Part shown: positions 1 through 32,000 of the stretch, piece after piece | Position numbering within the stretch: the stretch's first letter is position 1 | Layout: every line of letters starts with the position of its first letter | Source: Sphingobacterium daejeonense | GTDB lineage: Bacteria; Bacteroidota; Bacteroidia; Sphingobacteriales; Sphingobacteriaceae | Length of the DNA stretch: 32,000 nt | Assembly (NCBI RefSeq): GCF_042678525.1 | Contig: NZ_JBHTKY010000007.1 | Reading direction: 5' to 3' (one strand) | Notes under the pieces: generated by a model | What the model saw: only the letters and a program-made list of their open reading frames with translations | Told to the model about the DNA's origin: nothing | The model's database searches: none | Made by a program: the position numbers and the translations under genes

Positions 1-1648
1 TCTTTGGTTCCTCTTTCGGTTTCTTTTCCTGCTTGATTTCAGGTTTGATAACACGTTTTGAGTTCCATTCCTCATATTCTTGGTAGGATCCAGGGTATTC
101 TTTTATTTCCTTGTTTTCAATAAACCAGATTTTATTGGCAATATTGTCCAGAAAATATCGGTCGTGGGATACGACAATAAATGATCCTTCATACTGTTGA
201 AGAGCTTGAATTAAGATATTGACAGATGCCATATCCAAGTGATTGGTCGGCTCATCCAGTACCAAGAAATTGGCATCTGCAGTCAATGCTTTAGCAAGAG
301 CAACCCTTGATTTTTCACCCCCAGACAAAACTTTGATCTTTTTGAAAACATCATCGCCAGTAAATAGGAAACTGCCCAAAATAGAACGTAGTTCTGTTTC
401 TGTATGTTTAGGAGCAAAGGCAACTAATTCTTGAAGAACAGAATTTTCTAAATGCAAAGCCTCTAATTGATGTTGGGCAAAGAACGTTTGTGAAACATTG
501 TGTCCTTTCGTACTTTTTCCTTCAAATTCTTTGTCAGCATCAGCAACAATCCTTAGCAAAGTAGATTTACCTTTACCATTGGCACCGATTAATGCGATTT
601 TATCTCCTTTTTCAATCAAACCATCCGTGTTTTCCAAAATTTCAACATTTGGATACGATTTGGAAATGTTTTCCAAGGTCACCACATGCCTGCCTGATGG
701 TTTGGAGAATTTAAAGCTGAAGTTTACCTCAGGGTTATCATCATCCACTTCCTCCACTTTTTCCATTCTATCCAAAGCCTTGATTCGGGACTGAACCATT
801 TTTGCTTTACTTGCTTTGGAACGGAATCTTTCGATTAGTTTCTCTTCTTGCTTGATCTTAGCCTGTTGGTTCTTAAATTGATTGCTCTGGATTTCACCAC
901 GCAGAGATTTTTCCTCTAGGTAAAAACTATAGTTACCTGCATAGAGCGTTAATTTTCCTTTTCTTGATTCAACAGTTTTATTGATAATACGGTCCAAGAA
1001 GTAACGGTCATGGGATACGATAACAATTGCACCTTCGAAACTTTGCAAATACGTTTCAAGCCATTTGATTGATGGTAAGTCCAAGTGGTTGGTAGGCTCA
1101 TCTAGTAATAAGATATCAGGCGCTTGCAACAAGATTCTCGCCAACATAACACGCATTCTCCATCCTCCTGAGAAGGTAGCTAATGGTCTTTGTTGTTCTT
1201 CTTCTGAAAATCCCAATCCTGCAAGGATTTCATGAGCACGGAATTCTATACTGTAACCATCCAATGCCTCGAATTCTGTTTGCTTATCGCTCAGCTTATT
1301 CAAGATATCATCGGAATAATCAGTTTCCAGTTTTTTCAACAGATTTTCTATTTCTGTATGCAGCTGATTCTGACGTTCAAAAGCTTCCATGGCAACATGA
1401 AGAATGCTCTTGTCCGAATGATAAGAAAGTAAATCTTGATTTAAATAACCTAACTTAAGGTCTTTGGCCATAGAGATCGTACCGCTGGTAGGTGAATATT
1501 CTCCGACGATAAGTTTCAATAAAGTTGATTTTCCGGTACCATTGGCACCGATTAGACCAACTTTATCACCTGGTTTAATATGCCAGTTGGCCTCATCGTA
1601 CAAGGCCCTTGATCCAATTTCGAATGTTAAGTTATTTATAGATATCAT
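1..1648 (-). CDS. ABC-F family ATPase (two ABC cassettes in one chain); 3' end runs off the window
   Basis: Absent from the ORF track because it is open to the window edge. My reverse-complement translation from the ATG at 1648-1646 reads [50 protein letters not shown] (Walker A 1). The rc around 541-607 reads [22 protein letters not shown] (Walker A 2). The rc of 243-328 reads [32 protein letters not shown] (ABC signature plus Walker B). All three are in one frame (1648-586 and 1648-328 are multiples of 3). No minus-strand fragment ORFs are listed here, which fits one uninterrupted frame. Confidence 0.85.
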
Positions 1649-1700
1649 TTCGGGTGCAAAAGTAATGAATATTTCTTCATCTTTGGCTACCTTTGCACTC

Positions 1701-2735
1701 ATGTATAAGCTAGTTAAACCATTATTCTTCTCCATGAACCCTGAAGAAGCACATCACACGGTGACTTCTGGATTGAAATTCTTCAACAAAATTTGGGGCT
1801 CGAAATCTTTGTTAAAATCATTGTATTGCGTGGATGACCCAAGGTTGGAAACCAAGGTTTTCGGCTTGACATTCAAAAACCCTGTCGGCCTTGCCGCGGG
1901 ATTTGATAAAAATGCGGAATACATCGAGGATATGGCAAGACTTGGTTTTGGCTTTATAGAAATTGGAACCGTTACACCAAAACCGCAGCCCGGAAATGAC
2001 AAACCCAGGATGTTCAGACTCGTGGATGACCATGCACTGATTAATAGAATGGGATTCAATAATAAAGGGGCAGATGTAGCTGCCGCTAAACTGAAATTCC
2101 TAAAAGATAAAAATGGCGTAATCATAGGCGGAAATATTGGTAAAAATAAGGTTACACCGAATGAAGAAGCTGTCAACGATTATATTTACTGCTTTAATTC
2201 ATTGTTTGATTATGTCGATTATTTTGTTGTGAATGTCAGTTCACCAAATACGCCAGGACTACGTGACTTACAGGAAAAAGGACCGTTAATGCATATTCTA
2301 AACACACTGCAGAATTTAAATCTTGAAAAAAGTAACCCAAAGCCTATTTTGTTAAAAATTGCTCCTGATTTGACCTTCACACAGCTGGATGATATAGTAG
2401 AAATAGTTTTGGAAACAAAAATTGCAGGAGTGATTGCGACCAATACGACAATTGCTAGAGAAGGTCTGCAAAGCCATAGAAGTTTGGTTCAGGAACCAGG
2501 TGGGGTAAGTGGAAAGCCATTAACAAGAAGATCAACAGAGGTGATTAAATACCTTTCTGATAAATCAGAAAAAGCATTTCCAATCATAGGGGTAGGAGGA
2601 ATTCACTCTGCAGAGGATGCAATTGAAAAATTAAATGCAGGAGCAAGCCTAGTCCAAGTATATACAGGATTTATATACCAAGGGCCTGGCCTCGTTGCTG
2701 ATATTTGTAAAGGAATTCTGAAAGAGAAAAAATAA
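1701..2735 (+). CDS. pyrD: Dihydroorotate dehydrogenase (quinone), class 2
   Basis: Track ORF 1464..2735. Its first 79 codons are the antisense shadow of the ABC-F gene, so the start is taken at ATG 1701 ([19 protein letters not shown]). DHODH motifs present: [51 protein letters not shown]. Confidence 0.9.
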
Positions 2736-2737
2736 AA

Positions 2738-2766
2738 AAAGGAGGTTAAATTTTAACCTCCTTTTT
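2738..2766. terminator. Bidirectional rho-independent terminator between convergent pyrD and the NlpE-like gene
   Basis: GGAGGTTAA (2741-2749), loop ATT, TTAACCTCC (2753-2761). An A-run lies on the left and a T-run on the right, so it can work on both strands. Confidence 0.8.
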
Positions 2767-2773
2767 CACTAAA

Positions 2774-3235
2774 TTATTGAGCTACTTTCTTAAGTATGTA
2801 TTGATCTTTCAATGGGCCATCAATAGGATTTCCTTCTTGATCTAAAGAAAACAATTGATTTTCCCCAACTTTCAGCTTCATGTTCACATCTTTTCCAACT
2901 AAGTGTACTACACTTCCGTTGTTGTGCCACATGAATTTACCTGTATCTTCAACTTTGGTATCACTTTCTTGATAAACTCCTTTATAACTAAAGGTCTCAT
3001 CGGAATTTAAAATAACAGTAGTTTCAATTCCTGGACAATCTGCACATGGAATGACGCCAGTGTAAGACCCAGCCCAATCCAATGAGTTCTGCGAAGTATG
3101 CGTAGTATCTACAAGATTCGTATCGGTTGTTTCCATGCTGCTGGAATCAGATTCTAATTGTTTTTTGGCATTTGATGTGCAGGAGCTAACCGTTATTATA
3201 GATGCTAAGCTTGCTATTAACCATAGTTGTTTCAT
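2774..3235 (-). CDS. Lipoprotein with NlpE N-terminal-like (CxxC) domain
   Basis: Lipoprotein signal MKQLWLIASLASIITVSSC. The motif GSYTGVIPCADCPGIETTVILNSDETFSYKGVY and the tail ENQLFSLDQEGNPIDGPL resemble the NlpE_N copper-resistance/envelope-stress lipoprotein family. Confidence 0.7.
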   Translation of the reverse strand: MKQLWLIASLASIITVSSCTSNAKKQLESDSSSMETTDTNLVDTTHTSQNSLDWAGSYTGVIPCADCPGIETTVILNSDETFSYKGVYQESDTKVEDTGKFMWHNNGSVVHLVGKDVNMKLKVGENQLFSLDQEGNPIDGPLKDQYILKKVAQ

Positions 3236-3442
3236 AAAGACTAATTTTATTTATCAAATTTATCCAAAAATTAAGCCAATTGAAAAGATATAACTAAAAA
3301 TTTTTACAATAATTTTTCCTATTAAAAAAATAAAGCCCCCAAATATTTATTTGAAAGGCTTAAATTAATTTTAAACCAATATTAGTACTGATCTATGAAA
3401 AATTTTAATAACTCAGTTGTTGTAACAATTTCCTTGAGGTAC

Positions 3443-4096
3443 TCACCACTTTGTGTTTTTATAAGCAGCATCCCAAAACATAAACTCTAATTTACTAGCA
3501 GTTTTAAAGGCCTCCAACATTAATTTTCTTTTTTCTGCCGTTGAATCTTCAGCCATGACATCCGTATATGCAATTGCGAGTTTTACACCCTCCGCAAATT
3601 CTTCCCCGCTATAAGTATCTATCCAATTTTTATAAGGATTATTAGATGAATTTTGAGTTTCCAAGATGTGGTCGCCTACTTCTTTATAAATCCAAAAACA
3701 AGGTAAAATTGCGGCTGTCGCCACCTCAATCGGGTCAAAGGCCACAGTGCTTTTGAGAAAATGAATATAATGATGGCAAATAGGTTCTATGGTTATTTCT
3801 TGATGTGCCTGAAGACCAAATTGTTCAAAATAAGCTTCATGCAATGCACTCTCAACAACCAAAGCATTTTTCCCAAATTCGAAAAAATCCAATGCCATTT
3901 TATTATTCATTGCTTTGGAACCTAAAGCAGCCAATGCCCTGCCATAATGTTCAAGATATTTAGCATCTTGAAGCATATAAAACTGAAATTTCTCCAGTGG
4001 AAGTGTGCCTTCTTTTAATTCTTGGATAAACGGCATTTCCAATATTTCTTGAAATAAGGGTTGGATGCTCTGCCAAGCATGATCAGTCCAATTCAT
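3443..4096 (-). CDS. tenA: Thiaminase II / aminopyrimidine aminohydrolase (TenA family)
   Basis: FIQELKEGTLPLEKFQFYMLQDAKYLEHYGRALA and CFWIYKEVG are typical TenA/PqqC-like motifs. It is the last gene of the thi operon and overlaps thiD by 14 nt. Confidence 0.85.
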   Translation of the reverse strand: MNWTDHAWQSIQPLFQEILEMPFIQELKEGTLPLEKFQFYMLQDAKYLEHYGRALAALGSKAMNNKMALDFFEFGKNALVVESALHEAYFEQFGLQAHQEITIEPICHHYIHFLKSTVAFDPIEVATAAILPCFWIYKEVGDHILETQNSSNNPYKNWIDTYSGEEFAEGVKLAIAYTDVMAEDSTAEKRKLMLEAFKTASKLEFMFWDAAYKNTKW

Positions 4097-4922
4097 ATTT
4101 AATGAGTTTTATGGGGTTAAAAAAATGATTTAGAGGTCCGTTGCCTTTGCCTATAACGAGATTTTTACTGCCAAGTATAGCACTATTAACATACGATAAT
4201 CCTTTTTCTGTTGCTTGAGTTAGGTTAAACCCTCTCGCTAAAAAAGAGGCAATTGCAGAAGAAAGTGTACATCCTGAACCATGAGTGTTTTTGGTGTCAA
4301 CTCGTTTAGATTCAAAATATTGCGCTGGTTTACCATGTTGAATAAGGATACTCGTTAAAATATCGCTGTCTAGATGGCCTCCTTTTAATAAAGCAGACTT
4401 ACAACCTAGTCCAAGTATCTCTTCCGAAACTTCTTCCATAGCCTTGACGTCAGAAATCTCCTTTCCTACAAGCACGGAAACTTCATCCAAATTTGGAGTA
4501 ATAATAGATGCAATTGGAAACAATAACTCTTTAATCGCCTGAATCGTTTCGTCCTTTATCAATCGATGACCACTTGTTGAAACCATCACTGGATCGAATA
4601 CTATACTTCCTCTATAATCTTTAAGGTGGTTTGCAATAACCTCAACCAGTTCACTGCTATGGACCATTCCAATTTTAATGCTGTCAGGATAGATATCGTC
4701 AAAGAGGCAATCTAATTGCTCTTTGACTGCTTCTGTAGGTATTTCAAAAATATTTCTTACTCCTTGAGTGTTTTGGACCGGCAAAGCAGTTAGTACATTC
4801 ATAGCATAACACCCCAATGATGAAATTGTCTTTGTGTCAGCTTGAATTCCTGCACCACCACTGCCATCAAACCCTGCAATACTTAATACTGTAGGTGTTT
4901 GATATTTTTTATCTTCTGTCAT
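4083..4922 (-). CDS. thiD: Hydroxymethylpyrimidine/phosphomethylpyrimidine kinase
   Basis: VLSIAGFDGSGGAGIQADTKT, DPVMVSTSG and THGSGCTLSSAIA are ThiD/PfkB-family motifs. It overlaps thiE by 4 nt. Confidence 0.9.
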   Translation of the reverse strand: MTEDKKYQTPTVLSIAGFDGSGGAGIQADTKTISSLGCYAMNVLTALPVQNTQGVRNIFEIPTEAVKEQLDCLFDDIYPDSIKIGMVHSSELVEVIANHLKDYRGSIVFDPVMVSTSGHRLIKDETIQAIKELLFPIASIITPNLDEVSVLVGKEISDVKAMEEVSEEILGLGCKSALLKGGHLDSDILTSILIQHGKPAQYFESKRVDTKNTHGSGCTLSSAIASFLARGFNLTQATEKGLSYVNSAILGSKNLVIGKGNGPLNHFFNPIKLIKYELD

Positions 4923-5551
4923 TTAATCTTTTCCTTTAATTCTTCTGCTGCTTTCCTAGGATCTGTGCTTGCACAGATGGCTGAAACAACAGCGATACTA
5001 TTTGCCCCTGATTCAAATGCTTTTCCAGCATTTGAAATATTCATCCCTCCAATAGCGATCATTGGCTTAGAAACTGTTTTGGACAATTCTTCCAATCCAT
5101 CAATACCCCAAGTTGTCACTGTATTCGTCTTGGTAGGAGTTTTGAAAATTGGGCTCACACCCAAATGATGGACGGCATGCATCTCCTTATCCTTTAATTG
5201 TTCAGCAAATTCCAGGGACCAACCAATTTTAAGACGATCGCCATAGGTGGAGATAATATCAAGTGGTTGCGTATCTGATAAACCAACATGTATACCCCAA
5301 GAACCAATTTCAGCAGCTATATCTGCTGCATCATTGATGATCAAAGGCACAGCATACCTGTCTGTTATATTTTTTAGATCTATTGCTTTCTGCAAGTACT
5401 CTTTCCTTGAAATATTCTTTTCCCTAAGTTGGATAATATCAACTCCTCCTTGGATTGCCGCTTCAGCTACTTGTAGCCAAGGCAGATGTTTACAGTCAAA
5501 CTCAGATATGACCAAATAAAGTGGATAGGGAAAATCAGGATGGATTGGCAT
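4919..5551 (-). CDS. thiE: Thiamine-phosphate synthase
   Basis: LYLVIS, GGVDIIQLREK, LIINDAADIAAEIGSWGIHVG, GVSPIFKTPTK and IAIGGM are ThiE motifs. Confidence 0.9.
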   Translation of the reverse strand: MPIHPDFPYPLYLVISEFDCKHLPWLQVAEAAIQGGVDIIQLREKNISRKEYLQKAIDLKNITDRYAVPLIINDAADIAAEIGSWGIHVGLSDTQPLDIISTYGDRLKIGWSLEFAEQLKDKEMHAVHHLGVSPIFKTPTKTNTVTTWGIDGLEELSKTVSKPMIAIGGMNISNAGKAFESGANSIAVVSAICASTDPRKAAEELKEKIK

Positions 5552-6341
5552 TTCTCTTGAGCTTAAGATTTTCAGAGATCTGTTCTTTACTGAGATTATA
5601 CAGCGTATCGTATAAGTTCAATTGCAAGCTTCCGGGCCCTTTTGAAATGGAGGCTGCTAACTCACCGGCAAGGCTAGTTATTGCAACTCCAGCAATCGCT
5701 TCCTGAAATGGATTGTTGCCAAGTCCCAAGAATGCTGCAATGATAGCTGTCGATGTACATCCAAGTCCAGTCACTTTGGTCATCATCGCAGATCCATTGG
5801 CAATTTCGGCAACTTCACCTCCAGAAATTACATAATCTATTTCCCCAGAAATGCATATGATAGATCCATATTCTTTATTCAAAAACTTACCCGCTTCCAG
5901 TGCAGTTGAACTTTCTTCCGTACTATCAACTCCTTTTCCAGTAGACCCAAAATTTTGGAGCGCCATGATTTCAGAAGCATTGCCTCTTATTACTGTTGGC
6001 TTGAGGGTCAATAATTTTTTCAAGGTTTCATTTCTAAGAGAAGATATTCCAGCACCAACAGGATCCAATATCCATGGTTTCCCAATTTTATTGGCATAAG
6101 AAGCAGCCAGAATCATGCTTTCTGCCCAAGGTTTGCTCAAAGTGCCTATATTGATTACAAGGGAGTTGCAAAAGTTTAATACCTCTTCGATTTCTTCTTC
6201 AGCATGTACCATAATAGGCGAGGCACCTAAAGCCAATAAAGCATTGGCGGTGTTGTTCATCACTACAAAGTTGGTAATGTTTTGTACGAGTGGTGTTGTG
6301 GATCGTACCTGAGTGAGCAAAGTATAAATGTCGTTTTCCAT
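5535..6341 (-). CDS. thiM: Hydroxyethylthiazole kinase
   Basis: PLVQNITNFVVMNNTANALLALGASPIMVH, DPVGAG and VTGLGCTSTAIIAAF are ThiM motifs. It is the first gene after the TPP riboswitch. Confidence 0.9.
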   Translation of the reverse strand: MENDIYTLLTQVRSTTPLVQNITNFVVMNNTANALLALGASPIMVHAEEEIEEVLNFCNSLVINIGTLSKPWAESMILAASYANKIGKPWILDPVGAGISSLRNETLKKLLTLKPTVIRGNASEIMALQNFGSTGKGVDSTEESSTALEAGKFLNKEYGSIICISGEIDYVISGGEVAEIANGSAMMTKVTGLGCTSTAIIAAFLGLGNNPFQEAIAGVAITSLAGELAASISKGPGSLQLNLYDTLYNLSKEQISENLKLKRNANPS

Positions 6342-6409
6342 TAATATTATTTTAAATTACATTAATGGCTAAAAAGGGTAGGAAGGGGGCATAAAAAAAT
6401 ACCAAGCGA

Positions 6410-6490
6410 TCATTGCTTTTCCCTACGCCGGTTTTAACCGTATCAGGTTCAAAGGGACTCTCTCAATTCTTTTCAGAATACCCCTAAAGC
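6410..6490 (-). promoter_or_regulatory. TPP (THI-box) riboswitch in the leader of thiM-thiE-thiD-tenA
   Basis: The minus-strand sequence reads AGGGGTATTCTGAAAAGAATTGAGAGAGTCCCTTTGAACCTGATACGGTTAAAACCGGCGTAGGGAAAAG. This contains the conserved CUGAGA, ACCCUUUGAACCUGAU-like and GCGUAGGGAA elements of the THI element, about 70 nt upstream of the thiM ATG. Confidence 0.85.
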
Positions 6491-6549
6491 CAAATCAAAG
6501 ATAGCCTAAACAATCTGCAAAGTCAAATTATAAAGGCTATCTCGAATTC

Positions 6550-8241
6550 TTATGAGTTTAATAAGACTTTAATACGAAGTATGGTGTCGCGGTCTTTTTG
6601 TTTTTCACTCTCACTGAGAATTTCCCATGGAATCAAGGAGGGATGCAATTTGAGTTCATCGTTCCTTTCTTCCCCAAAATCCCAACCGTTGATATAGCGA
6701 TGTGCCATCCAACGGTTATGTTCGATTATGGCTAAGGTTTCTACCTCATCTGCTGTGAACATTATGTTTTGAGGTTCATGAACTGGCCAGTTTTTGCCAG
6801 TCATTAAAAACTTATAAGGTATATGATCTGCTTGTGCCCGATTGGCGTCTTTAGCATCTTCTGTCAAGGTATGCCAATCAGAAGTGTATTTCGAAGATTC
6901 GGAACTTGCTCCAGAAAGTAATTTTCTGTAATCATCATGAATAGACTGGGCTAAACGATCTTGTTTTTCGCCAGTAATAAATTCTAAGTCACAAATATCT
7001 TCCATTTGACCAAAAAACTTGATCCTGTCAATTTCATCAGAAGAACGGATTAACTTCCGAAGGCCCTTACCTTCTGCATTCAAAACATAAATAGGAAAGG
7101 AGACTTGTTGAGTTTTGTTCAATATCTCTAAAGCAGCATTCAGGTTTTGCTGATCTTGATCGAAACAGGTTATAAACAAAACATCCGAATCCTTGTCCAC
7201 TAATTTCTCCTGTTCTATCACTTCATTGTATGATCCATCAAAATTTTTAAAGACAATTGGGAATATTTTCTGAGCTTTAGGATATTGCTCTTGAAAATAT
7301 TTGCTGTCTTTATCGGCTTTTTCAGAATAGATGGAAACTTGAAGGTCATTTGCAGTTGAAATATGGAATATTCTCATCACTTGAATCAGCATCGCTTTCG
7401 CAAAATCACCATATCCCAAGAATACTATTTTTTTAATATCAGACAATTGCTTTCCACTTGATTGCATATCCAATGGAATTTGAGCAAAGAACTGTCGCGC
7501 TAACATCTTTTGGATGTTGAAGAAATGTAGGTCGATATTGTTTTTCTGAAAATGAATGCCTGTATTCTTAACAAGGTCAATTAAACGAGGATTACTAATA
7601 TGCAAATATGCTTTTAGATGATTTGGGCATTTAGATTCATCATAGATGTCCTGTATAGACTCTATGATTTCAATAACAGTTTGTTCATTTTCCAAAAAAG
7701 CAATTAGAGTTGATGCTCTCTTGATTCCAGCTTCGATGAGGGTATTTTCCTCCTCAGCATTTCCAATGATTACAATATGTCCTAGTTTTTTGACAGAATT
7801 AATATCGGCATGTTCAGTTTCTTTTTCAATTGCTACAGCTTTTTTATGGTGTTCTTCTTTCAGGTTTTTAAACAGCTGTCTACCTTTTTTGGAAATCCCT
7901 ACAGAGATGACGTGATCTTTTTTAAATGATGCTTTTAACAAATTCAGTTGTTCAGAAAAGACCTTTTGGATAATTTTGAAAGCACCAAAAATCAGGATAC
8001 CAATAGTGCATATCTTAGCAACAATAAGTTCCCAAGGTACATCATTGTCTTCTAAACCTGATGCTGTTGGGTCACCCCCAAAAACAATCTTTATGATTCT
8101 GTAAATCCTATCAGGTAAGTATCTTAGGGTGTTACTTTCCGGGAAAAACTTGGATAACCCAACCCATGAAATAATAATCAAAAAAACTATGAATAATATC
8201 CCTAAAAGTCCTTTCTGCCGTCTTGTTAATTTCATGTTCAT
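6550..8241 (-). CDS. Membrane protein: 2 N-terminal TM helices, two TrkA-N/RCK-like Rossmann modules, and a C-terminal RyR (ryanodine-receptor repeat) domain
   Basis: TM helices: GLLGILFIVFLIIISWVGLSKFF and LIVAKICTIGILIFGAFKII. RCK-like 1: HVISVGISKKGRQLFKNL...HIVIIGNAEEENTLIEAGIKRASTLIAFLENEQ. RCK-like 2: KKIVFLGYGDFAKAMLIQV. RyR repeat: EHNRWMAHRYINGWDFGEERNDELKLHPSLIPWEILSESEKQKDRD. Its start shares one base with the stop of the upstream propeller gene (TAATG, 8239-8243). Confidence 0.75.
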   Translation of the reverse strand: MNMKLTRRQKGLLGILFIVFLIIISWVGLSKFFPESNTLRYLPDRIYRIIKIVFGGDPTASGLEDNDVPWELIVAKICTIGILIFGAFKIIQKVFSEQLNLLKASFKKDHVISVGISKKGRQLFKNLKEEHHKKAVAIEKETEHADINSVKKLGHIVIIGNAEEENTLIEAGIKRASTLIAFLENEQTVIEIIESIQDIYDESKCPNHLKAYLHISNPRLIDLVKNTGIHFQKNNIDLHFFNIQKMLARQFFAQIPLDMQSSGKQLSDIKKIVFLGYGDFAKAMLIQVMRIFHISTANDLQVSIYSEKADKDSKYFQEQYPKAQKIFPIVFKNFDGSYNEVIEQEKLVDKDSDVLFITCFDQDQQNLNAALEILNKTQQVSFPIYVLNAEGKGLRKLIRSSDEIDRIKFFGQMEDICDLEFITGEKQDRLAQSIHDDYRKLLSGASSESSKYTSDWHTLTEDAKDANRAQADHIPYKFLMTGKNWPVHEPQNIMFTADEVETLAIIEHNRWMAHRYINGWDFGEERNDELKLHPSLIPWEILSESEKQKDRDTILRIKVLLNS

Positions 8242-10610
8242 TACTTACTAAGATTCTGTATAGCTTCCTTGAGAAGGTTTTCAACTTCAGTTTTTAATTC
8301 CTTGTTTTTGATTTTTAAGAGCTGTTTGTCTGTAATTTCAACTAATCTTTGGCCAATTAATTTTGTGTCAGGATTACTGCTGAAATAATTGGCAACCATC
8401 GCTCGTGCCAATGGATGATAATCATAAGTTACTGCCAATAACTGCAAATTAGCCTCATTCTTGATCGGATAATTCTTCTTCAAAACATCCGTGATTTTTT
8501 CATTTGAACTCGGAGAAACAGTTCTTAAGAATGGGTCTTCAAAATACCAAGTGTTATAGTCTCCTGTGCTGTCGGTATAATTTAAGATAGCTCCAGTCTC
8601 ATTATCATATTTCTTGCCATAAAATTTTTCCAAATCCCTTGCCAATTGTTCTTTTGACATACTTACTTGCCCTGGCGTTTCCCAAACATGGATTGCCATT
8701 CCATTAACCAAAGACTCCACAGTCATAATCTGTTTATCACCTGGCATAATATAGATGCCATCGAATTTTTGATTGATAAACGGCATCGTTAGAATATTCC
8801 CTGATTTTGCATCAACGACTTTTGCGGCAAAAGCAAATCTCTCACCATCATCCTGAACAAAAATCTTTGAATCATCATCCGAAAAGTGGAAATATTGCGT
8901 AAACCTACTGATCCGAATATTTTGGCCGAAGGATTTTTTGGTTTCCAAATTCCAAAGTCGCATGTGTGTAGCATCTTCAGATAAGGCCATTACGTTCCCC
9001 TCGTTATTGAAAACTATAAACGGCGCTGCAATGGTCTTAACCTGAAATATTGGTTTATAATCTGAAGTTTTCAAAACTTTCGCATCTCCACTTTTGCTGA
9101 TGATAACCAAGTATTCGCTAGTTGGACTAAAAGCGCCACTATTAATGGTTTCTTTTCCCTCGGCTAAGACTTTCTTGGATGCAATATCCATGATGGACCA
9201 GCCATCAGGTTTCACCATCACCACGGTTTTGAAATCTGGACTTACAGTAAACCCAGGAATATCTTGGTCAATCGCAAAATTAAGAGTCTGTTTACCGGTA
9301 GCAATATCCCAAGCAGCGAAACTTTTATTGCTTGTCCTGGCCATAACTTCGGTTTCGTCCTTATTGAAGATGTAAGTTTTTACTTGGGAATCAAATGGCT
9401 TCCCAACAGGTTTGCCATTGCTGGCATCAAAGAAATAGGTTTTGCCACTTATTCCCTTGACCAATATCTTTTTACTTTTTTGAAGAACTAAAAAAAGTGC
9501 TATTTCTTCTGGAATCTTGACGAACTCATTGTTTTTTTGACCTGTCTTTAAGTTCAACTTTGCCAACGCGGGTTTGCCCTTATATCTTAAAAATGCTTCA
9601 TCATTTGTGATTCCAGGATGGGCATGTGACAATCCTCCTTCTTCATAATATTGAGCCACCCTTAATGGGGTGGTGTTTTTGTTTTCTATAAATGTTTGCG
9701 AATTATTACTCACTAGATATTGGGACCAGTCGGGCGATGTTGCATCTTCGTCACTAGGATCCTTTTCCATCATTTTCATCAAGTCTGTCAAGAAGAAGAT
9801 ATTCCGCGGTAATTCTGTGTTCTTTAATGTAGATCCATTATTGGTATTCACCTGTACAATCTGAGCTTCATCACCGATATATAAATTACCATTGTCAGTG
9901 AATCCCACAAACTTGATGTAAAATGGACCAGGTAAAAACCAATTGATACCGTTGCTTTTATTAAAATAATATAAGCCTTCAGAATTACGAAAAGCAATTT
10001 GATTGCCATCCTTGCTAAAGGCAGGAGGGTTTGAACCCAATTTGGTCGACTTTTTGAAAATTTCCTTTGGTATATCGGTTGCCAAATCATAGATAGTCAA
10101 TTCATTACCTTCACTCAAGCTACGGCTGATATACAAAGTTTTTGAAGTCTTGTCAAAATAAGCTGATGTAGGGACCAGTTGATCATTTTTGATCAATATT
10201 TGCTCCTGTTTGGTTACTGTATTAAAAAAAATAACATCTTTTGATTGTTTGTTGATGACTATGAATTTAGAATCTGGAGAAATGGCGGTAAGTGAAATAA
10301 AACTACTATCAAGATTAGGACGAAGGATATCTTTTTTATCATTAGCCATATTATATCTGACGATTTCAAGATCAGAATTGACTACATAAGCATTGTCTTT
10401 CTCGTCAAATTGGGGGAATCGAGGCTGGTTAGAAGATATATCATCTCTTTGTACCAACTGTTTTCTGGTTGTTGCATCCCATACTTGCAATACATTGCTA
10501 TTGTCTCCAGCACTAGCAAATCCAACAATCCATTTACCATTGGGCGAGAATCTAATGCCGCCAAAATTTATATTGGGCATTCTGATCAAATCTTCTTGTA
10601 CCGCTAACAT
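8241..10610 (-). CDS. WD40/PD40-like beta-propeller repeat protein (789 aa), no signal peptide
   Basis: Recurring blade signatures: IRFSPNGKWIV...VWD, ISPDSKFIV, FSKDGNQIAF, VSPDFKTVV, FSPTSEYLV, HFSDDDSKIFV. The last ~170 aa are non-repeat. It starts at an ATG that overlaps the stop of the TIR ORF. Confidence 0.8.
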   Translation of the reverse strand: MLAVQEDLIRMPNINFGGIRFSPNGKWIVGFASAGDNSNVLQVWDATTRKQLVQRDDISSNQPRFPQFDEKDNAYVVNSDLEIVRYNMANDKKDILRPNLDSSFISLTAISPDSKFIVINKQSKDVIFFNTVTKQEQILIKNDQLVPTSAYFDKTSKTLYISRSLSEGNELTIYDLATDIPKEIFKKSTKLGSNPPAFSKDGNQIAFRNSEGLYYFNKSNGINWFLPGPFYIKFVGFTDNGNLYIGDEAQIVQVNTNNGSTLKNTELPRNIFFLTDLMKMMEKDPSDEDATSPDWSQYLVSNNSQTFIENKNTTPLRVAQYYEEGGLSHAHPGITNDEAFLRYKGKPALAKLNLKTGQKNNEFVKIPEEIALFLVLQKSKKILVKGISGKTYFFDASNGKPVGKPFDSQVKTYIFNKDETEVMARTSNKSFAAWDIATGKQTLNFAIDQDIPGFTVSPDFKTVVMVKPDGWSIMDIASKKVLAEGKETINSGAFSPTSEYLVIISKSGDAKVLKTSDYKPIFQVKTIAAPFIVFNNEGNVMALSEDATHMRLWNLETKKSFGQNIRISRFTQYFHFSDDDSKIFVQDDGERFAFAAKVVDAKSGNILTMPFINQKFDGIYIMPGDKQIMTVESLVNGMAIHVWETPGQVSMSKEQLARDLEKFYGKKYDNETGAILNYTDSTGDYNTWYFEDPFLRTVSPSSNEKITDVLKKNYPIKNEANLQLLAVTYDYHPLARAMVANYFSSNPDTKLIGQRLVEITDKQLLKIKNKELKTEVENLLKEAIQNLSK

Positions 10611-11575
10611 GGAATGAGCAATAAGGCTGCGCTTTCATCGCCCCGGCGTGTAGCTTCGGCAATATAAGCTGCACCGTCACCATACTCACTCTCCGTAAGC
10701 TTGTTTATTCCTGATGCATATAATGATTTTGCTAAATTTTTCAAGGCTGAATTCCTTTGATTCCATGCGAAGATGCCCGCCAATATTGCAATGACTCCTA
10801 ATGCCCCAATTGCTGTTGCAATCCTTTTGATATTCCTGTTTTTCTGCTTTATTTTTTCTAATTGATAGGCTTGGTCTCGTTTGGTTAATTCTGCCAATGG
10901 CACACCTAAGATTCCAGAAATAATCTTTAACAATGCAAGGTCGAGTCGTTTTTTGTATTCATCGACCAATCCTTTTATTTGATGATTTGGTGTACCTTTA
11001 TCATGCAAATATCTTCTGTATCCTTCTGCTGAGGTGAACCCTTCTTCTTGCGTGTTTGGAATTCTGACATCTGCAGCCAATACTTCCTCGGGTTGATCAT
11101 AAAGGATTTTTCCAGTTTCGTCAATGTTATACCTCAACTCATCAGGAAAACATTGGGCATCGGTATTTTCCTTACCATATTCTGGTTCGCCTTTTATGAT
11201 CAGAGCGATAATTTTTTGAGATTTTCCAGTTTGCTTAAAATATTTAAGTTCATCCCGTACATAAGTTGATCTTGCTGATTTGGGAGAACTCAAATAAATA
11301 AGGAATTCAGAACGGTCTAAGGCTGATGTTAAGGAACCACTAAGGCTAGAACTAGCTGATAATTCTTTTTCATCTTGAAAAACAGGATATATCTGCCTGG
11401 GGATTTCTTCGCCGGCAGCATTCTTCTTTCCAATTAAATCCTCGGGGATTTCATAAGTTTCTAATGCATGATGCAACCAATCTGCCCACTTTCTGCCTTC
11501 CCCTTGATTGTCACTATGGCTATAACTAATAAATGCTTTGTATTTTTTTGTTAGGTCCTGATCTTGATTTTCCAT
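10604..11575 (-). CDS. TIR domain protein with one C-terminal TM helix (possibly the N-terminal part of a split TIR-TM-propeller gene)
   Basis: TIR_2-like motifs: KAFISYSHSD, YPVFQDEKEL, FLIYLSSPKSARSTYVRDELKYF (Glu in the position of the NADase catalytic Glu). TM helix IATAIGALGVIAILAGIFAW (aa 252-271), followed by only 52 aa. There is a 7-nt overlap (ATGTTAG) with the next ORF. Confidence 0.8.
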   Translation of the reverse strand: MENQDQDLTKKYKAFISYSHSDNQGEGRKWADWLHHALETYEIPEDLIGKKNAAGEEIPRQIYPVFQDEKELSASSSLSGSLTSALDRSEFLIYLSSPKSARSTYVRDELKYFKQTGKSQKIIALIIKGEPEYGKENTDAQCFPDELRYNIDETGKILYDQPEEVLAADVRIPNTQEEGFTSAEGYRRYLHDKGTPNHQIKGLVDEYKKRLDLALLKIISGILGVPLAELTKRDQAYQLEKIKQKNRNIKRIATAIGALGVIAILAGIFAWNQRNSALKNLAKSLYASGINKLTESEYGDGAAYIAEATRRGDESAALLLIPC

Positions 11576-11826
11576 AAATACAATTTTTGGTTGAGTTGTC
11601 GATTTTCAATAGACAAAAACCAAACCTTTTTCTATAAATTTTAATAAAGAGTGATAAAAAACTGTTTAGTATTTAATTTGATTAAGAAAAAATCAATAAT
11701 TTTTAATTGATGTTATAACGTTATTTCAACTATTTTAAAAATTATGTAATCATTTTCGAACAGGCAGTTGAACAATTTCGGAAGGATTTTTTCTTATTGT
11801 CCTGAATGCTGTTTAATATACTCTTA

Positions 11827-11980
11827 TTCCACTCTTGTTCCACTCTCGTTCCACTCTGAGTCTTCTTTCCTTCGGACCTCGTTCGGACCTTGTTCGGGTG
11901 TTTTCCGAAGCAGCTCCGAACGAGGTCCGAACAAAGTCCGAACAAGAGACGAAGGAGAGTGGAAGGAGGTAGGAAGGAGA
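11827..11980. repeat. 11-nt periodic tandem repeats arranged as a long imperfect palindrome
   Basis: TTCCACTCT at 11827, 11838 and 11849 (period 11). TTCGGACC at 11871 and 11882, plus TTCGG at 11893 (period 11). These are then mirrored as CCGAA 11905 and 11916, GGTCCGAA 11924, AGTCCGAA 11935 and AGAGTGGAA 11956. There is a perfect 16-bp arm pair: TTCGGACCTCGTTCGG (11871-11886) with CCGAACGAGGTCCGAA (11916-11931). Confidence 0.85.
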
Positions 11981-12027
11981 ATAGCAGAAACCTTGCAGAC
12001 TTGGAGGCCACGATGGCCATTGTTGCT

Positions 12028-12064
12028 GTTCCTGGTCGCCATGGTTGGTGTCGTTACCAACCAT
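12028..12064. repeat. Partial copy of the hairpin repeat family (GTTCCTGGTCGCC + ATGGTTGGT/ACCAACCAT hairpin)
   Basis: GTTCCTGGTCGCCATGGTTGGTGTCGTTACCAACCAT. It has the same leader and stem as the copies at 12095-12167 and 12496-12570, with a different loop. Confidence 0.8.
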
Positions 12065-12094
12065 CAATCGACGCCATGGCTGGTATCATTGTTG

Positions 12095-12167
12095 CCCATG
12101 GTTTTTGGCAGCACGAAAGGGGTATGGTATCCCTGGACGCCATGGTTGGTGTCCTCACCAACCATCT
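12095..12167. repeat. Dispersed ~75-nt repeat, copy A, ending in the 10-bp hairpin ATGGTTGGTG-TCCT-CACCAACCAT
   Basis: CCCATGGTTTTTGGCAGCACGAAAGGGGTATGGTATCCCTGGACGCCATGGTTGGTGTCCTCACCAACCATC. It aligns colinearly with copy B at roughly 80 percent identity (by eye), and the terminal hairpin (12142-12165) is identical. Confidence 0.85.
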
Positions 12168-12495
12168 TCATCTGATCTAACTTTCACTAATGAATAATGC
12201 CATTTCATGGCAAGATGCAGTTACTTTTGAGGCGCAAAAGTAACCAAAACGCTTGCTCATTTAAGGTGGCTTGTCGCACAAGTCCAACGCACATGGACAA
12301 AAATGCCTTATTGCCGAGGATGCCGTTCTAATCAATTATCTCTTTTGAGGAGATAATTGCTTGAAAGCATCCAAGGGCAAGGCAGACGCACAGAGGCCGC
12401 GGCATTTTTTCCATCTTTCCGCCACTGAAAATGAGCGGGATTCGGCTTCGAATAAACAATTGGGTTGCAAAACGTCAGGGTTGGTGTTCCTGGTC

Positions 12496-12570
12496 GCCAT
12501 GGTTGCTGGCAGCTCGAAAGCCATGGATGGTGTTCCTGGTCGCCATGGTTGGTGTCCTCACCAACCATCA
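12496..12570. repeat. Dispersed ~75-nt repeat, copy B, ending in the 10-bp hairpin ATGGTTGGTG-TCCT-CACCAACCAT
   Basis: GCCATGGTTGCTGGCAGCTCGAAAGCCATGGATGGTGTTCCTGGTCGCCATGGTTGGTGTCCTCACCAACCATC, with the hairpin at 12545-12568. Confidence 0.85.
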
Positions 12571-12630
12571 TTTTTGATAGTCTACGTTGCACTAGGTGAC
12601 CTTGGATTTTTAGTGGCAGGTGGGGACACC

Positions 12631-12712
12631 TGCCACGGCGAGCAGAGACACCTGCCTCCGCTACCAGACACTACTGCCACGGCGAGCAGAATCTCCTGCC
12701 GCGGCGGTTAGG
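12631..12712. repeat. Two tandem ~44-nt units sharing the core TGCCACGGCGAGCAGA...CCTGCC
   Basis: TGCCACGGCGAGCAGA occurs at 12631-12646 and 12675-12690 (spacing 44). Both are followed by NNNNCCTGCC. They are preceded by the hairpin GGCAGGTG-GGGA-CACCTGCC (12615-12634). Confidence 0.8.
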
Positions 12713-12716
12713 CCCT

Positions 12717-12760
12717 AAAAACGAGAAAAGCTCGGATTTCACCGAGCTTTTCTATTTTAT
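12717..12760 (-). terminator. Rho-independent terminator of yceI
   Basis: GAAAAGCTCGG (12725-12735), loop ATTTCA, CCGAGCTTTTC (12742-12752). On the minus strand the stem is followed by TCGTTTTT, and it lies about 20 nt after the yceI stop. Confidence 0.8.
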
Positions 12761-12771
12761 AAAACTATTAT

Positions 12772-13299
12772 TTATGCAAGAACGAATTGTAAGTCAGCTT
12801 GAAACTTAACATCTTCACTTACCATTACTCCACCAGTTTCCAGCGCAGCATTCCAAGTCAATCCAAATTCATTACGGTTGATTTTTCCTGTTACAGTGTA
12901 ACCAGCTTTTTGGTTACCCCAAGGATCTTTACCAATACCACCGAATTCTACATCAAATGTTACCGGTTTTGTAACCTCTTTAATCGTTAATTCACCCGAC
13001 AATTTATATTCATCTTCGTCAGTTTTTTTGATTCCTGTAGACACAAATTTAATGTCTGGGAATTGAGTTACAGCGAAGAAATCTTCACTTTTCAAGTGCT
13101 GATCACGTTGGCTGTTTTTAGTGTTGATAGAATCAGTTTTGATTTCTACTGATACATGTTTTGCTGCATCTAAATCGTCAGAGCTGTTATCAACTACTAC
13201 ATTGAAATTTTCAAAATGACCCTTAACGGTAGAGATCATCATGTGTTTTACTTTAAATTCAATTTCACTGTGTGCGGTGTCTAAGTTCCAAGTTGCCAT
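12772..13299 (-). CDS. yceI: YceI-like (polyisoprenoid-binding) family protein
   Basis: WNLDTAHSEIEFKVKHMMISTVKGHFENF, SINTKNSQRDQHLKSEDFF and LSGELTIKEVTKPVTFDVEF match the YceI family signature. Confidence 0.85.
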   Translation of the reverse strand: MATWNLDTAHSEIEFKVKHMMISTVKGHFENFNVVVDNSSDDLDAAKHVSVEIKTDSINTKNSQRDQHLKSEDFFAVTQFPDIKFVSTGIKKTDEDEYKLSGELTIKEVTKPVTFDVEFGGIGKDPWGNQKAGYTVTGKINRNEFGLTWNAALETGGVMVSEDVKFQADLQFVLA

Positions 13300-13419
13300 A
13301 ATATTTTTCTATTTAATTTTTCTATTTGTTTTTGTTCAACAAAGATGAGGTATAAAATGTTTAAACACATTGATGTATGTTAAGAAATAAAAAATTAGGG
13401 GCGGAATGTTCTTTATTGA

Positions 13420-13482
13420 AAAAAACAACAACTAAATGCCGTTGTTAATGTTTATAAAGCATTAGGTGGCGGTTGGAAATAA
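13420..13482 (+). pseudogene. 3'-terminal remnant (20 codons) of an RND/efflux outer-membrane-factor (TolC/NodT-like) gene
   Basis: The frame reads KKQQLNAVVNVYKALGGGWK-stop. The YKALGGGW ending is the stereotyped C-terminus of efflux outer-membrane factors. An in-frame TGA sits at 13417-13419 and no upstream gene body exists. The gene's own terminator is retained at 13515-13548. Confidence 0.6.
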
Positions 13483-13514
13483 ATCCCATCTAATTTAATT
13501 AGGGTTAGTTTTTC

Positions 13515-13548
13515 AAAGGAGCAGATTTTCTGCTCCTTTTTTATTTTA
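13515..13548 (+). terminator. Rho-independent terminator retained after the efflux-gene remnant
   Basis: GGAGCAGA (13518-13525), loop TTT, TCTGCTCC (13529-13536), followed by TTTTTTATTTT. Confidence 0.75.
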
Positions 13549-13765
13549 AAGTTTTCAGGAAAACGCCGTATCGGTTGAATACTAAGCTCTTATAGAGATA
13601 ATCAAAGAAGTCAGGTAACGATTTGGTAACGGTGCTTATTGCTTTGTTTTTCAACGTGTTTCCGTTAGTTCATAGCAAATATAAATAATTTTAGACCATA
13701 GTTAATAATCCATTTTTTTTTTTATTTAAAAAAAATTAAACTAACCTTTTTAATACAAACACCAA

Positions 13766-16700
13766 CTAAACTCTTGTCATTCGTTGTGATTCTATTTTAT
13801 TAATATCTTGTATTGTTATGTCGTTTATATTTACCATCTTCTCAAGATGTCCACGGTTTAGTAGCTTAATGTTGTTTGACTTTGCTAATATCGTTGCCGA
13901 TGAGCTGTAATCATTGTTGGTTATGGTCAGTAAGTTGAATTGTTCTTTAAATTTGTCCTCGTAGTAATTCTTTGCTGTACAAATTTCTTGTATTGCTTCG
14001 TTTCCAACCAATGATTTTGTTTGTTTGGCTTGTATAAGATAATTTTCTCCATTCTTCAAAACGACAACATCAACTCCTTTATCGTTGGAATATGGTGTAA
14101 GATAAACTTCAAAACCTTGTTTTTTGTATAATGCTGCAATTGTCGCTTTAAACAAGTTTGGATTCAATCGGTCTATGTCTGTAATTGTTTGAACCTTTGC
14201 TTTACTTTCTGTTTTTGTACCAAAAATGTTTCCAAATAATTCGTCTGGTGTCAATTCTGCTTGTTCGGTCGGGAACAATGTATTACTTGCCAAAGCTTTT
14301 TTATTATTCAATAAAGTGTCAAGAATTTCATCAAAGGATTTCAATCTGTTACCTTCTTCGTCTTTCATATCGTCAGGGAAAATAGCCATTGGATAATATA
14401 CGAATACATCTTTTTGTTGCCCTATTCTATAAGCTCTGTCCGTTGCTTGTTCCTCTTTTGCAGGATTCCAATGTCTTGTATAATGTACAATGTGGTTTGC
14501 TTTGGTTACGTTTAACCCCACACCTGCGGCAATAGGCGACATAATAATTACATTAAATCCATCCTCTGCTTGAAAACGGTCAATGGTTTGTTGTCTGCTT
14601 AATTTTGATTTTCCTTCAAGTTGCTTTGTAGTCGGTGTATCTCCGTTAATAATGCTGGTAAATATTCCGAAAGTGTCATAGACGATTTTTTGCAACATTT
14701 TTTGTGTTTCTCTTCTGTCTGCAAACAAAATCACTTTTTCGGCTTTTGATTGTATGTCAGCTAATACTCCAATTGTCGTTTGTAGTTTGGATGAACTTGC
14801 AATAAGTTCATCGCTTGTGAAATTCAAAATTTGACTTTCTAATAAAAATGGATGGTCAGAAATATCTCTAACTGCCCAAAGTGATTTTAGTTTTTGATTT
14901 CTTTTTTCTACTCCTTCTAATTCGGAATTATTTGCCATTTCAATTTCCTGCATGTAGCGGTTTAATTGAATTGGTGGCATTACTTTCTTAATTCTTGATT
15001 TTTCGTTATCGTGTTTTGTTGGCAAATCTTTTGCTACATCTCTTTTCAATCTTCTTTTGATAAAAACGCCAATATTATTACGAAGCTGTTCTGTCAATGC
15101 TATAATGTCGGTGTTTTCATCACTCAATGGCTTTTGATATTCCTTCGCAAAGTCTTTTGCATTTCCTAAAAGTCCGGGAACTGCAAAGTCCATTAAACAC
15201 CAAATATCCACCAACGTATTTTCTACTGGAGTTCCTGTCATTGCAATTTTAAAATCTGCCTTTAAAGCTTTACTTGCATTGGTTATTTGTGTTCCTGGTG
15301 TTTTTATTTTTTGTGCTTCGTCCAGAGCTATTACTGCAAAATCAACCAGTCCCAAACTAATTTGATGCGACCTTACTGTTTCGTAGTTGGTTAAAATTAT
15401 TTGTTTGAATTGTAATCGTTTAGCGTCTTGCTGATTTTTTGCTGGATTGTTTTCTTTTGTCAAAGAAACCGAACCATACAATTTGCACAATGGTAGATTT
15501 TGTGGACTGAAAAATTTCTGATATTCATTTTCCCAATTTTCGAGCAAGCTAACTGGTGCGACAATTAAATAAGGTTTGTTATCATCACAATGTTGGCAAT
15601 GCCATTCAAGAAAATACAATAATTGCAAAGTCTTCCCTAATCCCATATCATCAGCCAACAACCCACCTGCAAAGTTTTCTGTGAACAAGGATTGTAACCA
15701 GGAAATCCCTTCCTTTTGGTGTTCTTTTAAAGCAATCCCATTTTCCAAATTGGAAATGCTATAAAAGTTGTGTTTTAAGTTTTCGGGTAACTCATTTCCA
15801 TTTGAAAATTCAGTCAGTTCTGCATTTTCTTTAATTATAAGTACTTCGTGGTCTGTTTTCTTTTCTTGCTTTATAGGTTTATTTGGATTTTCAAATTGCT
15901 TCTTAGCGGTTTTAATAAATTTTTCAGCTTCTTCAATTGGTATTTCTGCATCTTCCCATTGAACTGTTTGCTTATTTTCCTTAACTGCATTCTCTTTTTG
16001 CTCTATGAAATTAGAGAGCTTTTCTTGTGACTTAAAATAGATTCTCTTTTCTCCGTGTACCTTGTCTTTTATTACAATTCCGGGAATCCATTGTGATTTA
16101 TAAGGACTTGCGAAAGGGTAAAACTTTGGACTGTAAATGCCAATTTCTTTTACTCTGTCACTATAAAAAACAGTAAAATCTACTTCCTCATCATTAAAGA
16201 ACAATTCAGGGTGTTCAATAATTTCTTGAATGTCGTTACGGTCTGAAACTTTTCTTTTCGCTTTTACTTTTTGAAGTTCTGTTTTTTGATTTTCAGAAAT
16301 CACTACTCTCGTTGTTTCGCCATTATTTCCCGATACTGGATAAACATCCCGAATCATCGGCAATTTATCAAACGTATTTGTAAAACCTATTGCGTTTTCA
16401 ATTTCTACAGAAGGCAAAATTTCAAGAACTCCATTGTTAAAATCAATGTCTAATTTTATTCTTTCAGGGATAAACAACTCTTGATTACTAAGAAATTGTT
16501 CTAATGTAGAACCACTTTGTTTTGATAATGATTTTAGTTCCGAAAGCTTTTTGAAATTGGTTACATTTCCTTTTTCATTTTCGGGTAAACTGTTGAATTC
16601 ATCAATTGCTTGACAAAGTAAAAATTGGTTTTCAGATAGTAAATATTCGCTCTCTTCAACTTTTATTAACGCTCCGTTTCTCGTTGTTTTTAATCTTGTT

Positions 16701-17038
16701 CCGTTAGGTGCAAAGTCATAAAATCCATATTTGAACTTAAATGAATTGTGAGTTAAAGTTCCGTCTGATTCTACAAAAATATCATACGGATAACTGTTTG
16801 GCAAATCCAATATTTGCTTATCAATATCGTTTAACCTTAAAATATAAATACTTTCAATTTTGCAAGATTTGTCTGTATAATCTGCTAATCCATTATCGTG
16901 TAATTCTGTAAGAATTGCAATTTGTGATAAAAATTCTGTTTGTAATTTCTCCCATTCTGAAACAGGAACTTTGCTTCCCGATTCGTTTAGGAAGTAAAAT
17001 GAAAATCTATTACTGTCGTATAAATATTTTAAAATCAT
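13766..17038 (-). CDS. SNF2-family helicase fused to a C-terminal Mrr-like PD-(D/E)xK restriction endonuclease domain; ~440-aa N-terminal domain of unknown function (ZorD-like)
   Basis: SNF2 motifs: GGLLADDMGLGKTLQLL (I), VIALDEAQKIKTPGT (II, DEAQ), AMTGTPVEN (III), GGVGLNVTKANHIVHYTRHWNPAKEEQATDRAYRIGQQKDV (V/VI). C-terminus: YKKQGFEVYLTPYSNDKGVDVVVLKNGENYLIQAKQTK matches the Mrr_cat pattern D-x-G-[IV]-D ... [IV]-Q-A-K. There is a 4-nt ATGA overlap with the upstream ORF. Confidence 0.85.
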   Translation of the reverse strand: MILKYLYDSNRFSFYFLNESGSKVPVSEWEKLQTEFLSQIAILTELHDNGLADYTDKSCKIESIYILRLNDIDKQILDLPNSYPYDIFVESDGTLTHNSFKFKYGFYDFAPNGTRLKTTRNGALIKVEESEYLLSENQFLLCQAIDEFNSLPENEKGNVTNFKKLSELKSLSKQSGSTLEQFLSNQELFIPERIKLDIDFNNGVLEILPSVEIENAIGFTNTFDKLPMIRDVYPVSGNNGETTRVVISENQKTELQKVKAKRKVSDRNDIQEIIEHPELFFNDEEVDFTVFYSDRVKEIGIYSPKFYPFASPYKSQWIPGIVIKDKVHGEKRIYFKSQEKLSNFIEQKENAVKENKQTVQWEDAEIPIEEAEKFIKTAKKQFENPNKPIKQEKKTDHEVLIIKENAELTEFSNGNELPENLKHNFYSISNLENGIALKEHQKEGISWLQSLFTENFAGGLLADDMGLGKTLQLLYFLEWHCQHCDDNKPYLIVAPVSLLENWENEYQKFFSPQNLPLCKLYGSVSLTKENNPAKNQQDAKRLQFKQIILTNYETVRSHQISLGLVDFAVIALDEAQKIKTPGTQITNASKALKADFKIAMTGTPVENTLVDIWCLMDFAVPGLLGNAKDFAKEYQKPLSDENTDIIALTEQLRNNIGVFIKRRLKRDVAKDLPTKHDNEKSRIKKVMPPIQLNRYMQEIEMANNSELEGVEKRNQKLKSLWAVRDISDHPFLLESQILNFTSDELIASSSKLQTTIGVLADIQSKAEKVILFADRRETQKMLQKIVYDTFGIFTSIINGDTPTTKQLEGKSKLSRQQTIDRFQAEDGFNVIIMSPIAAGVGLNVTKANHIVHYTRHWNPAKEEQATDRAYRIGQQKDVFVYYPMAIFPDDMKDEEGNRLKSFDEILDTLLNNKKALASNTLFPTEQAELTPDELFGNIFGTKTESKAKVQTITDIDRLNPNLFKATIAALYKKQGFEVYLTPYSNDKGVDVVVLKNGENYLIQAKQTKSLVGNEAIQEICTAKNYYEDKFKEQFNLLTITNNDYSSSATILAKSNNIKLLNRGHLEKMVNINDITIQDINKIESQRMTRV

Positions 17039-17868
17039 CCGAATACTTTTTTGTTCATCCAGCTATTAAATCTTGTTTCCCAAATTTGGTTACCATCTCT
17101 GTGCGTTAATCTCCCTTCATCGTTAAAGTAATCGTAGTAATTATCGCTATGAACTGCCATTGGCATAGAACCATTACGCAAGTCATCAACACTGTTTAGT
17201 TGGTAGTTTAAACTTGGTCTTAACGAGCTGTTGATTTTATAAGCATAGAAGGCGTAGCCTTCGTTGCTAAATTCAATCAACATATAATCGCCAATGTACA
17301 ATATGAATGCAGAAACATCTCTTTTGCTTGAAACTGTTTCAAATCTTGCATCTACATATTCGGCTATTCTTTCATCACGTTTTAATATGTTTTTTGTGTG
17401 AAGCGGTCCAAATACTTTAAAGGAAGATATTTTTGAAGCAAAACGAAGCCAAAATTTCTTTCGTCTTTCATCATTGATACAAACATTGAAAAACACATTG
17501 ATAAATTGTTGCGTAATCCACTCGTTCAAAATATTTCGTCCTTGAATTATTTCTCGCTTTTCGATTTCTGTTGCATTCTCAAATGCTGTCCAATTAGAAA
17601 TATTACTTGGGTCGCCAATTTGAGTGAAGGCTATTTTTTTTATTTTATCTTGTACTGTTGCAAATTGAGGTTGGTTTGCTTGGATGATAATTTTACTGAT
17701 TAACCTTTTACTGGTAACTGAACTGTTGTGTTTTTCCAAAACCTCATTTAGGTTTTCAACTTCATCGGCAATTTTGCTTTTGTTTCTTTCGTAATAAGTT
17801 ACAATAACTTTCGAGAAATATGGATAGTCGACCCGATTTCGAATTTCATAGCCAACTTTAAACGCCAA
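17035..17868 (-). CDS. Hypothetical protein coupled to the SNF2-Mrr gene; possible EH-signature (ZorC-like) domain; probably 5'-truncated
   Basis: The stop overlaps the SNF2 start (ATGA at 17035-17038). There is no ATG start: the first possible initiator is TTG at 17868-17866, with an in-frame stop 7 codons upstream. The C-terminal pattern YMLIEFSNEGYAFYAYK...GRLTHRDGNQIWETRFNSW has a conserved-looking Glu, then His 41 or 57 residues later, then aromatic residues. This is reminiscent of the EH-signature domain that partners SNF2 ATPases. Confidence 0.55.
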   Translation of the reverse strand: MAFKVGYEIRNRVDYPYFSKVIVTYYERNKSKIADEVENLNEVLEKHNSSVTSKRLISKIIIQANQPQFATVQDKIKKIAFTQIGDPSNISNWTAFENATEIEKREIIQGRNILNEWITQQFINVFFNVCINDERRKKFWLRFASKISSFKVFGPLHTKNILKRDERIAEYVDARFETVSSKRDVSAFILYIGDYMLIEFSNEGYAFYAYKINSSLRPSLNYQLNSVDDLRNGSMPMAVHSDNYYDYFNDEGRLTHRDGNQIWETRFNSWMNKKVFG

Positions 17869-17880
17869 TTCAAAAACACA

Positions 17881-18107
17881 AAGGGTTTAGGTCTGGGCAG
17901 GCTTTTCGGGGGCAAACCTGCTGAACCACCAAAGCAACCTGCCGAAAGCGTAATAGGTGCGACAAAAACGGTTATGCGTTCGGATTATAAAAATGCTGAA
18001 AACAATCAGACCGTACAGACTAATAAAAAGCCTGCTTTAAAAATGGACAATTCAAACAAAATACAACAGGCTCGTTCAAAAAACAAGAAACCAAAGTTGA
18101 GATTATA
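17881..18107 (+). pseudogene. 5'-truncated ORF remnant (Lys/Pro-rich C-terminal tail), likely leftover of a mobile-element gene
   Basis: An ATG-less open frame reads KGLGLGRLFGGKPAEPPKQPAESVIGATKTVMRSDYKNAENNQTVQTNKKPALKMDNSNKIQQARSKNKKPKLRL-stop. Its 5' side runs into the divergent 277-aa ORF, so the start and promoter are missing. Confidence 0.4.
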
Positions 18108-18208
18108 GCTGAGTATTTAGCATCTGAACGCCAAATGCAACCTTTGACTACAACAATACAATGATCTATGTGAATAGCTTTTATTTTCGAGGTTTAAATT
18201 ATACAGAT

Positions 18209-18475
18209 ATGGAAATAACAGTTTTAGACATTCAGATTTTAAAGGCATTGCATAGGGAAGTAAAGGAAGTTTCCAATTTGATAGCGGAAATAACTGCATC
18301 CTACAAAGCACTTCAACAGGCAACGAAATGGCTTGACCAGCAGGAAGCCTGCCAACTCCTCAATATCAGCAAAAGAAAATTGCAGACTTACAGGGCAAAG
18401 GGCATTCTCGGGGCAACGCAAATCAATCGGAAGACTTATTTCAGATTATCCGAAGTGGAGTTACTTATGCAGTGA
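18209..18475 (+). CDS. Helix-turn-helix (excisionase/MerR-like HTH_17) DNA-binding protein
   Basis: WLDQQEACQLLNISKRKLQTYRAKGILGATQINRKTYFRLSEVE is the typical Bacteroidota mobile-element HTH motif. The start is chosen at ATG 18209 (MEITVLD). The track ORF starts at 18161. Confidence 0.7.
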   Translation: MEITVLDIQILKALHREVKEVSNLIAEITASYKALQQATKWLDQQEACQLLNISKRKLQTYRAKGILGATQINRKTYFRLSEVELLMQ

Positions 18476-18550
18476 GAGCGACCATTAAAAAAGCAAAAGA
18501 GATGAACCCTGAAAGGCTCCATCTAACCATTAAAAAAAATAAAAGAACAG

Positions 18551-18832
18551 ATGAAACATATTGGAAATTCAAACGAGGATATGCTTGCACTGCTTGAAGC
18601 TGTGGTAGGCATCAAAAATGAACTGCTGTATATCAGGGAATATTTCCACCCATTGTTAAAAGGGGAAATCTACCTGTCAGGCGAACAGGTTTGTGAGATG
18701 CTTCACATCAGCAAGCGGACGTTGCAACAATACAGAGATGACGGACTGATACCTTTTATCAAGCTCGAACGGAAAATTCTTTTCCGTGAAAGTGATATTG
18801 TAAAAGTATTGGAAGATAATTATCAGCGTTAG
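18551..18832 (+). CDS. Helix-turn-helix (excisionase/MerR-like HTH_17) DNA-binding protein, paralogue of the preceding gene
   Basis: YLSGEQVCEMLHISKRTLQQYRDDGLIPFIKLERKILFRESDI has the same motif architecture as 18209..18475. Tandem pairs of such genes accompany Bacteroidota integrases. Confidence 0.7.
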   Translation: MKHIGNSNEDMLALLEAVVGIKNELLYIREYFHPLLKGEIYLSGEQVCEMLHISKRTLQQYRDDGLIPFIKLERKILFRESDIVKVLEDNYQR

Positions 18833-18836
18833 CCGA

Positions 18837-19646
18837 TTAAACCTCGTCATTTGCAAACCCCTTGTTGGTGACGAGTATTTTTTCAAAATAACGAATTGGA
18901 TTTGCCATTCCTCTAATTTTAGGAACTTCTTTATTCATATATATATCAAGAATTTCTTTTGAAGTAACTTCTGAACCTTCAAATCCCCATCTTTTAACAC
19001 CTCTATTTTCAATATCTTGAACCCATTTTTCAGGTTTAAATACCGCTCTTATTACGCCTTTATATTCTGCTAAAACAAAATCTGAATTTTCTGCTCTGTT
19101 TTTGTCTAATACCCACCACCCTCTGGTTGCTTCATAAATATTTGGTCTGTCATAAATTGGGTTCTCACTTTTCTTTTTTCGTTTATTATCGTATGTTTTG
19201 TTTATATTGATTACTAAAATGTTATGCTTAATATCTTCGTTTTTTAATACTTCACAATTGTAAAGTATTTCACACTCACTCACCGTTTTAATACCCTGAT
19301 TAAATGAATAATGTCCTGCAACAATATTTGAAATTTTCGCAATCTCCGCAAAATCCTTAAAAGTTAAAAAATCAATTAAAACAGATTCAACTATTAGCGC
19401 TTCATTTTCTTCTAATCCGTGTCTAACTATAAAGTGTTTTACTTTTAGATTTTCTAATTTAATCGCTCTAATAATCTCTAATTTTTCAGTTCCGCTTGGG
19501 TTGAATATCGCTTCATTAATATGAAAAAAAACACGATTCCCATAACCTTTTCCAACATAGAATATTTTGTTATCTCGTGGGTCTATTAGAATATAAACAT
19601 AAGATTTTAATTCTTCTTGTGCCTTTTGTGAAAATTGTTCAATCAT
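18837..19646 (-). CDS. GIY-YIG nuclease domain protein with an uncharacterised C-terminal domain
   Basis: The start is taken at ATG 19646 (MIEQFSQKAQEELKSYVYILIDPRDNKIFYVGKGYGNRVFFH, which is GIY-YIG motif Y-x-Y ... YVGKG). The 66 upstream codons of track ORF 18837..19844 cross a terminator hairpin and the integrase remnant. The C-terminal part (RGWWVLDKNRAENSDFVLAEYKGVIRAVF...KRWGFEG) is unassigned. Confidence 0.7.
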   Translation of the reverse strand: MIEQFSQKAQEELKSYVYILIDPRDNKIFYVGKGYGNRVFFHINEAIFNPSGTEKLEIIRAIKLENLKVKHFIVRHGLEENEALIVESVLIDFLTFKDFAEIAKISNIVAGHYSFNQGIKTVSECEILYNCEVLKNEDIKHNILVININKTYDNKRKKKSENPIYDRPNIYEATRGWWVLDKNRAENSDFVLAEYKGVIRAVFKPEKWVQDIENRGVKRWGFEGSEVTSKEILDIYMNKEVPKIRGMANPIRYFEKILVTNKGFANDEV

Positions 19647-19671
19647 ATTTTGTTGTTTTATTGACTTCAAA

Positions 19672-19708
19672 AATACAAAAAAGGCAATGCAGTTTCTTGC
19701 ATTGCCTT
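19672..19708 (-). terminator. Rho-independent terminator downstream of the truncated integrase copy
   Basis: AAGGCAATGCA (19681-19691), loop GTTTCT, TGCATTGCCTT (19698-19708). On the minus strand it is followed by TTTTTTG. Confidence 0.7.
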
Positions 19709-19731
19709 TCTTTAATCGCTTTAAATTGGTT

Positions 19732-20170
19732 TCAGAGTTGCGAAACAAAAGAGCGTTCCATACCCTTAAATTTATGTGAAACCTTTTGCATATCCTTTCC
19801 GACTTTCTCGTTGAGTATCTTGGCGTAAATCTGTGTGGTGGCAATATTCTTATGCCCTAACATCTTGCTCAAACTCTCCAACGGAACGCCCTCGCTCAAA
19901 AACAACGTAGCAAACGTATGTCGTGCCAAATGAAAGGTTACTTTCTTTTCTTTCAAGCAGTCGATTTGTTCGGATATCGCACTTAATCTATCGTTGCAGT
20001 AGCTGTTAGACGGAACAGGAAAAACCTTGCCGTCCTTTGAAAATCCTGCATATTTTTCGATAATCATTTTTGGAATATCCAACAGCATTACATTGGATGA
20101 TGTTGCTGTCTTTTTCCTACGTACAATAATCCACTGGTTGCCGTCAAAGAATTCCTGAATATTGCTATTT
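19732..20170 (-). pseudogene. Truncated tyrosine integrase (3' third only), diverged paralogue of the intact integrase at 23325..24575
   Basis: 19729-20170 aligns colinearly with 23322-23765, with about 24 mismatches by hand alignment (~94-95 percent). The 118-aa translation differs from the intact copy at 2 residues (LSAISEQ vs LSTISKQ) and keeps the catalytic-region motifs HLARHTFAT and GHKNIATTQIY. Homology stops abruptly at about 20170. Confidence 0.85.
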
Positions 20171-20564
20171 TACTCATTTAAGGTCTTGTTTTATCAACCA
20201 CTAAATTACAAAAAAGCCAACGGAAAAAACATTCACGTTTCTGCAATGTCAAACTCTCTTTTATCTTGACTATTAGTGCTTAAAAGTAACTTGTATTGGA
20301 TCCAACACAATTGTGGATACAGTGCGTGCACATTCTCAAATCTACGGTAAAACAGTCTATAAAGGATTATTTGTCCTGTGGAAAAACAACTTCCGACCTC
20401 GGGTTATAGTTGTTGTAGGTTGAAAACGTACTTTTTAAAGTGAAATTGGTATCTTTTTTGTTGTGGCTATATGATTAATAATCAAAGTTTTAATTGGTAA
20501 TATACTTTTAGTCCTTACCATACCACTATAAAAAAGAGTAATTAATAACGATTTATACTTTACC

Positions 20565-21524
20565 ATGAAAAGAAGTTATTTTGTTTACGTCATTCAGGTC
20601 AGTCTCATTTCAATATTATTTTTGTCTTGTACCAAAAACGATGATAAGGACGATGGAGGCAGCCTAGCCCTGACAGGTCATATTTACCATCAATACACCT
20701 CCGATGTAATGAAAATTGATATGCGAACGGGGCAGGAAACAAGCTTTTTTTCCTATAGCGCCTATAGTACGGTGGGCTGGGATTTGAGCAGAGATGGAAA
20801 ACTCCGTATTGTCTCCACGAGAGAGCCAGGGACATATGACCGTAATCTCTTTACCATTGTAAACACGGCAAATGATCAAATTATCAAATCATTTGAATAC
20901 GTTCCACGCAACGGGAACAGCATCAGAAATACGGGTAAAATTTCATTTGACAACTCGATGATTCTGGTCGCTCCAGATGCTGATAATGGGATAACCATTA
21001 TGGATATGGATGGTGATATCAAATATGAGATGACCGGAATCGGAGATGAACCCTTCTCAACAAGCGACGATGCGTATTGGTTGCCTGATAATAATATTTT
21101 GGTTCGCTTTCAAAACAAGCTTCTAAGATCTGCCCCACCTTATAATAACCTGACGTTGGTGAAAGAGATGAATTACGAAAAATGGGGAAATGTAAGGATA
21201 AGCAACAATGGACAGAAAATCAGCATGTATATCAATAAACATATCTTTTTGATGGATGCTAACGGAAGTAACCTTGTGCAGGTTACCGATAGTAATGGAG
21301 ACGAAGCATTCGGTGAATTTTCCCCTGATGATAAATTTTTACTGGTCGGCTCGGATTATTTCCATGCACCGGCATCCGGGAACAGCCATTGGTTCCTGAA
21401 GGTTATCCCAGCAGACGGCAAAAAATACAATATGGATTCCGGCCCGGAAGTTATTTCCGTAATACCGACCGGAGAAACATCGATTGTCCGGGCAAATGGG
21501 ACAACAGTATGGCGACAACAATAG
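20565..21524 (+). CDS. Lipoprotein with PD40/TolB-like beta-propeller repeats
   Basis: Lipobox ILFLSC followed by TKNDDKDDGG. Repeats of the type SRDGKLRIVS, ISNNGQKISMY...MDANGSNLVQVT and FSPDDKFLLVGSD. Confidence 0.65.
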   Translation: MKRSYFVYVIQVSLISILFLSCTKNDDKDDGGSLALTGHIYHQYTSDVMKIDMRTGQETSFFSYSAYSTVGWDLSRDGKLRIVSTREPGTYDRNLFTIVNTANDQIIKSFEYVPRNGNSIRNTGKISFDNSMILVAPDADNGITIMDMDGDIKYEMTGIGDEPFSTSDDAYWLPDNNILVRFQNKLLRSAPPYNNLTLVKEMNYEKWGNVRISNNGQKISMYINKHIFLMDANGSNLVQVTDSNGDEAFGEFSPDDKFLLVGSDYFHAPASGNSHWFLKVIPADGKKYNMDSGPEVISVIPTGETSIVRANGTTVWRQQ

Positions 21525-21528
21525 TTTT

Positions 21529-22218
21529 TTAATTGGCCACAGGTTCGACCAAAGCCAACATAGCTGACACCGCATCATGACTGTTCATCGGTTCTGGAGC
21601 GATTGCTTCATGTTCAGGATTTGAAGCGGGGCCAAAAGTTCCGGACAATGCAATCACTTGGTTGTCCTGATTATTGATATGGGCAAGCCTAATGTACAGC
21701 TCGTACCGCCAATCACCTTTTTCATTATTCCTGTAACGCAGGGCAAATACGTTCTCATAAGGCGCTTTCCCTAATCTTCCATCAGCAACTTCCTCCATAT
21801 CGGAGAACATTGCCAATATCTCATCCTTTGTATCTTTTCCCATTCCAGTCTGTGCCTTAATGGAACGCCAACCATATACATAATCATTAATGTCTTTTTT
21901 AAAATTGACTGTATAATAATAGATATGCGGTATTGCCGGATAATTTCCTTCATTTGTGAAATTACCTTCTCCCTGTATCTCGTATCCCTGCATATGTTCT
22001 CCAAGCAAGTTTGCAACTTGATTAGCTGTAACAAGATGTTTCAACCGAACACCCGAACCTGATGTTTCTGTTGGCTCTTTATCGTCATTCGTACTACAAG
22101 CACACAGTAGTGTAAGTACCACTAACGAAAATGACAAAACCAATAGCTTGTTAAGTCTGGTAAAGATTGTTGGTATCATAGTATATTTCCTGCTTTCAAC
22201 ATTCATAATATTTATCAA
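21529..22218 (-). CDS. Hypothetical lipoprotein
   Basis: Signal/lipobox LVVLTLLCAC followed by STNDDKEP. The start is either ATG 22218 (4-nt overlap with the OmpA-like gene) or the internal Met at 22179 (MIPTIF). No recognisable domain. Confidence 0.55.
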   Translation of the reverse strand: MINIMNVESRKYTMIPTIFTRLNKLLVLSFSLVVLTLLCACSTNDDKEPTETSGSGVRLKHLVTANQVANLLGEHMQGYEIQGEGNFTNEGNYPAIPHIYYYTVNFKKDINDYVYGWRSIKAQTGMGKDTKDEILAMFSDMEEVADGRLGKAPYENVFALRYRNNEKGDWRYELYIRLAHINNQDNQVIALSGTFGPASNPEHEAIAPEPMNSHDAVSAMLALVEPVAN

Positions 22219-23234
22219 AGTTTTACAAGTTCTACTCTTCTGTTTTTGGCTTTGTTTTCCTCCGAATCATTGGCAAACAAGGGGTTTTCTGCTCCGAACC
22301 CTTTAGCGGTCAAACGGGATTTATCTATCCCTGCGGTGATTAAAAATTGCATAACAGCGTTTGCTCTATTGTCGGAAAGTTTTTTATTATGTGCCGTATC
22401 ACCGGTATTATCGGTATGCCCTTCGATAGCAATTTTTAAAGAAGCGTCCTGTTGCAATGCTTTCGCGATTTGGTCTACTACTTCTTTTCCATCAGGCTTA
22501 ATGTCGGATTTATCTATGTCAAAATTGATATAAAGAATCGATTTACCTTTCTCGTTTAAGTCTTTTACAATATCGTCTGATGTGATTTTCTTTATGGTTT
22601 GCTTAAAAGCTTTTTCCTGTACAATTTGTATGGAAGTACTGCTCCCTCCACCTTTTTCCATAGCAATATAAACATTACCATCATTTCTTCTGATCACATA
22701 CATTGCAACTACCTCGTTCCAAACATCTAAGCTACCATTGCTTCCTCCATAGGTGGCAAGTTCCTTATATTTGTCTTTTTGTTCCTTTGTTAAGTTCCCT
22801 TCAAAAACCTTTAATCCTCCAGCATTTAAAATCGCATCCTCAAAACTTTTATTTAAATATCTCCCGCTTATTTCAACATCGCTATCCCTGTCTTTGTGAA
22901 CGTGGGATCTAAAAGTTTTTCCTTCAACTTCATAGATACTGTCAGGCGTAACGAATACGATAAAATCAAAATCCTTTACTTTTGGTTTGTTGATGTATTT
23001 AGCACCTTCCGGAGCGGTGAAAAATGGAAAATCTCCAATGGCTTCTGTGGAAATCGGTATAGTATTAATATCAAATTTAGTATCTTTTGAAGTAAGGTTC
23101 TCCTCAGCATTATTCTCTGATTTCACATCAATGGTTTCTTGTTTGCCCGTTTGTTTTTCTTCATTTTTATTGTTATTACATGCGAACAATAATTGGGCTA
23201 CTAAAAATGCTAAAAAAGTCTTTTTCATAATCAA
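22215..23234 (-). CDS. OmpA-family (peptidoglycan-binding C-terminal domain) lipoprotein
   Basis: Lipobox LLFAC. The C-terminus IAIEGHTDNTGDTAHNKKLSDNRANAVMQFLITAGIDKSRLTAKGFGAENPLFANDSEENKAKNRRVELV is a canonical OmpA_C domain. Confidence 0.85.
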   Translation of the reverse strand: MIMKKTFLAFLVAQLLFACNNNKNEEKQTGKQETIDVKSENNAEENLTSKDTKFDINTIPISTEAIGDFPFFTAPEGAKYINKPKVKDFDFIVFVTPDSIYEVEGKTFRSHVHKDRDSDVEISGRYLNKSFEDAILNAGGLKVFEGNLTKEQKDKYKELATYGGSNGSLDVWNEVVAMYVIRRNDGNVYIAMEKGGGSSTSIQIVQEKAFKQTIKKITSDDIVKDLNEKGKSILYINFDIDKSDIKPDGKEVVDQIAKALQQDASLKIAIEGHTDNTGDTAHNKKLSDNRANAVMQFLITAGIDKSRLTAKGFGAENPLFANDSEENKAKNRRVELVKL

Positions 23235-23324
23235 TTCAATGTTATAAATATTACTAAATAGCTAAAATACAAAAAAAAGCCAACGTAAAATAACATTGAC
23301 TTTCTTTAATCACATTATTAGTTT

Positions 23325-24575
23325 TCAGAGTTGCGACACAAAAGAGCGTTCCATACCCTTAAATTTATGTGAAACCTTTTGCATATCCTTTCCGACTTTC
23401 TCGTTGAGTATCTTGGCGTAAATCTGAGTGGTGGCAATGTTCTTATGTCCTAACATTTTGCTCAAACTTTCAAGCGGAACACCCTCGCTTAAAAACAACG
23501 TAGCAAACGTGTGACGTGCCAAATGAAAGGTTACTTTCTTTTCTTTCAGGCAGTCGATTTGTTTGGATATTGTACTTAATCTATCGTTGCAGTAGCTGTT
23601 AGACGGAACAGGAAAAACCTTGCCGTCCTTTGAAAATCCTGCATATTTCTCAATAATCATTTTTGGAATATCCAACAGCATTACATTGGATGATGTTGCT
23701 GTCTTTTTCCTGCGCACAATAATCCATTGATTGCCGTCAAAGAACTCCTGAATATTGCTGTTTTTAAGTCCTTTCATATCCGAATAGGACAGCCCTGTAA
23801 AGCAACTGAAAACAAACAGATCTTTAACCAACTCATCTTTCTTTTTCTCACAGTTGAATGTTACAAGCTGTTCCAACTCGTTCCGCAACAAATAACCACG
23901 GTCTTTGTCCTTTTTAGTATTCTTGTACTCGCTGAACGGATTAAAAGCAAGATGCTTTCTGCTCATTGCCAATCGGCAAAGCGTGGTAAATCCAATCATA
24001 TACAGCCAAATGGTATTGTGTGTCAAACTTTGGTCGTCACGTAGATAATAATCAAAGTCCTGTACAAAATAAGGTGTAAGGTCGTTAAAGGACACATCGG
24101 AATAGCCGTATTTTGTAAGTGCAAAATTTCGCAGGTGTTTTAAAAGTATTTTGTATTTACTGCATGTGCCATTTACCCGAAGTCCGCTGTTTACCTTTTT
24201 TTCATAGTCGGACAGGAACTGTTCATAGAATTTGAAAAAGGTAAGCTCTCCGCTTTCCATACCAAGAAAAGCATTTTTAAGCTTAGCACTACTTACAGCC
24301 CCCTCGTTTTTCAGGATTTTGGAATAACATTCCTCGATACCCGAACGAATTTTGTCAAGTTTGCTGTTTGTGTCCTGGGCTTCTCGGCTTTTACCTAAAA
24401 CCCTGCCGTACTTCAAATCCCAATTTGATGCAGAAATATCCAGCTTGGTACTGAATGCAGACTGTTTACCGTTTACGGTAACCCTGCATATAACCGTAAC
24501 TTTTCCGTTCTTCTTCGGGGCGTTCTTTTTAAGGTAGAAAAGCACCTTAAATGTTGATTTTTTTGTCGTTTCCAT
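23325..24575 (-). CDS. int: Site-specific tyrosine recombinase (Bacteroidota integrase with N-terminal arm-binding domain)
   Basis: The start is taken at ATG 24575 (METTKKSTFKVLFYLKKNAPKKNGKVTVICRVTVNGKQSAFSTK, the typical Arm-DNA-binding N-terminus). The track ORF starts 22 codons earlier. Catalytic region: HLARHTFATLFL, LLGHKNIATTQIYAKI. Confidence 0.9.
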   Translation of the reverse strand: METTKKSTFKVLFYLKKNAPKKNGKVTVICRVTVNGKQSAFSTKLDISASNWDLKYGRVLGKSREAQDTNSKLDKIRSGIEECYSKILKNEGAVSSAKLKNAFLGMESGELTFFKFYEQFLSDYEKKVNSGLRVNGTCSKYKILLKHLRNFALTKYGYSDVSFNDLTPYFVQDFDYYLRDDQSLTHNTIWLYMIGFTTLCRLAMSRKHLAFNPFSEYKNTKKDKDRGYLLRNELEQLVTFNCEKKKDELVKDLFVFSCFTGLSYSDMKGLKNSNIQEFFDGNQWIIVRRKKTATSSNVMLLDIPKMIIEKYAGFSKDGKVFPVPSNSYCNDRLSTISKQIDCLKEKKVTFHLARHTFATLFLSEGVPLESLSKMLGHKNIATTQIYAKILNEKVGKDMQKVSHKFKGMERSFVSQL

Positions 24576-24751
24576 ACTCACAATTCTTAATGATAAAATT
24601 AAACTTATGTGAGCCACGGAACAATATGAAAAATTGAGCAAAAAGCTGAAATACAGTATTTTGAAGCGATTGTTTCCGATGTTTAAAAGTAACGTTTTAG
24701 TAACCTTACTTTTGCTAATCGTTGCTTTTTCCTGCTTTTTACCTCATTACC

Positions 24752-24797
24752 AAAAAATCATAAAACGGCTGTAAAGCCTTTATTTACAACCGTTTTT
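24752..24797 (-). terminator. Rho-independent terminator of the LacI-family gene (host side of the island junction)
   Basis: AAAACGG-C-TGTAAA (24762-24775), loop GCCTTTA, TTTACA-A-CCGTTTT (24783-24796). On the minus strand it is followed by ATGATTTTTTGG. Confidence 0.7.
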
Positions 24798-24838
24798 CCT
24801 GTTTTCAATCTTTGATGTATATTTACTGAAAATTTATT

Positions 24839-25867
24839 TTATAATAACGTTGATTTTCTCGGGATCAGTTTTGTTTTCAATTCAATAGTTTCAAATTCTT
24901 CCTTAGGGTATTTTGAGTTTATGATTTCCAACAATTTCTGAAATGCAACCATTCCAATTTCTTCTGTTGGTTGGACAACCGTGGATAATGACGGATTCAG
25001 GGAATTTGGTATGCGAATATTTGAAAATCCAATAACTGAAATTTCTCTAGGAACATCGATGTTCATTTCAGCGAGGATTCCTAAGGTCAGGGTAGTAATA
25101 TCGTCGGTTGCTCCAAATATGGCATCAACTTTAATGTTTTTGGATTTTAGAAATTTCAACTTCTTGGTAATGGACTGTTCGATTTCATCGTGTTTTCCAT
25201 AATCACATTCTAGATATAAATTGTTGTCGAATTCTATTTGATGATCTTTAAGACATTTCTTAAAACCCAATAGCCTATCTGCTGTCACTCCGATATTTTT
25301 TGCTGTAATATGCAAGATGTTTTTCTTGCCGGAGTCCAATAGATGTTTCGTTGCTTCATAGGCACTCAGTTTATTGTCAATACCGACTTTATGGGTTTCG
25401 ATATTGTGGTTTACCCTGTCGAAAAGTACAACAGGTATACCTGAATCTTGCAGATCTCTAAGCTGGTTGAAATTAGAATTATAGGAAACTGGGGAAATCA
25501 AAAGGCCATCAATCCCTCGAATCCTTAATACTTCAATGGCATGTTTCTCCAGATTGACATCATCTCTACTTTGCATAATGATTATATCATATTTTTCGAG
25601 TTGAGATGCTTTGTGAATACCGTCAAGGATTTGAGAAATAAAAGTGCTGCTGATATTAAAAACAATGACGCCAATAGTGTTTGTTTTTCCGGTTTTTAAG
25701 GTTCTAGCAACCTTATTAGGGATATAATTATGTTTTTCGGCATATTCTTTAACCAATTTTTTTGTCGATTCACTTATTTCATAGCTGTCTGAGAGAGATT
25801 TGGAAACAGTTGATACCGATAGTTTTAAATCTTTTGCAATGTCCTTTAAAGTTTTACGTTCTATCAT
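24839..25867 (-). CDS. LacI-family transcriptional regulator
   Basis: N-terminal HTH TLKDIAKDLKLSVSTVSKSLSD...SESTKKLVKEYAEKHNYIPNKVARTLKTGKTNTIGVIV, followed by a periplasmic-binding-protein-like sugar-binding fold. Confidence 0.9.
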   Translation of the reverse strand: MIERKTLKDIAKDLKLSVSTVSKSLSDSYEISESTKKLVKEYAEKHNYIPNKVARTLKTGKTNTIGVIVFNISSTFISQILDGIHKASQLEKYDIIIMQSRDDVNLEKHAIEVLRIRGIDGLLISPVSYNSNFNQLRDLQDSGIPVVLFDRVNHNIETHKVGIDNKLSAYEATKHLLDSGKKNILHITAKNIGVTADRLLGFKKCLKDHQIEFDNNLYLECDYGKHDEIEQSITKKLKFLKSKNIKVDAIFGATDDITTLTLGILAEMNIDVPREISVIGFSNIRIPNSLNPSLSTVVQPTEEIGMVAFQKLLEIINSKYPKEEFETIELKTKLIPRKSTLL

Positions 25868-25962
25868 CTTTAGTTCCTCTTGAAATTACCAATGGGAATG
25901 GTGTCTTCTAAACAATAAATAAACGGAATTTTCATGGAATTGGCAATTTATGGATTAGAATA

Positions 25963-25998
25963 AATAAAAAAGATCCCAAATAAATGATTTGGGATCTT
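25963..25998 (-). terminator. Rho-independent terminator of the 26018..26953 lipoprotein gene
   Basis: AAGATCCCAAAT (25970-25981), loop AAATG, ATTTGGGATCTT (25987-25998). On the minus strand it is followed by a T-run (A-run at 25965-25970). Confidence 0.8.
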
Positions 25999-26017
25999 AA
26001 ATATATAATTCAATATT

Positions 26018-26953
26018 TTATAAGTTCATTGGGACCGCGGCAAATGGAAGTACAACATTTTCTTTCACTAGTTTACCATCTTTATATATACTTAAAAGAA
26101 TATTACCTGTATAATATGAGTATTGATATAGATCTCCTTTAGTTTCATGTAAATCTTGCATTACACCTTTAGTTTCATATTTGATCCAATCTTTCTTGTT
26201 AAAGATTAAATAATCATCATAAATTAATGGCCCAATATATTCATAATAGTCTACATAATTTAAGCCTCTTGATTTGTCGAGTATTGTTTCTTTTTGGGTA
26301 TAGTTACTCAGGTTTTTTTCAAGGTTCAGCACTAGCCACTGTCCTGAATTTGAACTAACACTAAATTTAAAATCGTAATATTCATCCCTATGGTTATACT
26401 TTGTTGCGCTGTTGCTTGATGCCATAGAATAAAACCTGAATTTGGGATCCACTGTTCTCACTTCAAAGATTAAAGATTTACATGGTAAACTACTAACCGA
26501 ATCAATATTAAAAGACCCATTCAATAATTTTTTATTATTTGGATTATTGTATTCAGCTACTTCACCTTTAAAATTAAAAGAAACTGTTTGAAGAGTTTTG
26601 TTATAATTAAAGTCTGTTATTTCAAATGTTTTTTCAGGTTGGTGAACGGGAGTATTGTAAGAATTATTAATACCAGTACTTTTTGTTCCGTAACTCAAAG
26701 AAACCAAGGAACCATTAGTCAATAAGGTGAAACTTACTTTGGAATTACGCCCATCATTGGTAGATACTTCAGCACTGACATATAATTTTCCGCAATTTTC
26801 ATTGCCTATCGCGTAATTAATCTTTCCTTTTAATTCTGAGTTATTCTCTGAGATACTGAAAGATGAATCCTTAGGATCTTCAATTTCGTCTGCTTTTTTA
26901 CAGCCTGTCATGGCAATAAAAATAATAAATACTAATAAATGGAATCGGTTCAT
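26018..26953 (-). CDS. Hypothetical lipoprotein
   Basis: Signal plus lipobox FIIFIAMTGC. It is a 311-aa Asn/Ser/Tyr-rich beta-type sequence with no recognised domain. Confidence 0.6.
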   Translation of the reverse strand: MNRFHLLVFIIFIAMTGCKKADEIEDPKDSSFSISENNSELKGKINYAIGNENCGKLYVSAEVSTNDGRNSKVSFTLLTNGSLVSLSYGTKSTGINNSYNTPVHQPEKTFEITDFNYNKTLQTVSFNFKGEVAEYNNPNNKKLLNGSFNIDSVSSLPCKSLIFEVRTVDPKFRFYSMASSNSATKYNHRDEYYDFKFSVSSNSGQWLVLNLEKNLSNYTQKETILDKSRGLNYVDYYEYIGPLIYDDYLIFNKKDWIKYETKGVMQDLHETKGDLYQYSYYTGNILLSIYKDGKLVKENVVLPFAAVPMNL

Positions 26954-27309
26954 AATTTTAACAGTTAATGTGTTGAAAATGGCAAATATCTTTTCTTGTT
27001 ATAATACTCAAGAAATATTTTTTCAAATATAGACATATGTTTTGATGAAAGGTTTACTGTTGTTTAAAATTTTATATTCTTGACCTTTCCTTGTTAAAGA
27101 AAACAATAAAATAAGCTTATATTTTTTACAGAAAGTAAATCCTTGGCCGTCATTTATTTTCTACAAATTAAATTAATGTTAAGTTAACATCAATTCTTGG
27201 ATAGTTATTTGATAGTTCTATTTGGAATCCTAATTATTAGGATGAAGGAATATAAATTGGAATAATTTATGTTTTTAATTTGATGGCGAAGCTTTTCGAA
27301 TAAAATGGT

Positions 27310-27981
27310 ATGCAAAAGGTAAAAGTTATAATCACAGGTACCACAGGTATGGTTGGTGAGGGAGTACTTCAGGAATGTTTAATAAATCCAGAAGTGGAAA
27401 GTGTTTTGATCGTAAATAGAAGGGAATATCCATTACAGCATCCTAAATTAAGACAAGTCATACTTTCGGACATCCTAGAGATTGACCAACTGGGCAATGA
27501 TCTACTGGACTATAATGCTTGTTATTTTTGTGCTGGAGTTTCCTCTGTAGGAATGGATGAGGAGGAGTATACCAAAATGACTTATGATTTAACACTCTCA
27601 TTCGCCCAAAAATTGGTAAAAATTAATTCTGATATAACCTTTTGTTATGTTTCTGGAAGTGGTACCGACAGTTCTGAAAAGGGCAGGAGCATGTGGGCTA
27701 GGGTCAAAGGAAAGACAGAAAATGACCTGATGAAATTACCATTTAAAGCCGTATATAATTTTCGTCCTGCTTTTATGCGGCCAACCCCAGGCGCAAAAAA
27801 TGTAAAACCATTGTTTAGATTTATAACTTCTTTATACCCGATTCTGAGACCTTTCAGCAAAACTTATTTCTTGACTTTAGAAGAAGTGGGTAAAGCTATG
27901 ATAGCCGTATCAATTCATGGTTATAATAAACATGTCCTTGAAGTACAAGATATTTCATTTTTAGCTTCAAAAAATATATAG
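27310..27981 (+). CDS. NAD(P)H-binding protein (atypical SDR / epimerase-like)
   Basis: N-terminal Rossmann motif KVIITGTTGMVGEGVL. The size and layout fit NAD(P)-binding domain proteins of the NmrA/HTATIP2-like group. Confidence 0.7.
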   Translation: MQKVKVIITGTTGMVGEGVLQECLINPEVESVLIVNRREYPLQHPKLRQVILSDILEIDQLGNDLLDYNACYFCAGVSSVGMDEEEYTKMTYDLTLSFAQKLVKINSDITFCYVSGSGTDSSEKGRSMWARVKGKTENDLMKLPFKAVYNFRPAFMRPTPGAKNVKPLFRFITSLYPILRPFSKTYFLTLEEVGKAMIAVSIHGYNKHVLEVQDISFLASKNI

Positions 27982-28401
27982 GTAATTATTTTTTAGCTAA
28001 AAATACCCATCTTAAAAACTCCCAATATTATTGCCAATCTTAAAAGAAATTGAAGTATCATTTTTTGCGTAAAAATCATGATGCTTTAAGTATTCTTTAT
28101 TTCTGAAAAACAAGTGTTTTTTTTGAATAAATAATTAATTGTCTAAACAATCAATTTGAGAGATTGATTAGTAATTAACTAAAATTAATTTAATACTCTT
28201 TTTTTAATTATAAAAATTTATTGATTCAGGTCAAAAATTTTTAAAAAAAATTATAAATCAATTCAAATTTTTGTGTTATTTAGTGTCAACATTGACAACT
28301 AAAATATAACCTAATATAGACTGCTTGTCGGTCTGTACGAACAATTTTTAGAGCCAAATTTATAAATCGTTTTAGCATTATTTATTATTAACTATATTCT
28401 T

Positions 28402-31400
28402 ATGTGGAATTCTGACAAATATACTCGTAGAGGAAACAGACTATGGATTATTCCTTTAGTGCTCCTCGCAACAAGTTACAGTCCTGCTAACGCTAGTGTT
28501 AGTTTGGGTCCCAACAAATTCCTGACCTCTAAATTACAACAGCAAACCGTTTCAGGTGTTGTTCGTGATGCTGGAAACAATCAGCCAATGGGCGGTGTTA
28601 CCATTTCGGTAAAAGGAACTAGCGTGGCTACTCAAACAGATGACAATGGTAATTTCTCCATTGAAGCCAGCACCGGACAGGTAATCGTTGCCAACTTCTT
28701 AGGCTATCAGTCTCAAGAGAAAACCGTAAGTTCTGGTACCATGAACTTCTCACTTCAAAGCTCGGATCAACAAATCGAAGAGCTGGTAGTCGTGGGTTAT
28801 GGTACAATGAGAAAATCAGATGTAACTGGTTCTATCTCCAATGTAAAAGGAGAGGACATGATCAAGGTTCAATCCTTCAGTCCTTTAGAAAACTTAAGGG
28901 GTAAAGCTCCGGGTGTAAACATCTTTTCAAACTCAAGTCAGCCAGGCGCTTATGGTAACCGTGTGTTAATCCGTGGTACAAATACGATCAACTCTTCATC
29001 CAACCCATTATATGTTGTAGATGGTGTGGTAATGCAAGATTTTCACCTATTGAATCCAAATGATATTGAGAGCATAGAGGTATTAAAAGATGCTTCTTCT
29101 GCAGCTATTTATGGAGCAAGAGGTGCCAACGGTGTTATCTTGGTAACTACTAAAAGAGGAAATAAAGATGGTAGAAGAACGATAACCTATTCAGGATCGG
29201 TGAGCAGTAATTCTGTCCAAAGATATATGGATGTACTTTCTGGTCAAGAGTGGGTAGATGCTTTTATGATTGGGTTGGAAAATGAAAACAAGTGGCAAGG
29301 AAAATCTTGGAGCCTAGACAAAAAGTCGTGGTTCAATGATCCAAATTACTTTGATGCTAATGGTAACCCATTGTACAATACGGATTGGCAGAGAGAAGCT
29401 ACCAGAAATTCTCTTTCACACAATCATCAAATCGATATTCAACAAGGAGATGAGAATTCATCTGTTGGTGCTTTCTTAAACTATTCTGAAAACCAAGGGG
29501 TTGTGAACAATACTTATAGTAAACGGGTGAATGGTAAATTGGCTTATGATTCCAAAGTTAAAGATTGGTTGTCATCTAGCGTTAATTTATTGGTGAACCA
29601 TACATGGGGCCGTCATACTCCTGAAGATGGTGGGGGACAGGATGCTCGTCGTACTATGATTGAAATGCTTCCTTGGTTACCAGTTCACCAACCTGATGGT
29701 GTATATACCAATTCTTCATCCTCTACAGTTTCAAATGTATTGGGATTTGAGGGTATGGCAAATCCAGTATCCATCCTAGATCTTCAAAAAAGAATGCGCT
29801 ATAATACTCAGATCTTTGGTAATGCGGCTTTGACTTTCCACTTAGCTGATGGATTAGATTTGAAAACGCAGTTTGGTATTGACAACCATAGAAAAGAATA
29901 TAGAGGTTATTCATCTATTACTTTGAACAATATTTCAAGGCCAAATGGCTGGGCTGAAGTAAATACCTGGAATGACCTGTATTGGCAAGAAGAAACCTAT
30001 TTAACGTATAACAAAGCATTTGATAAGCATAGAATCAATGCAATGGCGGGTCTTTCTTGGCAAGCACGTACATATTTTGGTTTTTCAGCTAGGACAGAAG
30101 GATTTACATCTGATGCATATGAGTATAACAACCTAGGTGTTGGTTCTATCCCTGGAGCACCAAGTTCTGGAGCTAATAAATGGGCGATGAATTCATACTT
30201 TGTTCGTGGTAACTATAGTTACGACGATCGTTACTCATTAACAGTTACAGCTCGTGCTGATGGATCTTCAAAATTCGGTAAGGATAAGAAATATGGTTTC
30301 TTCCCTTCAGCGGGTGTAGCATGGAATGTTTCGAATGAAGATTTCATGAAGGACCAAACTACGGTTAGTAACTTTAAGATTCACACAAGTTATGGTGTAA
30401 CTGGTAACTCAGAGATCAACCCATATTCTTCATTATTTATGATTAACGCTGGAACGACCTTGTTAGGAGGAATCCGTGAACCATCAGCTTTTGTAGGTAA
30501 TCTTGGTAACTCGAGTTTACAATGGGAGAAAACTAAAACTTATGATGCTGGTATCGAATTAGGATTTTTCCAAAATCGTTTGAATTTTGATGTTTCATAT
30601 TACAGAAAAACAACTACAGATCTATTGTTAGAATCTCCAGTTCCAACAGCAACGGGTTACCGCAGTGTTTGGAGAAATATTGGTGCTGTTAGAAACTCTG
30701 GGGTTGAATTCTTAGTAAATGGTTCACCAGTTCGTTCGGAAAACTTCAATTGGAATGTGACTTTAAATGGTAGTTATAACAAAAATGAGGTAATTAAACT
30801 AGGAGCAAACAACGAGGATATTTTGATCAATAACTGGGTTGGTGGACCAAATGGTATCATCAGAGTAGGCGAGGATTTGAATAGTTTCTATGGTTATAAG
30901 AGAAATGGCATTTATACTGTTCAAGATTTCGAAAACGGTGATATTCCAGAGGATAAAATTGGTAGACCAAACCGTTCAACTAACCAAGAGATTTTAGGTA
31001 AAGGTGTTCCTAGCTGGACAGGTAGTTTTATCAACAACCTGAACTATCAGAACTTTGATTTAACCGTTGATCTTCAGTATGTATATGGAGTTGAAACATT
31101 GCAACAGTTTTATCACTCAACTTATGATCGTTTTGGTATCACCAATGGTTTGACAGAGATTTTGACTGATGCATATAATGGTTCAAATCCAAATACTATG
31201 CAACAAGCGATTTATTTAACAAACAATGGTCACGCTGGACAGGATACTAACGTTGATTCACAATGGATCGCTGATGGATCATATATCCGTGTAAACTTGA
31301 TTCAATTGGGTTACACTTTCAAGCCTGATTTGTTAAGTAAAATGGGATTCTCGGCATTGCGTATTTATGCAAGTGCTAATAATCCTTGGTTATTTACAAG

Positions 31401-31527
31401 TAAAGAATTTAAGGGATACGATCCAGAAAGTTCTTCACAAGGTGAATATAAGTTTGGTCAAAACGTAACGTTCTTCTCTTATCCAAGAGCAAAGACATTC
31501 ACATTCGGCCTTAATTTGACTTTATAA
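28402..31527 (+). CDS. susC: SusC/RagA-family TonB-dependent outer-membrane transporter
   Basis: Carboxypeptidase-regulatory-like N-terminal domain (VSGVVRDAGNNQPMGGVTISVKGT...TDDNGNFSI). Plug region (VVVGYGTMRKSDVTGS, IESIEVLKDASSAAIYGARGANGVILVTTKRG). It is a 1041-aa beta-barrel, followed 20 nt later by a SusD-like gene. Confidence 0.9.
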   Translation: MWNSDKYTRRGNRLWIIPLVLLATSYSPANASVSLGPNKFLTSKLQQQTVSGVVRDAGNNQPMGGVTISVKGTSVATQTDDNGNFSIEASTGQVIVANFLGYQSQEKTVSSGTMNFSLQSSDQQIEELVVVGYGTMRKSDVTGSISNVKGEDMIKVQSFSPLENLRGKAPGVNIFSNSSQPGAYGNRVLIRGTNTINSSSNPLYVVDGVVMQDFHLLNPNDIESIEVLKDASSAAIYGARGANGVILVTTKRGNKDGRRTITYSGSVSSNSVQRYMDVLSGQEWVDAFMIGLENENKWQGKSWSLDKKSWFNDPNYFDANGNPLYNTDWQREATRNSLSHNHQIDIQQGDENSSVGAFLNYSENQGVVNNTYSKRVNGKLAYDSKVKDWLSSSVNLLVNHTWGRHTPEDGGGQDARRTMIEMLPWLPVHQPDGVYTNSSSSTVSNVLGFEGMANPVSILDLQKRMRYNTQIFGNAALTFHLADGLDLKTQFGIDNHRKEYRGYSSITLNNISRPNGWAEVNTWNDLYWQEETYLTYNKAFDKHRINAMAGLSWQARTYFGFSARTEGFTSDAYEYNNLGVGSIPGAPSSGANKWAMNSYFVRGNYSYDDRYSLTVTARADGSSKFGKDKKYGFFPSAGVAWNVSNEDFMKDQTTVSNFKIHTSYGVTGNSEINPYSSLFMINAGTTLLGGIREPSAFVGNLGNSSLQWEKTKTYDAGIELGFFQNRLNFDVSYYRKTTTDLLLESPVPTATGYRSVWRNIGAVRNSGVEFLVNGSPVRSENFNWNVTLNGSYNKNEVIKLGANNEDILINNWVGGPNGIIRVGEDLNSFYGYKRNGIYTVQDFENGDIPEDKIGRPNRSTNQEILGKGVPSWTGSFINNLNYQNFDLTVDLQYVYGVETLQQFYHSTYDRFGITNGLTEILTDAYNGSNPNTMQQAIYLTNNGHAGQDTNVDSQWIADGSYIRVNLIQLGYTFKPDLLSKMGFSALRIYASANNPWLFTSKEFKGYDPESSSQGEYKFGQNVTFFSYPRAKTFTFGLNLTL

Positions 31528-31547
31528 TTTCTTGAAGAAACATTATT

Positions 31548-32000
31548 ATGAAAACTAAAAATTTTGCAATCGCTATACTTCTTACTGGGGCTTTGAGTTT
31601 AAGTTCATGTGAGAAATTTTTGGAAGAGAACCCTGATTCGAATGAGCAGTTAGAAGTTTTCTTTAAAACAGAGGCACAGGCTACAGCAAATGTCAATGCA
31701 TTATATCGTCGTGGTGCACCAGTACGTTATGGTAATGCCGGAAGTGCATATTTGGGTCCTACAGCTTCAATTCCTACCTTTTTAACGGGTTATTTCACCA
31801 ACTCTTATGAAAATCAAGAATTGGTATGTGCATATTCACGCCAATTGGTCAGGCAACAAAATACACGTATTGTTTCCAATACGATGAATTCCATTTGGGA
31901 TGATGGTTATTCTGCCATTAATATAGCCAATGGAGGAATTAAACATATTCCGGATATTGCTATGCCAAATGAGCAAAATAAAAAAGTTCTGATCGCAACT
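31548..32000 (+). CDS. susD: SusD/RagB-family nutrient-binding lipoprotein, 3' end runs off the window
   Basis: My translation from ATG 31548 reads MKTKNFAIAILLTGALSLSSCEKFLEENPDSNEQLEVFFKTEAQATANVNALY. It has a lipobox, and CxxFLxExP is the usual SusD N-terminus. It is not in the ORF track because it is open to the window edge. Confidence 0.85.
   Translation, partial: MKTKNFAIAILLTGALSLSSCEKFLEENPDSNEQLEVFFKTEAQATANVNALYRRGAPVRYGNAGSAYLGPTASIPTFLTGYFTNSYENQELVCAYSRQLVRQQNTRIVSNTMNSIWDDGYSAINIANGGIKHIPDIAMPNEQNKKVLIAT

Follow-up and report, generated by a model that had tools for sequence, protein, structure and literature searches.

A linked TIR-propeller and RCK-RyR gene pair is a candidate two-gene membrane-embedded TIR signaling module

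Analysis of a 32,000-nucleotide stretch of DNA from Sphingobacterium daejeonense (GCF_042678525.1 NZ_JBHTKY010000007.1; hereafter, the window) and of related loci revealed a pair of adjacent genes, one (gene A) encoding a TIR domain, a transmembrane (TM) helix and two beta-propellers, and the other (gene B) encoding a protein whose two TM helices precede tandem RCK domains and a C-terminal ryanodine receptor (RyR) domain. With slightly better than even confidence, we interpret loci of this type as two-gene, membrane-embedded TIR signaling modules, in which a receptor would generate an ADP-ribose (ADPR)-type signal for an effector gated through its RyR and RCK domains. The original prediction for this locus, which joined a sensor, a TIR signal generator and a membrane RCK-RyR reader, is retained in its overall logic, but its three-gene layout and its intact copy in the window are not.

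Three open reading frames (ORFs) lie on the minus strand of the window: ORF 1 (10604–11575, 323 aa), ORF 2 (8241–10610, 789 aa) and ORF 3 (6550–8241, 563 aa). These had been described as three gap-free genes. The ORFs and their junctions are as described, including the ATGTTAG at 10604–10610 through which ORFs 1 and 2 overlap by 7 nt and base 8241, shared by ORFs 2 and 3 within TAATG, but the gene count is not, since the TIR and propeller parts form a single ORF of 1107–1136 aa in every relative. The true unit therefore consists of two genes: gene A (8241–11575, minus strand), which encodes a TIR-TM-double-propeller receptor of 1111 aa when intact, and gene B (6550–8241, minus strand), which encodes a 2TM-RCK-RCK-RyR membrane protein of 563 aa, intact in the window and delineated by its ORF, Pfam, AlphaFold and Foldseek. 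A TPP riboswitch (6403–6495, minus strand; Rfam RF00059, 73.7 bits) marks the downstream boundary, because the thi operon is regulated as a unit of its own.

In the window, gene A is split into two ORFs by a 1-nt deletion. Comparison with L006, a 99%-identical contig, shows that the window lacks one T in a run of three (TTT) at about 10619–10622 on the minus strand (GCCTTATTTGC vs. GCCTTATTGC), the only coding-region indel in the 12.2 kb of the window aligned to L006. The deletion gives rise to the stop of ORF 1, and the start of ORF 2 is an invariant internal methionine of gene A (M323), so that the 7-nt overlap is a frameshift scar; operon coupling through this overlap was accordingly rejected. 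Barring an assembly error at the frameshift, the gene A copy of the window is probably inactive. We consider the chances evenly balanced that the locus in this genome is a decaying, non-functional pseudogene, in which the receptor gene is broken and the effector gene behind it is left without a partner. The deletion cuts the TIR-TM portion off from the propellers, and the propeller ORF contains neither a TM segment nor a signal sequence, so its product would have no route to the periplasm. Another S. daejeonense assembly (P0047) carries a different frameshift, at about residue 271, a further locus (L073) has lost the receptor gene entirely along with about 400 codons of gene B, and stops or frameshifts occur in L014, L017, L037 and L067; disrupted copies amount to about 7 of roughly 60 examined. 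Against decay, the single indel falls in a short T-run and could be an assembly error, both halves of gene A are otherwise intact and 99% identical to an intact gene A protein from S. daejeonense (P0117), and gene B is uninterrupted.

Sequence comparison of related loci shows that a TIR-propeller gene lies directly upstream of the gene B homolog in 25 of the 34 loci from genomes and in 18 of the 30 from metagenomes. These 43 loci are all those in which the gene B homolog is 35–81% identical, intact and accompanied by at least 3.3 kb of upstream DNA, and nine further loci contain a partial propeller that reaches the contig end. The expected co-occurrence thus holds in essentially all close relatives and in two phyla (43/43 qualifying loci). 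The spacing between the two genes is –4 to +27 nt in most loci, and the pair is present in Sphingobacterium and in several Proteobacteria, the taxa beyond Sphingobacterium being Advenella, Brachymonas, Diaphorobacter, Comamonadaceae, Dentiradicibacter, Neisseriaceae, Propionivibrio, Cardiobacteriaceae and Desulfobulbus. The pairing also recurs independently: at a locus with a 24%-identical gene B homolog (L044), the gene order is reversed and the partner is again a TIR-TM-WD40 protein. RCK(-RyR) proteins of two other loci (L036 and L045) are paired with DUF4062-NACHT-repeat proteins, DUF4062 having been reported as a TIR-like NADase, and one 40%-identical lineage (P0034; L046–L048) contains gene B with no adjacent TIR gene. 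The wider RCK-RyR superfamily comprises at least 750 clusters with varying partners, among them one cyclase-domain gene, one C11 peptidase, and one methyltransferase together with a small RyR protein. Within the module, the TIR and RyR domains are the most conserved across phyla (66% and 56% identity, respectively), compared with 34% for RCK1 and 29% for RCK2, and the propellers are the most divergent (20–26%).

The original prediction placed the pair in an accessory context, for which the neighborhood speaks weakly. In all Sphingobacterium loci the pair occupies one conserved syntenic site, YceI-GH31-(pair)-thiMED/tenA, beside housekeeping genes, and the flanks in other lineages show little defense content: among 67 proteobacterial flanking ORFs scanned, only type II Cas genes (Cas9/Cas1) and mad3 were matched, by two ORFs each. 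A HipA gene is found near one locus (L004), and the window itself contains a Zorya-remnant/PD-T4-3 island some 2 kb from the pair, across YceI. As anticipated, PADLOC and NCBIfam returned no match to a named system. The PADLOC TIR matches of gene A were weak (1.2e-4 and 8e-4), the propeller ORF and gene B had no PADLOC match, and the NCBIfam Thoeris matches to the pair were far below cut-off. We found no prior description of a TIR-propeller/RCK-RyR pair in the literature.

The TIR domain of gene A (residues 10–170; 11066–11548, minus strand) was confirmed by Pfam matches above cut-off, including TIR_2 (2.6e-11), ThsB_TIR (1.4e-05) and TIR. A glutamate at the catalytic position had also been proposed, and this residue, Glu109 (codon 11249–11251, minus strand), is invariant in 19 loci and throughout A2, and aligns with the glutamate of the plant TIR WCLDEL/WCLEEL motif, albeit with weak E-values (~0.1). 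The one strong TM segment of ORF 1, in agreement with the single helix claimed, spans residues 252–270 (10766–10822, minus strand; hydropathy 2.42) and is conserved across loci. Its N-terminal flank contains five Lys/Arg in 15 residues vs. three in 15 in its C-terminal flank, and the TIR domain is therefore predicted to be cytoplasmic and the C-terminal part periplasmic; a search for an N-terminal signal peptide in gene A found none. ORF 2 matched many WD40/PD40-type propeller models in Pfam, as its original annotation implied. AlphaFold modeling delineates two beta-propellers (residues 336–596 and 639–922 of the full-length protein; 8811–10571, minus strand), which Foldseek matched to tandem WD40 double propellers and which would form an extracytoplasmic sensor, and a C-terminal helical domain (residues 1028–1110; 8247–8495, minus strand; pLDDT about 75–88). 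The propellers, originally envisaged as a separate sensor, belong to the TIR polypeptide itself and are predicted to lie in the periplasm, and do not form a soluble sensor on their own. Gene A is thus predicted to encode a single-pass receptor with a cytoplasmic TIR domain and a periplasmic sensor.

The two TM helices claimed for gene B were recovered at residues 11–29 and 73–91. As for its cytoplasmic domains, Pfam supports TrkA_N (1.2e-13) and RyR (6.4e-12) above the cut-offs, while the second RCK module claimed was not seen by Pfam and is visible in structure only, being clear in the AlphaFold model (pLDDT 86, pTM 0.79) and in Foldseek matches to tandem-RCK proteins. The top Foldseek matches of the protein comprise ADP- or NAD-bound GsuK, the TrkA ring, CASTOR, MthK and Slo1, with full-length GsuK chains among the best, and a search of a viral fold library matched a phage K+-channel protein. 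The tandem RCK/Rossmann domains (residues 111–241 and 271–410; 7012–7911, minus strand) were defined by Pfam TrkA_N, by Foldseek and by conservation among 31 gene B homologs (A1). In this set RCK1 keeps G115...G120 and E139, a dinucleotide-binding signature, and the second glycine of its GxGxxG motif is a serine in Sphingobacterium. The membrane module (residues 7–105; 7927–8223, minus strand) consists of TM1, a conserved outer loop in which a helix (residues 39–53) is followed by the invariant motif G55-x-D57-P58, and TM2. It is 42% identical across phyla, and W26, G28, P34, K51, G55, P58, K76 and K89 are invariant in the 31 homologs. The loop contains no K+-channel selectivity filter of the TVGYG type, a profile of the module compared with the PDB revealed no channel pore and no similarity to any solved pore, and an hhalign comparison with the MthK pore was null; it is therefore the architecture alone that suggests a channel.

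To our knowledge, no function was known for a bacterial RyR domain until the phage-protein preprints of mid-2026. The Repeat12-type RyR domain of gene B (residues 427–562; 6556–6963, minus strand) scored 46.0 bits in Pfam (cut-off 27.4), and its matches in the PDB are RyR1/2/3 and a B. thetaiotaomicron RyR protein (E 2e-17 to 3e-8); the top viral fold matches of gene B are phage RyR proteins. According to two 2026 preprints, RyR-domain proteins encoded by phages bind TIR-made 2′/3′-cADPR or cleave it, RyDEP through H75, W78, H100 and D117, and RyR Tad, with a Kd of 43 nM for 3′cADPR, through H129/W132, K147/H154 and K170/D171. Six of the eight phage RyR proteins tested bound signals without cleaving them. 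A gapless BLASTP alignment pairs the gene B pocket residues H508, W511, R526, H533, K549 and D550 with H129, W132, K147, H154, K170 and D171 of RyR Tad (gp68). All six are invariant in the 31 homologs, and distant homologs keep most of them, with H533 replaced by N in two and K549 by Y in two. The claim that the membrane RCK/RyR protein is the nucleotide reader is thereby strengthened, as the residues with which phage proteins bind cADPR isomers are invariant in gene B. The catalytic dyad of RyDEP, H75/D117, is conserved as H508/D550, and gene B could therefore have hydrolase activity. By themselves, the pocket residues do not tell a sensor from a sponge or a hydrolase. We infer that the pocket binds an ADPR-type TIR signal, likely a cADPR isomer.

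In the mechanism we propose, the receptor would comprise a cytoplasmic TIR domain, one TM helix and ~840 periplasmic residues (a helical juxtamembrane segment, the two propellers and the helical C-terminal domain), and the effector would comprise two TM helices with a conserved outer loop, a cytoplasmic tandem RCK assembly like the gating ring of GsuK/TrkA, and the C-terminal RyR domain. A periplasmic or envelope cue would cluster the receptor, allowing TIR domains to form active sites that convert NAD+ to an ADPR-derived signal, most likely a cADPR isomer. The signal would occupy the RyR-domain pocket of gene B, possibly with a contribution from NAD or ADPR in RCK1, whereupon the RCK ring would shift its conformation and open an ion-conducting path, altering the membrane potential or ion content. 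The result could be a defensive growth arrest or a reversible stress response, and the evidence does not separate the two. The most specific form of this proposal, in which gene B is an ion channel gated by a TIR-made cyclic ADPR isomer via its Repeat12-type RyR domain and gene A is a transmembrane “bacterial Toll-like receptor” for a periplasmic cue, is one we hold tentatively, as possible rather than probable.

Gene B might instead be no channel at all but a membrane-anchored ligand-binding or enzymatic regulator, for instance a cADPR sponge or glycosidase held at the membrane, or an adaptor for another protein. This would suit the absence of a filter and of similarity to solved pores, the presence of only two TM helices, and the occurrence of soluble RyR proteins in the wider family (928 aa in L036, 164 aa in L042 and 95 aa in L082). 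We nonetheless think it unlikely, given the conservation of the membrane module with its eight invariant residues, the GsuK/MthK order of two TM helices, helix-containing loop and tandem RCK, and the GsuK chains and phage K+-channel protein among the fold matches. Less likely again is a scheme based on NAD levels and not on a dedicated messenger, in which the TIR domain depletes NAD+, RCK1 responds to falling NAD+ or rising ADPR in the manner of GsuK and KTN/RCK domains, and the RyR domain, instead of being the primary sensor, serves as a buffer or an off-switch glycosidase for by-products. The dinucleotide-binding signature of RCK1, the similarity to GsuK with NAD or ADP and to the TrkA ring with ATP-gamma-S, and the presence of the RyDEP dyad are consistent with it; however, among the cytoplasmic parts RCK1 and RCK2 show the lowest conservation, well behind the RyR domain, the glycine motif is altered in Sphingobacterium, and most of the phage RyR proteins bound signals with no cleavage. 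A reversed flow of information, with the RCK-RyR protein sensing ions, voltage or nucleotides and the TIR protein as an NAD-depleting effector, has precedent in the many bacterial TIRs reported to act in this way in CBASS, Pycsar, pAgo and Avs. It strikes us as highly improbable, as the TIR domain shares one protein with a large, fast-evolving repeat region typical of sensors, the RyR pocket is already known to receive TIR products, and Pfam reveals no signal-generating enzyme in gene B.

A separate question concerns biological role. The pair may have no part in anti-phage defense and may instead be a housekeeping or environmental system that converts an envelope or extracellular cue into ion flux via a reversible RCK-gated channel. 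This is a serious possibility, although we place it short of even. It accords with the fixed synteny in Sphingobacterium, the little defense content of the flanking genes, the predicted periplasmic location of the sensor as compared with the cytoplasmic ThsB sensors, and a gating ring of the kind typical for reversibly gated channels. Set against it are the patchy distribution over phyla, which implies horizontal transfer, the frequent pseudogenized or deleted copies, typical of costly accessory or defense genes, the rapid divergence of the sensor, the proximity of some loci to HipA and Cas9/Cas1, and an RyR pocket that is the one phages target to defeat Thoeris.

If the two-gene signaling module is correct, the bacterial RyR domain would gain a host-side role as a receiver of TIR-made, NAD-derived signals, and bacterial TIR signaling would include, besides cytoplasmic ThsB sensors, a receptor whose sensor is predicted to be periplasmic, so that bacteria might sense threats or cues at the envelope, prior to cytoplasmic entry. 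The existence of phage RyR sponges and hydrolases would also be explained, and these may have been captured from host effectors of the gene B kind. Should the more tentative channel and receptor reading hold, it would provide the first host-side function of a bacterial RyR domain, possibly extending to the RCK-RyR superfamily, some members of which pair with other nucleotide-signal enzymes, and would constitute a compact prokaryotic counterpart of the disputed TIR/cADPR-to-RyR signaling axis. Whether cADPR gates animal ryanodine receptors has been argued for decades, and a system of two genes and one ligand pocket would be a tractable setting for the coupling of a cADPR isomer, through a Repeat12-type RyR domain, to the gating of an ion pathway.

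Among anti-phage systems, the closest are Thoeris systems with membrane effectors (type II with ThsC, a Macro-TM protein; type V with ThsF/DUF2270; and type X with the ion-channel effector ThsK), and we rate the pair as a variant of Thoeris-like signaling. As in Thoeris, a TIR gene adjoins an effector gene with a (here predicted) small-molecule-binding domain, the TIR catalytic glutamate is conserved, the effector is membrane-embedded, and the proposed signal is NAD-derived. Where ThsB is small and cytoplasmic, gene A encodes a single-pass receptor of 1111 aa whose double propeller is predicted to be periplasmic, and the type X TIR sequences in the Thoeris catalog, short and ThsB-like, also differ from it. 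The reader in the effector also differs, being an RyR domain (PF02026) with tandem RCK domains, neither of which was found as an effector term in the text of the Thoeris catalog or in those of its tables that were searched. Further differences are that no PADLOC or NCBIfam Thoeris match exceeds the cut-off, and that the Sphingobacterium pair appears to lie outside defense islands.

The phage anti-Thoeris proteins RyDEP (mycobacteriophage DyoEdafos) and RyR Tad gp68 (Pectobacterium phage CB1) belong to the same Pfam family and have the same four-helix domain as the RyR domain of gene B, in which the six ligand residues that were mapped (H, W, K/R, H, K, D) are all kept at identical spacing. Whereas these proteins are small and soluble and sequester or cleave the signal to block immunity, the gene B domain forms the C-terminal end of a membrane protein of the host, and its genetic coupling to a TIR enzyme implies a receiver role, with binding predicted. 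GsuK, MthK and TrkA, the best structural matches, share with gene B two TM helices followed by tandem RCK/Rossmann domains and the RCK1 dinucleotide signature. GsuK is modulated by NAD+ and ADP. Unlike GsuK and MthK, gene B has no TVGYG filter and no detectable pore-region similarity, its pore being putative, and carries the additional C-terminal RyR domain.

The predicted layout of gene A, in which a single TM helix joins an extracytoplasmic repeat sensor to a cytoplasmic TIR domain, is that of animal Toll-like receptors, except that its sensor is a beta-propeller and theirs is an LRR. Animal Toll-like receptors use their TIR domains as scaffolds and not for catalysis. Animal ryanodine receptors are six-TM Ca2+ channels of 5000 aa in which the RyR repeat occupies a peripheral position, and that this repeat binds cADPR directly is unproven. 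Although common descent of the whole system with the animal TLR/RyR axis is not implied, the pair would, like the SARM1/CD38-cADPR-ryanodine receptor axis, combine a TIR NAD-cyclase with an ion-channel protein containing a Repeat12-type RyR domain, both functions being predicted here.

Profile searches confirmed the domain assignments of the three minus-strand open reading frames that the original prediction had placed at 10604-11575 (ORF 1, 323 aa), 8241-10610 (ORF 2, 789 aa) and 6550-8241 (ORF 3, 563 aa), all of which were found at these positions. ORF 1 matches TIR_2 (2.6e-11), ThsB_TIR and TIR, ORF 2 matches many WD40/PD40-type models, and ORF 3 matches both TrkA_N (1.2e-13) and RyR (6.4e-12; 46 bits, where the cut-off is 27.4). 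By hydropathy, ORF 1 contains one strong transmembrane (TM) segment (aa 252-270), ORF 3 two (aa 11-29 and 73-91) and ORF 2 none.

The proposed three-gene operon gave way to two genes instead: gene-neighbourhood look-ups show that the gene upstream of ORF 3 homologues is one ORF of 1107-1136 aa, matching TIR_2 and propeller models. In L006, a contig sharing 99% identity with the window, this receptor gene (gene A; 8241-11575, minus strand, in the window) encodes a single 1111-aa protein. Comparison with L006 over gene A and the gene for ORF 3 (gene B) reveals 74 substitutions and the loss of one T from the window (GCCTTATTTGC vs. GCCTTATTGC, window ~10619-10622), the only indel within a coding region across 12.2 kb of alignment. 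The intact gene A protein reads ...ESAALFAHSMLAVQED... across this site, and the propeller ORF of the window begins at the Met of ESAALFAHSMLAVQED, M323, a residue conserved without exception across 19 loci. Both junction features described earlier, ATGTTAG and TAATG, are present, but the 7-nt overlap is a frameshift scar and not a gene boundary, because relatives have a single ORF, one T is missing, and the propeller ORF starts at an invariant internal methionine. Programmed frameshifting and a genuine three-gene operon were rejected, since 40+ relatives have one continuous ORF. Lacking a TM anchor, the propeller fragment would have no route to the periplasm, and the copy of the pair in the window has probably lost its activity, barring an assembly error at the missing base.

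Close homologues from Sphingobacterium daejeonense (98-99% identity) include P0047, from another assembly, with a different frameshift at ~aa 271, and P0117, from a third assembly, in which the gene is intact. Stops or frameshifts also occur in several isolates and metagenome-assembled genomes (MAGs), in gene B at loci L014, L067 and L037 and in gene A at L017. At L073 (5001-5466), a 4.5-kb deletion has removed the receptor gene and ~400 codons of gene B, leaving the last ~155 codons. The module thus decays repeatedly, and some of the disruptions could be assembly errors.

The pairing of the two genes recurs among relatives. Scanning a single genome for every GTDB species gave 34 loci, with a TIR-propeller gene directly upstream in 25, a partial propeller running to the contig end in four, no upstream DNA in three, and two distant outliers. 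Metagenomes added 30 loci (18 with the full upstream gene, five with partial propellers, one deletion remnant, and six too short), the genome and metagenome counts not being de-replicated. Spacing between gene A and gene B is -4 to +27 nt at most loci. Hosts include Sphingobacterium (Bacteroidota), several Betaproteobacteria, Cardiobacteriaceae and Desulfobulbus, a patchy spread that implies horizontal transfer.

Three more distant loci differ in arrangement. In L044 (24% identity) the gene order is reversed, gene B preceding a TIR-TM-WD40 gene; L036 combines an RCK-RyR gene with a DUF4062-NACHT-WD40 gene and a second RyR-domain protein; and in L045 the neighbours of an RCK protein are a DUF4062-NACHT-TPR gene and a small TIR_2 ORF. 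These loci lend independent support to the pairing of TIR-type and RCK-RyR proteins. DUF4062 has been reported as a TIR-like NADase (2026 preprints); hhalign detected no similarity between the DUF4062 domain of L036 and the TIR profile, so the TIR-like nature of DUF4062 rests on these preprints. At 9980-12766 of L036, which derives from a Hydrogenedentota MAG, a 928-aa protein with no TM segment, an N-terminal region matching no assigned domain and a C-terminal RyR domain (4.2e-16) adjoins the RCK-RyR and DUF4062-NACHT-WD40 genes. No TIR gene adjoins gene B in the P0034 lineage (40% identity).

The wider RCK-RyR superfamily comprises at least 750 clusters at E <= 1e-30, and the partners sampled differ. 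On a single short contig, L079, a 29%-identical RCK-RyR homologue and an overlapping upstream gene (3-1205 and 1192-2913) were found, the latter containing an adenylate/guanylate-cyclase catalytic domain (3.1e-11) and not a TIR, a hint that the nucleotide-signal enzyme paired with RCK-RyR proteins may vary. The partner in L081 is a C11 peptidase, encoded by a Peptidase_C11-PEGA gene that follows an RCK-RyR gene with tandem RyR repeats, and those in L082 are a small RyR protein and a methyltransferase. Elsewhere in the family, the RCK unit of P0161, P0215, P0275 and P0297 is followed by 2-4 RyR repeats in tandem, recalling those of animal ryanodine receptors.

A model of the intact gene A protein P0117 (mean pLDDT 67.5, domains ~75-90) comprises a TIR domain (~aa 10-165) and, after it, conserved helices, a long helix that takes in the TM segment, a juxtamembrane segment that is also conserved, two beta-propellers (aa 336-596 and 639-922), and a helical C-terminal domain (aa 1028-1110). 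The TM segment has a Lys/Arg-rich N-terminal flank and there is no signal peptide, and on these grounds the TIR domain is predicted to be cytoplasmic and the propellers periplasmic. Glu109, at the catalytic position of the TIR domain, is invariant in the 19-locus alignment. Single-sequence and profile searches of the PDB returned plant TIRs as the nearest solved structures, with weak matches (E ~0.1). Foldseek matches to the full receptor model are dominated by generic WD40 double propellers and give no pointer to the ligand sensed. Proteins of other bacteria (P0056, P0068, P0073, P0078, P0092 and P0094) carry this TIR subtype (35-47% identity) in fusion with TPR, WD40 or FHA domains.

The model of gene B (pLDDT 86, pTM 0.79) contains TM1 (aa 7-32), a helix (aa 39-53) leading into a loop whose G55-x-D57-P58 motif is invariant, TM2 (aa 70-105), two Rossmann/RCK domains (aa 111-241 and 271-410), and a four-helix RyR domain (aa 427-562). 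Its Foldseek neighbours are GsuK (ADP- and NAD-bound), the TrkA gating ring, CASTOR, MthK and Slo1, with separate matches to RyR3 Repeat12 and a Bacteroides-human RyR chimera. RCK1 retains G115, G120 and E139, a dinucleotide-binding signature. A profile of the membrane module searched against all PDB sequences recovered no channel, the sole match below E = 1 being a PsbY TM repeat, and hhalign of the module to the MthK pore gave a probability of 0.2%. A K+-channel filter is absent from gene B, and no sequence similarity was detectable between its membrane module and solved pores. We therefore refuse the label of K+ channel, neither search having matched a pore, and infer from the architecture that gene B may be a channel.

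Several observations, among them those of two 2026 preprints, bear on the RyR domain as the reader of a TIR-made signal. Phage proteins related to RyDEP, an RyR-domain anti-Thoeris protein with contact residues H75, W78, H100 and D117, bind TIR-made signals at nanomolar affinity (PMC13232231). Another such protein, gp68 ("RyR Tad") of Pectobacterium phage CB1, binds 3'cADPR (Kd 43 nM), 2'cADPR and cADPR through H129/W132, K147/H154 and K170/D171 (10.64898/2026.06.04.730250). The mycobacteriophage DyoEdafos, the source of RyDEP, was absent from the tblastn matches in the phage collection, and the direct pocket alignment was made with gp68 in place of RyDEP. By BLASTP, gp68 residues 129-171 align gap-free to gene B 508-550, yielding H508, W511, R526, H533, K549 and D550, all of which are invariant in a 31-sequence alignment and largely kept in distant homologues. 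The best fold matches of gene B in the viral library are likewise phage RyR-domain proteins, over the last 135-140 residues. Across phyla, the TIR (66% identity) and RyR (56%) domains are the two best conserved, and the RCK domains (29-34%) and propellers (20-26%) drift, as one would expect were the signal chemistry fixed and the sensor and gating parts free to adapt. Residue conservation thus points to the RyR domain of gene B as the likely signal reader, and the pocket residues would fit a sensor, a sponge or a hydrolase alike.

A defence role for the module is plausible because of its horizontal transfer, frequent decay and phage-targeted pocket; a physiological role in envelope signalling is about equally likely. 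At all Sphingobacterium loci, the pair occupies one site, YceI-GH31-[pair]-thiMED/tenA. Between the gene B stop and thiM lies a TPP riboswitch (6403-6495, minus strand; RF00059, 73.7 bits), which heads the thiM-thiE-thiD-tenA operon (6341 down to 3443) and parts the pair from it. In the flanks of other lineages, the defence matches among 67 ORFs are only type II Cas genes and mad3, two ORFs each. In the window, an integrase-bounded island with defence genes (13766-24641, minus strand) lies beyond YceI. It contains a full-length ZorD (PADLOC E = 0) and the C-terminal half of ZorC (17035-17868), with no adjacent ZorA or ZorB, and is therefore a Zorya remnant in this part; it also contains a PD-T4-3-like GIY-YIG gene (18837-19844, 1.3e-46), an OmpA/MotB-like gene (22215-23234) and a tyrosine integrase (23325-24641). 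The window lacks tRNA genes. The 1284-aa GH31 gene of relatives is replaced by a GC-rich (~0.47) non-coding stretch (11600-12760) with three 24-nt palindromic hairpins (ATGGTTGGTGTCCTCACCAACCAT-like; 12041, 12142 and 12545) inside four copies of a 56-nt direct repeat, 11-nt and 22-nt tandem units, and a 79-nt imperfect inverted repeat (11819-11983). Indels separate the window from L006 in these repeats, which look like REP/MITE-type elements.

As anticipated, PADLOC and NCBIfam scans of the three ORFs matched no named system, giving nothing beyond weak TIR matches. The available portions of the Thoeris catalogue (Yirmiya et al. 2025; text and supplements) contain no match for an RyR/TrkA effector, Sphingobacterium, WD40/propeller or the TIR motif, and Kaur et al. 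2020 and 2021, the Aravind-lab papers on conflict systems, contain no relevant RyR- or TrkA-linked TIR system. We found no description of the TIR-receptor/RCK-RyR pairing in the accessible content of the catalogue, two RyR-domain preprints, the Aravind-lab papers and full-text literature searches. In functional terms it would resemble Thoeris, with a TIR enzyme and an effector carrying a reader domain, but it matches no curated model, and its flanks hold few defence genes. It would tie bacterial TIR signalling to an RyR domain on the host side, and is distinguished from known systems by a transmembrane receptor and an effector that joins RCK and RyR domains.

Follow-up and report, generated by a model that had tools for sequence, protein, structure and literature searches.

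A GC-Rich Non-Coding Block in Sphingobacterium daejeonense as a Probable Accretion of Dispersed Palindromic Repeats

The GC-rich block that lies between yceI and a TIR gene in S. daejeonense is probably a lineage-specific, non-coding, BIME-like accretion of dispersed palindromic repeats. Three unrelated repeat families are stacked in it: REPs, an element that we call A, and a second that we call B. The evidence comes from the copy numbers of these repeats, their structure and covariation, the company that the REPs keep with a RAYT-like gene, and a comparison with the nearest relative, which lacks the block. Of the interpretations offered in an initial annotation of the window (the 32,000-nucleotide stretch of contig NZ_JBHTKY010000007.1 analysed here), a cluster of REP/MITE-like elements is borne out, in that all of the GC-rich pieces belong to dispersed repeat families and a REP-flanked RAYT-like gene is present elsewhere in the genome. 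A large structured ncRNA does not describe the block as a whole, which is modular, has its parts at approximately 96 loci, and finds no family in Rfam; what survives of that idea is one module of approximately 260 nt, element B, which covaries strongly. In other words, the block is ordinary "selfish-repeat" DNA, save for B, whose elaborate fold is kept across a bacterial family.

Composition and Modules of the Block

The compositional contrast is real. Positions 11760-12720, the limits first proposed, contain 49.6% G+C against 37.1% for the genome, and the hand counts given for two lines (34/60 for 12481-12540 and 9/60 for 11641-11700) proved exact on recounting. Among 961-nt windows taken genome-wide (mean 37.1% G+C, standard deviation 3.9), 1.06% are as high as the block, whose high G+C is due to the GC-rich stems of its repeats. 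The claim that the region lacks a credible gene also holds: its ORFs merely overlap one another on both strands and reach at most 135 amino acids, and a protein homologue, which the initial annotation had named as evidence against its view, did not emerge for any of seven block ORFs in Pfam (E ≤ 1).

The repeats themselves extend from approximately 11812 to 12710. To the left lies a unique AT-rich spacer (11576..11811), present once in the genome, that aligns in kind with the AT-rich one of the nearest relative, G046; it lies upstream of the TIR gene, whose start codon is at 11575 on the minus strand. The right edge is marked by a bidirectional hairpin resembling an intrinsic terminator (12724..12753; 12-bp stem, T-runs on both strands), directly past the stop codon (12772) of yceI, the product of which carries a YceI domain (E = 2.4e-48). 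The spacer that received the accretion, with the yceI terminator at one end and the presumed promoter of the TIR gene at the other, would be a tolerant one.

Searching the block against its own genome, as the initial annotation had advised, returned 123 matches and revealed that its pieces recur genome-wide; the depth of matches differs by segment, reaching 88 for A, approximately 50 for the REPs, and approximately 12 for B. The modules occur at approximately 96 loci outside long ORFs, separately and in differing orders, and further composite clusters of 0.7-1 kb contain the same modules reordered. As a unit, the block is a single copy. The Rfam check that had likewise been advised, made on the window with Rfam 15 both at the gathering threshold and with E ≤ 10, gave no relevant family. 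The sole Rfam match was a TPP riboswitch located elsewhere in the window, and a 155-nt element at 13531-13695 gave neither an Rfam match nor a fold signal. We suggest that GC-rich non-coding islands of this genome are repeats, to be masked and not mined for genes or for the boundaries of defence islands.

The REP Family and a RAYT-Like Gene

The REPs follow the pattern [C/T/A]GCC-NTGGNNGGTG-TCYY-CACCNNCCAN and number approximately 130 copies, in this species only. The exact pattern has 127 matches in this genome versus none in a control read backwards, and none in 121 other genomes of the genus, 24 of which have other RAYT-like genes. We counted 136 REP hairpins in the genome, in eight stem variants that retain complementarity. 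Outside the stem, 116 of 132 copies keep the asymmetric 5′ tag NGCC. Approximately one-third have the "double foot" GTGG...CCAC; in the largest subfamily the foot is ATGG or CTGG.

Four copies, three on the plus strand and one on the minus, lie in the block. An imperfect copy at 12037..12064 (plus; CGCC-ATGGTTGGTG-TCGT-TACCAACCAT; repeat family D1) still matches the pattern and is followed by degenerate fragments of REP arms (12071..12130, plus; repeat family D2) that are 65-73% identical to 12472-12566. The copy at 12138..12165 (plus; CGCC-ATGGTTGGTG-TCCT-CACCAACCAT), also a pattern match, forms a composite unit with a linker of approximately 30 nt and element B. This unit recurs at C1:189478 and C39:17509, and the corresponding matches in the own-genome search cover query positions 562-864 at 91%; the linkers between the REPs of the block are partly conserved, the REP-30 nt-B composite being present three times in the genome. 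The remaining two copies form an inverted, REPIN-like doublet, with 44 nt between its halves. Its left half (12541..12568, plus) is followed by a T-run, and its right half (12613..12640, minus; GTGGCAGGTG-GGGA-CACCTGCCAC-GGCG) has the double foot GTGG...CCAC. Two arrays of 22-nt tandem repeats, both given on the plus strand, accompany the doublet: 3.4 copies of partial REP left arms (GGTTGGTGTTCCTGGTCGCCAT) at 12479..12555, and 3.7 copies of partial right arms of the minus-strand REP (GACACCTGCCACGGCGAGCAGA) at 12625..12706, the latter unique in the genome as an array. Both are tandem duplications of half-REPs.

The genome has a RAYT-like gene at one locus (C4:44075-44524), on another contig than the block, embedded in arrays of the block's own REP family with REPs on both sides. 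It carries the motifs NHVH, WQ, and YIHKNP and matches NF047646 with E = 8e-16, or 1.6e-18 and 68 bits if read through an in-frame TGA that interrupts it; its score of 58-68 bits falls under the curated NCBIfam cut-off of 80 bits. The description of the Bacteroidetes TnpA_REP subclasses 2.4 and 2.6 fits this gene, and "double-foot" REPs have been described for subclass 2.4 (PMC6006769). The REPs were most likely spread by the product of this single-copy gene, a RAYT-type HUH/Y1 transposase that would have cut and joined REP hairpins in single-stranded DNA. Because the gene is interrupted by a TGA, REP mobility may be extinct.

Elements A and B

Element A (11812..11984) is an imperfect foldback of approximately 170 nt, centred at 11893-11910, with 79-nt arms that are 71% complementary. 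The arms consist of tandem 11-nt units (ACTCTYGTTCC, TTCGGACCTYG, and their complements), a period that was confirmed. Approximately 36 copies are present in the genome and differ in length by whole 11-nt units, the steps by which the element would expand and contract. Six other genomes of the genus hold weak relatives only, and no target-site duplication was seen among 35 aligned copies.

Element B (12198..12456, plus) is a multi-helix repeat of approximately 260 nt with 11 full copies in the genome, 77-92% identical. The three hairpins cited in the initial annotation were found where it placed them, and all are parts of B: a small 5′ hairpin (12198-12212), a 10-bp "head" hairpin, GTTACTTTTG-AGGCG-CAAAAGTAAC (12220-12244), and an apical hairpin (12333-12359). 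The head is followed by a linker, CAAAA, and the loop complement CGCTT (12245-12254), and then by a long rod of approximately 54 bp, closed by pairing of 12255-12270 with 12421-12436.

The evidence for B includes a covariance model (R1). In the alignment across the genus, 92.7% of cells are paired versus approximately 45% in slid controls, double (compensatory) changes are present at 65 of 70 base pairs, and all 10 helices covary strongly; an alignment made free of the model (MAFFT/RNAalifold) gave compensatory pairs at 21 of 28. Covariation also links the loop of the head to the bases that follow CAAAA, and at least 12 sequence variants show it. The loop pairs with the next three to six bases, with a mean run of 4.2 versus 3.27 ± 0.11 in permuted data (0 of 1000 permutations), and the linker co-varies with the top of the head stem. 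Among unpaired positions the motifs TCGCAC and CGCACA and the apical loop TTTNGAN are conserved. A classical H-type pseudoknot seems sterically unlikely where the stem is 10 bp long, all of the 5-nt loop is paired, and the linker measures 5 nt, and a purine-motif triplex is at odds with the CAAGG variants. One G·U (or G·T) pair, on the plus strand, is conserved in 28 of 38 sequences. Counting G·U against A·C combinations did not decide the strand of B, the ratio of 85 to 51 being driven by three positions, without which it is 31 to 51; this excess of A·C over G·U outside the three positions indicates helices of Watson-Crick pairs whichever strand is read.

B is present in 29 of 122 genomes of the genus, with 10-27 copies each and often at least 16, and full-length relatives occur in Pedobacter, Mucilaginibacter, and Daejeonella (Sphingobacteriaceae). 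Its sub-modules form tandem arrays, and arrays of alternating orientation are also present. Letter-identical copies of the 25-nt head hairpin occur in MAGs from several phyla, and the same head is mounted on "bodies" unrelated to one another in assemblies of Sphingobacteriaceae, Algoriphagus, Alistipes/Rikenellaceae, Saccharibacteria, Spirochaetota, Proteobacteria, and Bacillota. No clean empty site for B was found; the orthologous slot in G061 has a different filler, and the sequences that follow the terminator in G085 and G105 differ from those in G061.

Most plausibly, B is a modular repeat that is not autonomous and whose fold selection maintains, and we propose that it has a partner acting in trans. 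A search of 80 loci gave no recurrent neighbour protein, the candidates having been QueA and a dipeptidase. No B copies adjoin RAYT or IS200 TnpA genes, and just 11 of the 29 genomes that have B also have a RAYT, which led us to reject it as the partner. DUF559 was rejected as well: DUF559-like ORFs are present in G000, G085, G105, and G061, yet neither B nor the head hairpin lies within 1.5 kb of them. It is possible, if doubtful, that B represents an undescribed class of structured nucleic-acid modules, in which the head, GTTACTTTTG-N5-CAAAAGTAAC, and CAAAA would be read in single-stranded form by a widely conserved protein, of the cell or of a mobile element, or by the RNA itself. One such reader would explain why the same head sits on unrelated bodies across phyla, and finding it would bear on how repeats spread with no linked transposase.

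Rival Readings and Known Repeat Systems

The further suggestion of the initial annotation, that the TIR operon arrived by way of a recombination hotspot, is not supported. In G046 the TIR gene and yceI are adjacent, approximately 480 nt apart, and the spacer is AT-rich and free of the repeats; it follows that the block is lineage-specific and was not the vehicle of the TIR operon, on whose origin it is uninformative. The two genes are also neighbours in G047, G061, G062, G038, G105, and G085, with spacers among the relatives of 0.5, 1.2, or approximately 4.2 kb, so the gene neighbourhood is older than the block. Its atypical composition and its position directly upstream of a defence-like operon might still suggest foreign DNA, an acquisition scar, or a decayed gene. 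We consider this very improbable, given that the neighbourhood in those seven relatives predates the block, the GC-rich parts are all native dispersed repeats, and the block has neither protein similarity nor matches among viral contigs and plasmids. Even less can be said for one large structured ncRNA of the GOLLD/ROOL/OLE kind spanning the whole ~1 kb: a GC- and hairpin-rich region in an AT-rich genome, with a terminator-like hairpin on the plus strand at its 3′ edge, has the look of such an RNA, but its modules are independent and reordered at approximately 96 loci, REP copies and tandem fragments make up most of its length, Rfam offers no match, and the unit is single copy and missing from the nearest relative. 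This reading is close to refuted.

The rival that deserves most attention concerns B alone, and with it the core of the block, which could be a multi-copy functional ncRNA with a pseudoknot-like head, expressed from many loci or within 3′ UTRs. Covariation in all 10 helices and between the head loop and the bases past CAAAA is what such an RNA would display, as are the conserved unpaired motifs, the apical loop TTTNGAN, and the plus-strand G·U pair; full-length relatives in other genera and a head identical across phyla point the same way. The conservation across genera and the G·U (G·T) pair could indicate a host function and not selfish spread. Nevertheless, we think an ncRNA unlikely. Rfam has no family for it (18 related loci gave no match), copy ends have no consistent promoter or terminator and share no promoter-like motif, and orientation relative to flanking genes is unbiased. 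A patchy distribution (29/122), 10-27 copies per genome, and arrays are typical of mobile repeats, the A·C excess noted above speaks for helices that are Watson-Crick on both strands, and the rod has the shape of REPIN and MITE foldbacks. We retain the accretion of dispersed repeats as our explanation, and infer that the block itself is functionless.

Among known systems the closest is the REP/BIME/REPtron, with its Y1 HUH transposase, known from Enterobacteria and Pseudomonas (PMC6006769; PMC3733652). Shared features are GC-rich palindromes of 24-28 nt with an asymmetric tag, approximately 130 extragenic copies that are single or clustered, stem variants with compensatory changes, a single-copy RAYT-like gene amid its own REPs, a "double-foot" GTGG...CCAC subfamily, and restriction of the REP family to one species. 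The system described here differs in that its commonest stems begin with ATGG or CTGG and not GT[AG]G, the NGCC tag lies outside the stem, and its RAYT gene is interrupted by an in-frame TGA, with a score under the NCBIfam cut-off; unlike classical BIMEs, the block also holds 22-nt half-REP tandem arrays and two unrelated families. A REP/RAYT system with species-private REPs, an interrupted RAYT, and half-REP tandem arrays is thereby documented in Sphingobacterium. REPs paired in inverted orientation, 35-45 nt apart, occur at 12541-12640 and around the RAYT gene and resemble REPINs (Bertels and Rainey, PMC3116915), as does the long foldback shape of A and B, which compensatory changes keep. 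However, the REPs here often stand singly or in runs of one orientation, and B does not consist of two REPs, is branched in its 5′ part, and is present in genomes with no Y1 transposase.

The ends of IS200/IS605 elements and of PATEs combine a hairpin with base pairing between guide and cleavage site, read by TnpA on single-stranded DNA. The head of B follows a similar logic, in that a hairpin of invariant sequence goes together with a short pairing that covaries and involves bases close by, but the partner in B is the hairpin loop and not a 5′ foot, and no TnpA or TnpB is linked to it. There is no TnpB domain in this genome and no Y1_Tnp match in B-rich G085 (approximately 27 B copies) or in G105; the co-occurrence with a Y1 TnpA that would mark B as an IS200/IS605-derived PATE is lacking. 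Modular composites are also known among BOX elements of Streptococcus pneumoniae (boxA-boxB(n)-boxC) and among MITEs such as Correia and BrickBuilt. The terminal inverted repeats, target-site duplications, and related autonomous IS of MITEs were not found together in A or B: A is a foldback but showed no target-site duplication, for B neither terminal inverted repeats, a target-site duplication, nor an autonomous parent was found, and no longer element sharing the ends of A or B appeared in the own-genome search. The sequences and the phylum are also different. What the repeats of the block have in common with these composites is the mixing and matching of modules, a variable number of internal units, a place between genes, strong secondary structure, and copies at which assemblies break.

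Composition and modular make-up of the block

The hairpin-rich block at 11760-12720 occupies most of the intergenic spacer (11576-12771) that separates yceI, a YceI-family gene (12772-13299, minus strand), from a TIR-domain gene (10604-11575, minus strand). Its G+C content is 49.6%, against 37.1% for the 4.07-Mb host genome, and only 1.06% of genome windows of the same size reach that value; the initial annotation had recognized a GC-rich block partly from two line counts (34/60 and 9/60), both of which proved exact on recount. We also agree that it holds no credible ORFs, since those present are short and mutually overlapping and a Pfam search returned no match. A search of the block against its own genome, as had been suggested, gave 123 matches with strongly modular coverage: about 88 HSPs over 11820-11975, about 50 over 12136-12170 and 12536-12573, about 38 over 12606-12640, and about 12 over 12190-12435; the AT-rich sequence to the left and the yceI terminator are both unique. 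The repeat-rich portion extends from about 11812 to 12710. Four of its modules map to approximately 96 loci, and further composite clusters of 0.7-1 kb contain the same modules reordered (C2:194287-195243, C15:59781-60673, C12:115075-115817, and C19:87469-88222, by host contig). These repeats terminate many small contigs, as expected of multi-copy DNA.

The earlier proposal of a REP/MITE-like cluster is therefore the one that we retain. In kind the block is ordinary, a BIME-like mosaic of REPs (short palindromic repeats) and two other palindromic repeat families. What is new is the membership, namely a REP/RAYT system in Sphingobacterium and two families not described before, elements A and B; a literature search on repeats in Sphingobacterium found no report. 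Elsewhere the window carries a TPP riboswitch (6403-6495, minus strand, 73.7 bits).

The REP family, its RAYT-like gene, and the locus in other species

The short hairpins ATGGTTGGTG-TCCT-CACCAACCAT and GTGGCAGGTG-GGGA-CACCTGCCAC-GGCG are one family in opposite orientations, with the consensus 5'-[C/T/A]GCC-NTGGNNGGTG-TCYY-CACCNNCCAN. The genome contains 136 REP hairpins; eight stem variants (45, 17, 14, 12, 5, 4, 3, and 3 copies) each retain perfect complementarity, and the NGCC tag is found in 116 of 132 hairpins. The exact pattern has 127 matches in the host genome and none in a backwards-read control, and a pattern search of 121 other Sphingobacterium species found it in none. Within the block, REPs lie at 12037-12064, 12138-12165, and 12541-12568 (plus strand) and at 12613-12640 (minus strand), the last two forming a REPIN-like inverted pair, and the 22-nt tandem repeats at 12479-12555 and 12625-12706 are serial half-REP copies.

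The genome has a single Y1-transposase-like locus (C4:44075-44524; L021 1441-1989), a frame of 186 codons interrupted by one in-frame TGA (codon 16). Downstream of this stop, the frame gives a hit to the NCBIfam model NF047646, 'REP-associated tyrosine transposase' (E=8e-16, 58 bits); read through the TGA, it scores 68 bits against a curated cut-off of 80. Its motifs (NHVH, WQ, and YIHKNP) fit subclasses 2.4/2.6 of the Bacteroidetes TnpA_REP proteins (Quentin et al., PMC6006769), and the GTGG...CCAC form of the Sphingobacterium REP corresponds to the 'double-foot' REP described by the same authors. Both flanks of this RAYT-like gene carry arrays of the block's REP hairpins, often arranged in inverted doublets with a spacer of 35 nt. 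One doublet spacer beside the gene (L021 1100-1135) reads CTTGCTCATGYTTAATTATACAGTAARGTGG and has CTTGCTCAT..TTAA..GGTGG in common with the 5' strand of the outer stem of element B (12250-12270); the shared sequence may reflect common ancestry or chance.

At least seven other species also have the TIR gene next to yceI. In G046, the closest relative (77-82% identity), the two are separated by about 480 nt of AT-rich spacer with a simple terminator, and in other relatives by about 4.2 kb. The gene neighborhood thus predates the block, and the block is not a sign of the TIR operon's acquisition, contrary to the recombination-hotspot proposal. It has accreted recently and in this lineage only, which agrees with a REP family private to the species. 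Between yceI and an SNF2-type helicase gene, a non-coding stretch of about 155 nt (13531-13695) is repeated with 82-96% identity in many other species of Sphingobacterium, at loci that are unrelated and sometimes twice in a genome; it has no Rfam match and no fold signal, and it may be where an integrative element ends or attaches.

Elements A and B

Element A (11812-11984) folds back on itself imperfectly, both arms being built from repeated 11-nt units, and its 36 genomic copies differ by whole units. T-runs or terminators often precede the copies, and heptamer arrays are frequent at their right border. Those abutting the right end have units GAGATNT or AGACANN (e.g., C31:23163, C3:31026, and C13:98073), a further short-period repeat type in the host's intergenic DNA. 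Only weak relatives of element A were found in other Sphingobacterium (six species), and a search for a transposase-bearing parent found none.

Element B (12198-12456) encloses all three hairpins cited in the initial annotation, each where it had been placed. Eleven full copies in the host genome, 77-92% identical, have sharp similarity bounds (TGCCATT... to ...GAGCGGG). The fold comprises one small hairpin, one with a 10-bp stem (the head, 12220-12244), and a long rod in which seven helices are stacked, with GCTCATTT..GGTGGC / GCCAC..AAATGAGC closing it. With a covariance model, members were detected in 29 of 122 genomes of the genus, many with at least 16 matches; by BLAST, the complete genome G085 has about 27 full copies. 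Daejeonella, Pedobacter, and Mucilaginibacter also have relatives of full length. Tandem arrays of sub-modules are present in G085 (L184 157-574 and L185 634-1258): a 64-nt unit with the head hairpin, in 6.6 copies immediately upstream of a full-length B, and a 162-nt unit with the 3' part (tail), in 3.9 copies downstream of another. In G065 (L036 1501-2879), five B-family copies lie within 1.4 kb, head-to-head and tail-to-tail, strictly alternating and about 35 nt apart, an arrangement like that of the REPs in a BIME.

The fold is supported by covariation. In a 42-sequence alignment fitted to the covariance model, 92.7% of cells pair, against 38-47% with partners slid; both-side changes occur in 65 of 70 pairs, and the covariation score is 0.417 versus about 0.05. 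Three helices were still recovered when 16 sequences representing five genera were analyzed model-free with MAFFT/RNAalifold, and 21 of 28 pairs were compensatory.

Element B, whether as RNA or as DNA, may be a mobile or selfish repeat or a functional one. Its patchy presence with many copies per genome, the sub-module arrays of G085, and the alternating orientation in G065 argue for a mobile or selfish repeat, as do the lack of polarity towards flanking genes, a post-terminator slot that is filled differently in close relatives, and helices that are Watson-Crick on both strands at all but three positions. Function is favored by conservation across genera, by conserved unpaired motifs and one conserved G.U pair, and by the occurrence of the head pattern across phylum labels, some of which may be mis-binned. 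A search for a partner enzyme found no TnpB, and no Y1 transposases in B-rich genomes; in the genomes examined, B copies never adjoin RAYT, IS200 TnpA, or DUF559 genes. No gene recurs beside B loci, no viral or plasmid copies were found, and Rfam has no family for the element.

The head hairpin of element B

The part of the block that merits follow-up is element B, with a head hairpin that spans phyla. The head loop pairs with bases 3' of a CAAAA linker, in variants that include AGGCG/CGCTT, AAGCC/GGCTT, AAGGG/CCCTT, AGAC/GTCT, AGCCC/GGGCT, and AGCAC/GTGCT; paired runs average 4.2, compared with 3.27 +/- 0.11 when partners are permuted (0 of 1000). The linker is CAAAA where the stem top reads TTTTG and CAAGG where it reads CTTGG. 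No sterically plausible pseudoknot or triplex could be fitted to this three-way co-variation of loop, linker, and stem top.

The head pattern (25 specified bases) matches 96 stretches, against about 0.001 expected by chance in 596 Gb by our estimate. The assemblies include ones labeled Algoriphagus, Alistipes/Rikenellaceae, Saccharibacteria, Spirochaetota, Proteobacteria, and Bacillota, and in these cross-phylum assemblies the head caps different, shorter bodies. Some MAG labels may reflect mis-binning; a Portibacter-labeled contig resembles Sphingobacterium sequence. Alistipes MAG contigs (L099, L104, L127, and L131) end in assembly breaks caused by a multi-copy element about 480 nt long. It holds the B head hairpin and a second, look-alike hairpin, GCTACCTTTTG-TCGG-CACAAAAGGTAGC, and the genes beside it are ordinary ones, such as queA.

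Follow-up and report, generated by a model that had tools for sequence, protein, structure and literature searches.

The window, by which we mean the whole 32,000-nucleotide stretch of Sphingobacterium DNA analysed here, carries on its minus strand an intact, ATG-initiated gene (13766..17038) whose 1090-aa product combines a ZorD-specific N-terminal region, a SNF2 ATPase and, at the C terminus, an Mrr-type nuclease. Pfam profiles place SNF2-rel_dom at residues 440-730 (E 8e-53), Helicase_C at 759-873 and Mrr_cat at 955-1068 (E 1e-18). Motifs read from the sequence agree with these assignments, and with a preliminary description of a complete SNF2 motor followed by an Mrr-type nuclease: GLGKT (residue 466), DEAQ (573), TGTPVEN (601) and QATDRAYRIGQ (864) mark the motor, DKGVDVVV (986) and IQAKQ (1002) mark the nuclease, and motifs I, II, III and VI, together with the Mrr D...QxK signature, are all intact. 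The N-terminal ~440 residues, which had been called unassigned, indeed contain no Pfam domain; they are nevertheless covered by the PADLOC ZorD1 model PDLC00631, which matches residues 9-1079 (profile positions 8-1070 of 1071; E = 0, 1352 bits), and the alignment to the best PDB match, E. coli ZorD (8qy7; aligned residues 290-925, E 3.5e-133), already begins within them at residue 290. The protein thus corresponds to the ~1100-aa SNF2-family ATPase/nuclease found 3' of zorC in type I Zorya, and we refer to its gene as zorD.

The SNF2 ATPase core of ZorD is common to several other defence proteins, namely DpdE (Dpd 7-deazaguanine), DrmD (DISARM) and BrxH (BREX), and PADLOC models for the first two align with residues ~340-925 at up to 458 bits (DpdE) and 82 bits (DrmD), versus 1352 bits for ZorD1. 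Assignment to any of the three was rejected, as scores are far lower and both the N-terminal ~280 residues and the Mrr domain are left uncovered; dpd, drm and brx partner genes are absent from the window.

Directly upstream lies a 277-aa ORF on the same strand (17035..17868) that opens with a TTG codon and overlaps zorD by 4 nt (GG-ATGA-TT), confirming the proposed ATGA coupling of the two frames; the same zorC/zorD overlap is conserved in relatives. Most of this ORF is a zorC 3' fragment (17035..17829, minus strand). The full gene specifies an EH-signature protein of 471 aa, of which the fragment keeps codons 208-471 and the stop codon. The fragment matches the Pfam EH_Signature profile at positions 183-423 of 423 only (E 3.7e-20), is recognized by the PADLOC ZorC1 models, and has E. 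coli ZorC (8r68) as its best PDB match, with the Glu of IEFSNEG aligned to Glu400. Although a full-length EH_Signature ZorC is lacking, the Glu...His...Trp pattern noted at the outset proves to be the EH signature, with E392, H448 and W456 (471-aa numbering) all kept. The family and domain matches of ZorD and ZorC lie far beyond anything for which chance could account.

The remaining 5' end of the ORF (17830..17868, minus strand), a TTG and 12 further codons (MAFKVGYEIRNRV), has a different origin: these 13 codons are homologous not to Zorya but to the plus strand of the backbone of an integrative mobilizable element (IME), and run antisense to one of its genes. ZorC homology accordingly begins at residue 14 of the ORF, and an in-frame stop codon (17887-17889) stands 6 codons upstream of the TTG. 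By tblastn, the ZorC content of the window is limited to the C-terminal 264 residues, from residue 208 on, whereas full-length relatives, up to 97% identical, are 471 aa long; the shorter ZorC matches that we inspected have normal sequence and are cut off by the ends of their contigs. The 277-aa ORF is a chimera made by a deletion joint, and its TTG start is fortuitous; the lack of an ATG and of an upstream region, remarked on previously, reflects the absence of zorC codons 1-207.

No zorA, zorB or ZorC N-terminus was detected by tblastn in the 32-kb window, extending to the whole stretch the earlier observation that MotAB-like zorAB genes are missing from the locus. Used as a query, ZorA from the nearest intact cassette gave no significant match (best E 4.1), and a PADLOC scan of the neighbouring ORFs yields no ZorA match. 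In type I Zorya, ZorA is a MotA/ExbB-like membrane protein with a long cytoplasmic tail, and the adjacent ZorB is MotB-like, with an N-terminal TM/plug and a peptidoglycan-binding domain. The only tblastn match to ZorB (E 0.007) falls on the OmpA domain of a 339-aa lipoprotein (22215-23234), a candidate that was set aside on account of its lipoprotein signal, its location in a separate cargo module, and the restriction of ZorB model matches to its generic OmpA domain (residues 236-337). With zorA and zorB absent, and zorC lacking its first 207 codons, the window does not hold a Zorya system.

Type I Zorya is a four-gene system, reportedly defined by Doron et al. in 2018 as zorABCD, and the related loci conform to this composition. 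All 24 that are informative (about 20 distinct), meaning those in which 3.6 kb or more precedes zorD, read zorB-zorA-zorC-zorD; none lacks zorAB, and no recurrent pairing of ZorD with a short partner was found. The order and sizes of the two genes in the window fit zorC' followed by zorD, as first proposed and as the ZorC and ZorD family matches confirm, and MotA/MotB-like genes do normally precede the pair; only the gene order given at that time, zorA-zorB-zorC-zorD, has to be amended for this clade, where zorB comes first. Complete Bacteroidota cassettes, such as those of Chryseobacterium sp. GCA_031986365 (L002), L085, L088 and L097, share 92-93% DNA identity with the window over 13774-17829, encode a ZorD of likewise 1090 aa that is 91-96% identical to that of the window, and have the same 4-nt zorC/zorD overlap. 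Unlike the window, they possess upstream zorB (240 aa), zorA (511-535 aa) and a full zorC (471 aa), and they lie in other genomic contexts, beside RM, GmrSD or type I RM genes. In blastn comparisons with L001 and L085, the 92-93% identity stops exactly at 17829, which corresponds to ZorC residue 208.

The zorC'-zorD pair is cargo inside a widespread Bacteroidota IME in a Sphingobacterium chromosome, in keeping with the suggestion that the locus rides on an integrative element: each of its termini is marked by conserved sequence, and a tyrosine integrase lies at one of them. The probable left end, or att-proximal arm, is a conserved block of ~150 bp (13541..13690) located 75 bp past the zorD stop codon. 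In 7 other IME loci a block of 83-93% identity recurs; the edges are sharp, with unrelated flanks on both sides. At the other end, a full-length tyrosine integrase (23325..24641, minus strand; Pfam Arm-DNA-bind_5, Phage_int_SAM_5 and Phage_integrase) is followed by conserved sequence that ends at ~24847 against the stop codon of a lacI-family gene; similarity to L028, L012, L059 and others ends at 24841-24856. Between the Zorya genes and the integrase are two plus-strand, excisionase-like HTH_17 genes of the IME backbone (18161-18475 and 18551-18832; Pfam HTH_17), the first of which recurs with 82-96% identity in 80 loci from Flavobacteriia, Sphingobacteriia and Chitinophagia. These are followed by a cargo gene for a GIY-YIG protein (18837..19844, minus strand; Pfam LEM-3_GIY-YIG), a match to the PADLOC candidate defence gene PD-T4-3 (E 1e-46), and the HTH-HTH-PD-T4-3-integrase arrangement recurs in L028 at 94% identity. 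A duplicated integrase 3' end (19700..20171, minus strand), which includes a 118-codon fragment at 19732-20088 and forms a direct repeat of 23294-23765 (95% identity), separates this cargo from a second module (20565..23234) of a 319-aa ORF (plus strand), a 229-aa lipoprotein (minus strand) and the 339-aa OmpA-domain lipoprotein (minus strand); the second module adjoins the integrase in L059 as well, at 95.5% identity. Of the mobilization module, consisting of a MobA/VirD2-type relaxase, MobC_2 and DUF3408, tblastn recovers none of the three genes in the window. In related IMEs, the relaxase, MobC and DUF3408 sit to the left of the joint point.

The joint itself falls between positions 17829 and 17830, where zorC codon 208 runs into codon ~33, in the interior of an IME backbone gene, such that two genes are truncated at once: zorC loses codons 1-207, and the ~126-aa ORF126 (MAQKV...QS, then DPISNF...) loses its first ~32 codons. 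What is left of ORF126 is a 3' fragment on the plus strand (17830..18108; last 92 codons and stop codon), tblastn finding residues 32-126 only, and in 53 of 80 related IME loci conservation runs leftwards past the joint point. Microhomology at the joint amounts to at most 1 nt, and no repeat is present there. Searches of metagenome contigs returned 0 matches to the joint, which is known from one assembly; the ZorD of the window forms a singleton cluster.

The layout that would be expected before such a deletion is found in two metagenome contigs, Ga0302347_1001205 (L101) and Ga0256410_1000535 (L100), in which an IME of the same family as that of the window carries intact Zorya cargo in the order HTH-HTH, DUF3408, MobC, relaxase, zorB, zorA, zorC, zorD, IME end block. 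Both resemble the window in the HTH_17 pair, in orientation, and in the 150-bp end block placed directly after zorD. What sets them apart is the interval from the HTH genes to zorD, in which DUF3408, MobC, relaxase, zorB, zorA and a full zorC are all present. Since they show the predicted ancestral layout, the element in the window is a deletion derivative that has lost ~7 kb; because their ZorD is only 78% identical to that of the window, they serve as a model of the ancestor rather than as the ancestor itself, and their HTH-DUF3408 backbone also differs, with ORF126 undetectable. A single internal deletion of roughly 7 kb, rather than several steps, would have joined zorC codon 208 to ORF126 codon ~33. 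The mobilization module (relaxase, MobC, DUF3408) would have been lost together with zorB, zorA and zorC codons 1-207, and an intact zorD left beside a 5'-truncated zorC. The zorD frame shows no decay, which suggests a recent event on the scale of the ~7% by which the nearest relatives have diverged. Very probably, what survives here is the distal half of a type I Zorya that was IME cargo and was broken by internal deletion, and not a new two-gene system.

What such a remnant might still do can be judged against the E. coli type I system, which was dissected by Hu et al. (Nature 2024; PMC11946911; structures 8qy7/8qyc for ZorD and 8r68 for ZorC). In the literature, a proton-driven ZorA5B2 motor senses the envelope perturbation caused by phage and, by way of the ZorA tail, brings in and switches on the DNA-binding ZorC and the autoinhibited ATP-dependent nuclease ZorD, which together break down the incoming DNA. 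ZorC and/or ZorD give no protection without ZorAB, deletion of the ZorC N-terminal helices abolishes defence, and full-length ZorD is autoinhibited (PMC11946911); a second study detected no DNA-targeting activity when the effectors were expressed without ZorAB, a sign that their recruitment or activation depends on it (PMC11890865). These ZorAB-dependence experiments concern E. coli and Pseudomonas systems, from which the Bacteroidota clade of the window differs in ZorA, ZorC and ZorD: its ZorA, at 511 aa, is shorter and has its best-scoring PADLOC models among those for type II ZorA, its ZorC has 471 aa versus 560 aa in E. coli, and its ZorD has a C-terminal Mrr_cat (955-1068) beyond the EcZorD-aligned region. 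The window and E. coli systems are alike in the SNF2-type ATPase/nuclease with its DEAQ box and in the EH-signature ZorC, and translational coupling of zorC to zorD is shared with type I Zorya. With the sensor/activator and the N-terminal ~44% of ZorC gone, nothing would remain to recruit or de-repress ZorD; because ZorC and ZorD are unprotective without ZorAB and ZorD is autoinhibited, the zorC'-zorD remnant most likely provides no defence.

The state of zorD bears on whether it might nonetheless have been retained for some use. Relative to the ZorD of the complete system L001, that of the window is 94% identical over its full length, with 0 stops or frameshifts, and its dN/dS of 0.06 equals the value among intact systems. 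Window-specific changes number 30 nonsynonymous and 106 synonymous (two relatives have 11/67 and 18/84); where the alignment is otherwise invariant, the ZorD of the window has 6 private changes, versus 0-56 in relatives from intact systems, and none of the 6 falls in a catalytic motif. These statistics mostly record divergence older than the deletion, but continued selection on an orphan zorD would also leave a perfect 1090-codon gene without excess damaging changes. We think it very unlikely that ZorD, with or without the ZorC fragment, is kept for a ZorAB-independent activity, whether as a self-contained SNF2-Mrr restriction-like nuclease or as an effector in trans for a different motor of the cell; were this so, Zorya effectors would be separable from their sensor in Bacteroidota.

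An orphan effector could also act by being recruited, perhaps along with the ZorC fragment, by a complete or partial ZorAB elsewhere in the genome, beyond the 32 kb analysed here, and the intact zorD is compatible with this idea, which has no direct support. Because some Sphingobacterium genomes contain several copies of related IMEs, S. alimentarium alone contributing 4 loci, a second element bearing Zorya is conceivable. However, Zorya lies within 10 kb in 0 of 80 sampled IME loci, a resident complete system would supply its own zorCD, and P. aeruginosa zorC and zorD fail to complement E. coli deletions (PMC11946911), pointing to specific ZorAB-effector contacts that would demand a closely related partner in trans; we hold this explanation to be very unlikely.

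A functional two-gene system, in which a short EH-domain partner and an SNF2-Mrr ZorD defend without ZorAB, might be read from the intact zorD with its purifying-selection-like statistics, from the preserved ATGA coupling, and from retention of the EH residues. Yet the partner start is accidental (13 antisense codons, TTG, a stop codon just upstream), the architecture recurs in no relative, the joint is absent from metagenomes, the selection statistics mostly predate the deletion, and published work on ZorAB dependence, ZorD autoinhibition and ZorC N-terminal deletions (PMC11946911) speaks against it; such a system is very unlikely. The preliminary description had offered two alternatives, a decayed Zorya remnant on an integrative element or a distinct stand-alone SNF2-Mrr system. 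The first holds, for type I, whereas the second fails given the chimeric partner ORF, a joint seen in no other assembly, and relatives that are all four-gene. Each domain profile then suggested gave a match (SNF2, Helicase_C, Mrr_cat and EH_Signature), as did the PADLOC models ZorD1 and ZorC1; EH similarity is present, ZorC is linked to ZorD in homologues, and no complete known system is scored. Least credible of all is an artefact of assembly, in which a genome with a complete cassette yielded a chimeric or collapsed contig: the joint is unique to one assembly, but its two sides have no more than 1 nt in common and no repeat to mislead an assembler, they belong collinearly to a single element type and are oriented as a simple deletion requires, and the coding frames on either side are otherwise clean.

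The most probable reading, a deletion-broken type I Zorya, makes the locus a known system in degraded form that adds little in the way of new biology; a defence-system finder would report an incomplete type I Zorya. An intact ZorD with an EH_Signature match is accordingly not to be annotated as a Zorya system. The locus offers a base-pair-resolved case of defence-cargo decay on mobile elements, in which one illegitimate deletion would have put the mobilization module of the element itself out of action along with the defence system. The IME family concerned is widely spread in Bacteroidota and carries Zorya in a cargo bay between the relaxase and the element end.

The gene at 13766..17038 (minus strand, ATG start) encodes a 1090-aa protein that the PADLOC ZorD1 model PDLC00631 matches along its whole length (E = 0, 1352 bits, positions 8-1070 of 1071), indicating that its N-terminal 440 aa, which the preliminary description had left unassigned, are ZorD-specific sequence. 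The SNF2 motor and C-terminal Mrr nuclease read from the sequence in that description are both recovered as Pfam domains (SNF2-rel_dom, 440-730; Helicase_C, 759-873; Mrr_cat, 955-1068), with complete catalytic motifs (GLGKT 466, DEAQ 573, TGTPVEN 601, QATDRAYRIGQ 864, DKGVDVVV 986 and IQAKQ 1002). Among solved structures, E. coli ZorD is the best match (8qy7, E 3.5e-133), whereas the PADLOC models DpdE, DrmD and BrxH match only the SNF2 core, with scores far lower than that of ZorD1.

The translational coupling described for this locus is present exactly as claimed: zorD overlaps by 4 nt (ATGA) a 277-aa ORF at 17035..17868 on the minus strand, which begins with TTG. The EH signature proposed for this partner is likewise real, as Pfam EH_Signature matches it (E 3.7e-20, only profile positions 183-423 of 423), PADLOC returns ZorC1 models only, and alignment with solved E. 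coli ZorC (8r68) places the glutamate of IEFSNEG on the EH-motif residue Glu400. A database search yielded 484 relatives, nearly all of 468-481 aa; the best are 97% identical and cover only 95% of the query, and all five of the shorter ZorC matches inspected are contig-end fragments that run on into normal ZorC sequence. Searched with tblastn, the 32-kb window contains ZorC residues 208-472 only and no ZorA, ZorB or ZorC N-terminus, upholding the reported absence of zorAB. An in-frame stop lies 6 codons 5' of the TTG start, and codons 1-13 (MAFKVGYEIRNRV) are the antisense of a gene of an integrative mobilizable element (IME). Two neighboring genes were rejected as displaced Zorya parts: a 229-aa ORF (21529-22218), considered for the lost N-terminal part of ZorC, matches nothing in PADLOC or Pfam and gives no tblastn match to ZorC; an OmpA-domain protein (22215-23234), as ZorB, has only generic OmpA domain matches and a lipoprotein signal, and its module adjoins the integrase in another IME locus (L059).

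The type I Zorya of E. coli has a proton-driven motor, ZorA5B2, that senses phage invasion; through its ZorA tail the motor recruits ZorC and ZorD and activates them to degrade phage DNA. No protection results from ZorC and/or ZorD by themselves, loss of the ZorC N-terminal helices abolishes defence, and full-length ZorD is autoinhibited (PMC11946911). DNA-targeting activity of the effectors is not detectable without ZorAB, indicating that ZorAB is needed for their recruitment or activation (PMC11890865). Because the sensor is absent and ZorC is short of 44% of its length, we infer that the window remnant would be inert. Use of the remnant in trans, with zorAB encoded elsewhere in the genome, outside these 32 kb, is an unlikely alternative. 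The zorD gene itself shows no visible decay. Its dN/dS against relatives (0.06) equals the value among intact systems; its lineage-specific nonsynonymous/synonymous changes number 30/106, against 11/67 and 18/84 in two relatives; and it carries 6 private substitutions at columns invariant in 15 relatives (range among the relatives, 0-56), none inside a catalytic motif. These three measures give no signal of relaxed selection and are compatible with recent deletion and with continued selection alike, between which they are unable to discriminate since the divergence probably arose for the most part before the deletion. An exact-match search of assemblies for the window ZorD found no called gene on record, the sequence forming a singleton cluster, and a sigma-70 promoter scan upstream of the remnant, run with a tool lacking Bacteroidota promoters, gave 14 sites against 19 expected by chance.

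The window shares 92-93% DNA identity with complete Zorya cassettes from Chryseobacterium sp. (L001 and L002) and from locus L085, from 13774 to exactly 17829. On the other side of this point, 53 of 80 IME loci begin their similarity to the window at 17829/17830 (17818 in some) and remain mutually conserved further to the left. The sequence conserved there is a plus-strand ORF of about 126 aa (ORF126; MAQKV...QS, continuing DPISNF...), of which the window holds only the last 92 codons (17830-18108, plus strand). To the left of ORF126, the relatives carry DUF3408, MobC_2 and MobA/VirD2 relaxase genes followed by variable cargo that includes MmeI-type and type I/IIG restriction genes; none of these is present in the window. 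As zorC and the IME ORF are both cut, the joint is a two-sided truncation, and the parental sequences share at most 1 nt of microhomology across it. An assembly artefact could in principle create such a joint, but is unlikely, since there is no repeat at this point and the sequences on either side are collinear within one element type. Insertion of a whole element into zorC was also considered and rejected: the IME gene at the joint is itself truncated, favoring deletion, and one IME end block lies beyond zorD while the other end adjoins lacI rather than the 5' half of zorC.

In relatives, the neighbors of ZorC and ZorD are a 240-aa ZorB (PADLOC ZorB, 272 bits) and a 511-aa ZorA (PADLOC ZorA, 126 bits), in the order zorB-zorA-zorC-zorD. 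With ZorD as the query, 27 loci were recovered from metagenomes; counting these together with the earlier loci, and setting aside those cut by contig ends, all four Zorya genes occur in 24 of 24 loci (about 20 distinct) with enough upstream DNA, the window being the sole exception. MotA/MotB-like genes thus normally precede the pair, a point that the preliminary description had raised for comparison. Two metagenome contigs (L100 and L101) carry HTH2, HTH1, DUF3408, MobC, relaxase, zorB, zorA, zorC, zorD and a 150-bp block, in that order, an arrangement that matches the prediction of the deletion model exactly; measured against it, about 7 kb is missing from the window, between codon 207 of zorC and the IME ORF. 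Intact IME-borne Zorya came from the metagenome scan only, and none was found within 10 kb in the 80 IME loci taken from species-representative genomes. A stand-alone two-gene SNF2-Mrr system, the second of two readings offered earlier, is contradicted by the accidental start of the partner ORF, by the lack of recurrence among related loci, in a metagenome search for the joint and in ZorD clustering, and by the literature on ZorAB dependence. The first reading, a decayed Zorya remnant on an integrative element, is borne out by the truncated zorC and by the flanking IME genes and ends; the locus is a degraded known system, type I Zorya of a subfamily already in PADLOC.

Canonical Zorya has a zorA-zorB order, in contrast to the zorB-zorA-zorC-zorD order and short ZorA (511 aa) of this Bacteroidota subfamily, whose ZorA and ZorB score highest with PADLOC type II models and whose ZorC and ZorD score as type I. 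The zorB-first order is seen in L001 (7745-14685), L085 (325-7337) and L088-L104; in the more distant relatives L107 and L108, zorA precedes zorB. Mosaic cassettes occur in L089 (8203-9609) and L093 (2379-3791); ZorC of L089 is only 56% identical to that of L001, yet its ZorB is 96% and its ZorD 89% identical, a pattern suggesting that recombination has exchanged zorC alleles within cassettes that are otherwise alike. In metagenome contig L086 (4651-7838), zorD is split into 65-aa and 952-aa ORFs, either by a true frameshift or by an error of a 2.7x-coverage assembly.

A 150-bp block with sharp edges (13541-13690) lies 75 bp past the zorD stop and is conserved in 7 IME loci, where it sits at the outer edge of the cargo region and the flanks on either side are unrelated; it is probably one element end. 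The other end, at about 24847, directly adjoins the stop codon of a lacI-family gene; a search for att-like short direct repeats between the two ends gave only chance-level 7-14-nt matches. The core genes YceI, LacI and ThiD fall in Sphingobacterium clusters. To the right of 17829, a pair of HTH_17 genes is followed by a GIY-YIG gene, the 3' fragment of an integrase gene, three lipoprotein-like genes and a complete tyrosine integrase. Relatives of the first HTH protein, at 82-96% identity, occur in 80 genomes of Flavobacteriia, Sphingobacteriia and Chitinophagia. The same deletion took the relaxase, MobC and DUF3408 genes. Mobilization of this IME is probably lost, although the integrase and HTH_17 genes remain.

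The GIY-YIG protein (18837-19844, minus strand) is matched by PADLOC PD-T4-3, a candidate defence gene (E 1e-46); the gene is apparently intact and forms cargo lying between the two HTH_17 genes and the integrase fragment. The integrase 3' end (about 470 bp) is present twice at 95% identity (19700-20171 and 23294-23765), stacking two cargo modules that are each single in relatives: PD-T4-3 adjoins the integrase in L028, and the 319-aa/229-aa/OmpA lipoprotein module does so in L059. This arrangement resembles the product of a recombination event in which two related elements were joined in the 3' end of the integrase gene. Across many genera in three classes of Bacteroidota (L005-L084), the IME backbone (HTH_17 pair, ORF126, DUF3408, MobC, relaxase) keeps 80-95% identity, with up to four copies per genome (Sphingobacterium alimentarium), and the bay beyond the relaxase holds differing defence cargo (MmeI-type RM, type I/IIG RM, AAA_13 ATPase); the family is broadly promiscuous and defence-carrying.

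A stretch of about 1 kb (11740-12710) is non-coding and repeat-packed (G+C 47% against about 36% around it) and has no Rfam match; it contains 11-nt tandem units forming an imperfect palindrome with 79-nt arms (11819-11983), four copies of a 56-nt unit, each with a GGTTGGTG...CACCAACC hairpin, as well as 22-nt tandem units (12625-12706). An ordinary TPP riboswitch (6403-6495, minus strand; Rfam RF00059, 73.7 bits) lies upstream of a thiM-thiE-thiD-tenA operon. Beside this thiamine operon and outside the IME, three overlapping minus-strand genes (6550-11575) encode a 323-aa protein with a TIR domain and a TM segment at its C terminus, a 789-aa WD40/beta-propeller protein and a 563-aa TrkA_N and RyR-domain protein; PADLOC matched no model to these proteins except for two marginal hits to the TIR protein, and the trio may represent a so far uncharacterised module, built around TIR, for defence or signalling.
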